64,000 nucleotides of DNA from Centroscyllium fabricii (lineage: Eukaryota). The position numbers were made by a program, and so were the translations under genes. How positions within the stretch are numbered: the first letter of the stretch is position 1; every line of letters starts with the position of its first letter. The DNA lies in the NCBI GenBank assembly GCA_051313645.2, contig JBNRSN020000008.1, positions 10,230,001 through 10,294,000 on the forward strand, given 5' to 3'. This document shows, piece by piece, positions 1-64,000 of this stretch. The notes beneath the pieces are model-generated. The model searched no databases. It saw only the letters and a program-made list of their open reading frames with translations, and had not been told where the DNA came from.

Positions 1-3000
1 AGATACAGAGTAAAGCTCCCTCTACACTGTCCCATCAAACACTCCCAGGGCAGGTACAGGGGGTTAGATACAGAGTAAAGCTCCCTCTACACTGTCCCAT
101 CAAACACTCCCAGGGCAGGTACAGCACGGGTTAGATACAGAGTAAAGTTCCCTCTACACTGTCCCATCAAACACTCTCAGGGCAGGTACAGCACGGGTTA
201 GATACAGTGTAAAGCTTCCTCTACACTGTCCCGTCAAACACTCCCAGGGCAGGTACAGCACGGGTTAGATACAGAGTAAAGCTCCCTCTACACTGTCCCA
301 TCAAACACTCCCAGGGCAGGTACAGTACGGGTTAGATACAGAGTAAAGCTCCCTCTACACTGTCCCATCAAACACTCCCAGGGCAGGTACAGCACGGGTT
401 AGATACAGAGTAAAGCTCCCTCTACACTGTCCCATCAAACACTCCCAGGGCAGGTACAGCATGGGTTAGATACAGAGTAAAGCTCCCTCTACACTGTCCC
501 ATCAAACACTCCCAGGGCAGGTACAGCACGGGTTAGATACAGAGTAAAGCTCCCTCTACACTGTCCCGTCAAACACTCCCAGGGCAGGTACAGCACGGGT
601 TAGATGCAGAGTAAAGCTCCCTCTACACTGTCCCATCAAACACTCCCAGGGCAGGTACAGCATGGGTTAGATACAGAGTAAAGCTCCCTCTACACTGTCC
701 CATCAAACACTCCCAGGACAGGTACAGCACGGGTTAGATACAGAGTAAAGCTCCCTCTACACTGTCCCATCAAACACTCCCAGGGCAGGTACAGCACGGG
801 TTAGATACAGAGTAAAGCTCCCTCTACACTGTCCCATCAAACACTCCCAGGGCAGGTACAGCACGGGTTAGATACAGAGTAATGCTCCCTCTACACTGTC
901 CCATCAAACACTCCCAGGGCAGGTACAGCACGGGTTAGATACAGAGTAAAGCTCCCTCTACACTGTCCCATCAAACACTCCCAGGGCAGGTACAGCACGG
1001 GTTAGATACAGAGTAAAGCTCCCTCTACACTGTCCCATCAAACACTCCCAGGGCAGGAACAGGGGGTTAGATACAGAGTAAAGCTCCCTCTACACTGTCC
1101 CATCAAACACTCCCAGGGCAGGTACAGGGGGTTAGATACAGAGTAAAGCTCCCTCTACACTGTCCCATCAAACACTCCCAGGGCAGGTACAGCACGGGTT
1201 AGATACAGAGTAAAGTTCCCTCTACACTGTCCCATCAAACACTCTCAGGGCAGGTACAGCACGGGTTAGATACAGAGTAAAGCTTCCTCTACACTGTCCC
1301 GTCAAACACTCCCAGGGCAGGTACAGCACGGGTTAGATACAGAGTAAAGCTCCCTCTACACTGTGCCATCAAACACTCCCAGGGCAGGTACAGGGGGTTA
1401 GATACAGAGTAAAGCTCCCTCTACACTGTCCCATCAAACACTCCCAGGGCAGGTACAGGGGGTTAGATACAGAGTAAAGCTCCCTCTACACTGTCCCATC
1501 AAACACTCCCAGGGCAGGTACAGCACGGGTTAGATACAGAGTAAAGCTCCCTCTACACTGTCCCATCAAACACTCCCAGGGCAGGAACAGCACGGGTTAG
1601 ATACAGAGTAAAGCTCCCTCTACACTGTCCCATCAAACACTCCCAGGGCAGGTACAGCATGGGTTAGATACAGAGTAAAGCTCCCTCTACACTGTCCCAT
1701 CAAACACTCCCAGGGCAGGTACAGTACGGGTTAGATACAGAGTAAAGCTCCCTCTACACTGTCCCATCAAACACTCCCAGGGCAGGTACAGCACGGGTTA
1801 GATACAGAGTAAAGCTCCCTCTACACTGTCCCATCAAACACTCCCAGGGCAGGTACAGCATGGGTTAGATACAGAGTAAAGCTCCCTCTACACTGTCCCA
1901 TCAAACACTCCCAGGGCAGGTACAGCACGGGTTAGATACAGAGTAAAGCTCCCTCTACACTGTCCCGTCAAACACTCCCACGGCAGGTACAGCACGGGTT
2001 AGATACAGAGTAAAGCTCCCTCTACACTGTCCCGTCAAACACTCCCAGGGCAGGTACAGCACGGGTTAGATGCAGAGTAAAGCTCCCTCTACACTGTCCC
2101 ATCAAACACTCCCAGGGCAGGTACAGCATGGGTTAGATACAGAGTAAAGCTCCCTCTACACTGTCCCATCAAACACTCCCAGGGCAGGTACAGCACGGGT
2201 TAGATACAGAGTAAAGCTCCCTCTACACTGTCCCATCAGACACTCCCAGGGCAGGTACAGCATGGGTTACATACAGAGTAAAGCTCCCTCTACACTGTCC
2301 CATCAAACACTCCCAGGACAGGTACAGCACGGGTTAGATACAGAGTAAAGCTCCCTCTACACTGTCCCATCAAACACTCCCAGGGCAGGTACAGCACGGG
2401 TTAGATACAGAGTAAAGCTCCCTCTACACTGTCCCATCAAACACTCCCAGGGCAGGTACAGCACGGGTTAGATACAGAGTAATGCTCCCTCTACACTGTC
2501 CCATCAAACACTCCCAGGGCAGGTACAGCACGGGTTAGATACAGAGTAAAGCTCCCTCTACACTGTCCCATCAAACACTCCCAGGGCAGGTACAGGGGGT
2601 TAGATACAGAGTAAAGCTCCCTCTACACTGTCCCATCAAACACTCCCAGGGCAGGTACAGCACGGGTTAGATACAGAGTAAAGTTCCCTCTACACTGTCC
2701 CATCAAACACTCTCAGGGCAGGTACAGCACGGGTTAGATACAGAGTAAAGCTTCCTCTACACTGTCCCGTCAAACACTCCCAGGGCAGGTACAGCACGGG
2801 TTAGATACAGAGTAAAGCTCCCTCTACGCTGTGCCATCAAACACTCCCAGGGCAGGTACAGGGGGTTAGATACAGAGTAAAGCTCCCTCTACACTGTCCC
2901 ATCAAACACTCCCAGGGCAGGTACAGCACGGGTTAGATACAGAGTAAAGCTCCCTCTACACTGTCCCATCAAACACTCCCAGGGCAGGAACAGCACGGGT

Positions 3001-4041
3001 TAGATACAGAGTAAAGCTCCCTCTACACTGTCCCATCAAACACTCCCAGGGCAGGTACAGCATGGGTTAGATACAGAGTAAAGCTCCCTCTACACTGTCC
3101 CATCAAACACTCCCAGGGCAGGTACAGTACGGGTTAGATACAGAGTAAAGCTCCCTCTACACTGTCCCATCAAACACTCCCAGGGCAGGTACAGCACGGG
3201 TTAGATACAGAGTAAAGCTCCCTCCACACTGTCCCATCAAACACTCCCAGGGCAGGTACAGCATGGGTTAGATACAGAGTAAAGCTCCCTCTACACTGTC
3301 CCATCAAACACTCCCAGGGCAGGTACAGCACGGGTTAGATACAGAGTAAAGCTCCCTCTACACTGTCCCGTCAAACACTCCCACGGCAGGTACAGCACGG
3401 GTTAGATACAGAGTAAAGCTCCCTCTACACTGTCCCGTCAAACACTCCCAGGGCAGGTACAGCACGGGTTAGATGCAGAGTAAAGCTCCCTCTACACTGT
3501 CCCATCAAACACTCCCAGGGCAGGTACAGCATGGGTTAGATACAGAGTAAAGCTCCCTCTACACTGTCCCATCAAACACTCCCAGGGCAGGTACAGCACG
3601 GGTTAGATACAGAGTAAAGCTCCCTCTACACTGTCCCATCAAACACTCCCAGGGCAGGTACAGCATGGGTTACATACAGAGTAAAGCTCCCTCTACACTG
3701 TCCGATCAAACACTCCCAGGACAGGTACAGCACGGGTTAGATACAGAGTAAAGCTCCCTCTACACTGTCCCATCAAACACTCCCAGGGCAGGTACAGCAC
3801 GGGTTAGATACAGAGTAAAGCTCCCTCTACACTGTCCCATCAAACACTCCCAGGGCAGGTACAGCACGGGTTAGATACAGAGTAAAGCTCCCTCTACACT
3901 GTCCCATCAAACACTCCCAGGGCAGGTACAGCATGGGTTAGATACAGAGTAAAGCTCTCTCTACACTGTCCCATCAAACACTCCCAGGGCAGGTACAGCA
4001 TGGGTTAGATACAGAGTAAAGCTCCCTCTACACTGTCCCAT
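1..4041. repeat. Satellite/minisatellite array, 67-bp monomer (about 60 copies, runs off the window start)
   Basis: Tandem unit agatacagagtaaagctccctctacactgtcccatcaaacactcccagggcaggtacagcacgggtt, with recurrent point variants and 65-bp variants. Confidence 0.98.
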
Positions 4042-4331
4042 TGTGGTAACCATTGTATGTCGGTTATCCCACTGGACCATTATGGCTAATGATGGGCTGT
4101 GCAGATGTTAGGCACAGCCCTGTATACTGTGACACTGTTGGGAGCCAGGTCAGTCACACCTCCAGCTCCTCCCCCAGGTGAGGCCCCGTTATAGGTGAGA
4201 TCTGACCGAGGCTCCTCCATTCCTGTACAGAAGTTCGTTCCGGAGGGTAGCTCCGTTCTTGATAATTAAAAGCCTTTCGTTTCGGTAACTACTCGTCGAC
4301 TCTTTTAATCGAAGGTATTGACGATACATCA
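4042..4331 (+). repeat. 5' LTR of the Gypsy element
   Basis: Starts tgtggtaacc, ends gatacatca; contains ttata and attaaa motifs. Confidence 0.85.
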
Positions 4332-4356
4332 ATTTTAATTGCTAATTATTTTTTAA

Positions 4357-7300
4357 ATGGAGAGCAGCGCAGTTAAACCTGAGAAGCTGGACATCAGTCC
4401 CCAGGACCCTGCCGCTGCCGCCACGTACGAACACTGGTTCGGCCTCCTGGAGGCCTACATGGACGCCGCCAAGGCTACAACGGACAGGAACAAGCTGCAT
4501 GTCCTACGATCGAAGATCTCCAGCAGGGTATTCACCCTCATCAGGAACGCCTCATCCTACGTAGCGGCTGTACAAATTCTGAAAAAATGTTACGAGCGCC
4601 CGGTCCATTTGGTCTACGCCCGACATGTGCTTGCGACCAGATCTCAGCTACCGGGTGAGTCCAATGAGGAGTTCGAGCAAGCGCTCCTGGCCCTGGTACG
4701 GGTCTGTGGCTGCAAAGGCACAACAGCTGAAGAGGAGGCAGAACTCCTCGTTCGGGACGCTTACGTTACAGGACTGAGGTGTGTGGAAGCCCGCCAGCGG
4801 CTGCTTGAAAAAGACACCTTGTCCCTCGAAGACGCGATTGCTATATCTAACTCAGTGGAAGGAGCGCGCAACAAACTGCAAGCTTACAGCGGCACAAACC
4901 CGCAGGCCTACGACATGTGGGCCGCGCCACAACGGGCCCAGGCCTGGGCAGCACCACAATGGGTCGAGACCCCCACGATGGCTGCGACAGCCACAAAAGA
5001 CAAACGCTGCTACTTCTGCAGCCAGGGACTGCACCCGAGAGCGAGATGCCCAGCAAGGACCGCGACCTGTGAGAGGTGCGCCAAGAAGCGACATTACGCA
5101 AAGGCTTGCAGATCAGCACCAACAGCGCCCAACTCCAGGTACAACAGCGCAGCCTGTGAAAGCGACAGACCTGAGGTAAGCTGCAATAGCAGCGCGATCC
5201 AGCGACGGTCCGGGGGTAGGAGGAAAGCGCCCCCAGCTCCCACCCCGATGCGGCAAAGGCCGGCCAAGCGCGACCCCCCAACGCCAGCAGCAGACCCAAT
5301 GCGGCCGGCTGCGTGCGAATCACGGGCACCGCCAACCCGACCACCGCGGCTCGCTGCGTGCGAACCACGGGCACCGCCAACCCGACCACCGCGGCCCGCT
5401 GCGTGCGAACCACGGGCGCCGCCAGCGCGCTCACAGCAGTCAGCCACGTGCGAACCACGGGCGCCGCCATCTCGCCCCCAGCGGCCCACCATGTGCGACC
5501 CCTCGGCGGCACCATTTTGTCCCCAGGGCCCCACCATGTGCGAGCCAGGGGCGCCGCCATTTTGTCTACAGGGCCCCACCATGTGCGAGCCAGGGGCGCC
5601 GCCATTTTGTATGCAGCCCCAACCAGCAGGGGGCCCACACACACAAAAGCACACGTCTGCTTCAGCTATACCCAGAGTGGACCAGGACAGGCCACACACC
5701 CTGTCTAACTCAATAATGCCCATCAAAATAAACGGCCATACTACTAATTGCCTATTTGACACTGGAAGCACGGAGAGCTTTGTGCACCCCGATACAGTGC
5801 AGCGCTGCGGACTGCAGGTCCTGCCCACAAACTACCAAGTCTCCCTTGCTTCAAAGTCCCACACCGCGGACGTCACCGGCTACTGCTCCGTCACGCTCAC
5901 AGTCAAGGGGTGCGTGTACCGTAATTTTAAATTGTACACCCTCCAGCAGTTGTGTGCCCCAGCCTTACTAGGTCTGGATTTCCAGTGCCACCTCAAGAGC
6001 GTGACAATGGAGTTCGGCGGGACCTTGCCCCCCCTCACCGTCAGTAGCCGGGACAGTCCCTTCCCAAAGCGGAGCCCGGCCTGCGGCCTCTCCACCCTGA
6101 AAATCGACCCCCCCTCACTGTTCGCCAACCTCGACCCCAAGTGCAAACCTATTGCTACCAAGAGTCGGCGGTACAGTGTGGGGGATCGCACGTTTATCAG
6201 GTCGGAGGTCGGGCGGATGCTGAAGGAGGGGATAATTGAAGCCAGCACCAGCCCCTGGCGCGCCCAGGTTTTAGTGGTAAAGTCTGGCGAGAAACAACGG
6301 CTGGTGATCGACTGCAGCCAGACCATCAACCGCTACACCGGGCTCGACGCCTACCCCCTTCCCCGCATCTCGGAAATGGTCAATCAGATCACCCAGTACA
6401 AGGTGTTCTCCACGATCGACCTTAAGTCAGCGTATCACCAACTCCCGATCCGGAAAGCCGACCGCCCCTACACCGCCTTCGAGCCGAACGGTCGGCTCTA
6501 CCACTTCCTCCGGGTCCCCTTCGGCGTGACAAACGGAGTGTCAGTGTTCCAGCGGGAGACGGACCGCATGGTTGACCAGAACGGGTTGCAGGCCACCTTC
6601 CCCTACCTGGACAACGTGACCATCTGCGGCCACGACCAGCAGGACCACGATGCCAATCTGGCCAAATTTCTCGACACGGCGGATAAGCTGGACCTCACGT
6701 ATAACAAAGACAAATGTGTCTTTAATACAGACCGGCTCGCCATCCTCGGATACGTGGTGGAGAACGGGGTCCTCGGCCCTGACCCACAGCGTATGCGACC
6801 CCTTCAAGAACTGCCCCTACCTCACAACCCTAAAGCCTTGAGGAGATGCCTAGGATTTTTCTCCTACTACGCACAATGGGTCCCACAGTTCGCGGACAAG
6901 GCTAGACCACTCCTCAAGGCTGCCGTTTTCCCCCTTTCGGTAGAAGCCCAAACAGCATTCGCCCGGATAAAGGAAGACATCATCAAGGCGACCATGCTCG
7001 CTGTTGATGAATCCATTCCCTTCCAGGTGGAGAGCGACGCTTCAGACTTCGCCCTTGCTGCCACCCTGAATCAGGCAGGCAGGCCCGTAGCGTTTTTCTC
7101 CCGCACCCTACAGGGACCCGAAACTCGCCACTCAGCAGTGGAAAAGGAGGCCCAGGCCATCGTGGAGGCCGTGCGCTACTGGCGTCATTACCTGGCCGGT
7201 AAGCGTTTTACCCTTCTCACCGACCAACGGTCGGTGGCGTTTATGTTTAATAATAAACAGAAGGGTAAGATCAAGAATGATAAGATCCTGCGGTATCGGA

Positions 7301-7584
7301 TCGAGCTCTCGACTTACGAGTATGACATTCTTTACCGACCAGGCAAACTCAATGAACCCCCGGACGCACTGTCCAGGGGAACGTGCGCCAGTGCCCAGCT
7401 GAAGGACCTCCACGACCGCCTTTGCCACCCGGGTGTCACCAGACTCGCCCACTTCGTTAGATCCCGTAGCCTCCATCACGGAGATCAAGGCTATGACCCG
7501 AGAGTGCCCTGTTTGCGCCGAGTGCAAACCCCAATTTTTCCGGCCAGACACGGTGCACCTCATCAAGGCCACCCGCCCCTTTGA
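4357..7584 (+). CDS. Gypsy Gag-Pol polyprotein (gag with Zn knuckles, protease, RT, RNase H); frameshift at the start of integrase
   Basis: CYFC..H..C and CERC..H..C knuckles; LFDTGS protease; YLDN at the RT YxDD position; ESDASD RNase H; frame shifts near 7470. Confidence 0.9.
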   Translation: MESSAVKPEKLDISPQDPAAAATYEHWFGLLEAYMDAAKATTDRNKLHVLRSKISSRVFTLIRNASSYVAAVQILKKCYERPVHLVYARHVLATRSQLPGESNEEFEQALLALVRVCGCKGTTAEEEAELLVRDAYVTGLRCVEARQRLLEKDTLSLEDAIAISNSVEGARNKLQAYSGTNPQAYDMWAAPQRAQAWAAPQWVETPTMAATATKDKRCYFCSQGLHPRARCPARTATCERCAKKRHYAKACRSAPTAPNSRYNSAACESDRPEVSCNSSAIQRRSGGRRKAPPAPTPMRQRPAKRDPPTPAADPMRPAACESRAPPTRPPRLAACEPRAPPTRPPRPAACEPRAPPARSQQSATCEPRAPPSRPQRPTMCDPSAAPFCPQGPTMCEPGAPPFCLQGPTMCEPGAPPFCMQPQPAGGPHTQKHTSASAIPRVDQDRPHTLSNSIMPIKINGHTTNCLFDTGSTESFVHPDTVQRCGLQVLPTNYQVSLASKSHTADVTGYCSVTLTVKGCVYRNFKLYTLQQLCAPALLGLDFQCHLKSVTMEFGGTLPPLTVSSRDSPFPKRSPACGLSTLKIDPPSLFANLDPKCKPIATKSRRYSVGDRTFIRSEVGRMLKEGIIEASTSPWRAQVLVVKSGEKQRLVIDCSQTINRYTGLDAYPLPRISEMVNQITQYKVFSTIDLKSAYHQLPIRKADRPYTAFEPNGRLYHFLRVPFGVTNGVSVFQRETDRMVDQNGLQATFPYLDNVTICGHDQQDHDANLAKFLDTADKLDLTYNKDKCVFNTDRLAILGYVVENGVLGPDPQRMRPLQELPLPHNPKALRRCLGFFSYYAQWVPQFADKARPLLKAAVFPLSVEAQTAFARIKEDIIKATMLAVDESIPFQVESDASDFALAATLNQAGRPVAFFSRTLQGPETRHSAVEKEAQAIVEAVRYWRHYLAGKRFTLLTDQRSVAFMFNNKQKGKIKNDKILRYRIELSTYEYDILYRPGKLNEPPDALSRGTCASAQLKDLHDRLCHPGVTRLAHFVRSRSLHHGDQGYDPRVPCLRRVQTPIFPARHGAPHQGHPPL

Positions 7585-8278
7585 ACGTCTCAGCGTGGAC
7601 TTCAAAGGCCCCCACCCCACCACCGACCGCAACTCATAATTCCTCACGGTCGTAGATGAGTTCTCCCGCTTCCCCTTCGCCTTCCCCTGCGCAGATATGA
7701 CGAGCGCAACGGTGATAAAACACTTCACCACGCTGTTCGCCATTTTCGGTCTCCCCAGCTACATCCATAGCGACCGGGGGTCATCGTTCATGAGCGATGA
7801 ACTGCGTCAGTTTCTGCTCCAGAAAGGGGTTGCCACGAGCAGAACGACCAGTTATAACCCTCGGGGGAACGGCCAGGTAGAAAGGGAGAATGGGATCATC
7901 TGGAAGGCGGTCACCCTGGCTCTGAAGTCCAGAGGCCTTCCAGTGGCCCATTGGCAGGCAGTCCTCCCAGACGCGCTGCATTCTATACGCTCTCTCCTAT
8001 GTACGGCCACTAACGCAACTCCTCATGACTTGATTTTTGCTTTTCCCAGGAAGTCAACTTCGGGGACAGCTCTTCCTCCATGGCTGACGACACCAGGGCC
8101 GGTCTTCCTTAGAAGACACGTCCGAGGCCACAAGACTGACCCCCTGGTGGACAAGGTACAGCTCCTGCATGCGAACCCGCAATACGCATTCGTGCAGTTC
8201 CCGGACGGGCGTGAGGACACCGTATCCATCAGGGACCTGGCGCCCGCAGGAAGCACCGCAGAGCCCCGGGTCGGTTAG
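7470..8278 (+). pseudogene. Gypsy integrase, disrupted
   Basis: CPVC, VDFKGP, HSDRG, QVERENG motifs; in-frame TAA at 7637-7639. Confidence 0.85.
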
Positions 8279-8587
8279 CAGGCCGCTCAGCTACAGTACC
8301 CAGAACACCCCCTACACCTACAATGGCCTCCGAGTTTCCCAGAGCCCCAGCCGTGGCCAACCCAGGACCACCACTCTGATAGCTCGGACCAGCGGAGACC
8401 ATCACCACCCGAAACCATGGCACCAGGGCAACTGTCGCCACCAGCGGACTCGGAACAGCACGGACCATGACGGATCATCACCGGAACTCCGGCGGTCCTC
8501 CAGGCTGGCACGACCACCGGATAGGATGATATTGAACTGCTCGGTCCATTCACCCCCCCGGACTTAAAATTTTCAAGAAGGGGTGAA

Positions 8588-8867
8588 TGTGGTAACCTAT
8601 AATGTTATGTATACCACTGCATTCTTGTTGCCAATAATTGGCTGTGTATATGTGATACACAGCCCTGTAATACTGTCGGGAGCCAGGTCAGCCACACCTC
8701 TAACTCCTCCCCCAGGTGAGGCCTTTATAGGTGGAGACTGACTGAGGCTCCCTCATTCCTGCTTAGATGTTCGTTCGGAGGGTAGCTCCTAAGTAAGTGA
8801 TTAAAAGCCTATAGTTACGGTAACTACTCGTTGAGTCTTTTAATCTGAAGATATTGACGATACGTCA
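8588..8867 (+). repeat. 3' LTR of the Gypsy element
   Basis: tgtggtaacc...gatacgtca, homologous to but divergent from the 5' LTR. Confidence 0.85.
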
Positions 8868-9150
8868 AGCTCCCTCTACACTGTCCCATTAAACACTCCC
8901 AGGGCAGGTACTGCACGGGTTAGATACAGAGTAAAGCTCCCTCTACACTGTCCCATTAAACACTCCCAGGGCAGGTACAGCACGGGTTAGATACAGAGTA
9001 AAGCTCCCTCTACACTGTCCCATCAAACACTCACAGGGCAGGTACTGCACGGGTTAGATACAGAGTAAAGCTCCCTCTACACTGTCCCATCAAACACTCC
9101 CAGGGCAGGTACAGTACTTGTTAGGTCTAGAGCAAAGCTCCCTCTACTCC
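8868..9150. repeat. Remainder of the 67-bp satellite (about 4 units, degenerate at the edge)
   Basis: Same monomer resumes immediately after the LTR. Confidence 0.95.
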
Positions 9151-9709
9151 AGGTGACTTTCAAACCTTTCTGTGTAGCGGAGGCTCTTGTAAATGTTATC
9201 CCAAGCACACTCAGTCGTAACTTCTGAAATACAGTGTCAGTTTACCAAAGACAGAAAGAACTTGCTTTGATATAGCACCATTCAAAAGTTCAGGATGTCC
9301 CAGGGCTCTTTACAGCCAATAAAGTACTTTTAAATCGGAGTCACTATTGGAACGTAAGAAACAAAGTGATGTGTTAGAAAGTCAGAACATGCAAATAACT
9401 GATGCCAGATGGATAGTTATTTGACCTCACAACCCTCCTTTGATTCCGGGTATACCAATTTGAAAATCTGTGCTCTACTGTGCTGAAACAACGTACTTCA
9501 GCCCTCGCCTCAGGAGAGCATCTGCCAATGTGCCAGAGCACTATTTGTCCCATTCCCACACGAGCCACCCTATCTGACTCTGAGTGAGATCGGCAGGTTG
9601 GTGCCAGTAGTTTCTGTACCCGAAACCTGTGCCCACGAAGAATTGCTCGAACTCACGTTCACGTAGAATCCTCACCACCAGCAAAAAGTCGATATTTTCG
9701 TTGCATCTC

Positions 9710-10218
9710 AAATTTAAAATTCATCCTCGTGTTCAACTCCCTCCATGACATCATTCCTCCCTATATCTGTAATCTCCTCCAGCTCTACAATTTTCCGGCA
9801 TCTCTGCGCTCCTCCAGTTCTGGCCTCTTGCGCATCCCCGATTTCCATCACTCCACCATTGGTGGCCGTGCCTTCAGCTGTCTGGGCCCCTCAGCTCTCG
9901 AATTCCCTCCCTAAACCTCTCCGCCTCTTAAACTTGCAGGACTACGGGGATAGAGCGGGGGAATGGGACTGACTGGATTGCTCTGCAGAGAGCCGGCACG
10001 GACTCGATGGGCCGAATGGCCTCCTTCTGTGCCATTATGACTTTTTCTCCTCCTTTAAGAGGCCTCTTAAAACCGACCTCTTTGACCAAGCTTTTGGTCA
10101 CCTGTCCTAATATCTCCTTTTGTGGTTCAGTGTGAAATTTTGCCCGATTACGCCCCCGTGAAGCGCCTCGGGACATTTTATTACGTTAAAGGCGCTATAT
10201 AAATGCAAGTTGATGTTG
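9710..10218 (+). mobile_element. L2-type LINE 3' end fragment
   Basis: IGGRAFS..P.LWNSLP motif and 3' tail ggcgctatataaatgcaagttg; further copies near 23.0, 26.5, 31.8, 35.0 and 36.5 kb. Confidence 0.7.
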
Positions 10219-10327
10219 CGTCAGTCAGGGGCTGCAATTCAATGCGGTTCTCAGAGGTGAAAGAGCAGTGTGCTGACCATTTTTAATAATTCTGCTGATT
10301 TTCGCGGCGATGAATTGTGTGTTTCAG

Positions 10328-10513
10328 GGCTGGAGGATCTGCAGATGATTCAGTTCACCGATTCCCTGGTGACGGTTTCCGATACAGGGAAGGAGCTCGG
10401 TGAATTTACCATCACGGTTCAGTCCATCCTGTATGGAGGGCAGCCGAGTCTCCGCATTCACGCCAACAGCCACGGCTCCATTGACAATATTCCATGTGGA
10501 ACATCCATCTCAG
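10328..10513 (+). CDS. CATIP: CATIP coding exon (first one found in the window)
   Basis: AG/GT bounded, phase 1-1; GLEDLQMIQFTDSLVTVSDTGKELGEFTI..HANSHG..CGTSIS matches recalled CATIP/C2orf62 (SETLAMVSDTG..GELTI..HASSRG..CGNS). Confidence 0.9.
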
Positions 10514-11299
10514 GTAGGCGACAGCCGTGTCCCCGAGCTTTTAAAGGAATGCAATGCACATATATATTTTCCACCGCCCCCCGCAAAATCTTTTTTCTCC
10601 CATCCTCACCTGCAGGTGCTGGCTTTAGCTGGGCCGTACTTCTGTTGGCACCGGCAGACCATCCGCTAACTCGCCCAAACGCCCATTCATGTGCCAGCTT
10701 ATTAGGCAGCGAGCTTCAGCAGTGTAGAGGGCTTCAATTCAATTCAAGTTTTATTGTCATTGCAGAGTACTAGTACAATACAACGAGATGAGGACTCGCT
10801 GCTCCCGAGATTAGTGCAAATAAATTACATATAATTGCATACAGTAAAGTACATTTCAGGTGTGCAGGTACCGGAGTTTTTTGTTAGAGTTCAGGAGGCT
10901 GACTTGGCCCCCCGACAGCAGGGCTCACTGGATAATGTTCAGGAGCAGGAACTCCGCTTCATTAACTTCTGCAGCTCAGAGTCGCCAAGTGCCAACTCTG
11001 GCCTCACCACCCTGCCTGAGATCAGCACAGACCAAGAGTCAAATCTGGTCCGAATGGCTCAGTGCTGCACCATATGATGCAGTTGCCATGTCGCTCCATT
11101 GGGGGTAGCTGTAGCTTCTCTGAGACCAACGCAGAGCCTTCCGCTCGCAAAGCCACAGCTTGCAAATCCATGGTTGTCGAAGCCTGTCTCAGGCCATGAT
11201 AAAAGAATGAAAGACTTGCAGTTATATAGCCTTTCACAATCTCAGGACATCCCAAAGTGCTTTACAACCAATGGAGTACTTTCTGAAGTACTCAAACCC

Positions 11300-11545
11300 G
11301 CATGGGAGCACCACCACCTCCAGGTACCCCTCTGAGTCACACACCATCCCTGCTTGGAAGTATATCGTCGATGGGTCAAAATCCTGGAACTCCCTCCCTA
11401 ACAGCCCTGTGGCAGCACCTTCACCACACGGACTGCAGCGGTTCAAGGCGGCGGCTCACCACCACCTTCTCAAGGGCAACTAGGGATGGGCAATAAATGC
11501 TGGCCTTGCCAGCGACGCCAACATCCTGTGAACAAATAAAAAGTC
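11300..11545 (+). mobile_element. CR1/L2-group LINE 3' end fragment
   Basis: GSKSWNSLP..GLQRFK.AAHHHLLKGN terminal motif; other copies at about 23580-24085(-), 25910-26160(-), 28890-29000(-) and 45845-46060(-). Confidence 0.65.
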
Positions 11546-11689
11546 ATTGTTGAAATGTAGGAAATGCGGCAGCCAATTTGCGCACAGCAAGCTCCCACGA
11601 ACAGCAATGTGATGAAGACCAAATCATCTGTTTTTAGAAATGTACGAAAGGCTGATTGATATTTAATAGACGAGAATCATATTCATATA

Positions 11690-12076
11690 AACACAGAAAC
11701 ATAGAAGATAGGAGCAGGAGTAGGCCATTCGGCCCTTCTCCACCATTCAATGAGATCATGGCTGATCATCCAAACTCAGCACCCTGTCCCTGCCCTCTCC
11801 CCATATCCCTCGATCCCTATCGAGCCTGCACCGACGCATATCCCACCCTATCACCGTAACCCCACATATTCAATCCCCCTAACACTAAGGGTCAATTTAT
11901 CCTGGCCAATCAACCTAACCCGCACATCTTTGGACTGTGGGAGGAAACCGGAGGAAACCCACGCAGACACGGGGAGAATGTGCAAACTCCACACAGCTAG
12001 TACCTAAGGCTGGATTTGAACCCGGGTCTCTAGTGCTGTAAGGCAACAGTGCTAACCACTATGCCACCGTGCTGCC
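11690..12076 (-). mobile_element. HE1-type (V-SINE) shark SINE
   Basis: Reverse complement has a tRNA-like head, the V-domain tgtgtggagtttgcacattctcccc and a CR1-derived tail. Confidence 0.8.
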
Positions 12077-12321
12077 CATTTAAGTGTAGCCAAATAATAT
12101 TACACATAATTACTCCTGTGTAACTAAAAAGCTAAGTCTTGTTCAAAATGCAGCTGCAAAGACAGTCAAAAGCAGTTTTGACTAAGTTTTGATAACCAAC
12201 AGCCACAGACTGCGAGTGAAGTTAAAATGCTAAAAATACATATTATGATACTAAGTAGAAATTAGAATTTGCTCAACAAAACTAATTGCAACAATATTTT
12301 TAAAATAATTAGCAGAAGGAC

Positions 12322-12950
12322 ATAAAATGATAGAGGTGATGCATTTTGGGAAGACTAACAAGGCAAGGGAATACACAATGACTGGTAGGACCCTAGGAAA
12401 GACAGAGGATCAGAGGGACCTTGGTGTGCATGTACATAGATCCCTGAAGGCAGCAGGACAGGTGGATAAGGTGGTTAAAAAGGCATATGGGATACTTGCC
12501 TTCATTAGCCGAGTCATAGAATATAAGAGCAGGGAGGTTATGATGGAGCTGTGCAAAACGCTGGTAAGGCCACAGCTGGAATACTGTGTGCAGTTCTGGT
12601 CACCGCACTATAGGAAGGATATGATTGCTTTGGAGAGGGTGCAGAGGAGATTCACCAGGACGTTACCTGGGCTGGAGCGCTTCAGCTATGAAGAAAGACT
12701 GGAGAGGCTGGGGTTGTTTTCCTTGGAGCAGAGAAGGCTGAGGGAGAACCTGATTGAGGTGTACAAAATTATGAGGGGCATAGATAGGGTAGATAGAAAG
12801 GAACTTTTTCCCTTAGTAGCGGGGTCAATAACCAGGGGGCATAGTTTCAAGGTAAGGGGCAGGAGATTTAGAGGGGATTTGAGGAAGAACTTTTTCACCC
12901 AGAGGGTGGTTGGAATCTGGAACTCACTGCCTGAAAGGGTGGTAGAGACA
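12322..12950 (+). mobile_element. CR1 LINE ORF2 3' fragment
   Basis: [40 protein letters not shown]. Confidence 0.9.
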
Positions 12951-13239
12951 GTGCATCTTGTAGATGGTCCACACTGCAGCCACGGTACGCCGGTGGTGGA
13001 GGGAGTGAATGTTTAAGGTGGTGGATGCGGTGAAGATTAGTGCAAATCGCAGCCAAGCCCCTGCCGCATGCCGCAACTTCACTGGTTAGTGATCCAGAGT
13101 GGGAACAATAACTGATTTCTTTGATCTCCCCCAGCTCAGGGATACTGAGAGCTAAGCCTGTGGCCTTCTGGTCTCTGTGACACCATGCTGTGTATTACCC
13201 TCTCTTTATTAACATCTATAACACAACTTTATTTTACAG

Positions 13240-13295
13240 CGTACATCTCTTCTAATCTTGAAACGTTGGAGCAACATCACCATGAGTATGTAAAG
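13240..13295 (+). CDS. CATIP: CATIP coding exon
   Basis: ttttacag/gtaatt boundaries; AYISSNLETLEQHHHEYVK; phase fits neighbouring exons. Confidence 0.9.
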
Positions 13296-13367
13296 GTAAT
13301 TCATTATTATTTTATGAGGGAGACCAAAATTAGGTGCCATAAATAGAAAGTAGTCACCAATAAATCC

Positions 13368-13585
13368 ATGATGTGGAGGTGCCGGTGTTGGACTGGGGTG
13401 GACAAATGCAATAAGTCACACAACAGGTTATAGTCCAACAGTTTTATTTTAAATCACAAGCTTTCGGAGCTTCTGCCCCTTCGACAGGTGAAAGAGGTCG
13501 CTCTTTCACCTGACGAAGGGGCATAAGCTCCGAAAGCTTGTGATTTAAAATAAAACTGTTGGACTATAACCTGATGTTGTGACAC
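13368..13585. mobile_element. Penelope-derived inverted (palindromic) pLTR remnant with hammerhead motif
   Basis: Arms 13425-13495 and 13502-13575 are reverse complements; CTGACGA..GAAAGCTT core on + at 13506-13543. Confidence 0.7.
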
Positions 13586-13621
13586 CAATAAATCCAAGAG
13601 ACTTCAGGAGAAAATTCTTTC

Positions 13622-14201
13622 CAGGTACACAATCCCTTATCTGCAATTCCGAATAACTCTGAAAACCATATGTGGAGTGTCATATGACCCGAATGGGTTG
13701 AATGAAGAATTACTTCCTACTCGAAGCTTTAATTATGATATCTAAACAATGCACAAGAATGGTAATAGCCCTAAAGCTGAATTTTGCCGGTGCTCAGAGG
13801 GCAGGTTTGGAGATGGGGGCCGCTGTCAAAATCACAAAAGATTGAAAGCGGGCCAGTTTCCCACTCTGAGCCCACCTCCTCGTCAATTTCCCCAAGTGCC
13901 GTTTCTGCCGGCGCCTTGCAGACACGGCACTCTATGCGACAGGTCATTGAATTGTGCTTGTTAGGAGGGTGTTTAAAGTAATTAAATCCACATTTTTCCA
14001 GTTCCAAAGCATTTTGCCAAGTTTTCCACAAGGTTCTCGTCGCTCAGTGATCATGCCAGGTAAGTATGTCGGGCTCTGAACTCTCCATTTCTTTCAATAG
14101 GTAACAGCTGCAAAAGTGGTGCTACCGTTCCGAAATCCGACAAATTTCGAAATCCGAAACACATCTGGCCCCAAGGATTTCAGATAAGAGATTGTGAACC
14201 T
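13622..14201. mobile_element. Non-autonomous Tc1/mariner-pogo-like DNA transposon (MITE) inserted in a CR1 3' end
   Basis: TIRs caggtacacaatcccttatc / gataagagattgtgaacctg followed by TA; CR1 sequence resumes after it. Confidence 0.65.
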
Positions 14202-14794
14202 GTACCCGGATAGTGGTGAGAATGTGGAACTCGCTACCACAGCGAGTGGTTGAGGCGAATAGTGTAGATGCATTTAAGGGGAAGCTGGATAAACACATGA
14301 GGGAGAAAGGAATAGAAGGTTATGGTGATGGGGTGAGATGAAGAGGGTGGGAGGAGGCTGGTGTGGAGCATAAACACCGGCACGGACCAGTTGGGCCGAA
14401 TGGCCTGTTTCTGTGCAGTACATTCTGTGTAATTATATTGAACTAGACTGAACATGCCTCTCTAATTCTGTGTGAAAATTTCCACTAACATCCCCAGCAG
14501 CTTTCGGCTTCAGTGCTTGGTGTCCCCTCTGATTAAAGGTCTTGATCCTAACATTTGACATACCTTAAATGTAAGCAGTTGGCTTAAATATCCCATTGCT
14601 ACCAATCAGGAGTGAGGAACCTGCATAAAGCCAATCCAGTCGCTCACATTTTTTGTGAGAGCGACCAATCGGGAATCAAGAATGAACTCAAACCCAACCA
14701 ATGATATTGCTCAACTTTTTTTCAACATTTTCTTGGCAGCCATGTTGCTTTCCAGCCCATTGCACCACTTGCCTCCAATTGACTGCAGGTGTCA

Positions 14795-15610
14795 GCTATG
14801 CCTCAATGGGTTGTACTTTTGCCTCTGAGTCAGAAGGTTCTGGGTTCAAGTCCCACTCCAGAGACTTGAGCACAACATACAAGCCGACACCGCCACTAAA
14901 CGAATTTCTGCACTGTCGGAGGTGCTGTTTTTCGGGTGAGATGTTAAACCGAGGTCACCGTCTGCCCTCTCGGGTGGACGTAAAATGATCCCACGGCACT
15001 ATTCGAAGAAGAGGGGATCTCATCGAGACTTATAAAATTCTGTCAGGCCTGGACAGGTTAGATGCAGAAAGGATGTTTCCGATGGCGGAGGAGTCCAGAA
15101 CCAGGGGTCACAGTCTAAGGATAAGGGGTAAGCCATTTAGGACAGAGATAAGGAGGAATTTCTTCACCCAGAGAGTGGTGAACCTGTGCAATTCTCTACC
15201 AGGGAGGGCGGTGGAGGCTGGTTCATTGAATATATTCAAGAGGGAACTGGATATATTTCTTCAGGCTAAAGGGATTAAGGGATATGGGGAGAAGGCAGGG
15301 ACGGGGTACTGAACGTGTAAGATCAGCCATGATCTCACTGAATGGCGGAGCAGGCTCGAGGGGCCGAATGGCCGACTCCTGCTCCTATCTTTCTATGTTT
15401 TTAAGAGCGGGGAGTTCTCCCCAGTGTCCTGGGCCAATATTTATCCCTCAACCAACATCACTAAAAAATTATCTGGTCTTTGCTGTTTGTGGGACCTTGC
15501 TGTGCATAAATTGGCTGCTGTGTTTCCTACATTTCAAAAGTTAATTGACTTTAAAGTGGTTTGGGATGTCCTGAGTTTGGGAAAGGTGCGACATAAATGC
15601 AAGTCTTTCT
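14795..15610 (+). mobile_element. Deu-domain SINE (SacSINE1-like) interrupted by a CR1 3' fragment (about 15012-15402)
   Basis: ctgagtcagaagg..gggttcaagtcccactcc head; gatgttaaaccgagg Deu-like core; tail resumes after the CR1 piece. Confidence 0.7.
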
Positions 15611-15654
15611 TGGTGGTGAATCTCCTGTGGTGTTCCTCTCAGTAAGTCAGGTAA

Positions 15655-15815
15655 GAGAGAAGTCACACAACACCAGGTTATAGTCCAACAGTTTTATTTG
15701 AAATCACAAGCTTCCGAAAGCTTGTGATTTCAAATAAAACTGTTGGACTATAACCCGGTGTTGTGTGACTTCTTGCATTTGTCCAGCCCAGTCCAACACC
15801 AGCACCTCCACATCA
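15655..15815. mobile_element. Penelope-derived palindromic remnant
   Basis: Hairpin centred at about 15715 (aaatcacaagctt ccga aagcttgtgattt). Confidence 0.7.
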
Positions 15816-16170
15816 CAGTTTTAATGAAGACAGCAGTGCGATGCTATGTAATGTAATACTCTGCTGCCACGGAGGAGCTATGTTTAGGGTGGCTTGTCCC
15901 ATTCAGGACGCAAGGACTAATTGCAATGAGTAAACACGCCTTGAGTTCACTCAGAGTTTAATTGCTGTATGGCCAGGGAAGTTTGCAGATTGGATGTTGC
16001 TTGTAAATTTCCGGCACCCTTTCTTTCTCTGATTTTTATACTTTTGAGGTGTTACCTCGGAATTGTTGCCTCGAAAGCTTTCCGGGTGTTCTCAAAACGT
16101 CGGTGCGTGATCGATAGATGTTGACAGCGATTCTCTCGCCTGTTTGTTTTTTGGGGTGGCTCTGGTGCAG

Positions 16171-16257
16171 CTGAAGGATCAGCCTCTGGTTAAGAAGACT
16201 TACATGAAAAAAGAAAGGGATGGTTTTGTAGTGAAGAAGGAGGTCATGGTCGGAGAG
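16171..16257 (+). CDS. CATIP: CATIP coding exon
   Basis: gtgcag/gtgagt boundaries; LKDQPLVKKTYMKKERDGFVVKKEVMVGE; phase 0-0. Confidence 0.85.
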
Positions 16258-17502
16258 GTGAGTAAATGCAAGGATTAGCTGCAGTACTTGTAACGTTGCA
16301 CCAGTGGATCTTCAATGCACTTGCATCACAAGTCGGAGGATACCCTGTTTCATAAGGACAGGAGCATTAATTGCATGCCAAATTGGAGATACTAAAAAAA
16401 AAATTGCCCATGAGTATGTGTGTGAGATATAGTTCTCAGTGTTGGGGGTGTCGGGGGATGTGGGGAGAGGGTAGGAGGGGGGTGCTGGGTTTGGATGATC
16501 AGCCATGATCTCATCAAAAATGGCAGAGCAGGCTCGAAGGGCCGAATGGGCTACTCCTGCTCCTATCTTCTGTGTATGCTTCTGCAGCTGAGGTGGGGGC
16601 TTGTGTGCACCTTTTCAGTTCACAAGGTCTAGTCAATACAAGGAAGCAGCCTAAAATCAATTAGACTGTTTCCGGTTAGACCAAGGGGTCAATTAGAGGG
16701 GAATCTGAGAATAAGGGGCTGCCATTTCAAAACTGAGATGAGGAGAAACTTCTTTACTCAGAGGGTGGTGGGGCTGTGTAATTTGCTGCCCCAGAGAGCT
16801 GTGGAAGCTACTACATTGAATAAATTTAAAACAGAGATAGACCGTTTCCTGGAAGTAAAGGGAATTAGGGGTTATGGTGAGCGGGCAGGTAAGTGGACGT
16901 GAGGCTAGGTTCAGATCGGCCATGTGATCTCCTGGACCAGTTTCGATCGCCTAGATGGGTTGGAGAGGAATTTTCCAGATTTTTTCTCCCAAATTGGTCA
17001 CTGGGTTTTTTATCTGTTTTTTCGCCTCTCCCGGGTGATCACATGGGTTTGGGCGGGATGGAGAGTGAAAGTAACATTGAGGTTAGGATCAGATCAGCCA
17101 TGATCTTGTTGAATGGCGGAGCAGGCTCGAGGGGCCGATTGGCCGACTCCTGCTCCTATTTCTTATGTTTCTCTGGGGATTGGCCCGACTGGGTCGGGCT
17201 GCTGGAGCGATGCATTCATACCCCTCACACCCACATCTGCAGGCAGAGGTGAGCAGGCCGCACTATGGAAGAAGCTCAATGTGTACAGAGGCTCCTCTCC
17301 CAACATGGCACCCATAGGATACAGTAGCATAGTGGCTAAGTTACTGGATTAGTCATCCAGAGGTCTGGCCCATATGTGACTCCAGACCCACAGCAATGTG
17401 GTTGAGACTTGACTGCCCTCTGAAGTGGCCCAGCGAGCCACTCGGCTGTATTCAAGAAGGCCACTCACCGCCACCACCTCAAGGGCAATTAGGGATGGGC
17501 AA

Positions 17503-18673
17503 TGAGATGCCTCAAATCAAAGACGGCAGCGAGTTCTTAAATAAGTGGCTTTTATTAACAAGGAACTGAACCGTGTCCCTGATGAGCCTGCCTGGACTGA
17601 GAGATAAGTGGGCGGAGCATTCTCCTTTATACTAGTACCCAGAGGCGGGGTCAGCCGGTACAGGTCCTTACAGAAAGGTAAAGATATTAACAGATATTTA
17701 ACAAACACATTGGGCCCTGTTTTCCTGTGCTCCAGAAGAGCTGCACCCCCACGAAGCGGGGTCAGAAATGCCTCGTGGGGGTGCAGCTCGGGTGATTACC
17801 AGAAACGTGAATTTCCTGTGCTGATGGGCAAGGGGCTTCAGCTTCCTACCCAGGAAGACTTTGAGCTGCAGATTTCCTGTGGCAGCTGCTCAAAATGCGG
17901 GTGTATCACGTGGGCAAGTCTCTCTTTTGCTGCACATTTAAAAAGGAGTCTTAGAGGGCTGCAGGCAGGTTTGAGAAGTGAAAAAAACACGTTTAAAGTT
18001 TTTTAAAAATTGATTGCTTTGGAGATATTTGTCTGTGGTCTTTCAGCTTGTAAATGTGTAGGGTTTTATATTTTTTGGTGAAAGTGAAAAAAAACGGGGA
18101 TTTGAACGCGATGTCAGCAGCTCTGATGGGCCATCACAGCTGCTGACATCGTGTTCAAATCCCTGTTTTTTTTCCACTTTCACCAAAAAATATAAAACCC
18201 TACACATTTACAAGCTGAAAGACCACAGACAAATATCTCCAAAGGAATCAAAAAAAAATTAACTTTAAACGTTTTTTTTCCCTGGAGCAAAAAAAAACCC
18301 TAACATCAGAAAAGGCAGAAACTTAAAAAAAACAGCTTCCTAGAAACTGAAAAAAAACAAAAAAAAGGTGCTTCCCTACCCGATATTCTTCATCCCGCAG
18401 GCCGATTCTGTGCTTTGTGCGGGGGGAAAGCCGACCTCAGTGGGCGTGGCTTGCACCCCGCACCAAAAAAAAAGACGTCCCCTCCGCTGGAAAAAAACCC
18501 GGCATTTCCCACAGGAAATTGCCGTCGGAAAAAAAAAAAAAGTACGTGCGCGTGCACCGCGGGTGCTCGGGAGCGCGCACCAGCGGCAAACGGGCCACAG
18601 GAAAACATGGCCCATTAAACAAAACTATATCCAATAACCGTACAGCGTGAACCACCCCAAAAGGTTCATCACA
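17503..18673 (-). mobile_element. Solo LTR (about 270 bp net) with a nested MITE
   Basis: TG...CA ends; 5-bp TSD GGCAA (17498-17502 and 18674-18678); AATAAA and TATA on the minus strand. Confidence 0.7.
17712..18613. mobile_element. MITE (PIF/Harbinger-like) containing a long internal palindrome
   Basis: TIRs gggccctgttttcctgtg / cacaggaaaacatggccc; ATT on both flanks. Confidence 0.65.
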
Positions 18674-19316
18674 GGCAATAAATGCCAGCCTTGCATCTCC
18701 AGAATGAATTTAAAAACGAAAGCTTTTTACCCTGTGCAGCCACAGATGCCCAGACCAAATTAGAATACCCATCCAGCCGGAGATCAATAAGCTCAGCAGT
18801 GCCCAGTGATCGATCGTGGGACTGCAAGGGTCAGCAGCATTCTGAGCAATGCATTAAGCCATAATCAGCAACTATGATTGTGACAGGTTATTGCAGGATG
18901 CACATCCCTTTATTACTGTCCCCAAGACACTGAGGGGATATACTTAGCGGGAAAGCCTGAACAGGCTGGGGCTCTTTTCTCCAGAAAAGAGAGGGCCGAG
19001 GGGTGACCTGATCGAGGTTTTTATTATTAATAATAATAATGGCCCAGAAATTCCAGTCAGCGCATATCGGGTTTAAGCTCTGCGAGCGCACCAGAGCTTA
19101 AACCCGCAGGAAGCAGCTGGTAGCGCACGCTTCGGGATTTCCTGTGCCGCCCAGCAGGGGGGGTCGCTGCTTCCTGCGAAGTCCAGCGCAGGAAGCAGCG
19201 AACTACGGGATTATCCAGTCATTCCTTTTGGGCTGAATGACCTGTTTCTGTGCTGTAGCCTCGTTGTAACGCAATGTCCTGTAGTAAACACGTTGAAACT
19301 CCTTGTATTTGATCAG

Positions 19317-19484
19317 AGTGTGAAGTCCGAGACTTTGACCTTCAGTCTGACGGATATGAGTGGGTTCGTATCGGAGGCCAGTAACCTGATCCTTTCCCGA
19401 ATTCTCTCCCAACGAAACGAGGTCCCTGACAACATGGTCTTCCTCTCTTTTGACACCGAATTGAAGCTTTCCACTTCCACGTAT
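19317..19484 (+). CDS. CATIP: CATIP coding exon
   Basis: gatcag/gtaagt boundaries; SVKSETLTF..GFVSEASNLILSRIL..VPDNMVFLSFDTELKLSTSTY (recalled CATIP GFISEAANLVLLRV..VPSNARFLTLDTE). Confidence 0.92.
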
Positions 19485-19907
19485 GTAAGTACCGAGACTC
19501 GGGTCCTTCGATCAGCAGAGAGGGTGGAGGGGAGCGTGGGGTACTTGCGATTTTTAAAATGTCACAACCAATCTGGCTTTGAGATTCAGTACTTAAACGC
19601 TGTGGTCCCGCCCTGTTGGGGGATTGGGGGGGGGGGGCGGGGGGTGGCGGAAGGAGTTGGGGGTTCACAGCAAAATAATGAAACATAAGTTTATTCTGAT
19701 TTAACAATCATCACCTATAAAGTATCATCTCTGGCTGCGATTACTTGGTTCTAAGCAGTGTTATGGGTAAAGAGTGGGGGAGTGGGACCAATTCGATATC
19801 TCTTTCACGGGCACGATGGGCCCAATGGCCTCCTTCTGTGCTGTACGATTTCAAGCCAGTTTACATGGTACCTCCCTCTATGTATCTATGATCGTACAAT
19901 GTGCCAG

Positions 19908-20310
19908 CGGTGGCTCAGTGGGTAGCATTTAGCCGCTGAGTCAGAAGGCTGTGGGTTCAAATCCCACTCCAGGGACTGGAGCACAAAATCCAGGCTGGCA
20001 CTCCCAGTGCTGAGAGGTGCCATTTTTGCGTCCGCCCTGTCAGGTGGACGTAAAAGATCCCACGGCCAATATCGCGAAGAGCAGAAGGGGAATTCTCCCA
20101 GTGTCCTGGTCCACGTTAATCTCTCAACCAACATCACTAAAAAAAAACAGATTATCAGGTCATGATCACATTGCTATTTGTGGGAGCTTGCTGTGCGCAA
20201 TATGGCTGCTGTGTTTCCTACATTACAACAGTGACTCCACTTCAAAAATAAAGCACTTTGGGACATCCTGGGGACGTGAAAAGCGCTGTATAAGCGCAAG
20301 TCTTTTTTTC
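19908..20310 (+). mobile_element. Deu-domain SINE (SacSINE1-like)
   Basis: tggctcagtgggtagca A-box head; same family as the copies at 44.1, 52.1 and 59.6 kb. Confidence 0.7.
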
Positions 20311-20428
20311 TTGCACGTGTTGAACCGGCCAATCGTCTGGGACTGATCCCACAGATCTCTGGCGGCAGCGACTGCAGGACCTTTGATGTATTCCTTGTCC
20401 TGTGTCATTTTTTTCTTTGGTTGAACAG

Positions 20429-20553
20429 TTGTATCTGGGTCCCAGAACGATGAAGATCGGGCAAGATGAACAGGAGGTTCTCGGCATCCAAAGGACAATT
20501 CACTCGGAGAAAAACGAACCCATGAGCTGGCAGTGCAACTTCCTGTCGGATGG
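20429..20553 (+). CDS. CATIP: CATIP coding exon
   Basis: gaacag/gtgagt boundaries; LYLGPRTMKIGQDEQEVLGIQRTIHSEKNEPMSWQCNFLSDG. Confidence 0.9.
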
Positions 20554-20876
20554 GTGAGTGCTGGAGGAGCCCCGACACGTTTAATTGATTAATTTTTTTA
20601 TTTATCCACCAGTTAGAGTGCTTGAGGCCCGTTGTAGCACCGACGGAGAAGCTCCGCACAATACTGAGCATTTAACGTTAAATTAATTTCTCCTTCACGT
20701 TTGTGTACTGATCCGCCCCTCCCACCCCCACCCCCAACCAACTCTCCATTCAAAAACCAGCTTGGCTCAGTTGGTGGCGCTCTTGCCCCTGGATCAGTAG
20801 GTTGTGGGCATTGGATGAGGTAAATAGGGATAACCTATTTCCCGTGGTTGGTGAGTTGGCAACTAATGTATATATA

Positions 20877-21552
20877 CAGGTTGAACACCGTTAATCCGGC
20901 ACGGGCAGGACCAGGCCTGCGCCGGTATAGTGAAAAAGCCAGAAGAATGAAGCCGTCCAGTGCTGCGCGCACCATTCAAAATGGCCACGCGCATGCGCAG
21001 AACATTGGGAATGGCCGCCGCGAAATTTTGAATGTCTGCGCATGCGCCGCCGAACGGCGAGTGCATGCGCAGATCATTCAAAATGGCCACCGGAAGTCGG
21101 GCCCTCGATGTCGGGCATCTGCTCCTCATCCGACAGGCCGGCGAAGGCCTCCTCCTTCTCGCCTCCCAGCGACTACGAGGCGCCGGAGCTCTCGGCCTCC
21201 CGAGTCCGAGTCGCTGCTGAAGCCGCTGCTGCCTTCCATGGGGTCGGCGTCTCCTGAAGCCATCGGGACGGTGAGTGTGAATGTGCCGGGCCTGCTGGCT
21301 GATCAAAGGCTGGACTGGGCTCGGCTGCTCTCTCTCGCCCGTCCTCTCCTGTCTGTCTGCTCGCACCGAGTGCTCTGCGGAGCTGGGTTGTGCGCAGAGT
21401 TCGCACTGGCCATTTTGAATGATCTGCGCATAATTCGGTGAAGCATCAATCGCGACGGCCATTCTGCGCATGTGCAGGGCAGTCGGAGCAATTTATGGCG
21501 GATGACTGAAGTTGCCGGCTTTTCGGTTACCGGAATAACGGTCTTCAACCTG
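20877..21552. mobile_element. Tc1/mariner-pogo-like MITE, CpG-rich
   Basis: TA-caggttgaacaccgttaatccgg ... ccggaataacggtcttcaacctg-TA. Confidence 0.75.
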
Positions 21553-21566
21553 TATGTATACACACA

Positions 21567-22015
21567 CAGGTTGAGCCCCGTTAATCCGTTACCCGAAAAA
21601 TCGTCAACTTCGAATGTCCGGCAATAATTTCCCCGACTGCCCCGCGCATGCGCAAAATGGCCACCGCGATTCATGCTTCGGCGAATGATCTCTCCGAGCC
21701 AATAGCGGGCTGAGCCGGGACTCCCCGATCGCGGGCTGGGCCGGGACTCCCCGATCGCGGGCTGGGCCGGGACTCCCCGATCGCGGGCTGGGCCGGGACT
21801 CCCCGATCGCGGGCTGGGCCGGGACTCCCCGATCGCGGGCTGGGCCGGGACTCCCCGAATGATAAGCGCATGTGCAGACCACTCAAAATGGCCGCCGGCC
21901 TTTCGCGGTGGCCATTTTGAATGGTCTGCGCATGCGCTCGCCGAAGCTTCAATCGTTCAGGATTTTCACTTTCCCGGCACGGGCCTGGTCTCGCCCGTGC
22001 CCGATTAACGGTATA
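21567..22015. mobile_element. Second related MITE copy with an internal 26-bp minisatellite
   Basis: caggttgagccccgttaatcc start; (gggactccccgatcgcgggctgggcc)n at about 21715-21858. Confidence 0.65.
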
Positions 22016-24322
22016 TATAGCGCCTTTAACGTAGTAAAACGTCCCAAGGTGCTTCACAGCAGCGTAATCAGACACAAAGGGGTCAATCTTCCCATAGGTG
22101 TGGGGAATTGGCAGGTTTCGGGCGGGTCCGGTTTCTGACACGAATGTTAAAGGGCCGAGGAGCCCCAGGCAATTTTGGCTCAATTGGCCAATTAATTCCC
22201 CGCATGTGGGAACCCTTGCCACTTGACTATTTTCAGTCTGAAAGTTGGCGGGGTGCCGGCTGCTTAAAGACCAGAGTCCCGTTACAAAGCCTTGTAAACC
22301 ATAGCCCTTGACTGTCAGCTTCAAGTCAATTACAATGCCTAGTAAAACCACAGCCCTTGGCTGACCGCTTCAAGTCAATTACAATAGCTAGTAAACCCAC
22401 AGCCCTTTGACTGACAGCTAGTGCTCAGTTTCAATGGGATCTGCTGCAGCAGAACCGTTTCATTGACGGCTAGTGGAGAGCTATCTGTCAAACATTAAAA
22501 TGAGCTGCAAGGTGAGTTCTTGAAAGCTTTTTTCTCACTGATCTTGTACACCCTGGGGATACAGTTAGCCCTCCTGCAGACTGCTGCCCAGGGACGACTT
22601 CTGGTACAGCTGATTGCATGTCATCCTTTGACTTTCAGCTGATAGTCAGCAAGCCGATTGTGTCCCCGCCAGGTTTCACCGGCGGGGTTTCAAGCTGGCG
22701 GGTTATGGGTTGGCAACACCTGAAAATACCAAGGGCCCCTTAAAATGGCATTTTTCATGCCAATTAAGGGTGCTTAAGGAGCCTAACGACAATTCCTGCC
22801 GGCCGCAGGCGGGAAAGAGTCAGGGCGGGCAGACACGGCGGCGGGAAATCGGAAAGCAGCGGGGATCCGGCGGGGGGGGTGGTCGGGACCCCCCGGTTTT
22901 GGTATTTTGCGGGCTGCCCCGCCGGAAAGCCCACCTGACGGCTCAATGAAAAGTGACGTCAAAGGAGGAGATATTAGAATCGGTGACGAAAAGCTTGGCC
23001 AAAGTGGTGGATTTTAAGGAGCGTCTTCAAGAACAATCGTGAGGTTTAGGGAGAGAATTACAGAGCTTAGTGGCCAGACAGCTGAAGGCACGGCCAGCAA
23101 TGGTGGGGGAAGGAAATTCGGGGATTCACAAGAGGCCAGAATTGGAGGAGCGCAGAGACCTCGGAGGGTTGTGGGGCTGGAGGAGGTATCAGAGGTAGTG
23201 AGGAGCGAGGCCATGGAGGGGTAGTCAGCCTTGTCAAATCCTTCCCTCACCAGAAAAAATGAGTTCCATTCCATTTCCCGGTCTCCCAATCGGAGATCCT
23301 CCAAAATACTCTGCCTTGGCCTGGGCCAGAATTTTGGGGCTCAAGCGCATAATCTAAGCTCAGATTCCGGTGCGGTACTGAGCGAGTGCCACATTGCCAC
23401 AGGTGTGGCCTTTAGATGAGATGTTAAACCGAGGCCCCATCTGTGTTTTCCATTGGTTCAGATGCATGTCAAAAATCCCAAAGTGACGACCAATAGTCCT
23501 TCCTCACCAAAACCAAATGGTTCACCGCATTGCTGTTTGTGGGATCTTGCTGTGCATAAGCAGCTGCTGCGCTTGCCAACACTTTTTTATTCTCTGGATG
23601 TGGGTGTCGCTGGCAATGCCAGCATTTACTGTCCATCCCTAGTCGCCCTCAAAAAAGGTGGTGGTGAGCCACCTTTTTGAACCGCTGCAGTCCGTGTGGT
23701 GAAGGTACTCCCACTGTTAGGGAGGGAGTTCCAGGATTTTGACCCAGCGACTATGAAGGAACGGCCGATATATTTCCAAGTCGGGATGGTGTGTGACTTG
23801 GAGAGGAACTTGGAGGTGGTGGTGTTCCCATACGTCTGCTACCCTTGTCCTTCTAGGTGGGAGAGGTCGCGGGTTAGGGAGGTGCTGCCGAAGAAGCCTT
23901 GGTGAGTTGCTGCAGTGCATCTTGTAGATGGTACACACTGCAGCCACGGTGCGCCGGTGGTGGAGGGAGTGAATGTTGAAGGTGGTGGATGGGGCGCCAA
24001 TCAAGCGGCCTGCTTTGTCCTGAATGGTGTCGAGCTTCTTGAGTGTTGGAGCTGCACTCATCCAGGCAAGTGGAGAGTATTCACTGCAATGTAATTAACT
24101 ATTTATGAAACTTTGAGATTCTTCTGACAGACATGATAAAGCACAAGATAAAATGCAAGGATTTATCTTCTCTCTTTAATTCTATACTCATTCGTACAAT
24201 TTTGGAAACAAGAAAGCCGCATATAATATTTAAACTTATATAGAACCTTGGTTAGACCACACTTAGAGATCTGTGCTCAGTATTTGTCTCCCTATTATAA
24301 AAAGGATATAGAGGGGCACTGG

Positions 24323-24855
24323 TGTTAACTCACTCACTCTGTGAGGAGGACCCACCCTAGCCTGTGGGTCTGGGCTCTTACTTTAGGAGACTAAACACGT
24401 CAGTCAGTCTGTCACTTTCTCAGTAATACACAAAATCAGAGACTGTAAAATAATTAAAGTTTATTACCCAGTACCGGTACTTCACTCTCAGAGACCCCTT
24501 GTGTTTGCACACAAGCATAGCGACCCAGAAGTGCGCCCCGCTCGCTCTGAGACTGCAATTATTTATACAATGCATAAATGCAAAAAGACCTTGCAAAAAG
24601 ATTAAATGTTCATAAGCTCAACGAATAATTCTTAAAAACGAAAACAACCAATGGATAAAAAAATATATCGAGACAGTACAAACCCAATTAAATATCAACA
24701 TCTTGTGTTGACTCCTCCTTATCTTGCAGCTGCAGCTTTGTTATGAGAAAGAGAGAGAGAGAAAAGATCTCCATGTACAGACAGCCTGTCGCTTCTAAAC
24801 GTTTAACCCATGTCAAACTATAGTAAAGCAATCTAGAATTAGCCAAAGTTTATCA
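24323..24855 (-). mobile_element. Solo LTR (533 bp) inserted in a degenerate CR1
   Basis: TG..CA ends; 4-bp TSD CTGG (24319-24322 and 24856-24859); AATAAA and TATAAA on minus. Confidence 0.7.
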
Positions 24856-25169
24856 CTGGAGAATATCAGAAATCGGAGCAAGAGTAGGCCAAACGGCCCT
24901 TCGAGACTGCGCCGCCATTCAATAAGATCATGGCTGAAGCCCGATCTCCATTTTCCTCAATTCCCTTCGTGCCCAAGAATCTATCGATCTCAGCCCTGAA
25001 TATACTCAACGACTGAGCATCCACAGCCCTCTGAGGTAGAGCATTCCCAAGAAGTGAAAGGTTAAAACAATCATGAAAGACTGAACGATGTGGGGTCCTG
25101 TTCTCTAGAAGAAATAAGCACGAGGGGTGACCCAAAAGAGGTCTTTAAAATTATGAAGGGGTTTGATAG

Positions 25170-25481
25170 AATCATAGAATCCCTACAGTGCAGATAGAGG
25201 CCATTTCAGCCCATCGAGCCTGCACCGACACATATCCCACCCTATCCCCGTAACCCCACATATTCAATCCCCCTAACACTAAGGGTCAATTTATCCTGGC
25301 CAATCAACCTGACCTGCACATCTTTGGACTGTGGGAGGAAACCGGAGCACCCGGAGGAAACCCACGCAGACACGGGGAGAATGTGCAAACTCCACACAGA
25401 TAGTCACCCGAGGCTGGATTTGAACCCGGGTCTCCAGTGCGGTGAGGCAACAGTGCTAACCACTGTGCCACCGTGCCGCCG
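25170..25481 (-). mobile_element. HE1-type SINE
   Basis: V-domain and tRNA-like head on the reverse strand. Confidence 0.8.
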
Positions 25482-26754
25482 ATAGGGTAGACATACAGAA
25501 AACGTTTCCACTCGTGGGGCAATCCAAATCAATATAAGATGAAGATAGCCACTAATAAATCCAGTGGGGAATTCAGGAGAAACTTCTTTACCCAGAGGGT
25601 GGTGAGAATGTGGAACTCACTACCACAGGGAGTGGTTGAGGTGAAGAGCAGAGATACATTTAAGGGGAAGCTGGATAAACACATGAGGGAGAAAGGAATA
25701 GGTTATGTTGATCGGGTGGGAGGAGGCTTGTGTGGAGCACAAACACTAACATGGACCTGTTGGACTGAATGGCCTGTTTATGTACTGTAACTGTTATGTA
25801 ATTCTATGTAATATGATAAAGAGCTGTGAGGTGTACAAGAGTAAATGTTCAGATTACTGTACATGCTCCTGCCACAGAGAACCTGCTGGGAACATATTTT
25901 TATTTATGTTCAGGATGTGGGCAAAGGCCTCATTTATTGCCCATCCCTAGCTATCCTGCCGCCCACCACCACCTTGTTCCGATACGGCCGTCAGGGTGTT
26001 GAGGGCCCCACAACGCTGTCAGGTAGGGAATGCCCAGATTCTGACCAGGGACGGTGAAGGAACGGCGCCACGTGTCCACGTCAGGACGGTGTGCGACCCG
26101 AGAGGGGATTGTGGAGGTGCTGTCGTCCTTCTCGCTGGTAGAGGTCGCAGGGGGAGTGACGACCGCGCGCGCACGAGCCACGCTCTTGCGTCCAACGGCT
26201 GTTTTCCCAATTTATTGGCCGGCATTCCCACCACTCAAGATTCCGCGCCGGGACATGCAATGGGCAGGTTGACCCAACAAGAGTCTGCGGTATGCAGGAA
26301 TATCAGAGCTATGAGGACAGAGCAAGGGGAGTGGGACTAATCGGAGAGCTCTTTCAAAGAGCCAGCACGGGCACGATGGGCTGAAAGGCCTCCGTCTTCT
26401 GTGGTATATGATTCTATGATAAATAAATCTGGTTACAAGTGTAATTCTGGCCTCCTGCGTATCCCCGATTTCCTTTGCTCCACCATTGAGGGCCGTGCCT
26501 TCAGCTGCTCAGGCCCGAGGCTCCGGAATTCCCTCCCTAAGCCTCTCCGCCTCTCGCTCCTTCTTTAAGACACTTCTTAAATCCTACCTCTTTGACCTGT
26601 CCTAATAGCTCCAAATGTGGCTCGATGTGAATTTTTGTTTGATAACGCTCCTGTGAAGTGCCTGGGACATTTTTTACTGAGTTGTATCTGCTGGTTTGAT
26701 GTTGCCACTGCCCATTCCTCACTGATGTCCCTGTGCGATCCATTCCTCTTACAG

Positions 26755-26831
26755 ACATTTAACAAGCAGGGTGCAGGTGGGCTCTCCCATTACAATGGTG
26801 CTGATGCAGATGCCTCACATGAAACAAAAAG
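26755..26831 (+). CDS. CATIP: CATIP coding exon
   Basis: cttacag/gtacag boundaries; HLTSRVQVGSPITMVLMQMPHMKQK (recalled HLAKRIQVGSP); absent from the ORF track. Confidence 0.9.
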
Positions 26832-26914
26832 GTACAGTGACTTTTATACATCCTATGCTGCTTGAGGAAATGGGGAAACGTCTTCACACAGAGGGCTGTT
26901 CAGTTTTGGAACCA

Positions 26915-27142
26915 TAATGTGGAGGTGCCGGTGTTGGACTGGGGTGGACAAATGCAAGAAGTCACACAACACCAGATTATAGTCCAACGGTTTTATTTTA
27001 AATCACAAGCTTTCGGAGCGTTCTGCCCCTTCGTCAGGTGAACAGAGAAGGGGCACCTGACGAAGGGGCAGAACGCTCCGAAAGCTTGTGATTTAAAATA
27101 AAACCGTTGGACTATAATCTGGTGTTGTGTGACTTCTTGCAG
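26915..27142. mobile_element. Penelope-derived palindrome with two intact minimal hammerhead ribozyme cores in opposite orientation
   Basis: Inverted arms of about 90 bp around 27047; CAC-CTGACGA-AGGGGC-agaac-GCTCC-GAAA-GCTT-GTG on both strands. Confidence 0.75.
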
Positions 27143-27394
27143 TTTTGGAACGCGCTACCTGAAAGGGCGGAAGAAGCAGTTTCCAGAGGAACTTTCAAAA
27201 GGCAATTGGACATGTGCTTGATAAGAGCTCGTTTGTAAGGTTTTTGGGAAAGAGCTGGGGCTGTGGGACAAAATTGGATAGCTCTTTCAACAGGCACGAC
27301 GGACCAAATGGCCTCCTGCTGTGCTGTAAGATTCTATGATTCGAGGATCTGCTGTTTCACCTTAGTAATATTTGTTTATTTAAACAATGTACAG

Positions 27395-28360
27395 TAACTG
27401 TAGGAAGCATAGGAGTATCCTCCGGACTCAGAGGAAAACCACAAACAATGCATGCAGGGCAGAGTTAGGCCAATATCCACTATTAATTAATATCCAAAAA
27501 AGAGCCATCAAATTTTGGAAACATCTAAAATTGAGCAACCCCCACAGCTATCACTACAAAACCCTGAAATGCCAAGAAGCGAACATAAAGAGAAGTCCCC
27601 TCAGCCAACTGGTCCTGGGACTTAGTGAAGTAACTACTAACACTATTGGTAACAACCAGCCCCAGGACAGTGACATCCTAGCACACAGAATTCAACCCAA
27701 CACAATTATTACTAAACAAAGAGAAAAATATTTGACATATTGGACAGAAACGACAAAAACCCAAAACAAACTAGATTGTTATTTGGCCCTAAACAGACCG
27801 TACACCATGGCTGATTACCTGACCATGGTGAAAGATAGCAAACTGAGAAAAACCCTGACAATGTACAGACTTAGTGAGCACAGTCTAGCCATCGAAAAAG
27901 GCAGACACAGACAGACAGACGGCTGCCCAGAGAGTAAAAGCTGTGCTCCCACTGCAGTCAGGGAGTGGTGGAGACAGCTGCATTTCCTCACAACTTGTGA
28001 AAACTATCAGAGCATAAGGGGGAATTTCTACCCAAAATTCGTAAAAACATGCCCTGAATTCAAAAATTTGAACGACCACCAAAACCCCCCATATCTATTG
28101 GGGGAACAGAGGAACTGTATAAAATTAGCGGCGATCTACGTCACAGCTTGCCATAAGCAGAGGGACAACCAGTGACCATTGAAGCTAAGAAGAGTATGAG
28201 ATTTATATGTGTGTATATATGTATATGTTTGCATAGTTATCCATTCACTGTATGTCTAGTTATGCATTTGTATGTTCAATTGTATATGTTCTTTTTCTGT
28301 GCTTTGGCAACATAAGATGTATCTTGTCATGCCAATAAAGCAATTTGAATTGAATTGAAA
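27395..28360 (+). mobile_element. RTE-X-like LINE 3' fragment
   Basis: NNACRAELGQYPL, YRLSEHSLAIEKGRH motifs; tail gccaataaagcaa(ttgaa)n. Confidence 0.6.
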
Positions 28361-30900
28361 AATTGAATGTCACAGTGATAGGGAGGAGCGAGATGATGGA
28401 GCTCTAACACTGACACAGCCAACCACTGCCCTGCCTATGCTCGGAAACTCTCCCGAAATCGCTCTGCCATGTTACTTCTCTCCCTTCCTTCAAAAGCCTC
28501 CCCAAAACCTCTCTGACTATGCTTGGTCAGCTTCCTCAATGCCCACCGTTTCCCCCCCCTCACACCGTTAAATGCCTTGTGATGCTTCATTACGAAGGAA
28601 GAACTCCCATTTCCACAGCGCCTTTCACAGCCTCAGGATGTCCCAATGCGCTTTACAGCCAATGAAGTACATTTTGAAGTGTAATGTAGGAAACTCAGCA
28701 GCCAATTTACACACAGCAAGCTCCCACAAACAGCGATGTGATCAGGGCCAGATAATCTGTTTTTGATGACTTGGTTGAGGGATAAATATTGTCCAGGACA
28801 CCGGGGAGAACTCCTGTGCTCTTCTTCGAAATAGGGCCGTGGGTTCTGTTACGTCCACCCAAGAGGGCAGGTTTGGGAGGTTTTTTTTTTTATTCATTGA
28901 TGGGATGTGGGCGTCGCTGGCTGGCTAGGCCTGCATTTAGTGCCCATCCCTAATTGCCCTTGAGAAGATGGTGGTGAGCCGCCTTCTTGAACCGCTGCAG
29001 TCTTATTGTTTTTCGTAGCGGTTGTTTACAACTGAGTGGCTTGCTAGGCCATTTCAGAGGGCATTAAGAATCAAACACATTGCTGTGGGTCTGGAGTCAC
29101 ATGTAGGCCAGACCAGGCAAGGACGGCAGATTTCCTTCCCTAAAGGGCATTAGTGAACCAGATGGGTTTTTGCAACAATCGACAATGGTATCACGGTCGC
29201 CATTACTAAGACTAACATTTAATTCCAGAATTAAATTGAATTGAATTTAAATTCCACCAGCTGCCGTGGTGGGATTTGAACCCATATCCTCAGAGCATTC
29301 TGACTGAGCCTCTGGTTTACTAGTCTAGTGACATAACCACGATGCCACCGCCTCCCCCTGTACGGTGCTGTCGAAGAAGCCTTGGCAGGTTGCTGCAGTA
29401 CATCTTAGAGATGGTATGCACTGCACTCACATTGCTGCAGGGAGTGAATGGGTAAGGTGGTGGATGGGGTGCCAATCAAGTGGACTTGCCTATCGCAGAC
29501 GTGAAGGTTAGAAGCCCTCAGCCACTTGAATGAGGTGGCCCAGTCCAAACATAACACTGCTATTCCCCCAGCACCAGGGCCCACACGTGTGCATTGGTCA
29601 AGGTTTGGGTTATCATCAGAACATATAGAATGTGAACTGGCCGTTCGATCAATCAAGCTCACTCTACGTGGTGAGAAGCGAGGATCTGTGGAGGAGCAGA
29701 GCGATTTAGGGGTCCGTATACAAAAGCTAGTGAACAGGTACAAAAATAAATGCAAGTCACACAACACCAGGTTATAGTCCAACAGTTTTGTGCGCCGGTT
29801 TCCTCCCACAGTCCAAAGATGTGCGGGTTAGGTTGATTGGCCATGATAAATTGACCCTTAGTGTTAGGGGGATTAAATATGTGGGATTACGGGGATAGGG
29901 TGGGATATGTGTCGGTGCAGCCTCGATAGGGATTGAGGGATATGGGGACAGGGTACTGAGTTTGAATGATCAGCCATGATCTCATTGAATGGCGGAGCAG
30001 GCTCGAAGAGCCGAATGGCCTGCTCCTATCTTCTATGTTTCTAAAGGATGTCCTAACATAAAAGTCAGCCGGAGATCAAAGGATGCAGTCACAAAGGGTC
30101 AAATGTTACAGTCTGCTGTCTGTGAAAATAAAACTGTTGGACTATAACCTGGTGTTGTGTGACTTCTTGCATTTGTCCACCCCAGTCCAACACTGGCACC
30201 TCCACATCATAGGTACAAAAATAATTTAAGGCTAATGCAATGTTAGCCTTCCTCTGAAGCGGGCAGGAATACAGAATGATGGAAGTTATGTGACAGTTAT
30301 ATAAAGTTAGATATTAGACTGCATCTGGAGTGCTGGGCCCCGCCCCTCAGGAAGGATATATCGGCCTCGGAGGGGGAGCAGCGCAGATTCACCAGAATGA
30401 TCCCGGGGCTAAAAGGGTTAAATTAGGAGGCCAGGTTGCACAGACTGGGCTTGTGTTCCCCTCGAGTTTAGAAGATTAAGGGGTGATCTAATCGAGGGGT
30501 TTAAGATGATTATATCAATATGAAATCTGGAACTCTCTCCCCCAAAACGCTGTTGAGGCTGGGGTGGGGGGGGTTGGGGTTCAATTGAAAATTTCAAAAG
30601 TGAGATGGCTAGATTTTTGTTGGGTAAGGATATTAAGGGTTACAGAACCAAGGCGGATTCTATCATTCAACCCTGGCCCTCCGCAGACAACATTCCCCAC
30701 CCTTGCCCTGCCTCCATCTGTACTTGGCCCCTTTAATCTCCAGTGGAGCTCCGGATATGTTAACTGGCTCCTTTTGATTGGCACAGCATCCACTGCTTTT
30801 GCTGGGGTCCGTCCTTCATGGTGTCTTCAACTGGATTTACATGAGAGTTTTATATTATTATCGACTTAAGAAATGTTCTTGTGTTTCTGAACTTTCGTAG

Positions 30901-30989
30901 ATGAAGAGGAACCCAAACCAGTCTTTGAGAAGAAGCCCCTGGACTGGGAGCAGGACATGCAGCTGTACTTTAAATTTATCGACAGAACG
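30901..30989 (+). CDS. CATIP: CATIP coding exon
   Basis: ttcgtag/gtacca boundaries; [30 protein letters not shown] (recalled [24 protein letters not shown]). Confidence 0.92.
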
Positions 30990-32829
30990 GTACCAGCTAA
31001 TAACTATTCGGGCCGGGACTGGACTTGCACTGGACATAAGATGTTGAAAATGTGTTCACTTCCTTCCCCTGTCCATTCAGAAAAATAAAAACAAAAACTG
31101 CCACAGATGAGCAATGTTTCAATACATTGAGTTGCACCATGTTGGATCCCTGGTCCAGTGCATTGAGTTGCAGCATGCTGGGTCCCTGCCGCAGTGCATG
31201 AGTTGCGGCATGCTGGGTCACTGATATTCCAAGCACACTGTTCATTGTGTCAGTCTCCAGTGACTCAGTTGGGGTCCAATTGCTTCCCCTCCAAAAGGAT
31301 GGTGACCAACCCCCCTACCCTACTTGTGCACTTCCTGGTGGCCAATTGGAGAGAGCTGAGAGGGTGGTAGTTGCTATGGGGAGACCTTAAAAAGGATAAG
31401 CAAAGAGTCATAGAGTAAGACAGCACAGAAAGAGGCCCTTCGGCCCATCGCATCCGTGCCGCCCATCAATCCCAGTCTATACTACTCCCATTTTCCCACA
31501 TTTGGTCCGTAGCCTTGTATGCTGTGGCATTTCAAGTGCTCATCCAAATGCTTCTTGAATGTTGTGAATGTTCCCGCCTCTACCACCCTCTCAGGCAGCG
31601 AGTTCCAGATTCCAACCACCCTCTGGGTGAAAATGTTCTTCCTCACATCCCCACGATACCTCCTGCCACTTACCCTGAAATTATGCCCTCTTTTAAAACT
31701 TGTTACTGGGTGAGTTAGCACATCTTTCACCTCTGGGACCTGGCTTTGAATACAACAACAACAACAACAACTTGCATTTATATAGCGTCTTTAACGTAGC
31801 AAAATGACCCAAGGCGCTTCACAGAAGCGTTATCAAATTTTGACAACAAGCCACATACGGAGATATTAAGGACAGGCGAGGTAATTTTTTTTAAGGAGCG
31901 TCTTAAAACAAGGAGAGAGAGACGGAGAGGTTTAGGGCGGGAATTCCAGAGCTTCAGGCCCGGGCAGCTGAAGGCACGGCCGCCAATGGTGGAGCGATTA
32001 CAAATCATTGCTGTGCAAAAAGCCATAATTAATTGGAGGAGTGCAGAGATCTTGGAGAGTTGTAGGGCTTGTGGAGGTTACTTTCCACTTTCCAGCTCTT
32101 GATCCGTAGCCCTGGAGTTTACAACACTTCAAGTGCGTACCCAAGTACTTCTTAAATGTGATGAGGGTGTCTGCCTCTACCACCTCTCAGGCAGAGAGTT
32201 CCAGACCCCCACCACCCTCTGAGTGAACAAAGTTCTCCTCAACTCCCCTCTAAACCTCCAACCAATTACTTTAAATCTCTGCCCCCGGGTTATTGGCCTC
32301 TCTGCTAAGGGAAATAGGTCCTTCGTATCCACTCGATTTAGGCCCCTCAATTTTATACACTTTAATTAAATCCCCATGGGGATTAGCTGGGAATTAGAAA
32401 TGGGTGAATAGAGTGGCACTGTTCTCAGATTAGAACAGGGTAAGAGCGTTTCCAGTTGTGTGTGCTGTTTATTCAAACACACAATCCTATTACTGAGGGA
32501 CACCATCCCTCCGTACTGAGGGAGTACTACATTGCCAGACGCACTGCCTGTCGGATGAGATCTCTGCCCCACTCAGGTGGATGTAAAAGATCCCGTTTGG
32601 TACTATTCAAAGAAGAGCAGGGAAGTTCTCCCCAGTGTCCACATTTCCTCACCCAACATCACCAAAAATAGAACTGATCATTTATCACGTTGCTGTTTGT
32701 GGGATTTGCTGTGCGCAAATTGGCTGCCGCGTTTCCTACATTAAAACAGTGAACGCTTGAAAAGTACTTCATTGGCTGTAAAGCGCTTTGAGACGTCCTG
32801 AGGCTGTGAAAGGCGCTATAGGAAAGTTT

Positions 32830-33135
32830 ATCTACCTTCCAATTTGAGCACAGCAAGCTCCCACAAACAGCAATCTGCTAATGACCAGATCATCTGTTTT
32901 AGTGATGTTGGTTGAGGGATAAATATTGGCCCAGGACGCCAGGGAGAACCCCCCCCCCCCCCCCACCCTGCTCTTCTTCCAAATAGTGCAACGGGATGTT
33001 TAACGGCTCATCCGAAAAACGGCAACTCTGACAGTGCGGCGCTCCCTCGGTACTGCACTGGAGTGTCAGCCTGGATTGTATGCTCAAGTCTCTGGAGTGG
33101 GACTTGAACCCACGACCTCCTGACTCAGAGGCGGG
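32830..33135 (-). mobile_element. Deu-domain SINE (SacSINE1-like)
   Basis: Reverse complement of the family consensus seen elsewhere in the window. Confidence 0.65.
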
Positions 33136-33257
33136 TGTGAGGGAGTGCGGGGATGTGGGGTGGGGGTGAGGGAGGGGGGTGGTGATGCTAGCCCTACCAT
33201 GACCGAGTCCAGTGTCCTTCCCTCAGTCATCCTACCTTGTAACCCATTCCAGCAGTT

Positions 33258-34405
33258 TAGAAACATAGAAGATAGGAGCAGGAGTAGGCCATTCGGCCCC
33301 TCGAGCCTGCTCCGCCATTCAATGAGATCATGGCTGATCTTTCAAGTTCAGTACCCCGTCCCCGCCTTCTCTCCGTAACCCTTAATCCCTTTAGCCTGAA
33401 GAAATATATCCAATTCCCTCTTAAATATATTTAATGAACTGGCCTCCACTGCCCTCTGTGGCAAGGAATTCCACAGGCTCACCACTCTGGGTGAAGAAAT
33501 TCTTCCTCATATCTGTCCTAAATGGTTTACCCCTTATCCTTAGTTGGTTCCTCGACATATTGGTCCAGGTAACCGTCCCGTAAACATTCTAGGAATTCCT
33601 CCTCAGTATTTTTACTAATTTGGCTAGTCCAATCTATATGTAAATTAAAGTCACCGATGACAGCTGTGCCCTTATTGCACGCTTCTCTAATTTCCCTTTT
33701 TATGCCTTCCCCCACCTCCATATTACTGTTTGGAGGCCTATATACCACTCCCACTAAAGTTTTCCACCCCTTGCTATTTCTCAGTTCTACCCATATAGAT
33801 TCCGTATCATCCAAGTTAATATCCTTCCTTTCAATTGCGTTAATCCCTTCTTTCACCAGCAATGCTACCCCACCTCCCTTTCTTTTTTGCCGATCCTTCC
33901 TAAATATTGTATACCCCTGGATGTTAAGTTCCCAGCCTTGCCACCCCCCCTGCAGCCATGTTTCTGTAATCCCAATCAAATCATATTCGTTTACCTCTAT
34001 TTCCAGAGCTAATTCATCTACCTTGTTCCTAATGCTTCTTGCATTAAGATACAAAGCCTTCAGTCTTGCTTTTTTCACACTCTCTGAATTAGTTTGGCCC
34101 TTTGTGTTTCTCGTCTTTGCCTATTGCTTCTCACCCTTCTACCATTTATTTCTGGCTGCATATGACTTCCCTCTTTTCCACTACCTAGGTTCCCATCCCC
34201 CTGCCATGTTAGTTTAAATCCTCCCGAACAGCTCTAGCAAATATTACCCCGAGGACATCGGTACCATTCCCGCCCAGATGCAGACCGTCCATCTTGTACA
34301 GGTCCCACCTCCCGCAGAACTGGTTCCAATGCCTCAAGAATTTAAATCCCTCCCTCTTGCACCACTGCTCAAGCCACGTATTTAGCCTAACTATCCTGCT
34401 CTCTC
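33258..34405 (-). mobile_element. Internally deleted CR1 LINE (ORF1 end + APE endonuclease joined to the 3' end)
   Basis: LYLNARS, GITETW, GVVYRPP, GDFN endonuclease motifs; joined at about 33540 to the CR1 3' terminus. Confidence 0.8.
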
Positions 34406-34692
34406 TATTACTCTGTAAATAAGTATTACGTAGAATCTACGACACAGAAACAGGCCATTAGGCCCAACGGGTTCAAGAGGCGAGCGTGCTACCCACTGAA
34501 GCACGGCTAACACTTGAAAACTTTAGCAGACCCCGTACGATCGACTGAAGACAACAGAGTGGGCCCGACCGGCTCGCTGACCTTGTCTGGTTCCTGCCTT
34601 CGTCACCACACGCACACGCGCATTTTCGAAAACTTGCAGCATCACTTAACGGCGCCCGGAAGGAGTTGTTGACAGAGTCCCTTGTCTTTCAG

Positions 34693-34902
34693 GAGGAGCT
34701 GAAAGCAGACTACAGCAGCTACATGCGACACCACCCGGAACTGAGGTTCTTACTGGCCGACTTCCTGCAGTTCCTGCTCCTCCGGAAACCGCAGGACGTC
34801 CTCACCTTTGCTGCAGAGTATTTCGCCTCATTCTCCACCTTCAACACGGAGCAAACGCCCTTCCTGACCTCCAACAAGCCAAGTCCCTTCAAAGAACCTT
34901 AA
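34693..34902 (+). CDS. CATIP: CATIP last coding exon (RIIa-like dimerisation/docking region)
   Basis: ctttcag acceptor; EELKADYSSYMRHHPELRFLLADFLQFLLLRKPQDVLTFAAEYF..PSPFKEP*; ATTAAA just after the stop. Confidence 0.93.
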   Translation, partial: EELKADYSSYMRHHPELRFLLADFLQFLLLRKPQDVLTFAAEYFASFSTFNTEQTPFLTSNKPSPFKEP

Positions 34903-35285
34903 GATTTAATTAAAAGATGGAATATGTTGAGGTGCGAATCCACTGTCATTTCTGTAAGAACTTGCATTCATATGGCACCTTCAGCATTGTAAAACGTCCC
35001 AGGGAGTTTCACAGGAGTGTTAGCAAACAAAATCTGACACCGAGCACCATAAGCAGATATTAGGACCGGTGGCTGAAAGCTTGGTCAGAGAAGTGGGTTT
35101 TAAGGAGCATCTTAGAGAGAGAGGCGGAGAGGTTCAGGGAGGGAATTCCAGAGTTTAGAACCTGGCCTTGGCCGCCGATGGTGGGGCAATTAAAATTGGG
35201 GATGCGCAAGAGGCCAGAATTGGAGGAGCGCAGGGATCACGGAGGGTTGTAGAATCAGAGTCATACAGCACAGTAAGAGGCCCAT

Positions 35286-35680
35286 CGGCGGCACAGTGGT
35301 TAGCACTGTTGCCTCACAGCACTGGAGACCCGGGTTCAAATCCGGCCTCGGGTACTATCTGTGTGGAGTTTGCACATTCTCCCCGTGTCTGCGTGGGTTT
35401 CCTCCGGGTGCTCCGGTTTCCTCCCACAGTCCAAAGATGTGCGGGTTAGGTTGATTGGCCAGGATAAATTGACCCTTCGTGTTAGGGGGATTGAATATGT
35501 GGGGTTACGGGGATAGGGTGGGATATGTATCGGTGTAGGCTCGATAGGGATCGAGGGATATGGGGAGAGGGCAGGGACGGGGTACTGGGTTTGGATGATC
35601 AGCCATGATCTCATTGAATGGCGGAGCAGGCTCGAAGGGCCGAATGGCCTACTCCTGCTCCTATTTTCTATGTTTCTATG
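35286..35680 (+). mobile_element. HE1-type SINE, near full length
   Basis: ggcggcacagtggttagcac head, B-box ggttcaaatcc, V-domain, CR1 tail ttctatgtttctatg. Confidence 0.85.
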
Positions 35681-35684
35681 ATTT

Positions 35685-36270
35685 GAGTACAAGAGTAAAG
35701 ACGTCTTACTGCAATTATATAGGGCCCTGGTGAGACCACACCTGGAGTATTGTGTACAGTTTTGGTCTCCTTACCGGAGGAAGGATATACTTGCCATAGA
35801 GGGAGTGCAATGAAGGTTCACCAGACTGATTCGTGGGATGAGATTGGGGGGGTGGAAATTGTCTTATGAGGAGATTGAGTACACTAGACCTATATTCTCT
35901 GGAGTTCAGAAGAATGAGCGGTGATCTCATTGAAACATACAAAATTCTTGCAGGGTAGATGCAGGGACGATGTTTCCCCTGGCTGGGGAGTCGAGAACCA
36001 GGGGTCACAGTCTCAGAATAAGGGATCGGCCATTTAGGACTGATGGAGGAGGAATTTCTTCACTCAGGAGGATGGTGAATCTTTGGAATTCTCTACCCCA
36101 GAGGGCTGTGGCGCTTCAGTCATTGGATATACCCAAGACAGATTGATAGATATTTGAATGTCGCAGGATAGTGCAGGAAAGTGGAGAGGAGGTAGATCGA
36201 TCAGCCATGATCTTATTGAATGGTGGAGCAGGCTCGAGGGGCCGACTCTAGCTCCTTCTTATGTTCTTAC
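35685..36270 (+). mobile_element. Degenerate CR1 3' fragment
   Basis: [15 protein letters not shown]-like coding sequence followed by the 3' UTR. Confidence 0.75.
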
Positions 36271-36575
36271 CCAACAAATGTCTACTGCTCTCAGTCTTGA
36301 AAGCACCAATTAATTCCAGCCTGGGGGGGGGGGGGTCCAGATTTCCACTACCCATTGCATGAAATAGCATTTCCTGATTTTACTCCTGAATAGCCTAGCT
36401 CTAATTTTAAATCGTTTTAAATATAACAATAACTTGCATTTATATAGTGCCTTTAACAAAATAAAAGGTCCCAAGGCACTTCACAGGAACGTTATTAAAC
36501 AAAATTTGACACCGAGCTATATGGGCAGATAACCAAACGATTGGTCAAAGATGTCGGTTTTAAGGAGTCTTAAAG

Positions 36576-36577
<2 letters not shown>

Positions 36578-36611
<34 letters not shown>
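36578..36611. repeat. (GA)n microsatellite within an L2 3' UTR
   Basis: Perfect GA run. Confidence 0.9.
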
Positions 36612-36613
<2 letters not shown>

Positions 36614-37043
36614 GGAGAGGTTTAGGGAGGGAATTCCAGAGCTTCGGGCCCAGGCAGCTGAAGGCACAGCCGCCAATGATGGAGAAGACTTGGGGACGTG
36701 CGAGAGGTCAGAATCGGAGGCGTACAGAGTTCTCGGAGGGTTGTAGGGCTAGTGGAGGTTACAGAGATAGGGAGGGGGTGGGTGGGGCGGTGAGGCCATG
36801 GAGTAATTTGAAAAAAAAGGATGAACATTTTTAAACGAGGCGTTGCCGGACCAGGAGCCAATGTAGGTCAGCAAGCACGGGACTTGGTGCGAGTTAGGAC
36901 CATGGTTGCAGAATTTGAGATGACCTCAAGTTTACAGAGGGTAGAACGTGGGAGGCTGGCCAAGAGTGCATTGGAATTTAACCAGACCCATGTAACCTGA
37001 GCTTTCCCCCCACCCCCCACCCAATGTCCATTCATAATAAAAT

Positions 37044-37275
37044 TGACGTATCATTAATAAGACTCAAGACGAATAGTTACCTCAACTAAAGGCATTTATT
37101 AACTATAGAACTATAGAACAGAGCTGGTCTTTGGCTGAGCTCAGGACAGTAAATGACCGGGGGATGGTGAGCAGCCACCTATGCACTCCGACCTGAAGGG
37201 AGTAGTTAGAGGTGGGGCAGTTCCTGCAGCCAGGTATATACAGATATACAGTGTACCAGTAAGGACCTTACTGCA
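37044..37275 (-). mobile_element. Gypsy-family solo LTR
   Basis: Reverse complement ends gatacgtca like the 8588-8867 LTR. Confidence 0.55.
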
Positions 37276-39644
37276 TTAATTATGTACACAAGTGGTAAAT
37301 ACATGTACGTTGATGACAGCCGGCTCTACCTCACCGCCACTTCTCTTGACACCTCCAGTCTTCAAATTGCTAGACTGCTTGCCCGACATCCAGTTCTGAT
37401 GCAGTAGAAATTTGCTCCAATTAAATATTGGGAAGATGAAAGCTATTGTTTTCAGTCCCTGCCACAAACTCCATCCCTAACATCTGTCTGAGGCTGATCC
37501 ACACTGTTCGCAACCTTGGTATCATTTGACCCCAAAATGAGCTTCTGACCACATGTGCGCAGCACAAGACTGCCCATTTCCACCTCCGTATCATCGCCCG
37601 TCTCTGCCCTCGCCTCAGCTTATCTGCTGCTGAAACCCTCATCCATGCCTTGGTTACCTCTAGATTTAACTTTCATTGATTCAACTTTCATTGAACTCCT
37701 AGCTGGCTTCCCACCTTCTACATCAACTGGAGCTCCTCCAAAGCTCTGCAGCCCTATGTCCTAACTCGCACCAAGTCCCATTCACCCATCACCCGTGCTT
37801 GCTAAATTTAAGCTTATTGCAGTACTGAGTGAGTGTTCCCTGGTATTTATCTCAGTCAAAGATGATCCTGTATGATGGCAAAATACTGCAGATGCTAACA
37901 CTGCAGATGCTGGAAATCCGATAACAGAAAATGCTGGCGAAACTCAGCAAGCCAGGCAGCATCGGAGGAGAGAGAAAGGGTCCGAACCCAAAACGTCGAC
38001 TATTTCTCTCCACCGATGCTGCCTGGCCTGCTGAGTTTCTCCAGCATTTTCTGTTATGTCAAAGATTATCACATGCTGTTTGTGGCGGTTTCCCTGCCCA
38101 GATTGGCCGCCACATTTCCTACATTTAACAGATGAAATTTAACGCAGAAAAGTGCAGCGTTTTGGCAGGCAGAACAAAAAGATGCAATAAAGGGTACAAT
38201 CCTAAAGGGGATGACGAGACCTGGGGGTATATGCGCACAAATCATAAAGGTAGCAGGGCCGGTTGAGGAAACAGTTAAAAAGCCACAGGATCCTGGGCTT
38301 CAGTGGCAGAGAGTACAAAAGCAAGGAGGGTATGAACTTTAATAAAATACTGGTTTGGCCTCAACTGGAATATTGGGTCCAAATCTGGGCACCACATTTC
38401 AAGAAGGATGTAAAAGCCTCAAGAAGGTGCAGAAAAATTTTACAAGAATTGTTCCAGGGATGAGTGACTCCATGGATAGACGAGAAGCTGTGGTTGTTCT
38501 TACAGTAGAGAAAGAGATTTGATAGGTGTTCAAAATCATAAAGGGATCTAGACAGTATAGATAGAAACTGTTCCTATTGGTGGAAGGGTCAAGAATCAGG
38601 ACACAAGGTGATTGACAGAAGAACCAAAGGCAACATGGTGAAAAGCTCATCTTTACACAATGAGTGGTTTGGTTAGGTTCTGGAATGCACTGCCTGAAAG
38701 GGTGTGGTGGGGGGGGTGGGCTGGCAGGAGACTCAATCATGGCTTTCAAAAGGGAATTGGACAAGAACCTGAAGGAAAAAATTTGCAGGTCGACAGAAAG
38801 GGCAGTGGGGGGAACATCACAAACAGATGATCTGGTCATCATCACATTGCTGTTTGTGGGAGCTTGCTGTGCACAAATTGGCTGCTGCATTTGCTACATT
38901 ACAACAGTGACTACAGTTCGACCAAAGCACTTGACAGCAAGAGGTGCTACAAAAATGAAAGTCTGGAGACAATTTGTTGGGAGTGTTTTCTTCTTGCACA
39001 AGTTGTCTCAAGTTAAAACAGCAACATTTTGTGGGGAAAAAAAAATCAAAAATAATTGAAAGGTGAGCAGACCCGACAACGTGCATTCATGTGGCTCCTT
39101 CAACAAGAGGCATTTCACAGGCACATTAACAAAATTCAACACTGGGCTATAAAGAATTAGGACAGGAGACTAACAGAAACAGATAGGAGCAGGAGTCGGC
39201 CATTCAGCCCATCGAGCCTGCTGGCCCTTCGAGCCTGCTCCTCCATTCAATGAGATCATGGCTGATCATCCAAATTCAGTACCTGGTCCCTACCCTCCCC
39301 ATATCTCCCGACACCCCCAACTCGAAGAACTATATCTCACCCACATACTCATGGGCAATTTTTACTCATGGGCAATTTAGTATCTCCAATTCACCTAACC
39401 TGCATGTCTTTGGGTGGTGGGAGGAAACCAGAGTACCCGGAGGAAACCCACACGAACACGGGGAGAACATGCAAACTCCACACAGAGAGGTCCCGGGCCC
39501 AAGCAGGATTCAAACCCAGGAGTGTTCAAAAGCTTGGTCAAAGAGATGGGTTAAAGAGAAAGAGGCGCAGAGGGATGAAATTCCACAGCTTAGCCAGCTG
39601 AAGACAGCCGCTAATGGTGGAGCCATTAAAATTAGGGATGTGCT

Positions 39645-39927
39645 TGTGGTAAACCACTCTGTATATATCTGTATATTTCTGTAACCTACTGTAACCACCC
39701 TTAAACCATGTTGTATTATAGTTCTGTGGGTGAGATCACCTGGACATGCCTATGCTGGCCCCGCCTGTGACTCCTCCCTCCCAGGACCAGGTACATAAGC
39801 GGCTGTCTCCCTCTCCCCGGCCATTCCTGGGGACGGTCGACTAGCTGGTGCATGTCCACCTTTAGTTAATAAAAGCCTATAGTTTTCACCTCTTAACTCG
39901 TCTCCGAGGTCGTTAATTCAGTAACCA
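39645..39927 (+). mobile_element. Gypsy-family solo LTR
   Basis: tgtggtaaacc start, actcctccc and taataaaagcc motifs shared with the 4042/8588 LTRs. Confidence 0.7.
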
Positions 39928-40019
39928 TGCACAAGGCCAGAATTGGAGGAGTGCAGGGATCTCAACCAACTCGTTAAGTCACCACAATACAATAGTTCAA
40001 AGTGTATCAAAATTCATTT

Positions 40020-40025
40020 TTTATT
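40020..40025 (-). terminator. Putative poly(A) signal of the H2B-variant gene
   Basis: AATAAA on minus about 70 nt after the stop; no histone stem-loop seen. Confidence 0.6.
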
Positions 40026-40093
40026 GAAAAAATAAAATACTTTCTGCAGTGTTGCATCAACATGGTAGAATTCACATTGGCAGGGAGGGGAGA

Positions 40094-40282
40094 TTATTTA
40101 GCAGCAGCTTTGGCACAGCCTTTAGGGAGTACGCGACGCAGAGCGCTCCGAACTTCTTGGCTGGTGATGGTGGTGCGTCTCTTGTAGAGGGACAATCTGG
40201 CGGCCTCAGCAGCTATCTGGTCAAATAGACAGGAGGAGTTCATCTGCACAAACCCCATGGAGCTCCCATGCTCTGGATGCAC
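40094..40282 (-). CDS. Histone H2B variant, coding exon 2
   Basis: gtttacag acceptor; VHPEHGSSMGFVQMNSSCLFDQIAAEAARLSLYKRRTTITSQEVRSALRRVLPKGCAKAAAK* aligns to H2B L1-alpha2-alpha3-alphaC. Confidence 0.85.
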   Translation of the reverse strand: MHPEHGSSMGFVQMNSSCLFDQIAAEAARLSLYKRRTTITSQEVRSALRRVLPKGCAKAAAK

Positions 40283-40336
40283 CTGTAAACCAGATCATAT
40301 GGAGTCTGTTAAAGAATGTAATATGTGAACAAATCA

Positions 40337-42845
40337 CGAAGATTAGTGAAAATAATAAAGTAACAATACTAGGGGACTTTAATTTCCCCAATATCAACTG
40401 GGAGAATCAAAGTGTGAGGGGCACGGATGGTTCAGCATTCTTACAATGCAGCCAAGATAATTTTTTGAAACAATATGTGGGGTCACCTACAAGGGGGGGG
40501 GCGGTACTAGACCTAATACTTGGGAACGAGGACGGGCAGATAGAGGAGGTAACAGTGGGGGAGCACTTCGGGGATAGCGACCACAATTCAGTTAGTTTCA
40601 AAATTGTAATGGAGAAAGATAAAAATGGACCAGGGGTAAAAATACTAAACTGGGGGAAGGCGGATTTCAATAAAATTAGGAACGATGTAACCGCAGTAGA
40701 TTGGGGCCATCTCCTCAGAGGAAGATCTGCATCAGAGCAGTGGGAGGCCTTCAGAGGGGAAGTCGGGAAGATACAGGAGGAACATGTTCCTGCAAAAATT
40801 AAGGGTGGGGGAGACAAACAAAGGGAACCTTGGATGTCTAGAGATATATGTAAATTAATGAAGAAAAAAAGGGGGGCTTTTAATGAATATAAACGGCTAA
40901 AAACTGAGGAGGCACTAGGGGAGTATAAGAAATATAGGGGGGATTTAAAGAAGGAGATAAGAAAAGCCAAGAGAGGTCATGAGATTACAATGGCCGGTAA
41001 AATCAAGGATAACCCTAAGGCATTTTATAGTTATATAAAAAACAAAAGGATCACGAGGGAAAGGGTGGGGCCCATTAAAGACGATAGCGGAAAGCTGTGC
41101 GTCGAGCCTGAGGAGGTGGGGGAGGTACTAAATGAATTCTTCTCTTCAGTATTCACAAGAGAGAGGGACGATACCGACATCGAAATCGGACAGAATGTAG
41201 GGGGGGTAATTGAGGATATTACCATTACAAGGGAAGAAGTTCTAGAAATCTTGGGAGGCTTAAAGGTGGACAAATCACCAGGGCCGGACGCAATGTTCCC
41301 CAGGCTGCTGTTCGAGGCCAGGGAGGAGCTTGCGGGCCCCCTGTCCCAAATCTTCAGGACCTCTCTCACGTCAGGGGATGTGCCTGAGGACTGGAGAACG
41401 GCTAATGTAGTACCCTTGTTTAAAAAGGGTAGTAGGGACAAACCAGGCAACTACAGGCCAATCAGTCTTACATCTGTAGTGGGGAAAGTAATGGAAAAAA
41501 TTCTGAGGGAAAAAATCAGTTCGCATTTGGACAACCAAGGTCTAATAAGAGACAGTCAGCATGGCTTCGTCAAAGGTAAGTCGTGCCTGACCAATCTGTT
41601 GGAATTCTTTGAGGAAGTAACAAAGAGGGTGGATGAAGGGAGTACTGTGGACGTAGTGTATATGGACTTTAGCAAAGCTTTTGATAAAGTCCCACATAGG
41701 AGACTAATAACAAAGGTTAGAGCGCACGGGATACAGGGTAACTTGGCACAGTGGATCGAAAATTGGCTGGGGGATAGGAGACAAAGGGTAATGGTAGAGG
41801 GCTGCTTCTGTGACTGGAAACCAGTAACCAGTGGCGTCCCCCAAGGATCGGTTTTGGGACCCTTACTGTTTCTAGTATACATCAACGATTTGGATATGGG
41901 AGTAGGGGGTACGATCAGCAAATTCGCTGATGATACGAAAATCGGAAGGGTGGTAAACAACGATGAGGATAGCAAGGGGCTTCAGGAGGATATAGATATA
42001 ATGGTTAATTGGGCAGAAAAATGGCAAATGGAGTTCAACCCAGAGAAATGCGAGGTCATTCAATTCGGTAGACCAAATGGGGTAAGGGAATATACCATGA
42101 ACAACAAAACGTTAAATAGGACCGAGGAGCAGAGGGACCTGGGGGTACAGGTGCACAGCTCCCTGAAGGTTGCTGGACACGTTAACAAGGTGGTTAAGAA
42201 GGCATACGGAATTCTCGCCTTTATTAACCAGGGCATAGTATACAAAAGTAGGGAGGTAATGTTAAACCTGTATAACACACTGGTGAGACCTCAGCTGGAG
42301 TACTGTGTGCAGTTCTGGTCACCGCACTACAGGAAGGATGTGGCTGCCCTGGAGAGGGTGCAGAGAAGGTTTACCAGGATGATACCTGGTCTGGCGGACC
42401 TATGCTACGAGGAAAGGCTGGGGTTGTTTGCCTTGGAGAAAAGAAGGTGGAGGGGTGACATGATTGAGGTGTACAAGATCATGAGGGGACACGATAGGGT
42501 AGACAAAGGGGCATTGTTTCCCCTGGTGGGAGAGTCAAGCACTAGGGGACATAGATTCAAGATCAGGGGGGGGAGGTTTAGGGGGGAGGTAAGGAGAAAT
42601 TTCTTTACCCAGAGGGTGGTGGAAGACTGGAACTCCCTGCCTGTGAGGGTGGTGGAGGCAGGAACCATCACAACATTTAAAAAATACTTGGACCAGCACA
42701 TGAAGGACCATAACATACAGGGTTATGGGCCAGGTGCGGGCAACTGGGGTTAGAACAGTGAGGAGTTTTTCTGGGCCGGTGCGGACTGGATGGGCCGAAT
42801 GGCCCTTATCCGCACTGTAAAATTTCTATGATTCTATGATTCTAT
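40337..42845 (+). mobile_element. Young 5'-truncated CR1 LINE with open ORF2 (endonuclease end + RT) in the H2B-variant intron
   Basis: 779-aa ORF 40414-42753 with NYRPISL, QHGF, DFSKAFD, GVPQGSVLGP, FADD; tail (attctatg)n. Confidence 0.95.
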
Positions 42846-42937
42846 GTGTGTAGAACAAAAAGGACAGACAGGATGAGTTGGGAGTCAATGTGCTTGCTTT
42901 ACTAGGCCAGAGCAAACTGAGCATGCTCATACAAAAC

Positions 42938-43143
42938 TTGATGTGGAGGTGCCGGTGTTGGACTGGGGTGGACAAATGCAAGAAGTCACAACACCAGGTT
43001 ATAGTCCAACAGCTTGATTTTAAATCACAAGCTTTCGGAGCGCTGCTCCTTCCTCAGGTGACGAAGGAGCAGCGCTCCAAAAGCTTGTGATTTAAAATAA
43101 AACTGTTGGACTATAATCTGGTGTTGTGTGACTTCTTGCATTC
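42938..43143. mobile_element. Penelope-derived palindromic remnant
   Basis: Same family; hairpin centred at about 43058. Confidence 0.7.
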
Positions 43144-44097
43144 ATACTAAACTGATATTACACTCCGATGAAGGGTCCTAGACCTGAAATGTTAACTCTT
43201 GCCATGGATGCTGCCTGGCCTGCCGAGTGCCAACATTTTCTGTTATTTTATGATATTACACTGTTTACTCTTCCCTTGCCGCCCCCCCCCCCCACCCCAC
43301 CCCCCCACCCCAACCATACATATTCCCCCTCAAATTACAACAAAACTTTGCAATTCCAGCATTATTTGTACCACAAAAGCCACTTCCCCCCCCCCTCCTT
43401 TTAAATGAACTACTACAAACCCAGTTTAATAACAGGTTTGCAGAGCCTTGAAGGTTTTGGTGTTGAACCATTTTTCAGGCTGTTTTGGTTCCAAACAAGG
43501 CAATACTGTTGCCATCTCAGACTTGTTTGAGCCTGGTACTTCAGTTTCTGAAGTCTGAATGAGTCACTCATGTGTTCATAATTAAGTGGTTGAAGATCAT
43601 GTCTTGGTTCATGTCTAGCAGAGATCATTTGATCTGCACAAACACGTTGGATGCGTCACCAATTTCAACCAAATTGTTCCACCAACCTCTACTATGGTTC
43701 TTGCATCCCATCCTAGTCATCAAAATGCAGTGTATGTGGGTAGAACAAATGAAGGACAGACATGTGCTTGCTTTACTAGGCTAGAGCAAATGGAGCATGC
43801 TCATTAAACCATTAGAAAGAGGGAGTCAGATAGCAAGTGGCCAGGGTAACAGGTGGAGATCCTCCAGTGGGTTAGGTCCACACTGGTGAAATGCAATGGC
43901 TTTCTTGGTCCACCAGTTCCAAAACTGGGCTCTGCACAAGTTGATTTAATTTGCTGTCATTTTAATTCTCTGCTCCTACACCAGTTCTAATGAAGTTCAA
44001 TAAGCAGCAGCTCATCTTGGATCAGGCGCTTTACAGCCTTCCAGAAGCAGAGTTCAACAATTTCAGATCAGAACCACAGATCAGAACCACATGGTCA

Positions 44098-44510
44098 GCA
44101 GTGGCTCAGTGGGCAGCACTCACCCAAGTCAGCAGGTTGTGGGCTCAAATCCCACTCGAGACTTGCGCACAAAAAAAAAAAAAATCCAGGCCGACACCCC
44201 AAGTGAAGTACTGAAGGAGTGTTGCACAGAGGTGCGGTCCTTTGGTTGAGACATTAAACAGAGGCCACACCTGCTCAGATATGCCTCTATTCAGAGCAGG
44301 GGGTGTTCTCCTTGGTGTCCTGGGCCAATATTTATCCCTCAACCAACATCACTAAAACAAATTCTAGTCATCTTGTTTGTGGGAGCTTGCTGTGTGCAAA
44401 TTGGCTGCTGCTTTGTTTCCTACATTACAACAGTGACTACACTTCAAAAAAAGTACTTTCATTGGCTGTAAGGAGATGTCTGTTGGTCATGAAAGGTGCT
44501 GTAGAAAGGA
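44098..44510 (+). mobile_element. Deu-domain SINE (degenerate)
   Basis: gtggctcagtgggcagcactc head and family tail. Confidence 0.6.
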
Positions 44511-45130
44511 GTCTCACTACTCCATGTAATACTGTCCACTAAACTTGACAACCAAATGTACTAACAAGCTTGGAGGGCAAGAAACTGCTTGGCTAAAACA
44601 TTTGTAAAATAAAAGTGATTTGCTTTTTTTTTTAGGGAAAAACAGACAAGACCAAATTCTGAGAACCACGAGTCAAAAACCTACAGATGTGAAAACAACC
44701 CCAACCCTTGAATGTCTGACCTTGGTTAATCTCTGACCCCCGAATGTCTGACCTTGGTTAATGAAGCATCAAAAACAGTTAGAAAGCGAGAGAGAGGAAA
44801 ACATTAATCACAGTTTGGGACACAAATGCTTTGGGCAAGTTGCCAAGTTTTGGAGTACAAGGGATGTTGTAGACAACACTTGTGGCTGCAGTAGTTGGCA
44901 ACCTGATCAGTTGCCAGTCATACATCTGGTCATTGCTGACTTGACCTCACTGGTTAGTACATATGTGGTGGCTTATGATCACTTGAGCTTAAAGTAAATG
45001 ATTTGAGATTAGTGTGTGTTTGCAATAAGTAAATGAAGTGAGTACAATTTGTATTACTTGTAATCTCTTGCTGATTTTAAGTAAAGAATGGTTTATCCTG
45101 AAATTTGTCTGGAGTTGTCTGTTCCACAAA

Positions 45131-45367
45131 TGTGGTAATCATGTATAACCACTGTACATAGTCGCCGGTCTACCTGTACAATATTGTAGGCCAGGTCAGC
45201 CACACCCCTAACTCCTCCCCTCAGGTCAGAGTATATAGGCGAGTGCTGACCTGCCCCCGCTCATTCTTCACCTTGACCTCACCAGGAGACCAGCTCCATT
45301 CTTAGTTAATAAAAGCCTGTAGTTTAGTTAACTACTCGTCTTTGAGAGATTAATTGACGATACGTCA
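45131..45367 (+). mobile_element. Gypsy-family solo LTR
   Basis: tgtggtaatc...attgacgatacgtca, similar to 8588-8867. Confidence 0.75.
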
Positions 45368-46136
45368 ACAGGTCTGAATTCTAAACTGTCAGACAATCAG
45401 AATGTCAGTTTTTGGTAGACAGCGGGTGCTGGTAATTATTCTGCTGTTGCCATTTACAGCTCCTCTAGATCCATCTTGGTTTCTTCACTTGTCCCATCAC
45501 TGCCCCCCTTTCACCACCGTCCCTAGTCAATTCAATTCAAATAGCTTTATTGGCATGAATGGTATCAACCTTTGTTGCCAAAGCATTGTAACATACATAA
45601 AAATTACATTAGTAGAGCATTGTAACATACATATAAATAATACATTAGTAGACTTAATAACAGTACTAACGGTCATTGAATCTCCTTGCCTGCCACCCTT
45701 TCCCCAGTTCTGATTAAAAAGGTAAATCAACCCAGTTCTGATCAAAAGGTAAATCAACCCAACAGATGCTGCCTGCCCTGCTGAGTATTTCCAGCATTTT
45801 CTATTTTTATTTAATCTGATCTAATTATTGGGCATTTAAAATTCATTCATGGTATGTGGGCATCACAGGCATTTTTCCTATTTGCCCAAAGAAGGTGGTG
45901 GTGAGCCGCCTTCCTGAACCGCTGCAGTCCGTGTGGGGAAGGTGCTCCCACAGTGCTGTTAGGGAGGGAGTTCCAGGATTTCGACCCAGTTCCAGGACTT
46001 CGACCCAGCGATATTTCAAAACCTTGTCCTTCCAGGCGGTCAAGGTTGCAGGTGGTGGAACTCAAGTACAAGGAGTACGGAGGCAAAAATAGCATGGGTG
46101 CATTCAAGGGAAAGCTAGATAAATACACAAACCAAA

Positions 46137-47895
46137 GGCCCAGAAATTCAGGTCCCAACACGCAAGTACACGCTGGGTACTCATAGGCCCAAAAAGTGCT
46201 GGTTTAGAGAGAGCACGGGAAACCAGAACTTCTGTTCCCCTGAAAGAAGGGGAAAAACAGAGGTGGAACGTGTGCGCAGGAGAGACAGCGCGTGCGCATG
46301 GAAGGTTTTTTCCATGTGGGCAAGTCTCTTGGAGATACACATGTAAAAAGCAGGCAGGTGGAAGGCCTGCTTTTAACAAGGCAAGTGGTGAATTAATTAA
46401 AAAATCCCCCCCCCCCCCCTCAGGTTTATTATTTTTAAATACTTTAAAGAAAGGCAAGTTTATTTTTGCCCCATTAGAAAATGTAATTTTTCCAAAAATT
46501 AAAATTGTTTAAAATAGTAATTTCATGTAATTTATGATGTGGAGGTGCCGGTGTTGGACTGGGGTAGACAAATGCAAGAAGTCACAACACCAGGTTATAG
46601 TCCAACAGTTTTATTTTAAATCACAAGCTTTCGGAGTGCTGCTCCTTCCTCAGGTGAAGTGTCGAGATTTATTTAAACATACATACATATATACACATTT
46701 ATTGAGAGAGAACAATGTGGTCTCTCCAACTGTTCACATCACACCTCAGCTGAGGGACATCAAAGGTGTTCCAACATATCAGTCAGCCTGAGATCAAAGG
46801 GTGCAGTCACAAAGGGTCAAATGTCAGTCTGCTGTCTGTGAAAATCCCAGATTTAAAAAAAAAAAAAAAAGGATTTTCCTTACTGAAAATCGCAGAACAA
46901 GCCAAAGACGATTCAAGTCTGGATGACTAAGTCAGGCAGGGTCACATGTAGCGCGACATAAATCCAATATCAGTGGAGGCCGTGCTCATGGGTGCGGAAC
47001 TTGGCTATCAGCCTCTGCTCGACGATTTTGCATTGTCGTGTGTCTCGAAGGCCACCTTAGAGAATGCTTACCCGAAGATCGGAGGCTGAATGTCCTTGAC
47101 TGCTGAAGTGTTCCGACTGGGAGGGAACACTCCTGCCTGGTGATTGTTGCACAGTGTCCGTTCATCCGTTGTCGTAGTGTCTGCATGGTCTCGCCGATGT
47201 ACCATGCCCCGGGGCATCCTTTCCTGGTCATCCAGAGTTGAATCATCTTTGGCTTGTTCTGTGATTTTCAGTAAGGAAAATCTTTTTTTTTTTTTTTTTT
47301 TTTATATAAAGTCATTCTGTGGGATTTTCACAGACAACAGACTAACATTTGACCCTTTGTGACTGCACCCTTTGATCTCAGGCTGACTGATATGTTGGAA
47401 CACCTTTGATGTCCCTCAGCTGAGGTGTGATGTGAAACAGTTGGAGACCACATTGTTCTCTCTATATAGATATTGTTCTCTCGCTCTCTATATGCTATGT
47501 TTAAATGAATCTCGTCACTTCGCCTGAGGAAGGAGCAGCGCTCCAAAAGCTTGACTCCAAATAAAACTGTTGGACTATAACTGTAATTTAATTTTTAAAA
47601 TGTGATTTTTAAAAATTTGAAGTTTTAGTTATGTTTTGGGGCTTATAATAATTATAGTTTTGACAGCTCTTCCTGTCAATTTTATGAATGGGCAATTATC
47701 TGCCTGCTACCATTGACTCCAGGGCCCACTTCGAACCAACTTCACCGCTGGGATACACAAGCACTGCACGCCAGCGGTTAGAGGCCCAGGATCAGAATCC
47801 CACGCGGGCCCCACAGCACAATGGCTGGCGCACTAGGTAAGTGTGGGTCGGAGGCTTGCACCGGCGGGAAGCCCCCGACCTGAATTTCTGGGCCA
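46137..47895. mobile_element. MITE (Harbinger-like) carrying a nested Penelope fragment
   Basis: TIRs ggcccagaaattcaggtc / gacctgaatttctgggcc. Confidence 0.65.
46534..47583 (-). mobile_element. Penelope-like element fragment with inverted pLTRs and a GIY-YIG endonuclease remnant
   Basis: Inverted arms of about 350 bp (46585-46930 and 47226-47583) flanking GCPGAWYIGETMQTLRQRMNGH. Confidence 0.8.
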
Positions 47896-48579
47896 TTATT
47901 CCCACAGCAAAGAGGGAGGAATACAAGTCAACATGACAAAGATGCAAGTTCAAGCAAGTTGGGGCCAAGGTAACAAACTAAAAAAGGACTATCGTAAACA
48001 TTTAAACTGTTAAAAACTAGAGGCCAAACTGACAAGTTAGTGGCTAGATGTAGTATTTGTTGCCATGTTATACAACACAAACAGGCCATTTGGCCCAAGC
48101 TGGCATTTATGCTCTACATCACCAAATCTGTCAATTCCTTGCTCAGGTTTATCTAACTTCTCCTTAAATGCATCTGTGCTATTCGCTTCAACCACTCCGT
48201 GGTAGGAAGTCTCAAAAATCATGGCAATTGGCAGAAGATCCAAAGGAGACGCAAGGAAACACTTTAGGGGTAAGCCATTTAGGACAGACGAGAATTTCTT
48301 CACCCAGTGTGGTGAACCGGTGGAATTCTACCACAGAAGGCCGTGGAGGCCAATTCATTAAATATATTCAAGAAGGAGTTGGATATATTTCTTAAGGCTA
48401 AAGGGATCAAGGGATATGGGGAGAAGGCACGGACAGGGTGTGGTAAACCACCATATTGTATAGTGTCTCCCTCTCATGTCCCCTCCTTGTAATTACTGTG
48501 TCTGTATGTATAGTTGTGACTCCTTGTCTTGTCTGGGAGGACTCAGCTTCCTCTCCAGGCTCCGCCTACAACTTGGGTA

Positions 48580-49153
48580 CAGGTTGTGCACCATTAATCC
48601 GCCACGGGCGGGACCAGGCCAGTGCCGGGAAACAGAAAAAAAACAGGAGAACGAGGTTGGACACTGGCCACGCGCACCTGCACCAGCACCCTTCAAAATG
48701 GCCACGCGCACCATTCAAAATGGCCACGCGCACCATTCAAAATGGCCACGCGCATGCGCACAACATTGGGATTGGCTGGCACGCACATGCGCAGATCGGG
48801 CCCGGGTCCGCCTTCCCTCCATCGCCTTTCGGGTTGCTGCTACCGCCGAGCCGGACTCAAGCTGACAGCTGTTGCCTAGTGACTGTCCACCTCAGTCACG
48901 GGGCTCAGCTGTCGAGAAAATAACCGGCGGCCGTATTGAATTATCTGCGCATGCGCTAACCGTCCGGCGACGCATGCGCAGATCATTCAAAACACCAGGC
49001 AGCTGTTTTGAATGATCTGCGCATGCGCAGATCATTCGCTGAAGCCACGATGGCGGTGGCCATCTTGCGCATGCGCAGTGCAGTCGGGGCAATTTGTGCC
49101 AGCAGACTGAAGCTGCCGGCTATTCGAGACACGGATTTTCAGTGCACAACCTG
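48580..49153. mobile_element. Tc1/mariner-pogo-like MITE inserted in a Gypsy-type LTR fragment (starting about 48439)
   Basis: TA-caggttgtgcac ... gtgcacaacctg-TA; same family as 20877-21552. Confidence 0.75.
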
Positions 49154-49877
49154 TATAAATGTGCTTGCACAAACATTGGTATTAACATGGGGGCTGTGGG
49201 AGGAGGAGCGGGGGTTCCTAGCTGCAATGTATGGAGTGCAAGATATACAATTCTGTTTAGAGCAGCTTTCTACCAACAAGAACTATTCGAGGTACAACAC
49301 AAATTAAGAGCACCATCAAGTCAAACCCACAAATCTCATTCTTCACCCCCCTCCCCTTAAATCCTACAGAGACAAAGAAAACTTCCCATAAGAAATGTGT
49401 AGGGGTGAGCTATACAGCCCTAGCACATCAAACCAATTGCACTCACCAATTCTCTTTAATCAGATGGAGGGGTTAGTTTACAAGGGGAGCCAGATTCCCC
49501 AGTGAAAGACAATTCATGGGCCAGTTGAATTGACAATTCTCAAGACTGTTCAACTACTCTGCACAATTGGAGATTGCAAAAACTTCACGGTTTAGGAACC
49601 AGGGGGGATGTCCCTCAGAATGGAGAAAGGCAAAACTATAAAAATAATTCTGTTTATTGTTGAATAAAGCACTACACCATTTTTGTAGAAGGAGGTTAAC
49701 CTTTTTCAAAACTCCATCTCCAACTCTTGTAGGATAGAAGGAGCATTCAATTGTTGGACCAGAAGAGGGTTAACTTTACATCTAGACCTTACCCACTAGT
49801 AGGTGCTACTATCCCACCCCAATTGAGTGAGTGAACAATCCCTGTGTCAAAGCACAACCCCAGACAGAGTCCTGTAC

Positions 49878-50003
49878 CTGTTTCAGCATCCTATAGATGT
49901 AGGTGGAGTATCGGGCCTTGTGCTTGAAGCTGGTCTTCTTCTTCTCTGCTTTGCTCAGCTTGGCATACTGCTGGTGCTTGACAATAGGAGCGACCGACTT
50001 CAT
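49878..50003 (-). CDS. Histone H2B variant, coding exon 1
   Basis: MKSVAPIVKHQQYAKLSKAEKKKTSFKHKARYSTYIYRMLKQ then gtacag donor; YSTYIYRMLKQ corresponds to H2B YSVYVYKVLKQ; phase 0 joins exon 2. Confidence 0.85.
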
Positions 50004-50939
50004 TATCAAAACTTTGCACGCAACTGCTATACTCCAACAAAAAAAAAATATCTTCCAACCCACTTCACCAGTGATTCTTTCTAATCCCCAGAGGGTCTGC
50101 TTTTAATACTCTCCAATCACCTGGAACCGATCAGCTCAATTAGGACAATTTGTGTTTAAGATCACAAAATACTTGAGACTTTTTAATTGCCACTGTTAAA
50201 GTAAACAAGGTCAAATTGACTTTCATTGAGATTGTCCCCTCTGTCTGATAAGGGGCTGGAGTGCATTGTCACCCCGGCCGGGGTGATATTAGTTTATGTT
50301 TTGATTATGTTAATCAAGTGTTTCTGAGTTTTCTTTGCAGGCCGCTTGTCCAGGAGAGTGGGAGGATCCGCTCGGCGATGCGGAGGGCCCGGCGGATGGA
50401 GTGGATCGACAACCGGAGACTGCCGGATCTGCACCAGCCGTTCGCTGAGAGCGCCGACCCTCGTCTGTGTGTTTTCCCGGAGACCCGCTGTCCGGATGGG
50501 CGGGTGACGAAGGCCAGAAAGCTTGGCAAATTTGGACCCCTGCCTGCGGCCATGAGGACTTGTGGTCGTGACCCCTGCCTTGTGGGCATGAGGGCTTGTG
50601 ACATTTACCCCTGCTTGTGGGCATATGGACTTGTGACTTTGACCCCTGCCTCGAAGGCAGGAGGGCTTGAAACTTTGACCCCTACCTTGTGGACATTGGG
50701 GCTTGGGAGTTTGCCGCGGCTCAAGCGCGGTAATGTGGGGTTTTATTTTGTTTTGTAAATATTGTAAATAATGGTGTTTTTCTATTTGGTTTTAAATAAA
50801 AGAGTTCTGTCTGATAAGATGCGGGTCGCCGATCGATTAGCAGGGAGTTCTCTGAAGATCCTGGTCCATGTCTGTTTTGGTGCATCAACTAAAAAACTGT
50901 AACTTAACCAAAAATACAACAACTGAGATTCAACAAATT

Positions 50940-51300
50940 AAATTAAAATTGTGTTTCCAGTGGTGATGAAGCCCTCCAGTCCCTCCGGTGCCCACCGGTC
51001 ACGTGCTCCATCTCCAGGACCGCCCAGGTGCGAACGTGGCCGTGGAAGAGAGGCCGGCAGTCGGGCCGAACGAGCCCCTCGACCACCTGTTGCCTGGACC
51101 TGTTAATGGCCACTTTGGCCAGGCCCAGGAGCAGTCCCATGAGGAGGTCCTCCGACCCGCCCTCTACCCTCCGCACCGGGTGACCGAAGACCAGGAGCGT
51201 GGGACTGAAGTGCAGCCAGAAATCGAGGAGCAGCCCCAAGAGATCCTGGTCCATGTTGCCATAAAAAAACCGTAAGGAGACACTGGGTAGCTCCGGCTGG
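50940..51300 (-). mobile_element. Tx1-like LINE ORF2 C-terminal fragment
   Basis: LLLDFWLHFSPTLLVFGHP..LLLGLAKVAINRSRQ motif with T-rich 3' end. Confidence 0.55.
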
Positions 51301-53226
51301 AGCGGCCGCCATTCATGGCGGCTGCACCTCGATGCGATGTTTATCGCTCCAAATCGGCGCCATCCGCCCATTAGGAACGCCAGGAGGGAGCCCGGTCAGG
51401 CGGTAAGATACTGGTGGTCGATCGATGGCCGTTGGGAGTGAGCGGGGAGCGGGGATTTCGGAGGACTCGGGGGACCCAGGATGGCGCCGGCCCGAGAGCT
51501 AGGCCCCAGGCCTTAGGGTGCTGCTCCCGGAGTTCGGAGCTCGGTGGACTCGGGGGAGCCGGCATGGCGTCGGGCCGAAAGGTAGGCCCAGGGCTGCGGC
51601 TCCCGGAGTTCAGGTTTCAGGAGAATCCGGGGGGAGCCCGAGAGGCAGGACCCAGGCCTTCGGTCATCGCTCCCGGAGTTCGGGAGGATTCGGGGGAGCC
51701 GGTATGGCGTCAGGCCAAGAGGCAGGCCCGCGGCCCTTCGGACACCGCTTCACATCTGTGACGAGAAACAGCGGAAGAGGCAACGGCGGAGCAAAATAAA
51801 CGGAGCGGCAGAGGATGAAAACATCGAACTGAGGGGCCGGAGCAGGAACGGGACCCACGATGATGGCGCCGGAGAATGGCTGACGTCTTACGGGCTCCGT
51901 ACGTGCCGGGCAGCTTAATGTCCTTGTTGCGCGGTTGTTGCGCGGTGCGTTCGGATCACAATAAGCATTTCACTGTCTAGATTATATTTAGTACATGTGA
52001 CAATAAACTTGAACTTGAAAAAAATAACCCAAGTGTCCCCTTTTTAGAGGGGGCACAACTGGTAAAGAACTTAAACTAAAGCAAGGAAAGACTTGCATTT
52101 TTACAGCACATTTCAACAACCATAGAAGGTCCCAAAGTGCTTTACTTTTGAAGTTTATGAAGAAATATAGCAGCCAACTTGCACACAGCAAGACCCCACA
52201 AATATCAATGTGATAAATGACCAGATTTGTTTTTTTTTAGTGATGTTGGTCAAGGGATAAATATTGGCCAGGACACCAGGACTGCTCCTCTTCGAGGTAG
52301 TGCCATGGAGCCGTCTACATCCACTTGAGAGAGCAAACGGGGCCTCGGTTTGAAAGACGGCACCTCCGACCGTGCAGCACTCCCTCAGCACTGCGCTGGA
52401 GTGTCAGCCTGGGCTTTTGTGCTCAAGTCTCTGGAGTGGGACTTGAACCCACAACCTTCTGACTCATAGAAACAAAGAAGATAGGAGCAGGAGTAGTACC
52501 CTGTCCCTGCTTTCTCCCCATATACTTGATCCCTTTAGCCTTAAGATATATATCCAATTCCTTCTTGAATATATTTAATGAATTGGCCTCTACGGCCCTC
52601 AGTGGTAGAGAATTCCACAGGTTCACCACTCTCTGGGTGAAGAAATTCCTCCTCATCTCAGTCCTAAATGGCTTACCCCTTATCCTTAGACTGTGACCCC
52701 GGGTTCTGGACTCCCCGGCCATCGGGAACATCCTTCCGGCATCTAGTCTGTCTAGTCCTGTTAGAATTTTATAAGTTTCAATGAGATCCCCTCTCATTCT
52801 TCTAAACTCCAGTGAATATAAGCCCAATCGACCCAATCTCTCTTCATACGTCATTTCTGCCATTGCAGGTAGCAATCTGGTGAATCTTCGCTGCACTCCG
52901 TCCATGGCAAGAACATTGTAAGTTTAGCAAAAATTAGCACGACCCCCCAAACGGAATGATAACCCTGTTAAAAACAACTTTGGAACCTCGCCAAAGACTT
53001 CAGGAGGATAAAATGCATGGTGGCCCTAGCAGGAAGATTCAAGGTTAAAAACAGACTTGGCATTTTCAAAAGGGCATGTTCGTGCTTATAAAGATAAGGC
53101 TGTTGCAGGAACTTCAAAAGTAAAGCACTTTTGGACCCGTAAGGATAGCTGTGACTGGCGTAAAGACAGCACAGGCTTGACTTATGTCTGACGTCACGCC
53201 TGAGTGGCGGGAGCCGACGCCATCTT

Positions 53227-54492
53227 CAGATTCAGATTCAGATTCAATTTTATTGTCATTGCATAGTGAAACACAATACAACGAAATGCATACTTGCAAA
53301 CTACTCAAGAAACGATGCAGATGTTAAAATGTCCATTGCTTCAAGTCCCAGACTGTTCAACTCCATGTTGGCCCTGGTGCTCCGACCACGCAGGCTCTGG
53401 CGCTCCGAACTCGCCGACCCCCGACGCTACGACCACCTCGGTGACCACGCAGGCACCGGCACTCCGACTCTGCAGGCCCCAGTGCTCTGAACTCGCCGAC
53501 CTCCGGCGCTCCGAACTCGCTGACCTCCGACGCTACGACCACCTCGGGATCCACGCAGGCACCGGCACTCCGACTCTGCAGGCCCTGGTGCTCCGAACTT
53601 GCCGACCTCCGGCGCTCCGACCTCGGAGACCACACAAACACTGGCGCTCCTCAGAGACCACGCCTCGGTGCATCCCCAATGCAGACATCCCGTTGTTCCA
53701 ACAGGCCTTTATTAACCGGGGCATAGTGTACAAAAGTAGGGAGGTAATGTTAAACTTGTATAACACGCTGGTGAGACCTCAGCTGGAGTACTGTGTGCAG
53801 TTCTGGTCACCGCACTTCAGGAAGGATGTGGTTGCCCTGGAGAGGGTGCAGAGAAGGTTTACCAGGATGATACCTGGTCTGGGGGACTTATGCTACGAGG
53901 AAAGGCTGGACAGGCTGGGGTTGTTTGCCTTGGAGAAGAGAAGATTGAGGAGTGACATGATCGAGGTATACAGGATCATGAGAGGACACGATAAGGTGGA
54001 TAAAGGGGCATTGTTTCCCTTGGTGGGAGAGTCAAGTACCAGGGGACATAGATTCAAGATTAGGGGGGGGAGGTTTAGGGGGGAGGTAAGGAGAAATTTC
54101 TTTACTCAGAGGGTGGTGGAAGTGTGGAACTCCCTGCCTGTAAGGGTGGTGGAGGCAGAAACCATCGCAACATTTAAAAAATATTTGGACCAGCACATGA
54201 AGGACCGTAACATACAGGGTTATGGGCCGGATGCGGGCAAATGGGGTTAGTATAGTGAGGAGTTTCCTGGGCCGGTGCGGACTGGATGGGCCGAATGGCC
54301 TTTATCCGCACTGTAAAGTTTCTATGATTCTATGATTCTATGATTCTAAGTCCATTGCACTGGCCTCAGTGCACTAACACGCCGACCCCGCCGAGCGAAC
54401 AAATCCGGAACTACCAGCGGACAGCATCATCCCGGGAGACGCAAAGCCGCTGCGTGTACATGCGCCGCCATCTTGGTCCCGCTCCCGCGTCC
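53227..54492 (-). mobile_element. Non-autonomous LINE-derived element (Rex/Babar-like tail) in the Gypsy 5' LTR, itself carrying a CR1 3' fragment (about 53705-54347, +)
   Basis: Minus-strand tail gacaataaaa(ttgaatctgaatctga); ccatctt on both sides; CR1 piece closely similar to the 42.2-42.8 kb copy. Confidence 0.6.
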
Positions 54493-55872
54493 CATCTTAA
54501 GCCATGCCTCAGTTGAGGCTTGGAGTGGCAGTGTATAAAACCTGAATAAAGAAGCTCCATTGAAACTTAGTGTTGGCCTCCTGCCTCCCGGGGCGGTCCT
54601 ACTCCAAGAAGACGATGGAGAACGGAGGCCGGTGGCATATGTGTCACGTTCTATGATGGCCACAAAGTGCAGGTATGCACAGATTGAAAAAGAATGTCTG
54701 GGTTTGGCATTTGGGTGTGAAAATTCCACACATATGTCTAAGGACTACCAAAATTTATACTGGAAACAGATCATAAGCCACTGTTAGGAATCATAAAGAA
54801 AAATTTATGCGACATGTCGCCAAGGATACAACGCTTGATGATGAGACTTCAGCGTTATGATTTTAATCTGACATATGTGCCAGGGACACAAATGTACATT
54901 GTGGACGCACTGTCGAGAGCTGCACCATGTGCTATGCAAAACAGTGACACAGAGGGGAGGACGTGAATCTTCACGCAGACATGGTCTACGCAGCACTGCT
55001 TGCTTCATCTCAACAGTTGGCAGAGATAACAAGTGAAACAGCAAAGGATCCAGTGCGAAGAAAAGTAATGAAAAACCTGCAGGAGGGCTGGAAAAGAGGG
55101 TCCTGCAAGCAATACTATCAGATACAAGAGGAACTATCCGTAGTAAACGGAATCCTACTCAAGGGGGACAGAATAGTGGTGCCCACCTCCATGAGACCAG
55201 AGATGCTGGGGAGGCTACACGATGGGCACCTGGGGGCAGAAAAATCCAAAAGCCGTTACGAGAGGCACTGTACTGGCCGAATATGAATGCGGACATTGAT
55301 CAGTTAATAGTGAGTGTGCCACGTGCCAGGAATATCAATACAAACAGACTAAGGAGCCCCTCATCACCACAGAAATTCCAAACCACCCTTGGGAAAAGGT
55401 GGGAACAGATATGTTCCATTTTGGGGGAAAGGACTATCATTGATTACTATTCAAATTACCCAGAGATAGCCCTGTTAACTAGCACCACGTCAAGAGGCGT
55501 GGTCACACATTTGAAATCAATTTTTTCCAGACAGGGCATCCCTTTGACTCTGGTATCAGATAATGGACCTCATTAGCCCAGTCAGGAGTTCCGGGCATTT
55601 GCCTCCGAATATGAATTCAAACATATAACATCTAGCCCACACTATCCCCAGGCGAATGGAAAGGCGGAAAAGGGGTGCAAATAGTGAAAAGACTACTGAA
55701 AAAAGCAGAAAGCAGTAATGCTGATCCGTATCTGGCAATAATATCATACAGGGTAGCACCATTGGCAAGTGGCAAGTCGCCAGCTGAGCTTTTAATGGGC
55801 AGGAAAATAAGAACAAGAATACCTTGCTATGCTGCACCAGACCAAAGAAATGATGGGTGGGCTGACAAGGCC

Positions 55873-56887
55873 TGTAACGGTTGGGTGTTAGTGGAATGAA
55901 GGCGGGGCCCAAATGCAGAGACACTGAAACGTCTATAAAACTAAACTCCTTTATTACTAAAACATCATATTATACCATAAACCTACAATTATCTAAGACA
56001 CAAATACAATTATATAAGACACATATTTAACACAAGTCTTATCAACAGACTGGCACAGACTTCCCAACATAGCGAGTAATGAATAGAGGGGTGCCACGCA
56101 ATCCAGCGCGCCATTCTCCCAAAGAATACTAGTCCAGGCATAACTGTCCAACTTAAAGAGAACCGAGCAAGTCCTCCTCAGCGAGCATGACATCTCAATC
56201 CACCCTCTACGTAGAGGATTTGGGAACAGCTTATGCTTCCAGATCACCAATGTCCAAACCAGGGTTCGGATGAAGAAATGAATGTCCAAGTAGTAGAAAT
56301 GGGTCCGACCTACTTCTTCTGCTCCGTCACAGAGACTTAACCCCATGGCATCAGGCAGTAGCGCACCAGGTCTACTGGCAGGGGGACTCCCTTACCCAAC
56401 AGATGAGTTGTCCATTGCTGAGTTCCCAATAGCAGGGCGCACTGTCAAGGTGGAGGGAAATGAGTTCCACCCCAATGCCCCTGTTGGGCAACCCAGCCTG
56501 AGCACCTGAAATAGCAGAGTGCAAGTACAAGCTGAGTCAGTCGATCTCCAACCTCCTTGCCTCTGACGGCCACTCAGCACAACAGCAGAAAACCACCTCC
56601 TTCCAGTGGCCTGTAGAATGAAAATAGATATCCAGTCCCATGACGCATTACCATCCAATGATCCCGCCTCTGCTCTCAAGCCAACCTCCTGATTATATCC
56701 TAAACCCAGCAAGTACACCATTAAGATATAGCCAATAATCTCGAGGCAATGAGAGCAGAGCACAACTAGCAAATACACAGATAAATTGACAGTTAATTAC
56801 ATAACAAGGGAACCTATTCCTTAAAACAGCTGTGGAACCACAGTAAAAACTGTTTCTAATATTTAAAGGAACAGGCCCCCTGTGACA
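55873..56887 (-). mobile_element. Solo LTR (1015 bp) inserted in the Gypsy integrase
   Basis: TG..CA ends; 5-bp TSD AGGCC (55868-55872 and 56888-56892); AATAAA on minus near 55950. Confidence 0.8.
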
Positions 56888-59623
56888 AGGCCAGAAGGTT
56901 GCAAGTAAATCAAAGGGCGTACCATGACAGGACTGCTACAAGGCTAGCACCATTACAGGAAAGGGATATGGTTCGGATTCAAGGACCAGAGTCATGGTCA
57001 AAGAAGGCCACAGTCTTGCAGCAGGTTGCTCCCAGATCCTACAATGTCATAACTGAGACAGGAGAGGTGTACCCAAGGAACAGGAGGCACCTTCTGAAAA
57101 CAAATGAGACACTTTGCCCTCATAAAGGGGGAGAAGAAGAGGAAGAGATGAGGGAAACCTCACAGACAGATCATGAAACAAGGGACCTGAGTGATCCAGA
57201 GATGGAGACAAGAGACAGAATGGGAAGTGCCCCACAGACGGTACCGGTCCCACTGAGAAGGCCACAAAGGACCAGAAGGCCAGTGATTAGAATGGACCTG
57301 TGATTAGAATGGACTTGTAAGAAAAAACAGGAACTGTAAATAGTTATAGGGGTACCGGGAAAGGGCTCCTATGGGAAGTCACAGTGACTATGTATATTAT
57401 TGTAAATATGTTATGTTCAGTGAGTTATTACAATTAAGTGTTATGTACAATGTACTCCCTGAAGGGGGGAGATGTAAGGATAGCTGTGACTGGCGTATAG
57501 ACAGCACAGGCTTGACTTACGTCTGACGTCATGCCCGAGTAGCGGGAGCTGACGCCATCTTAAGCCATGCCTCAGTTGAGGCTTGGAGTGGCAGTGTATA
57601 AGACCTGAATAAAGAAGCTCTGTTGATACTTAGTGTTGGCCTCCCGTCTGATCCTTAAATAACATTACAGGACCTTCTATGGTTGTTGAAGGGCACTGTA
57701 AAATAAGCTTTCCAAATACAGTTTGGGTATTTGAGATAATCAGACTGTCTGGGAGAACTATCAACCCCCATCAAACAATTTTACATACTGACAATAGACC
57801 CACAGAAGAGCGGTTCCCGCCTAAATTACAGAGCCCATCCAAAACATGCATAAAACAAATTGTTTAGCCAACCTACAAAAGAATATTAGGCCCCACAGGA
57901 AACTCAATGACTGAGAACAATTAACAACAATCAAGCAACAGTTTAACAGTTCAGGGAGCCAGCCCGAAACCACTTTAAACATTTTGAACAAATCAATATT
58001 AGTGAGCCCGCCAAAATCTAACAATGTACCAGGACTGATTTGGCAAGTAAATTAGCAGGCCTCATTCAGTATAACTAAGGCCTGTGTTAACAGGAAAGGA
58101 GTTCAACAAGAAAGGGGTTCAACCAAGCAGTGTAACAAGTTCAGTTCAACAAAGGAGTTCAGTTCGGTTCTGTTGGGTGTGCAACAAGAGAGCAGCTCAG
58201 GAGTTCAGCAGATGCAGTTCCAAGTTCAAGACCGTACCGCTCCAACATCAAAACACAGCGGTTTCAGAAGAACATTAACATCAAGGAGCAAGCATCGCAA
58301 AGCAGCTCTCTCTCTCTCAAAGAAGTAAAACACCGTCGGACACCTTGCAGCACCAAGGGCCCCACAAAACAAACAACCGAATATTACTATCAGCCAACCG
58401 GGTAATATTGGGCTACTGCGACCAACGAAAACCCAACTTGAAAGAAACCGAAGACCCGCAGGTTTTTCCACTCTACGAACTATTCCTGACTTACCCCTGG
58501 CTAAGAATTTACACAAAAAGACTCTAAGCCCTATTCCTAACCAAAGGAAATTGGGTACACACCTGATAGATCCAATACGCATCCTACCGCATCAGCGGAC
58601 ACGCAAAGACTGACCAGACACACAGGTGAAGTCCTGAGCCGCGTCTGGGGTACGGCAGCCCCCAACCGACACATCTAGTGAACCCAGAATTTGCGAACCA
58701 GATAAACTGTCAAAGAGTCGTTTTGGTGAGCATTATCCCTGGTCCTTTAGAGCCTAACTTAGCTAGTAAGGTGGGATTGGGAAGGGTGAGGTATTTGTCT
58801 ACTGTAATTTTCCCTCGTGTATGTCGAAGTGTTCCCCATTTTATTAGTGTTAAGACTATTGTGTTGCATTTTCTTTCTCAAATAAAATTCAAAGTTCTTG
58901 CACCAAAACCAGTTGTCTGATGCACATTTTATCACAACCCACAAATAAGTCCAAGGTCTAGAACCAAGGGAGTGGGAGCGATTCAAACCGCTCATAAGTC
59001 AGAGGTGAAGCTGACCCCAAACACCACCCCCTACAACATCCTTCCTCAGATAAGGCGACCAAAACTGCACACAATACTCAAAGGTGTTGTCTCACCAAGG
59101 CCCTGTACAACTGCAACAAGGCATCCTTGCTCCTGTACTCAGAGGCGAGAGCACTGCCCAGTGAGCCATGGCTGATACGGACACAAAGGAAACTTATGAA
59201 CTTAAATGACAATATTATTTGCACTATCTACCACGCCCTCCAGTCCCTGCGATGTCCACCGGCCGTGGAGGGCCCCGAGTGGACCGGCAGATACCGCGTG
59301 CTCCTTCTCCAGGATCAGACGGGCGCGGACAAGACCTTGGAAGAGAGGCCAGGAAGCTGGAGCCACCCACCCCGCCCCCTAGGGCCAAGTCTGTGTCCTG
59401 ACCAATATTCATCCTTCAACATCAATAAAATAACAGCGTATAGGGTGTTGGCATCAGATGGCGTCGACACAGGAGCTGGACGCGGGGCTGTAACGGAAAC
59501 AGGTGAGCCACGAGCACAGGATGTCTGCCCCGGGATTTCCCCTGAACTGCACGGTACTTTATATTTGTACTTGATGGAAAAATAATAATTAATAAAACTT
59601 AACCGTCCCTCATATCAGTGTCG

Positions 59624-59896
59624 CCTGTGGCTCAGTGGGCAGCACTCTCGTCTACTGAGTCAGAAGGTCATGGGTTCAAGTCCCACTCCAGGGACTTGAG
59701 CACAAATATCCAGGCTGACACTCCCAGTGCAGTACCGAGGGAGTGCTGCACTGTCGGAGGTGCTGTCTTTCAGGTGAGACGTTAAACAGAGGCCCCGTCT
59801 GCTCTCGCAAATGGATGTAAAAGATCCCGTGACCACTATTTCAAAGAAGAACAGTGGGAGTGTCCTGGTCAATATTTATCCCTCAACCAACATCAG
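59624..59896 (+). mobile_element. Deu-domain SINE truncated by a Gypsy LTR fragment (59897-60065)
   Basis: Family head and core, then a tgtggtaaacc LTR start that is cut by the ERV LTR. Confidence 0.65.
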
Positions 59897-60065
59897 TGTG
59901 GTAAACCTGTATTTCACCACTATTGTACCACTGTAATGGTACCATAATGCACCACTGTACATATGTAGATATCGGTATACAGGAGCCTGCCTCAGCTGAC
60001 CCACCTCTGACTCCTCCCCTGAGTCCAGGTATATAGGTAATTGCCGACCATCCCCCGGTCAGAAC

Positions 60066-60711
60066 TGTCGAAGTCTCGACCGTTCAAAAAGTAAAGACTC
60101 TGTGAAACATTTATCGTCAAAGGTAAAATTTTATTAACTGTTAGTTTGCTAGCAAAGGGAGCTACGAAGACATCGGCTTCGTAATACTGCTCCAACTTCA
60201 TGGTCGAACGTCGGTATTTTTATATACAAAAATCAAAACAAAATGAAGAATTTCTGCCATGTGATACAGTACAGAGACACAACTTATTATTTAAAGTAAA
60301 TGCAGACATAGAAATGCGTAAGAGATGTTCTTAAAGTTAAGGTTATACACTGATGACTAAACAAGATCTAGCAGGGCCTTATTATTCTAAGCTAACCTTT
60401 GGTTCTATAGATGACCAAATAGAAGAGAATAACTGTAATTCTTAGTTATATTATCCTTACTCTAATCTTCTTGAGGGTATTGTTTTGCCTAAAAGCAACT
60501 CGAATTATCTTCTTTCTCTTGCCACTTTCAAATGTTTTGGGCATGTCTACATCTTTTAATATAGTTCTATTTTCTAAGCAAGGTCAGTTTGACTGCTGAT
60601 ATGACGAACTCCATTTTAGTTTAGTTAGAGAATTGACATGTATTTTAAAAACTTAAAAACTACTATAATAATATATCTAAAAAACTTCTTATATGAAACT
60701 ACACTTCTACA
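60066..60711 (-). repeat. 3' LTR of the endogenous retrovirus
   Basis: PPT aaaatgggggag then TG at 60711; TATATAAA at about 60220; AATAAA at about 60132; ends CA at about 60066. Confidence 0.75.
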
Positions 60712-60748
60712 CTCCCCCATTTTTGTCCTTCCTAGGACAACCTAATCC

Positions 60749-62140
60749 TCAAAATTTGATCTTGCTGAGTCGGTCCACTTCCTTAAAAAAAGGCTTGTCC
60801 TGATCTTCGTTCAGGCTTACTTCTTCCTGTATCATCATACTTCCTCCAGGGATAACTGCTGCACCTAGTCTGTTGCAACAGCATTTAATTACTGCGACTA
60901 ACAAACTAATAGACACAATTATAGCTACTACGATCACTAGTCCATGTAATAATGCTTGTCCCATAGATCCTAACCATCCTCCCATTATCCATTCAAACCA
61001 GTCTTGGCTTACTGGGTTTTTATATATGCTTACTGCCTTTCTTATGTGATCCACGATGTTAGTTATATTTTCTGAACTATCAGGGATATACGTGCAACAT
61101 TCGCTCCCTATCAATGCACAGGTTCCTCCTTCATTTGCCAGCAGATAATCTATTGCCATTCTATTCTGTAGTGTCATTACTCTTATTGCTACTATCTCAG
61201 CGCTCATTTCTGAAAATCCTTCCTCAGTCTCATTTGCTACTATCTCTATCAGGTCTGCTAGCTTGCTTACTTCCACCATCAACTTTCCTATTCCATATGA
61301 GGGTAAAAATATTCCAAAGACTCCTTCATACGTTGCTATTGCTCTTTTAGTCCTGCTAAATTCATGATGTTCTCCTATATCGTCTAGGATGTGAATATAA
61401 GGCACTACATAACCTAAATAGCAGGATCCTATCCAATTATGTGGCAACCATGAATAGGCTCTGTTTCCACAATTAAAATAGGTACAGTTGTAGGTTGTTA
61501 AATTCTCTGCTCCTCCTATAATCCATAGGCGGAAAGCATCGCCAGCCCATAGGGATTTACTGGTCTTATTATATACGTTGGTCCAATTTAATCCAAACAT
61601 TCCCTTATTGATCAGGCCAGAAACGGGTGGTTGCCACGTGACTGTTTGATTACAATAACTTTCCCCCACACTTCTTTCTATTTTCTTGCCTATTATAACC
61701 TCCTTTTTAAAACATAATGAACCCTTTGGTCTGCCAATTCCTGAGGTGTTAGTTAGGGAAAGTGATGGGGGCATTCTGCTATGATTATAATTAGGCTGGT
61801 ACCATCCCTGGAAGGTGGTTAGGTTATAACCTGCTGATTTCCACTCAATTAAGTCCAGGGTCTTGTCTAGGTCGCCTGAGTTATTTCGCCTAATGATCCA
61901 TTCTGCTGTTTCAGAAATATTAAAGGGAATTGATCTTAAAGGGATTCCTCCTGTAGTATAAATAGGTATATGGGCGCAGACCCAACAACTAGATTTACTA
62001 TTGGCCTTAGCATGCTCGTAAGACATGTACAGGAAGGTGTTAACATGCAGTTCTCGTTTCTTTCGGAGATGGTTACTATCTCTCTGACCGTATATGTGCA
62101 TCATTTCACGAAGTACACAAAGAAGAAACAGTAGCCTCAT
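60749..62140 (-). CDS. env: Endogenous retrovirus Env (gamma-type), intact 463 aa
   Basis: Signal-like N-terminus, CWVC (CxxC), RTKR furin site, ISD LQNRMAIDYLLANEGG, CX6CC, hydrophobic TM anchor. Confidence 0.95.
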   Translation of the reverse strand: MRLLFLLCVLREMMHIYGQRDSNHLRKKRELHVNTFLYMSYEHAKANSKSSCWVCAHIPIYTTGGIPLRSIPFNISETAEWIIRRNNSGDLDKTLDLIEWKSAGYNLTTFQGWYQPNYNHSRMPPSLSLTNTSGIGRPKGSLCFKKEVIIGKKIERSVGESYCNQTVTWQPPVSGLINKGMFGLNWTNVYNKTSKSLWAGDAFRLWIIGGAENLTTYNCTYFNCGNRAYSWLPHNWIGSCYLGYVVPYIHILDDIGEHHEFSRTKRAIATYEGVFGIFLPSYGIGKLMVEVSKLADLIEIVANETEEGFSEMSAEIVAIRVMTLQNRMAIDYLLANEGGTCALIGSECCTYIPDSSENITNIVDHIRKAVSIYKNPVSQDWFEWIMGGWLGSMGQALLHGLVIVVAIIVSISLLVAVIKCCCNRLGAAVIPGGSMMIQEEVSLNEDQDKPFFKEVDRLSKIKF

Positions 62141-64000
62141 TATTTAATAATGTCCTTGTCTGGTAACTTTTTGCAATGGGACGCGTGGATCCAAGTCGGT
62201 CTTTCCTTGACTTTAACAGCCGTATTGGTCGTCAGGAGTACTTGATATGGACCTTCAAAGCGGGGCCGTAGTCCGTTTTTTCTTTTGAAGACCTTTACAT
62301 ATACATTGTCTCCAGGTTCTAAGCTATGACACTTTCCTTCTGCTGGTTCCGTTTGTGCTTCCTTTACCTGTCGGTGAAAGCTGGAAATACATTTGGTTAA
62401 TGCAATGCAATAATTCAACATATTTTCATCCATTTTATGGATGTCCATTTGCTTAATCGTAAGGGGCGCGGAAAATGGCAGTCTTAATGGTCGCCCCATA
62501 ACGATCTCATGTGGTGATAGTCCAGTTATCCTGCTGGTTGCTGCTCGCATTATCATTAATGCTAGGGGTAATAACTCGACCCATTTAAGTCCAGTCTCAT
62601 GACAAAGTTTAGAAAGTTTATTCTTTAATACCCCGTTGTATCTTTCTACCAATCCTGCCGACTGGGGGTGGTAGCTACAGTGAAAATGTTGATTGACCTG
62701 TAAGGCTTTGCATAGTTCTTTTATAATAGTTCCAGTAAAGTGTGATCCGTTATCACATGAAAGTTGTGTAGGTATTCCGAACCTTGGTATGACTTCTTTC
62801 AATAAACACTTCGCAACAGTTACAGCATCATTTTTTTTACACGGAAAAGCTTCTACCCATCTTGAAAACATGTCTACAATTACTAATACATATTTAAATC
62901 CGAGACAGGCAGGCAATTCAATAAAATCCATTTGCAAGTTTACAAAAGGGCCTATTGGATTTGGGTGGGAGGCAGCCTTTACTTTCTCTGTTTTGCCTGG
63001 ATTCATTTCTTGGCAAGTGGTGCACCTTTCACTAATTTGTTTTACAATAGTCGTAATCCCTGGTGCATACCATGTCTGATTAATATAGTCTGCCATCCCC
63101 CCTTTGCCCGCATGCGTGAACATGTGAACGCATCGGGCAATCCATGGAAGCAAACATTTGGGAGCTACCATGCGGCCATCATGATGTATCCATACCCCTT
63201 CGGGTGTTTTTAAACAGCAATCCTTAGCCCAACCTAACACTTCATCTGAATCAGCCTGTGACTGAAAAGCTAAAACATCATTAAAAGAAGGTGGGTCATT
63301 ATCTGATTTCTGCTGACGCAGTGCCAAAACTGATACTTGTGGACCTGACCTTGAAAGTGCAGCTGTTTTTGCTGCTTTGTCTGCCCTGCAATTTCCTACA
63401 GATATGTCATCTTGACTCCCTAAATGAGCTTGACATTTTATAACTGAAATTTTAGTGGGGCACATAAGAGCTTTCAGAAGATTTTCAATTTGTTCCGCAT
63501 TTTTAATGTTGGATCCGGAAGACGTAAGAAAACCCCTTAACTTCCAAATCTGTCCATAATCATGGGCGACTCCGAAGGCATACCTCGAATCGGTGTAAAC
63601 ATTGACAGTCTGGCCCGTTGCTAATATGCACGCTCTGGTAAGTGCAAATAATTCTGCTTGTTGTGCTGAAAACGATTGAGGTAACATATTTGCTTCAACG
63701 ATTTGATAGTTGTTTACAATTGCATATCCAGCCTTAGATGTACCCTTATCATCCCTTAAAGCTGACCCGTCAACGTAATATATCAGGTCGCTGTTAGTAA
63801 TGGGAGTTTCAGATAAATCTGTCCGAGGTTTTGTCATTAATTGGGTGATCGTTTTGCAACAATGTGAGATACCGTCTTCTTTCGTTGGCAACAATGTCGC
63901 TGGATTTAAAACTGAACATCTTTTAATCAGAAGGTTTGGGTTCGACAGTAATTCAACTTCATATTTACTGCTGCGGGCTGACGTCAGATGCTGAGTAGCA
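62140..64000 (-). CDS. pol: Endogenous retrovirus Pol (tether, RNase H, integrase), open to the window edge
   Basis: [23 protein letters not shown] RNase H, HMFTH..CTTC, QMDF/CDNG/VER DDE, GPY motif. Confidence 0.95.

Follow-up and report, generated by a model that had tools for sequence, protein, structure and literature searches.

The genome of the shark Centroscyllium fabricii contains two short minus-strand segments that resemble parts of a histone H2B. They raise the questions of whether they form an intact gene and, if so, to which lineage of H2B variants it belongs. The segments lie in the window, the whole stretch of 64,000 nucleotides analysed here, on a contig referred to as C1377. 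The initial annotation had joined them through a canonical phase-0 GT-AG intron of 9.6 kb into a reading frame of 104 residues, with an AATAAA about 70 nt past the stop codon, and this arrangement is reproduced from the sequence (Table 1). Exon 1 ends in KQ and exon 2 (62 codons and a TAA) begins with VH, so that the joined frame of 104 residues crosses a KQ/VH junction, which is also crossed by RefSeq models of three other sharks. The top matches of exon 1 alone in the PDB are H2Bs, albeit weak ones, while exon 2 matches the Pfam Histone family (E 1.4e-5) and H2B chains in the PDB (E about 1e-9). A profile of the 36 rows of the family described below, with the window protein left out, recovers both exons (E 2.9e-19 for exon 2; Table 1 for exon 1). 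The window locus is an intact two-exon gene encoding an H2B without an αC helix.

Table 1. Features of the window, with positions counted from its first nucleotide
Feature	Position	Strand	Remarks
CATIP	10330..34902	+	exons near 10330, 13233, 19302, 20435 and 26.8 kb, last near 34.6-34.9 kb
AATAAA, candidate poly(A) signal	40020..40025	-	69 nt past stop
Coding exon 2	40094..40282	-	L1, shortened α2, L2, α3, stop; without αC
LINE endonuclease/reverse-transcriptase frame	40168..42753	+	stop to stop; 3' end of intron, antisense to histone gene
Predicted intron	40283..49877	-	phase 0, GT-AG, 9,595 bp, TE-rich
Coding exon 1	49878..50003	-	ATG to end of α1, 42 codons; family profile E 2.4e-11
TATTAA, TATA-like candidate promoter element	50103..50108	-	105 nt 5' of ATG; consensus match only

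The intron is, as had been described, filled with transposable elements: besides the LINE frame, 16-mers repeated among the compared loci cover 59% of it, and read depth across it is very high in most bins. The four sequencing runs are genomic, and their contigs continue through both exon ends. No splice joint is among the joints listed for them, a result without bearing on expression. Some details would suit a pseudogene decaying in C. fabricii. An Asn before L2, kept in 34 of the 36 family rows, has been lost; the two coding differences between the alleles (R31 and R92) are both non-synonymous, with no synonymous difference beside them; and the reference donor, GTACAG, lacks the G at +5 that the other allele carries together with a G at +4. 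The lost Asn and the two allele differences hint at relaxed constraint in this species. Decay is nevertheless very improbable in our estimate: the frame, both splice sites and the AATAAA have stayed intact across a TE-filled intron, the terminal branch of the window protein is short in our trees (0.13-0.15), and the reading frame is still open in sharks and rays.

Replication-coupled H2B is out as an identity for this gene, given the intron, the absence of a stem-loop from the window and the lack of a neighbouring H2B. Genes of that class resemble it in α1, the end of α2, L2 and α3, but they are intronless, clustered (on other contigs here) and followed by a stem-loop, and they encode a full α2 and an αC, none of which applies to the window gene. 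The histone stem-loop pattern, already reported as missing, occurs nowhere in the whole window and was found at three of seven canonical-type H2B loci (L004-L010). The remark that no other histone genes lie nearby was tested for H2B and holds: among 9,742 stop-to-stop frames from the 264 kb around the window and from 15 pattern loci, nothing besides the two exons scored below E 0.17, and the 264 kb therefore contain no second H2B. A genome-wide pattern search with one motif gave seven matches, of which only the window locus is an H2B, and a family-wide motif gave eight matches against 13 control matches, none of the eight an H2B. The window gene is single copy in this genome, where protein searches scored only 150 candidates and very diverged copies could escape.

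An ordinary orthologue of H2B.K would share the intron position, and an AU test does not reject a single clade of six elasmobranch rows and the H2B.K of this genome (p 0.33). This identity is nonetheless largely refuted, and we regard it as extremely improbable. A separate H2B.K-like gene lies on contig C1155, its core resembling the coelacanth H2B.K row closely, with the same KQ/VH intron (3,050 bp) and an AATAAA 71 nt past the stop, and the window protein matches its product at only 31 of 63 residues. Both genes thus have the intron at KQ/VH and an AATAAA about 70 nt past the stop, whereas the H2B.K-like protein is near-canonical and has an αC, and the window protein neither. The initial claims that the intron sits where H2B.K has it and that the protein is far more divergent than H2B.K were both borne out. 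In the window protein 28 of 63 residues are identical to the canonical H2B of the same genome, and in the H2B.K-like protein 78 of 89.

Judged by sequence, other sharks and rays carry orthologues of the window gene, and bony vertebrates carry relatives. Of the 44 matches returned by a shark-profile search, 34 are vertebrate proteins, from sharks, rays, sturgeons, gar, newt, 18 frog species and a turtle, which databases name just 'H2B-like' or uncharacterised. The RefSeq entries 'histone H2B-like' and 'H2B.3-like' (XP_067842847, XP_038646340/1, XP_043550537) are orthologues or relatives of the window gene under automatic names, as are the models from frog, sturgeon, gar, newt and turtle. Our literature search found no paper that handles these proteins as a variant class. 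Searches of the ESM Atlas returned generic histone clusters only, and a search of 50% clusters returned canonical-type H2Bs, with P0003 as the exception. The expectation that annotation would easily miss the gene was mistaken, since RefSeq models with generic names are present in at least six other elasmobranchs. The suggestion of a possibly undescribed cartilaginous-fish lineage stands as far as a real elasmobranch variant gene is concerned, but not as to its range, which takes in sturgeons, gar, newt, frogs and turtle as well.

In our trees, the window protein groups with seven other elasmobranch rows (support 99/96). The four orthologues compared have 40-51 identical residues among 60-63 in the histone fold, and all elasmobranch orthologues are 89-104 residues long and lack αC. 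Support for the family against canonical H2B and H2B.K is weak (82/9; 84/58; 91/87 without the turtle) in these trees, which do not include mammalian H2B.N, no search having returned such a protein; the second pair was built from 18 and 17 rows of the family's 36, and a 67-residue sturgeon fragment (P0304) was excluded from trees and counts alike. All 36 rows have Leu in place of the His at the end of α2, giving S-L-Y where canonical H2B has A-H-Y. Of the 36, 33 share a six-residue motif that is present in 0/14 other H2B rows, and its looser form turns up in 0/269 other stored proteins. These counts are partly circular, since motif-bearing proteins supplied the search words. The start is MK or MR in 30 rows, and αC is present in five (three sturgeon rows, newt and turtle).

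The divergence is unevenly distributed along the protein. Within the family, pairwise identity averages 0.68 in α1, 0.21 in L1 and the first half of α2, 0.60 from the end of α2 to α3 and 0.15 in αC. The window protein has a short tail with an MK start and a 3-residue deletion in L1/α2, and it continues for 19 residues after TSxE, compared with 32 in canonical H2B, so that it ends before αC, a feature that the initial annotation had not mentioned. AlphaFold models show no helix at residues 41-57 of the Heptranchias orthologue and a helix at 48-56 of a sturgeon control, both at low confidence (pLDDT 68 and 67 for the two models).

The obvious point of comparison is H2B.N (H2BN1), which has been reported from mammals only, with an age of about 177 Ma (Raman et al. 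2022, PMC8857922, and other papers). H2B.N lacks αC, and its intron is at the position of that of H2B.K, for which the papers give no residue. It has been lost in rodents, and a common origin with H2B.K has been left undecided in print. Both variants are expressed in mammalian oocytes, and H2B.K also in chicken ovary. The window gene resembles H2B.N, a likeness overlooked in the initial annotation, in having two exons with the intron inside the histone fold (at the KQ/VH junction of the H2B.K-like gene in its own genome), a candidate poly(A) signal, less than 50% histone-fold identity to canonical H2B, no αC and, as judged by eye, an α2 ending in S-F/L-Y. By eye, S-F/L occurs in 11 of 12 H2B.N rows and 0/54 of the other variant rows shown in Data S1 of Raman et al. 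(PMC8857922). Inspected in the same way, S-L/F-Y and L-F-x-Q are shared with the opossum H2B.N row, and the turtle protein, which looks like H2B.N by eye, has nine non-canonical residues in common with that row. There are also differences: the W-V/I-L-D motif in α2 of H2B.N is absent from the window protein, though largely present in the turtle protein; H2B.N has a long M-Y-F-I-C start, the family an MK start; and H2B.N adjoins MYO1D in mammals, whereas the window gene adjoins CATIP in a shark.

Because αC is kept in five of the 36 relatives, its loss in both the window gene and H2B.N is likely convergent. Convergence might extend further, with the family descending separately from an H2B.K-like ancestor and coming to resemble H2B.N in both S-L/F-Y and the loss of αC. 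Few residues tie shark directly to mammal, and the differing N-termini and weak tree support point the same way. We find such an origin quite unlikely, however, given the absence of the motif from the other stored proteins and from the 54 other mammalian variant rows, and given that the H2B.N-like turtle protein has the family form of the motif.

The neighbourhood of the gene bears on its origin. CATIP was recognised by matches to Pfam CATIP_N and to CATIP in the PDB, its last two exons being placed by short motifs; it lies about 5 kb from the histone gene, the two being arranged tail to tail. An AE2/AE3-type SLC4 gene lies about 60 kb 5' of the window gene, which thus sits between CATIP and SLC4, a setting that we take to be like human 2q35. 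C1377 also carries an Nramp gene and, 2.45 Mb off, a CDK5 activator that is least like CDK5R1. Two ASIC genes lie 0.3-0.6 Mb from the H2B.K-like gene on C1155, and a third contig, C778, carries CDK5R1, a class I myosin and ASIC genes. The H2B.K block is presumably paralogous to that of the window gene; apart from H2BK1 and H2BN1, the human gene positions used to define the blocks are likewise our assumption. What we take to be a SMARCD3-like exon lies near the H2B.K-like gene. A stretch reaching from 230 kb ahead of this gene to 200 kb past it yielded neither an SLC4 exon nor an ABCF2 motif; because ABCF2 motifs were not found nearby, the synteny of the gene itself is only partly shown. Pfam scans around this gene and over the 100 kb before CATIP gave no named host gene, and a Pfam search to place TMEM98 gave no match anywhere.

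These blocks suggest that the early vertebrate genome duplications may have copied one intron-bearing H2B gene, and that the copies would now lie in blocks with H2B.K (7q36-like), H2B.N (17q11-like) and the window gene (2q35-like). We give an even chance to the proposal that the window gene belongs to the H2B.N lineage, most probably as a genome-duplication sister of H2B.N and H2B.K, and encodes a polyadenylated oocyte histone predicted to loosen nucleosomes. The chances seem similarly balanced for the broader proposal that H2B.N-type histones are older than mammals, with a lineage from the first jawed vertebrates, duplication copies in H2B.K, H2B.N and the window gene, and an αC shed about four times; it would have been lost in elasmobranchs, gar, frogs and mammals and retained in sturgeon, newt and turtle. 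Counting against sister copies, Hox chromosomes pair A/B against C/D (PMC10972751), which would make sisters of H2B.K and H2B.N rather than of H2B.N and the window gene, while prolonged exchange among these chromosomes is allowed (PMC7269912). The sister-copy scheme also requires several losses of the MYO1D-side copy. One move would replace these losses if the family were truly orthologous to H2B.N, a single gene with the same function, on the CATIP side in early jawed vertebrates, having moved, intron included, to a place beside MYO1D in the stem of the amniotes. That this genome has one copy only agrees with such a move, and so does the turtle protein, which links the family to H2B.N. Human H2BN1 lies beside MYO1D, on its 5' side, and on C778 the 247 kb that precede the MYO1D-like exon 1 on its 5' side are free of H2B-like frames. 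The turtle gene's contig, at 17.2 Mb, is presumably too small for the CATIP chromosome. Such a move would, however, have had to end fortuitously in a paralogue of the block that it started from, with CDK5 activator, class I myosin and ASIC neighbours, and we consider it a real possibility but not a likely one.

A relative shared by sharks, sturgeons, frogs and turtle would make αC-less, intron-bearing H2Bs more than twice as old as described, and synteny would offer an answer to the question of how H2B.K and H2B.N arose. The family also provides natural pairs with and without αC: sturgeon and gar, newt and frog, turtle and mammal. Loss of the gene in rodents makes the function of H2B.N difficult to investigate. 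If a common lineage is right, Xenopus would be a laboratory model for a variant lost in mice, and its family member would permit direct tests in oocytes and egg extracts.

As to function, α1, the end of α2, L2 and α3 are the H4- and DNA-facing parts of H2B in the nucleosome, and αC contributes the H2B share of the acidic patch as well as K120. The window histone retains the former parts, with the first half of α2 decayed and both the acidic-patch share and K120 gone. Leu takes the place of a His that forms a bond between the two H2A-H2B dimers (H2B H79 to H2A N38; PMC6917767). The lost αC, the decayed α2 and this replacement would together leave the dimers weakly held, and the loss of αC and K120 would abolish K120 ubiquitylation and reading by acidic-patch binders. 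We infer oocyte expression and nucleosome loosening: a spliced poly(A) mRNA may supply the histone outside S phase, for use in oocyte or early-embryo chromatin. With the same ancestry, the protein could instead act in the male germ line or, as subacrosomal H2B.L does, away from nucleosomes. Such a role, whose ancestry overlaps that of the other alternatives, would fit the missing αC and half of α2, which pack against H2A, and the adjoining ciliary or sperm gene CATIP, and a non-nucleosomal role has been raised for H2B.N (Raman et al., PMC8857922). It is unlikely in our judgement, as the part of exon 2 best kept across the family is the segment facing H4 and DNA, and both described intron-bearing H2Bs are oocyte-biased. 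A complex predicted for the Heptranchias orthologue and an H2A from the C. fabricii genome, with the alignment unused, scored 0.29 (mark 0.34).

The initial annotation read two minus-strand segments as the exons of an intron-bearing H2B gene, and both are borne out (see table), with an intron of 9,595 bp between them. Exon 2 also matches H2B chains in the PDB, exon 1, taken alone, gives a weak H2B match there, and among 9,742 frames the profile of the 36-row family introduced below singles out these two exons and none besides. As had been noted, an AATAAA lies 69 nt past the stop codon and the histone stem-loop pattern is absent from the gene; the same pattern matches three of seven canonical-type H2B loci. 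The intron is indeed filled with transposable elements, holding a LINE frame and further high-copy DNA. The protein lacks αC, since it ends 19 residues after TSxE, compared with 32 in canonical H2B. Its L2 loop equals that of the family in length and has lost the Asn, possibly through a compensated three-base slip. Signs of relaxed constraint on the gene in Centroscyllium fabricii are few but real.

Features located in the window
Feature	Position	Strand	Remarks
Exon 1	50003-49878	-	42 codons, ending in KQ; GT next
Exon 2	40282-40094	-	preceded by AG; 62 codons and stop; Pfam Histone match
L2 loop	40160-40185	-	YKRRTTIT; family YNKRRTIT
67-bp tandem array	1-4041		60.5 copies
LTR-retrotransposon-type frames	4357-8275	+	protease/RT/RNase H and integrase; upstream of first CATIP_N exon
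67-bp unit, shorter array	8867-9147		4 copies
Retroviral env-like frame	60752-62143	-	TLV_coat

With exon 2 as query, one protein was retrieved, a Heptranchias RefSeq 'histone H2B-like' model, which as query itself returned Scyliorhinus and Chiloscyllium models and one sturgeon protein. A profile of the three shark proteins and exon 2 gave 44 matches, 34 of them vertebrate relatives (3 sharks, 3 rays, 3 sturgeon rows, a gar, a newt, a turtle and 22 rows representing 18 frog species) and the other 10 of canonical type; the 36 family rows analyzed are these 34 minus one fragment, plus the window protein and two cluster members. In all 36, Leu stands in place of the His that closes α2, and a six-residue motif occurs in 33 of them but in none of 14 H2B rows outside the family (its looser form in none of 269 other proteins compared), counts that are partly circular because the search relied on those very words. 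No teleost, bird, squamate, coelacanth, chimaera or mammal row was among the profile matches, a gap that is not evidence of absence, since known mammalian H2B.N likewise went unretrieved. In trees that included no mammalian H2B.N row, an elasmobranch clade contains the window protein (support 99/96, or 92/76 on the histone fold alone), and the branch that parts the whole family from canonical H2B and H2B.K is weakly supported (82/9 and 84/58; 91/87 without the turtle). The proposal of a cartilaginous-fish variant, possibly of an undescribed lineage, therefore holds as far as a real, conserved H2B variant gene is concerned, but the lineage spans jawed vertebrates; the expectation that annotation would miss it fails for the relatives, which have RefSeq models, although under merely generic labels. 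Two near-identical Scyliorhinus canicula models (P0002 and P0121), on one contig and with differing C-termini, are either tandem copies or isoforms.

That the window gene is the ordinary H2B.K orthologue was rejected, as the 7.2 Gb genome has a separate, near-canonical, intron-bearing H2B.K-like gene (contig C1155, 311,290,438-311,293,850). Here an AG precedes the VHP exon, exon 1 ends in KQ|GT 3,050 bp upstream, and AATAAA follows 71 nt past the stop, so that the proposed sharing of the intron position with H2B.K is confirmed. The protein is identical to canonical H2B at 78 of 89 residues, and by eye its core is close to the coelacanth H2B.K row displayed by Raman et al. (PMC8857922), who date H2B.K to bony vertebrates and allow that this age may be too low. 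Because a clade joining the shark variant to the H2B.K-like protein survives an AU test (p 0.33), the separation rests on the existence of two genes. The neighbours of the C1155 gene include two ASIC genes at a distance of 0.3-0.6 Mb and, at 5.5 Mb, a CHPF-type gene; a search of the surrounding 430 kb yielded neither ABCF2 motifs nor SLC4 exons.

The lineage is probably tied to H2B.N, which is described as having the H2B.K intron position and, like the window protein, no αC. Among the rows displayed in Data S1 of Raman et al., S-F/L replaces the canonical A-H in 11 of 12 H2B.N rows and in none of 54 other variant rows. Nine residues that depart from canonical H2B are common, by eye, to the turtle protein and the opossum H2B.N row, among them W-V-x-D and S-L-D in α2. 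This turtle protein, from Mauremys mutica ('histone H2B-like', a 13-member cluster), is clearly H2B.N-like by eye and retains a degenerate αC. αC is kept in five of the 36 rows (sturgeons, newt and turtle), so that, if the family is one clade, elasmobranchs, gar, frogs and mammals would each have lost it independently. Seal et al. give H2B.N as mammal-only, and a literature search, with most subscription papers outside its scope, found nothing pointing to H2B.N elsewhere; PMC9526256 and PMC11742582 were further sources.

We nevertheless did not file the gene as H2B.N, because H2B.N is defined by synteny with MYO1D (human H2BN1 is placed at 17q11.2, overlapping the MYO1D divergent transcript) and the window gene lies elsewhere. 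CATIP ends ~5 kb from it, tail to tail, and an AE2/AE3-type SLC4 gene, with similar AE2 and AE3 scores, ends ~60 kb away on the opposite side. The same contig, C1377, on which the window spans 10.23-10.29 Mb, also carries an Nramp gene and, of the CDK5 activators, the one with the lowest similarity to human CDK5R1 (296 bits versus 356 and 329). We take these neighbours to be genes of human 2q35, on the HoxD chromosome, and the Xenopus tropicalis family gene presumably lies on chromosome 9, likewise the HoxD chromosome. On contig C778, a class I myosin, its first exon located at 15.94 Mb by a motif match, stands beside CDK5R1; no H2B-like frame occurs in the 247 kb beyond that exon, and searches of the whole genome with two patterns turned up no second copy of the family gene. 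The CDK5R1-myosin pair is mirrored at C1155:237.09-237.20 Mb, where a class I myosin adjoins a third CDK5-activator gene.

Fewer events would be needed if, instead of there being duplicate copies, the gene had moved once in the amniote stem. The published pairing of Hox chromosomes, A/B versus C/D (PMC10972751), would make H2B.K and H2B.N sisters, which counts against reading the window gene and H2B.N as sister copies; prolonged exchange among these chromosomes is allowed for (PMC7269912). Descent of all three intron-bearing genes from one ancestral gene is favoured because their neighbours are paralogous (CDK5 activators, class I myosins, ASIC, SLC4 and CHPF).

Conservation within the family varies along the protein: α1 stands at 0.68, L1 together with the first half of α2 at 0.21, the stretch from the end of α2 to α3 at 0.60, and αC at 0.15. 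As modelled by AlphaFold, the Heptranchias orthologue forms only the helices 31-40, 58-74 and 82-96, and a sturgeon control has an extra helix at 48-56; both models are of low confidence. In the established nucleosome structure, the parts that are kept here face H4 and DNA, and those that are lost pack on H2A. Acidic-patch residues and K120 are placed in αC, and H2B H79, by our reading of the numbering the His replaced in the family, is described as bonding H2A N38 across the two dimers (PMC6917767). Kept H4 and DNA contacts with lost H2A packing would give a loosely held dimer, and without αC there would be neither K120 ubiquitylation nor binding of acidic-patch readers; on this structural model, a dimer of this kind that escapes both is likely. 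A role in oocytes is inferred only from the oocyte or ovary expression reported for H2B.N and H2B.K in mammals and chicken.

Just past the window, gag/pol-like frames (locus L042) accompany the env-like frame, making up a provirus-like element that separates the histone gene from the SLC4 gene.

Follow-up and report, generated by a model that had tools for sequence, protein, structure and literature searches.

Results and Discussion

A Two-Exon H2B Variant Gene beside CATIP

The 64-kb window of the Centroscyllium fabricii genome, the whole stretch of DNA analyzed here, contains an H2B variant gene of two exons on the minus strand, which lies beside CATIP and gives a 104-aa product. Judged from its sequence, the whole αC region of this protein is gone or degenerate, and database gene models indicate that a two-exon, αC-less H2B is kept across sharks and rays. 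Its signals make it most likely a polyadenylated, intron-bearing and replication-independent gene. The features are collected in Table 1.

Table 1. Features of the H2B variant gene and its surroundings in the window.
Feature	Position	Strand	Description
CATIP exons	10261–10512 and 19077–19685	plus	Pfam CATIP_N, E 1e-18 and 4e-18
CATIP last exon	34672–34902	plus	Tail-to-tail with H2B variant; weak RIIa match, E 0.009
AATAAA polyadenylation signal	40020–40025	minus	68 nt past stop; short motif that also arises by chance
Exon 2 coding part	40094–40282	minus	L1, shortened α2, L2, α3, short stub, TAA; 62 residues
Stub replacing αC, with stop codon	40094–40126	minus	Canonical 103–112
Conserved core α2C-L2-α3	40151–40228	minus	Exon 2 codons 19–44; keeps E76, R79, L80, R86, T88, E93
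Length-variable L1/α2-N segment	40229–40270	minus	Exon 2 codons 5–18; −3 here
Single intron	40283–49877	minus	Phase 0, ~9.6 kb, between Q47 and V48, GT...AG
Young 5'-truncated LINE	40320–42750	plus	In intron, antisense, ~38 nt from exon 2 acceptor; 861-codon open frame, RVT_1 and Exo_endo_phos_2
Exon 1 coding part	50003–49878	minus	ATG, short basic tail, α1; 42 aa ending ...KQ, then CAG|GT donor; located by motif scan

When the translation of exon 2 was compared with the PDB, H2B was matched over residues 2–60 with a 3-residue gap (E ~1e-9), and the Pfam Histone family was matched at E 1.4e-5, just below the curated cut-off. Exon 1 was matched by residues 1–42 of the Heptranchias model in tblastn (74% identity, E 1e-14). 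Since a single contiguous Heptranchias RefSeq protein maps to both window exons, at 74–75% identity, we infer that exon 1 is spliced to exon 2. The sequence has an AG acceptor at 40283–40284 before exon 2 and a branch-point-like TTAAC ~26 nt before that acceptor. Contigs from three of four sequencing runs extend into the intron, with no splice joints listed, and a public contig (X1) is identical over 39935–40330 (0 differences), possibly because it derives from the same source DNA. No second H2B was found in the window by tblastn. A histone stem-loop was likewise absent from 39600–40300, where an Rfam scan up to E 10 gave four weak matches, none of them to Histone3.

Upstream of the gene, between 50050 and 60800, no cellular Pfam family was found in the 85 ORFs of at least 55 aa, of which three matched Pfam, all by retroelement domains. 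SLC11A1, the gene next after CATIP in human and mouse, gave no sign among the ORFs scanned in the window. Repeated and mobile elements were observed throughout. The intronic LINE, which we take to be of the CR1/L2 type, may be recent or polymorphic, and the intron also holds a long inverted repeat at 46733–47436, whose arms of 117 and 82 nt are 98% and 90% complementary. Just 3' of the H2B variant, a probable solo LTR with TATA-like and AATAAA motifs was recognized by eye at 39646–39929 (plus strand). A 67-bp tandem array of 60.5 copies (96% matches) occupies 1–4041 and 8867–9147; it is broken by an LTR retroelement, whose gag-pol frame of 1075 codons spans 4357–7581. On the minus strand at 60752–63999, endogenous retrovirus pol (RNase H, integrase, MLVIN_C) and env (TLV_coat) frames run past the window end.

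Truncated C-Terminus

On gap-free canonical numbering anchored at T88, the window protein has G at position 105 and A at 109 and ends at residue 112, with E113 and K120 absent, as the initial annotation had read it; the tail past α3 aligns poorly between species, and E105G and H109A are nominal labels only. That annotation had also asked whether the early stop is kept in other elasmobranchs and whether a further splice supplies the C-terminus. The stop recurs in all six elasmobranch proteins retrieved (five species), which end at canonical 104–110. The splice was looked for and not found: a hidden Markov model of the last 25 H2B residues gave no αC exon in a six-frame search of the window, where its top score was 3.2 bits (63.7 bits for a control H2B), and the best donor-like site within exon 2 agrees with the consensus at 5 of 9 positions, with none in phase 0 after codon 50. 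The TAA codon was unchanged in all four sequencing runs compared (4 of 8 listed runs, covering 3 studies).

Shortened L1/α2 Segment and Conserved Core

From V48 up to E76, the window protein has 25 residues versus 28 in canonical H2B. This agrees in size with the 3-residue loss initially annotated (22 versus 25), whereas a fixed deletion did not stand, since the length varies among species: the deficit is −2 to −7 in five other species and −4 in two sequenced organisms (C and D), and HMMER puts the gap in differing positions. Canonical α2 starts near residue 56. The Heptranchias protein was modelled twice with AlphaFold (from 7 and 12 rows), at low confidence (pTM 0.47 and 0.38), and both models showed α1, a loop at 43–58, α2 only at 59–74 (canonical 68–83), α3 and no αC, so that a loop runs across canonical ~52–67. 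The five deletion lengths across species, a proline at canonical position 68 in the Heptranchias protein and these models together suggest that the N-terminal part of α2, probably its first ~three turns, is now a loop and not a helix. A Foldseek search with the first model placed H2B chains on top, none at E 0.001 or better and with TM 0.3–0.4; a model this poor gives no usable comparison.

The part that follows is better preserved. Among the seven elasmobranch rows, 21 columns are invariant in all, including E76, R79, L80, R86, T88 and E93. H2B E76 forms a salt bridge with H4 R92, and D68 is another H4 contact in the part of the source available (PMC8235166). D68 is lost in the variant, and H49 is altered in organisms C and D. 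The L2 of the window (40160–40190, minus strand) is unlike that of other sharks, N84 being apparently missing and a Thr codon repeated; in organisms C and D, one Thr codon is absent and L2 is one residue shorter.

Elasmobranch Relatives and Selection

Six RefSeq proteins were found in three protein searches and a profile search; they come from five species, namely three sharks (Heptranchias perlo, Chiloscyllium plagiosum and Scyliorhinus canicula, the last with two copies) and two batoids (Pristis pectinata and Narcine bancroftii). They are 61–74% identical to the window protein, and all have open frames, which annotated models have by selection. The two Scyliorhinus copies have unrelated C-terminal ends, as do the different species, and the Scyliorhinus sequences suggest a frame change after α3. 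The Scyliorhinus pair (P0164/P0369) and a Microcaecilia pair (P0295/P0366) each consist of two near-identical copies with consecutive accessions. Splice isoforms were considered for such paired records and rejected, as the differences are scattered and look like those of separate copies.

Among the sequencing runs, organism B gave one silent change, possibly an error, at a depth of 2.4. Organisms C and D differ from the window by nine coding substitutions (seven replacement, two silent), with TAA and AATAAA unchanged. Their coding deletions are all in-frame (3 of 3, net 3 nt), and the indels of the flanks are mostly of 1–2 nt. Over exon 2, pN/pS between the window and C/D was 1.1, a small sample that carries no signal of purifying selection, and changes in coding sequence (9/186) and 3' flank (14/159) did not differ significantly (p 0.19). 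Replacements were absent from core codons 19–44 (0/26) versus 7/36 elsewhere (Fisher p 0.035, with boundaries chosen after seeing the data), though the core also has one in-frame codon deletion in C/D.

Comparison with H2B.N, H2B.K and Canonical H2B

Canonical H2B genes are intronless, have stem-loop mRNA and encode a complete αC, while among the H2Bs surveyed only H2B.K and H2B.N carry an intron, at a common site ("same location") in the histone fold, and both are expressed in oocyte and embryo, according to the available part of PMC8857922. In the same text (Raman et al. 2022), mammalian H2B.N (H2BN1) has two exons, a poly(A) signal and, as the initial annotation had stated, no αC; of the mammalian variants in that survey that are broadly retained, it alone is without this helix. 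It was reported as mammal-only, its origin being placed in the mammalian ancestor by means of a chicken outgroup; the wider vertebrate search, as far as that text describes it, was aimed at H2B.K and sampled neither elasmobranchs nor caecilians or salamanders. In the accessible portions of the sources, H2B.N has no demonstrated protein or function, and a non-nucleosomal role is raised as an option for it (PMC8857922).

The shark gene shares with replication-coupled H2B the Pfam Histone domain, at 45% identity for the window protein, and differs from it in having an intron, no stem-loop match and no αC. Its two exons, the intron within the histone fold (Q47|V48), the poly(A) signal, the lack of a stem-loop and the loss of αC are all as in H2B.N. 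When compared by eye with 12 H2B.N rows, the shark proteins share S81 with 11, L/F82 with all 12, R87 with 11, S39 with 8 and a polar residue 66 with 11, and their L98 matches opossum and platypus H2B.N (3 of 12). Unlike the shark proteins, which are 2–7 residues short, H2B.N keeps the canonical L1/α2 length. In 334 background H2B proteins, S81 occurs in 23 and L82 in 9. An RLSLY-type motif alone was tried as an H2B.N marker and rejected, because RL[AST][LF] occurs in 15 of 276 proteins, including insect and unrelated H2Bs. No H2B.N protein was among the listed matches of the protein and profile searches, and the ESM Atlas showed generic H2B clusters only, one of them named H2B.K, with no H2B.N cluster shown; when canonical families were skipped, nothing reached 0.9.

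With H2B.K, the gene shares the intron at the fold position common to H2B.K and H2B.N, and A78 and V94 are found in some H2B.K. A partial bird record of the H2B.K cluster (795-bp contig) starts at Q47/V48, as window exon 2 does, which supports indirectly an exact common intron site. Unlike the shark gene, H2B.K (H2BK1) of bony vertebrates has a near-canonical fold and a full αC and lies beside ABCF2 at 7q36.1.

As far as anatomy shows, then, the gene resembles H2B.N, and the αC loss emphasized in the initial annotation is common to both; its location, which that annotation had missed, differs. Filing the gene as H2B.N was considered and rejected, because the H2B.N locus is the MYO1D region at 17q11.2, whereas the shark gene, within the 64 kb of the window, adjoins CATIP, a 2q35 gene in human. 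The gene models are already in RefSeq as "H2B-like", and among the papers listed by literature searches on H2B variants, subscription journals aside, none was on the shark or amphibian variant; the lineage itself appears undescribed there.

Amphibian Relatives, Phylogeny and Family Age

The initial annotation looked to sharks and rays only, where the early stop indeed recurs, and missed relatives of full length in amphibians. H2B-like proteins of full length from three caecilians and two salamanders were also recovered with the shark profile (XP_033802871, XP_030065470, XP_029460919, XP_069083376 and XP_078539642), and the amphibian set comprises seven proteins (P0183, P0295, P0366, P0299, P0306, P0312 and P0367). 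Their α2 is of canonical length, and E113 is kept in 5 and K120 in 4 of the 5 tallied. By eye, caecilian residues common to mammalian H2B.N rows are S53 (10/12), D60 (8/12), L62 (11/12), L65 (10/12) and a polar residue 66 (11/12), and Rhinatrema also has W57, as do 10 of the 12 rows. The 334 background proteins are almost always canonical at the H2B.N-like positions, but there is some likeness to H2B.W in the L1 pattern of the amphibians, and D60 and L65 occur in H2B.L, so that convergence among fast-evolving variants is a serious alternative. By these residues, the amphibian clade is a candidate H2B.N orthologue with an intact αC.

A tree was built from 30 hand-picked rows of ~370 proteins, leaving out the near-duplicates P0369, P0366 and P0312. 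The elasmobranch set, including the window protein, formed one clade (100/100) on a long stem branch, and the amphibian set formed another (95/88). The two were sisters in the best tree with weak support (79/69; 396 of 500 bootstraps), while H2B.K joined the shark clade in none of the 500 bootstrap trees. The AU test rejected neither the placement of elasmobranchs with H2B.K (p 0.32) nor that with canonical vertebrate H2B (p 0.37). All four features of a signature (MK start, S/T39, A78 and L82) are present in 6 of 7 elasmobranch and in 6 of 7 amphibian proteins, and no background H2B of the 334 has more than two of them; these features were selected post hoc, and the amphibian proteins had themselves been collected with a profile built on the shark sequences.

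In human, H2BN1 is placed at 17q11.2, where it overlaps MYO1D-DT, and H2BK1 at 7q36.1 next to ABCF2 (PMC9526256 and PMC11742582); CATIP is at 2q35 beside SLC11A1 (PMC5485475 and PMC4009858). The Hox paralogon is given as 2q, 7p/q, 12q and 17q in the accessible part of PMC2211742. The arms of CATIP (2q35), H2B.N (17q11.2) and H2B.K (7q36) all fall within it. Presumably, 2q35 and 17q11.2 also share paralogue pairs such as CDK5R2/CDK5R1. It is conceivable, with a chance that we place a little under even, that the shark and ray gene, the caecilian and salamander proteins and mammalian H2B.N constitute one family as old as jawed vertebrates. As amphibians keep αC, it would then have been lost twice, in elasmobranchs and in mammals. 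In such a family, either a single gene would have relocated from CATIP to MYO1D, or the two sites would hold sister copies that arose in the vertebrate genome duplications, H2B.K being the third. The terms "ohnolog" and "genome duplication" are absent from the available text of PMC8857922.

Proposed Function and Alternatives

We lean towards a functional germline or early-embryo H2B that would give loose nucleosomes with an incomplete acidic patch and without K120 ubiquitin, to which we grant slightly better than an even chance on the sequence evidence. The retained α1 and α2C-L2-α3 half of the histone fold would hold E76, which binds H4, and the basic L2, which binds DNA, and the variant would most likely still pair, if weakly, with H2A. 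Its deposition in germ-cell or early-embryo chromatin is proposed from the expression of both other intron-bearing H2Bs in oocyte and embryo, as given in the part of PMC8857922 available. The resulting nucleosomes may be loosely wrapped or unstable, or the products may be sub-nucleosomal particles. In them, the wall that H2B gives to the acidic patch (E105, H109 and E113) would be missing, and ubiquitination at K120 would be impossible. The initial annotation had likewise proposed unstable nucleosomes, or ones that acidic-patch readers would recognize poorly, or else a role outside nucleosomes. On the H2B side, the acidic patch is made up of E105 and E113, arginine anchors bind with the help of H109, and RING1B–BMI1 activity requires E105; these statements and the roles of K120 ubiquitin are found in the accessible text of PMC12448860, which agrees with what the initial annotation had cited as established for E105, E113 and K120.

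Several observations weigh against this germline H2B, namely the pN/pS over exon 2, the loss of D68, the altered H49 in C/D and the low confidence of the models. A predicted complex of H2A with the variant scored 0.25 against a mark of 0.34, and speaks neither for nor against binding, having been computed without alignments from a stand-in metazoan H2A of a metagenome contig and the Heptranchias partner. The αC and part of α2 make up much of the canonical H2A interface, and entry into the nucleosome may fail.

A functional protein outside nucleosomes, comparable with H2B.L/subH2B in the sperm perinuclear theca or acting as a chaperone-bound decoy, with the core serving for folding or DNA binding, is unlikely but deserves serious weight. 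The absence of αC from all seven proteins, the tolerance of −2 to −7 residues in α2-N and the loop at ~52–67 in both models would suit it, as would the option raised for H2B.N in the part of PMC8857922 available, while the invariant residues are the nucleosomal ones (E76, R79, L80, R86, T88 and E93) and α1 is kept. A slowly decaying pseudogene, or fully relaxed selection, appears improbable; the truncation would then go back to a single ancient disabling lesion, passed on to all elasmobranchs. The pN/pS of 1.1 versus C/D, the long stem branch, the unrelated C-terminal ends among species and Scyliorhinus copies and the closeness of the LINE to the acceptor speak for decay, but frames are open in all six database proteins (annotated models), the three C/D deletions are all in-frame, the core is invariant, and the splice sites and AATAAA are intact. 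A full-length mature protein, its αC supplied by a further splice or its stop an assembly error, is highly improbable: a hidden exon could in principle lie outside the window, but the donors of exon 2 are weak, six frames of the window hold no αC, and the stop is common to the runs of three studies and has its counterpart in the early ends of all six RefSeq models.

Significance

Few surfaces of chromatin are as conserved as the αC of H2B, which borders the acidic patch and carries the K120 ubiquitin. A second vertebrate lineage with an αC-less H2B suggests that a protein of this kind has a use and is no mere peculiarity of mammals, and the shark lineage also offers a likely explanation for the common intron of H2B.K and H2B.N. 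With its full-length amphibian relatives, it provides a graded natural series for asking whether H2B.N-type proteins enter nucleosomes. If the shark, amphibian and mammalian proteins are indeed one family, this would be a natural series with and without αC, from which one may approach what a nucleosome is for when its acidic patch is without the H2B half.
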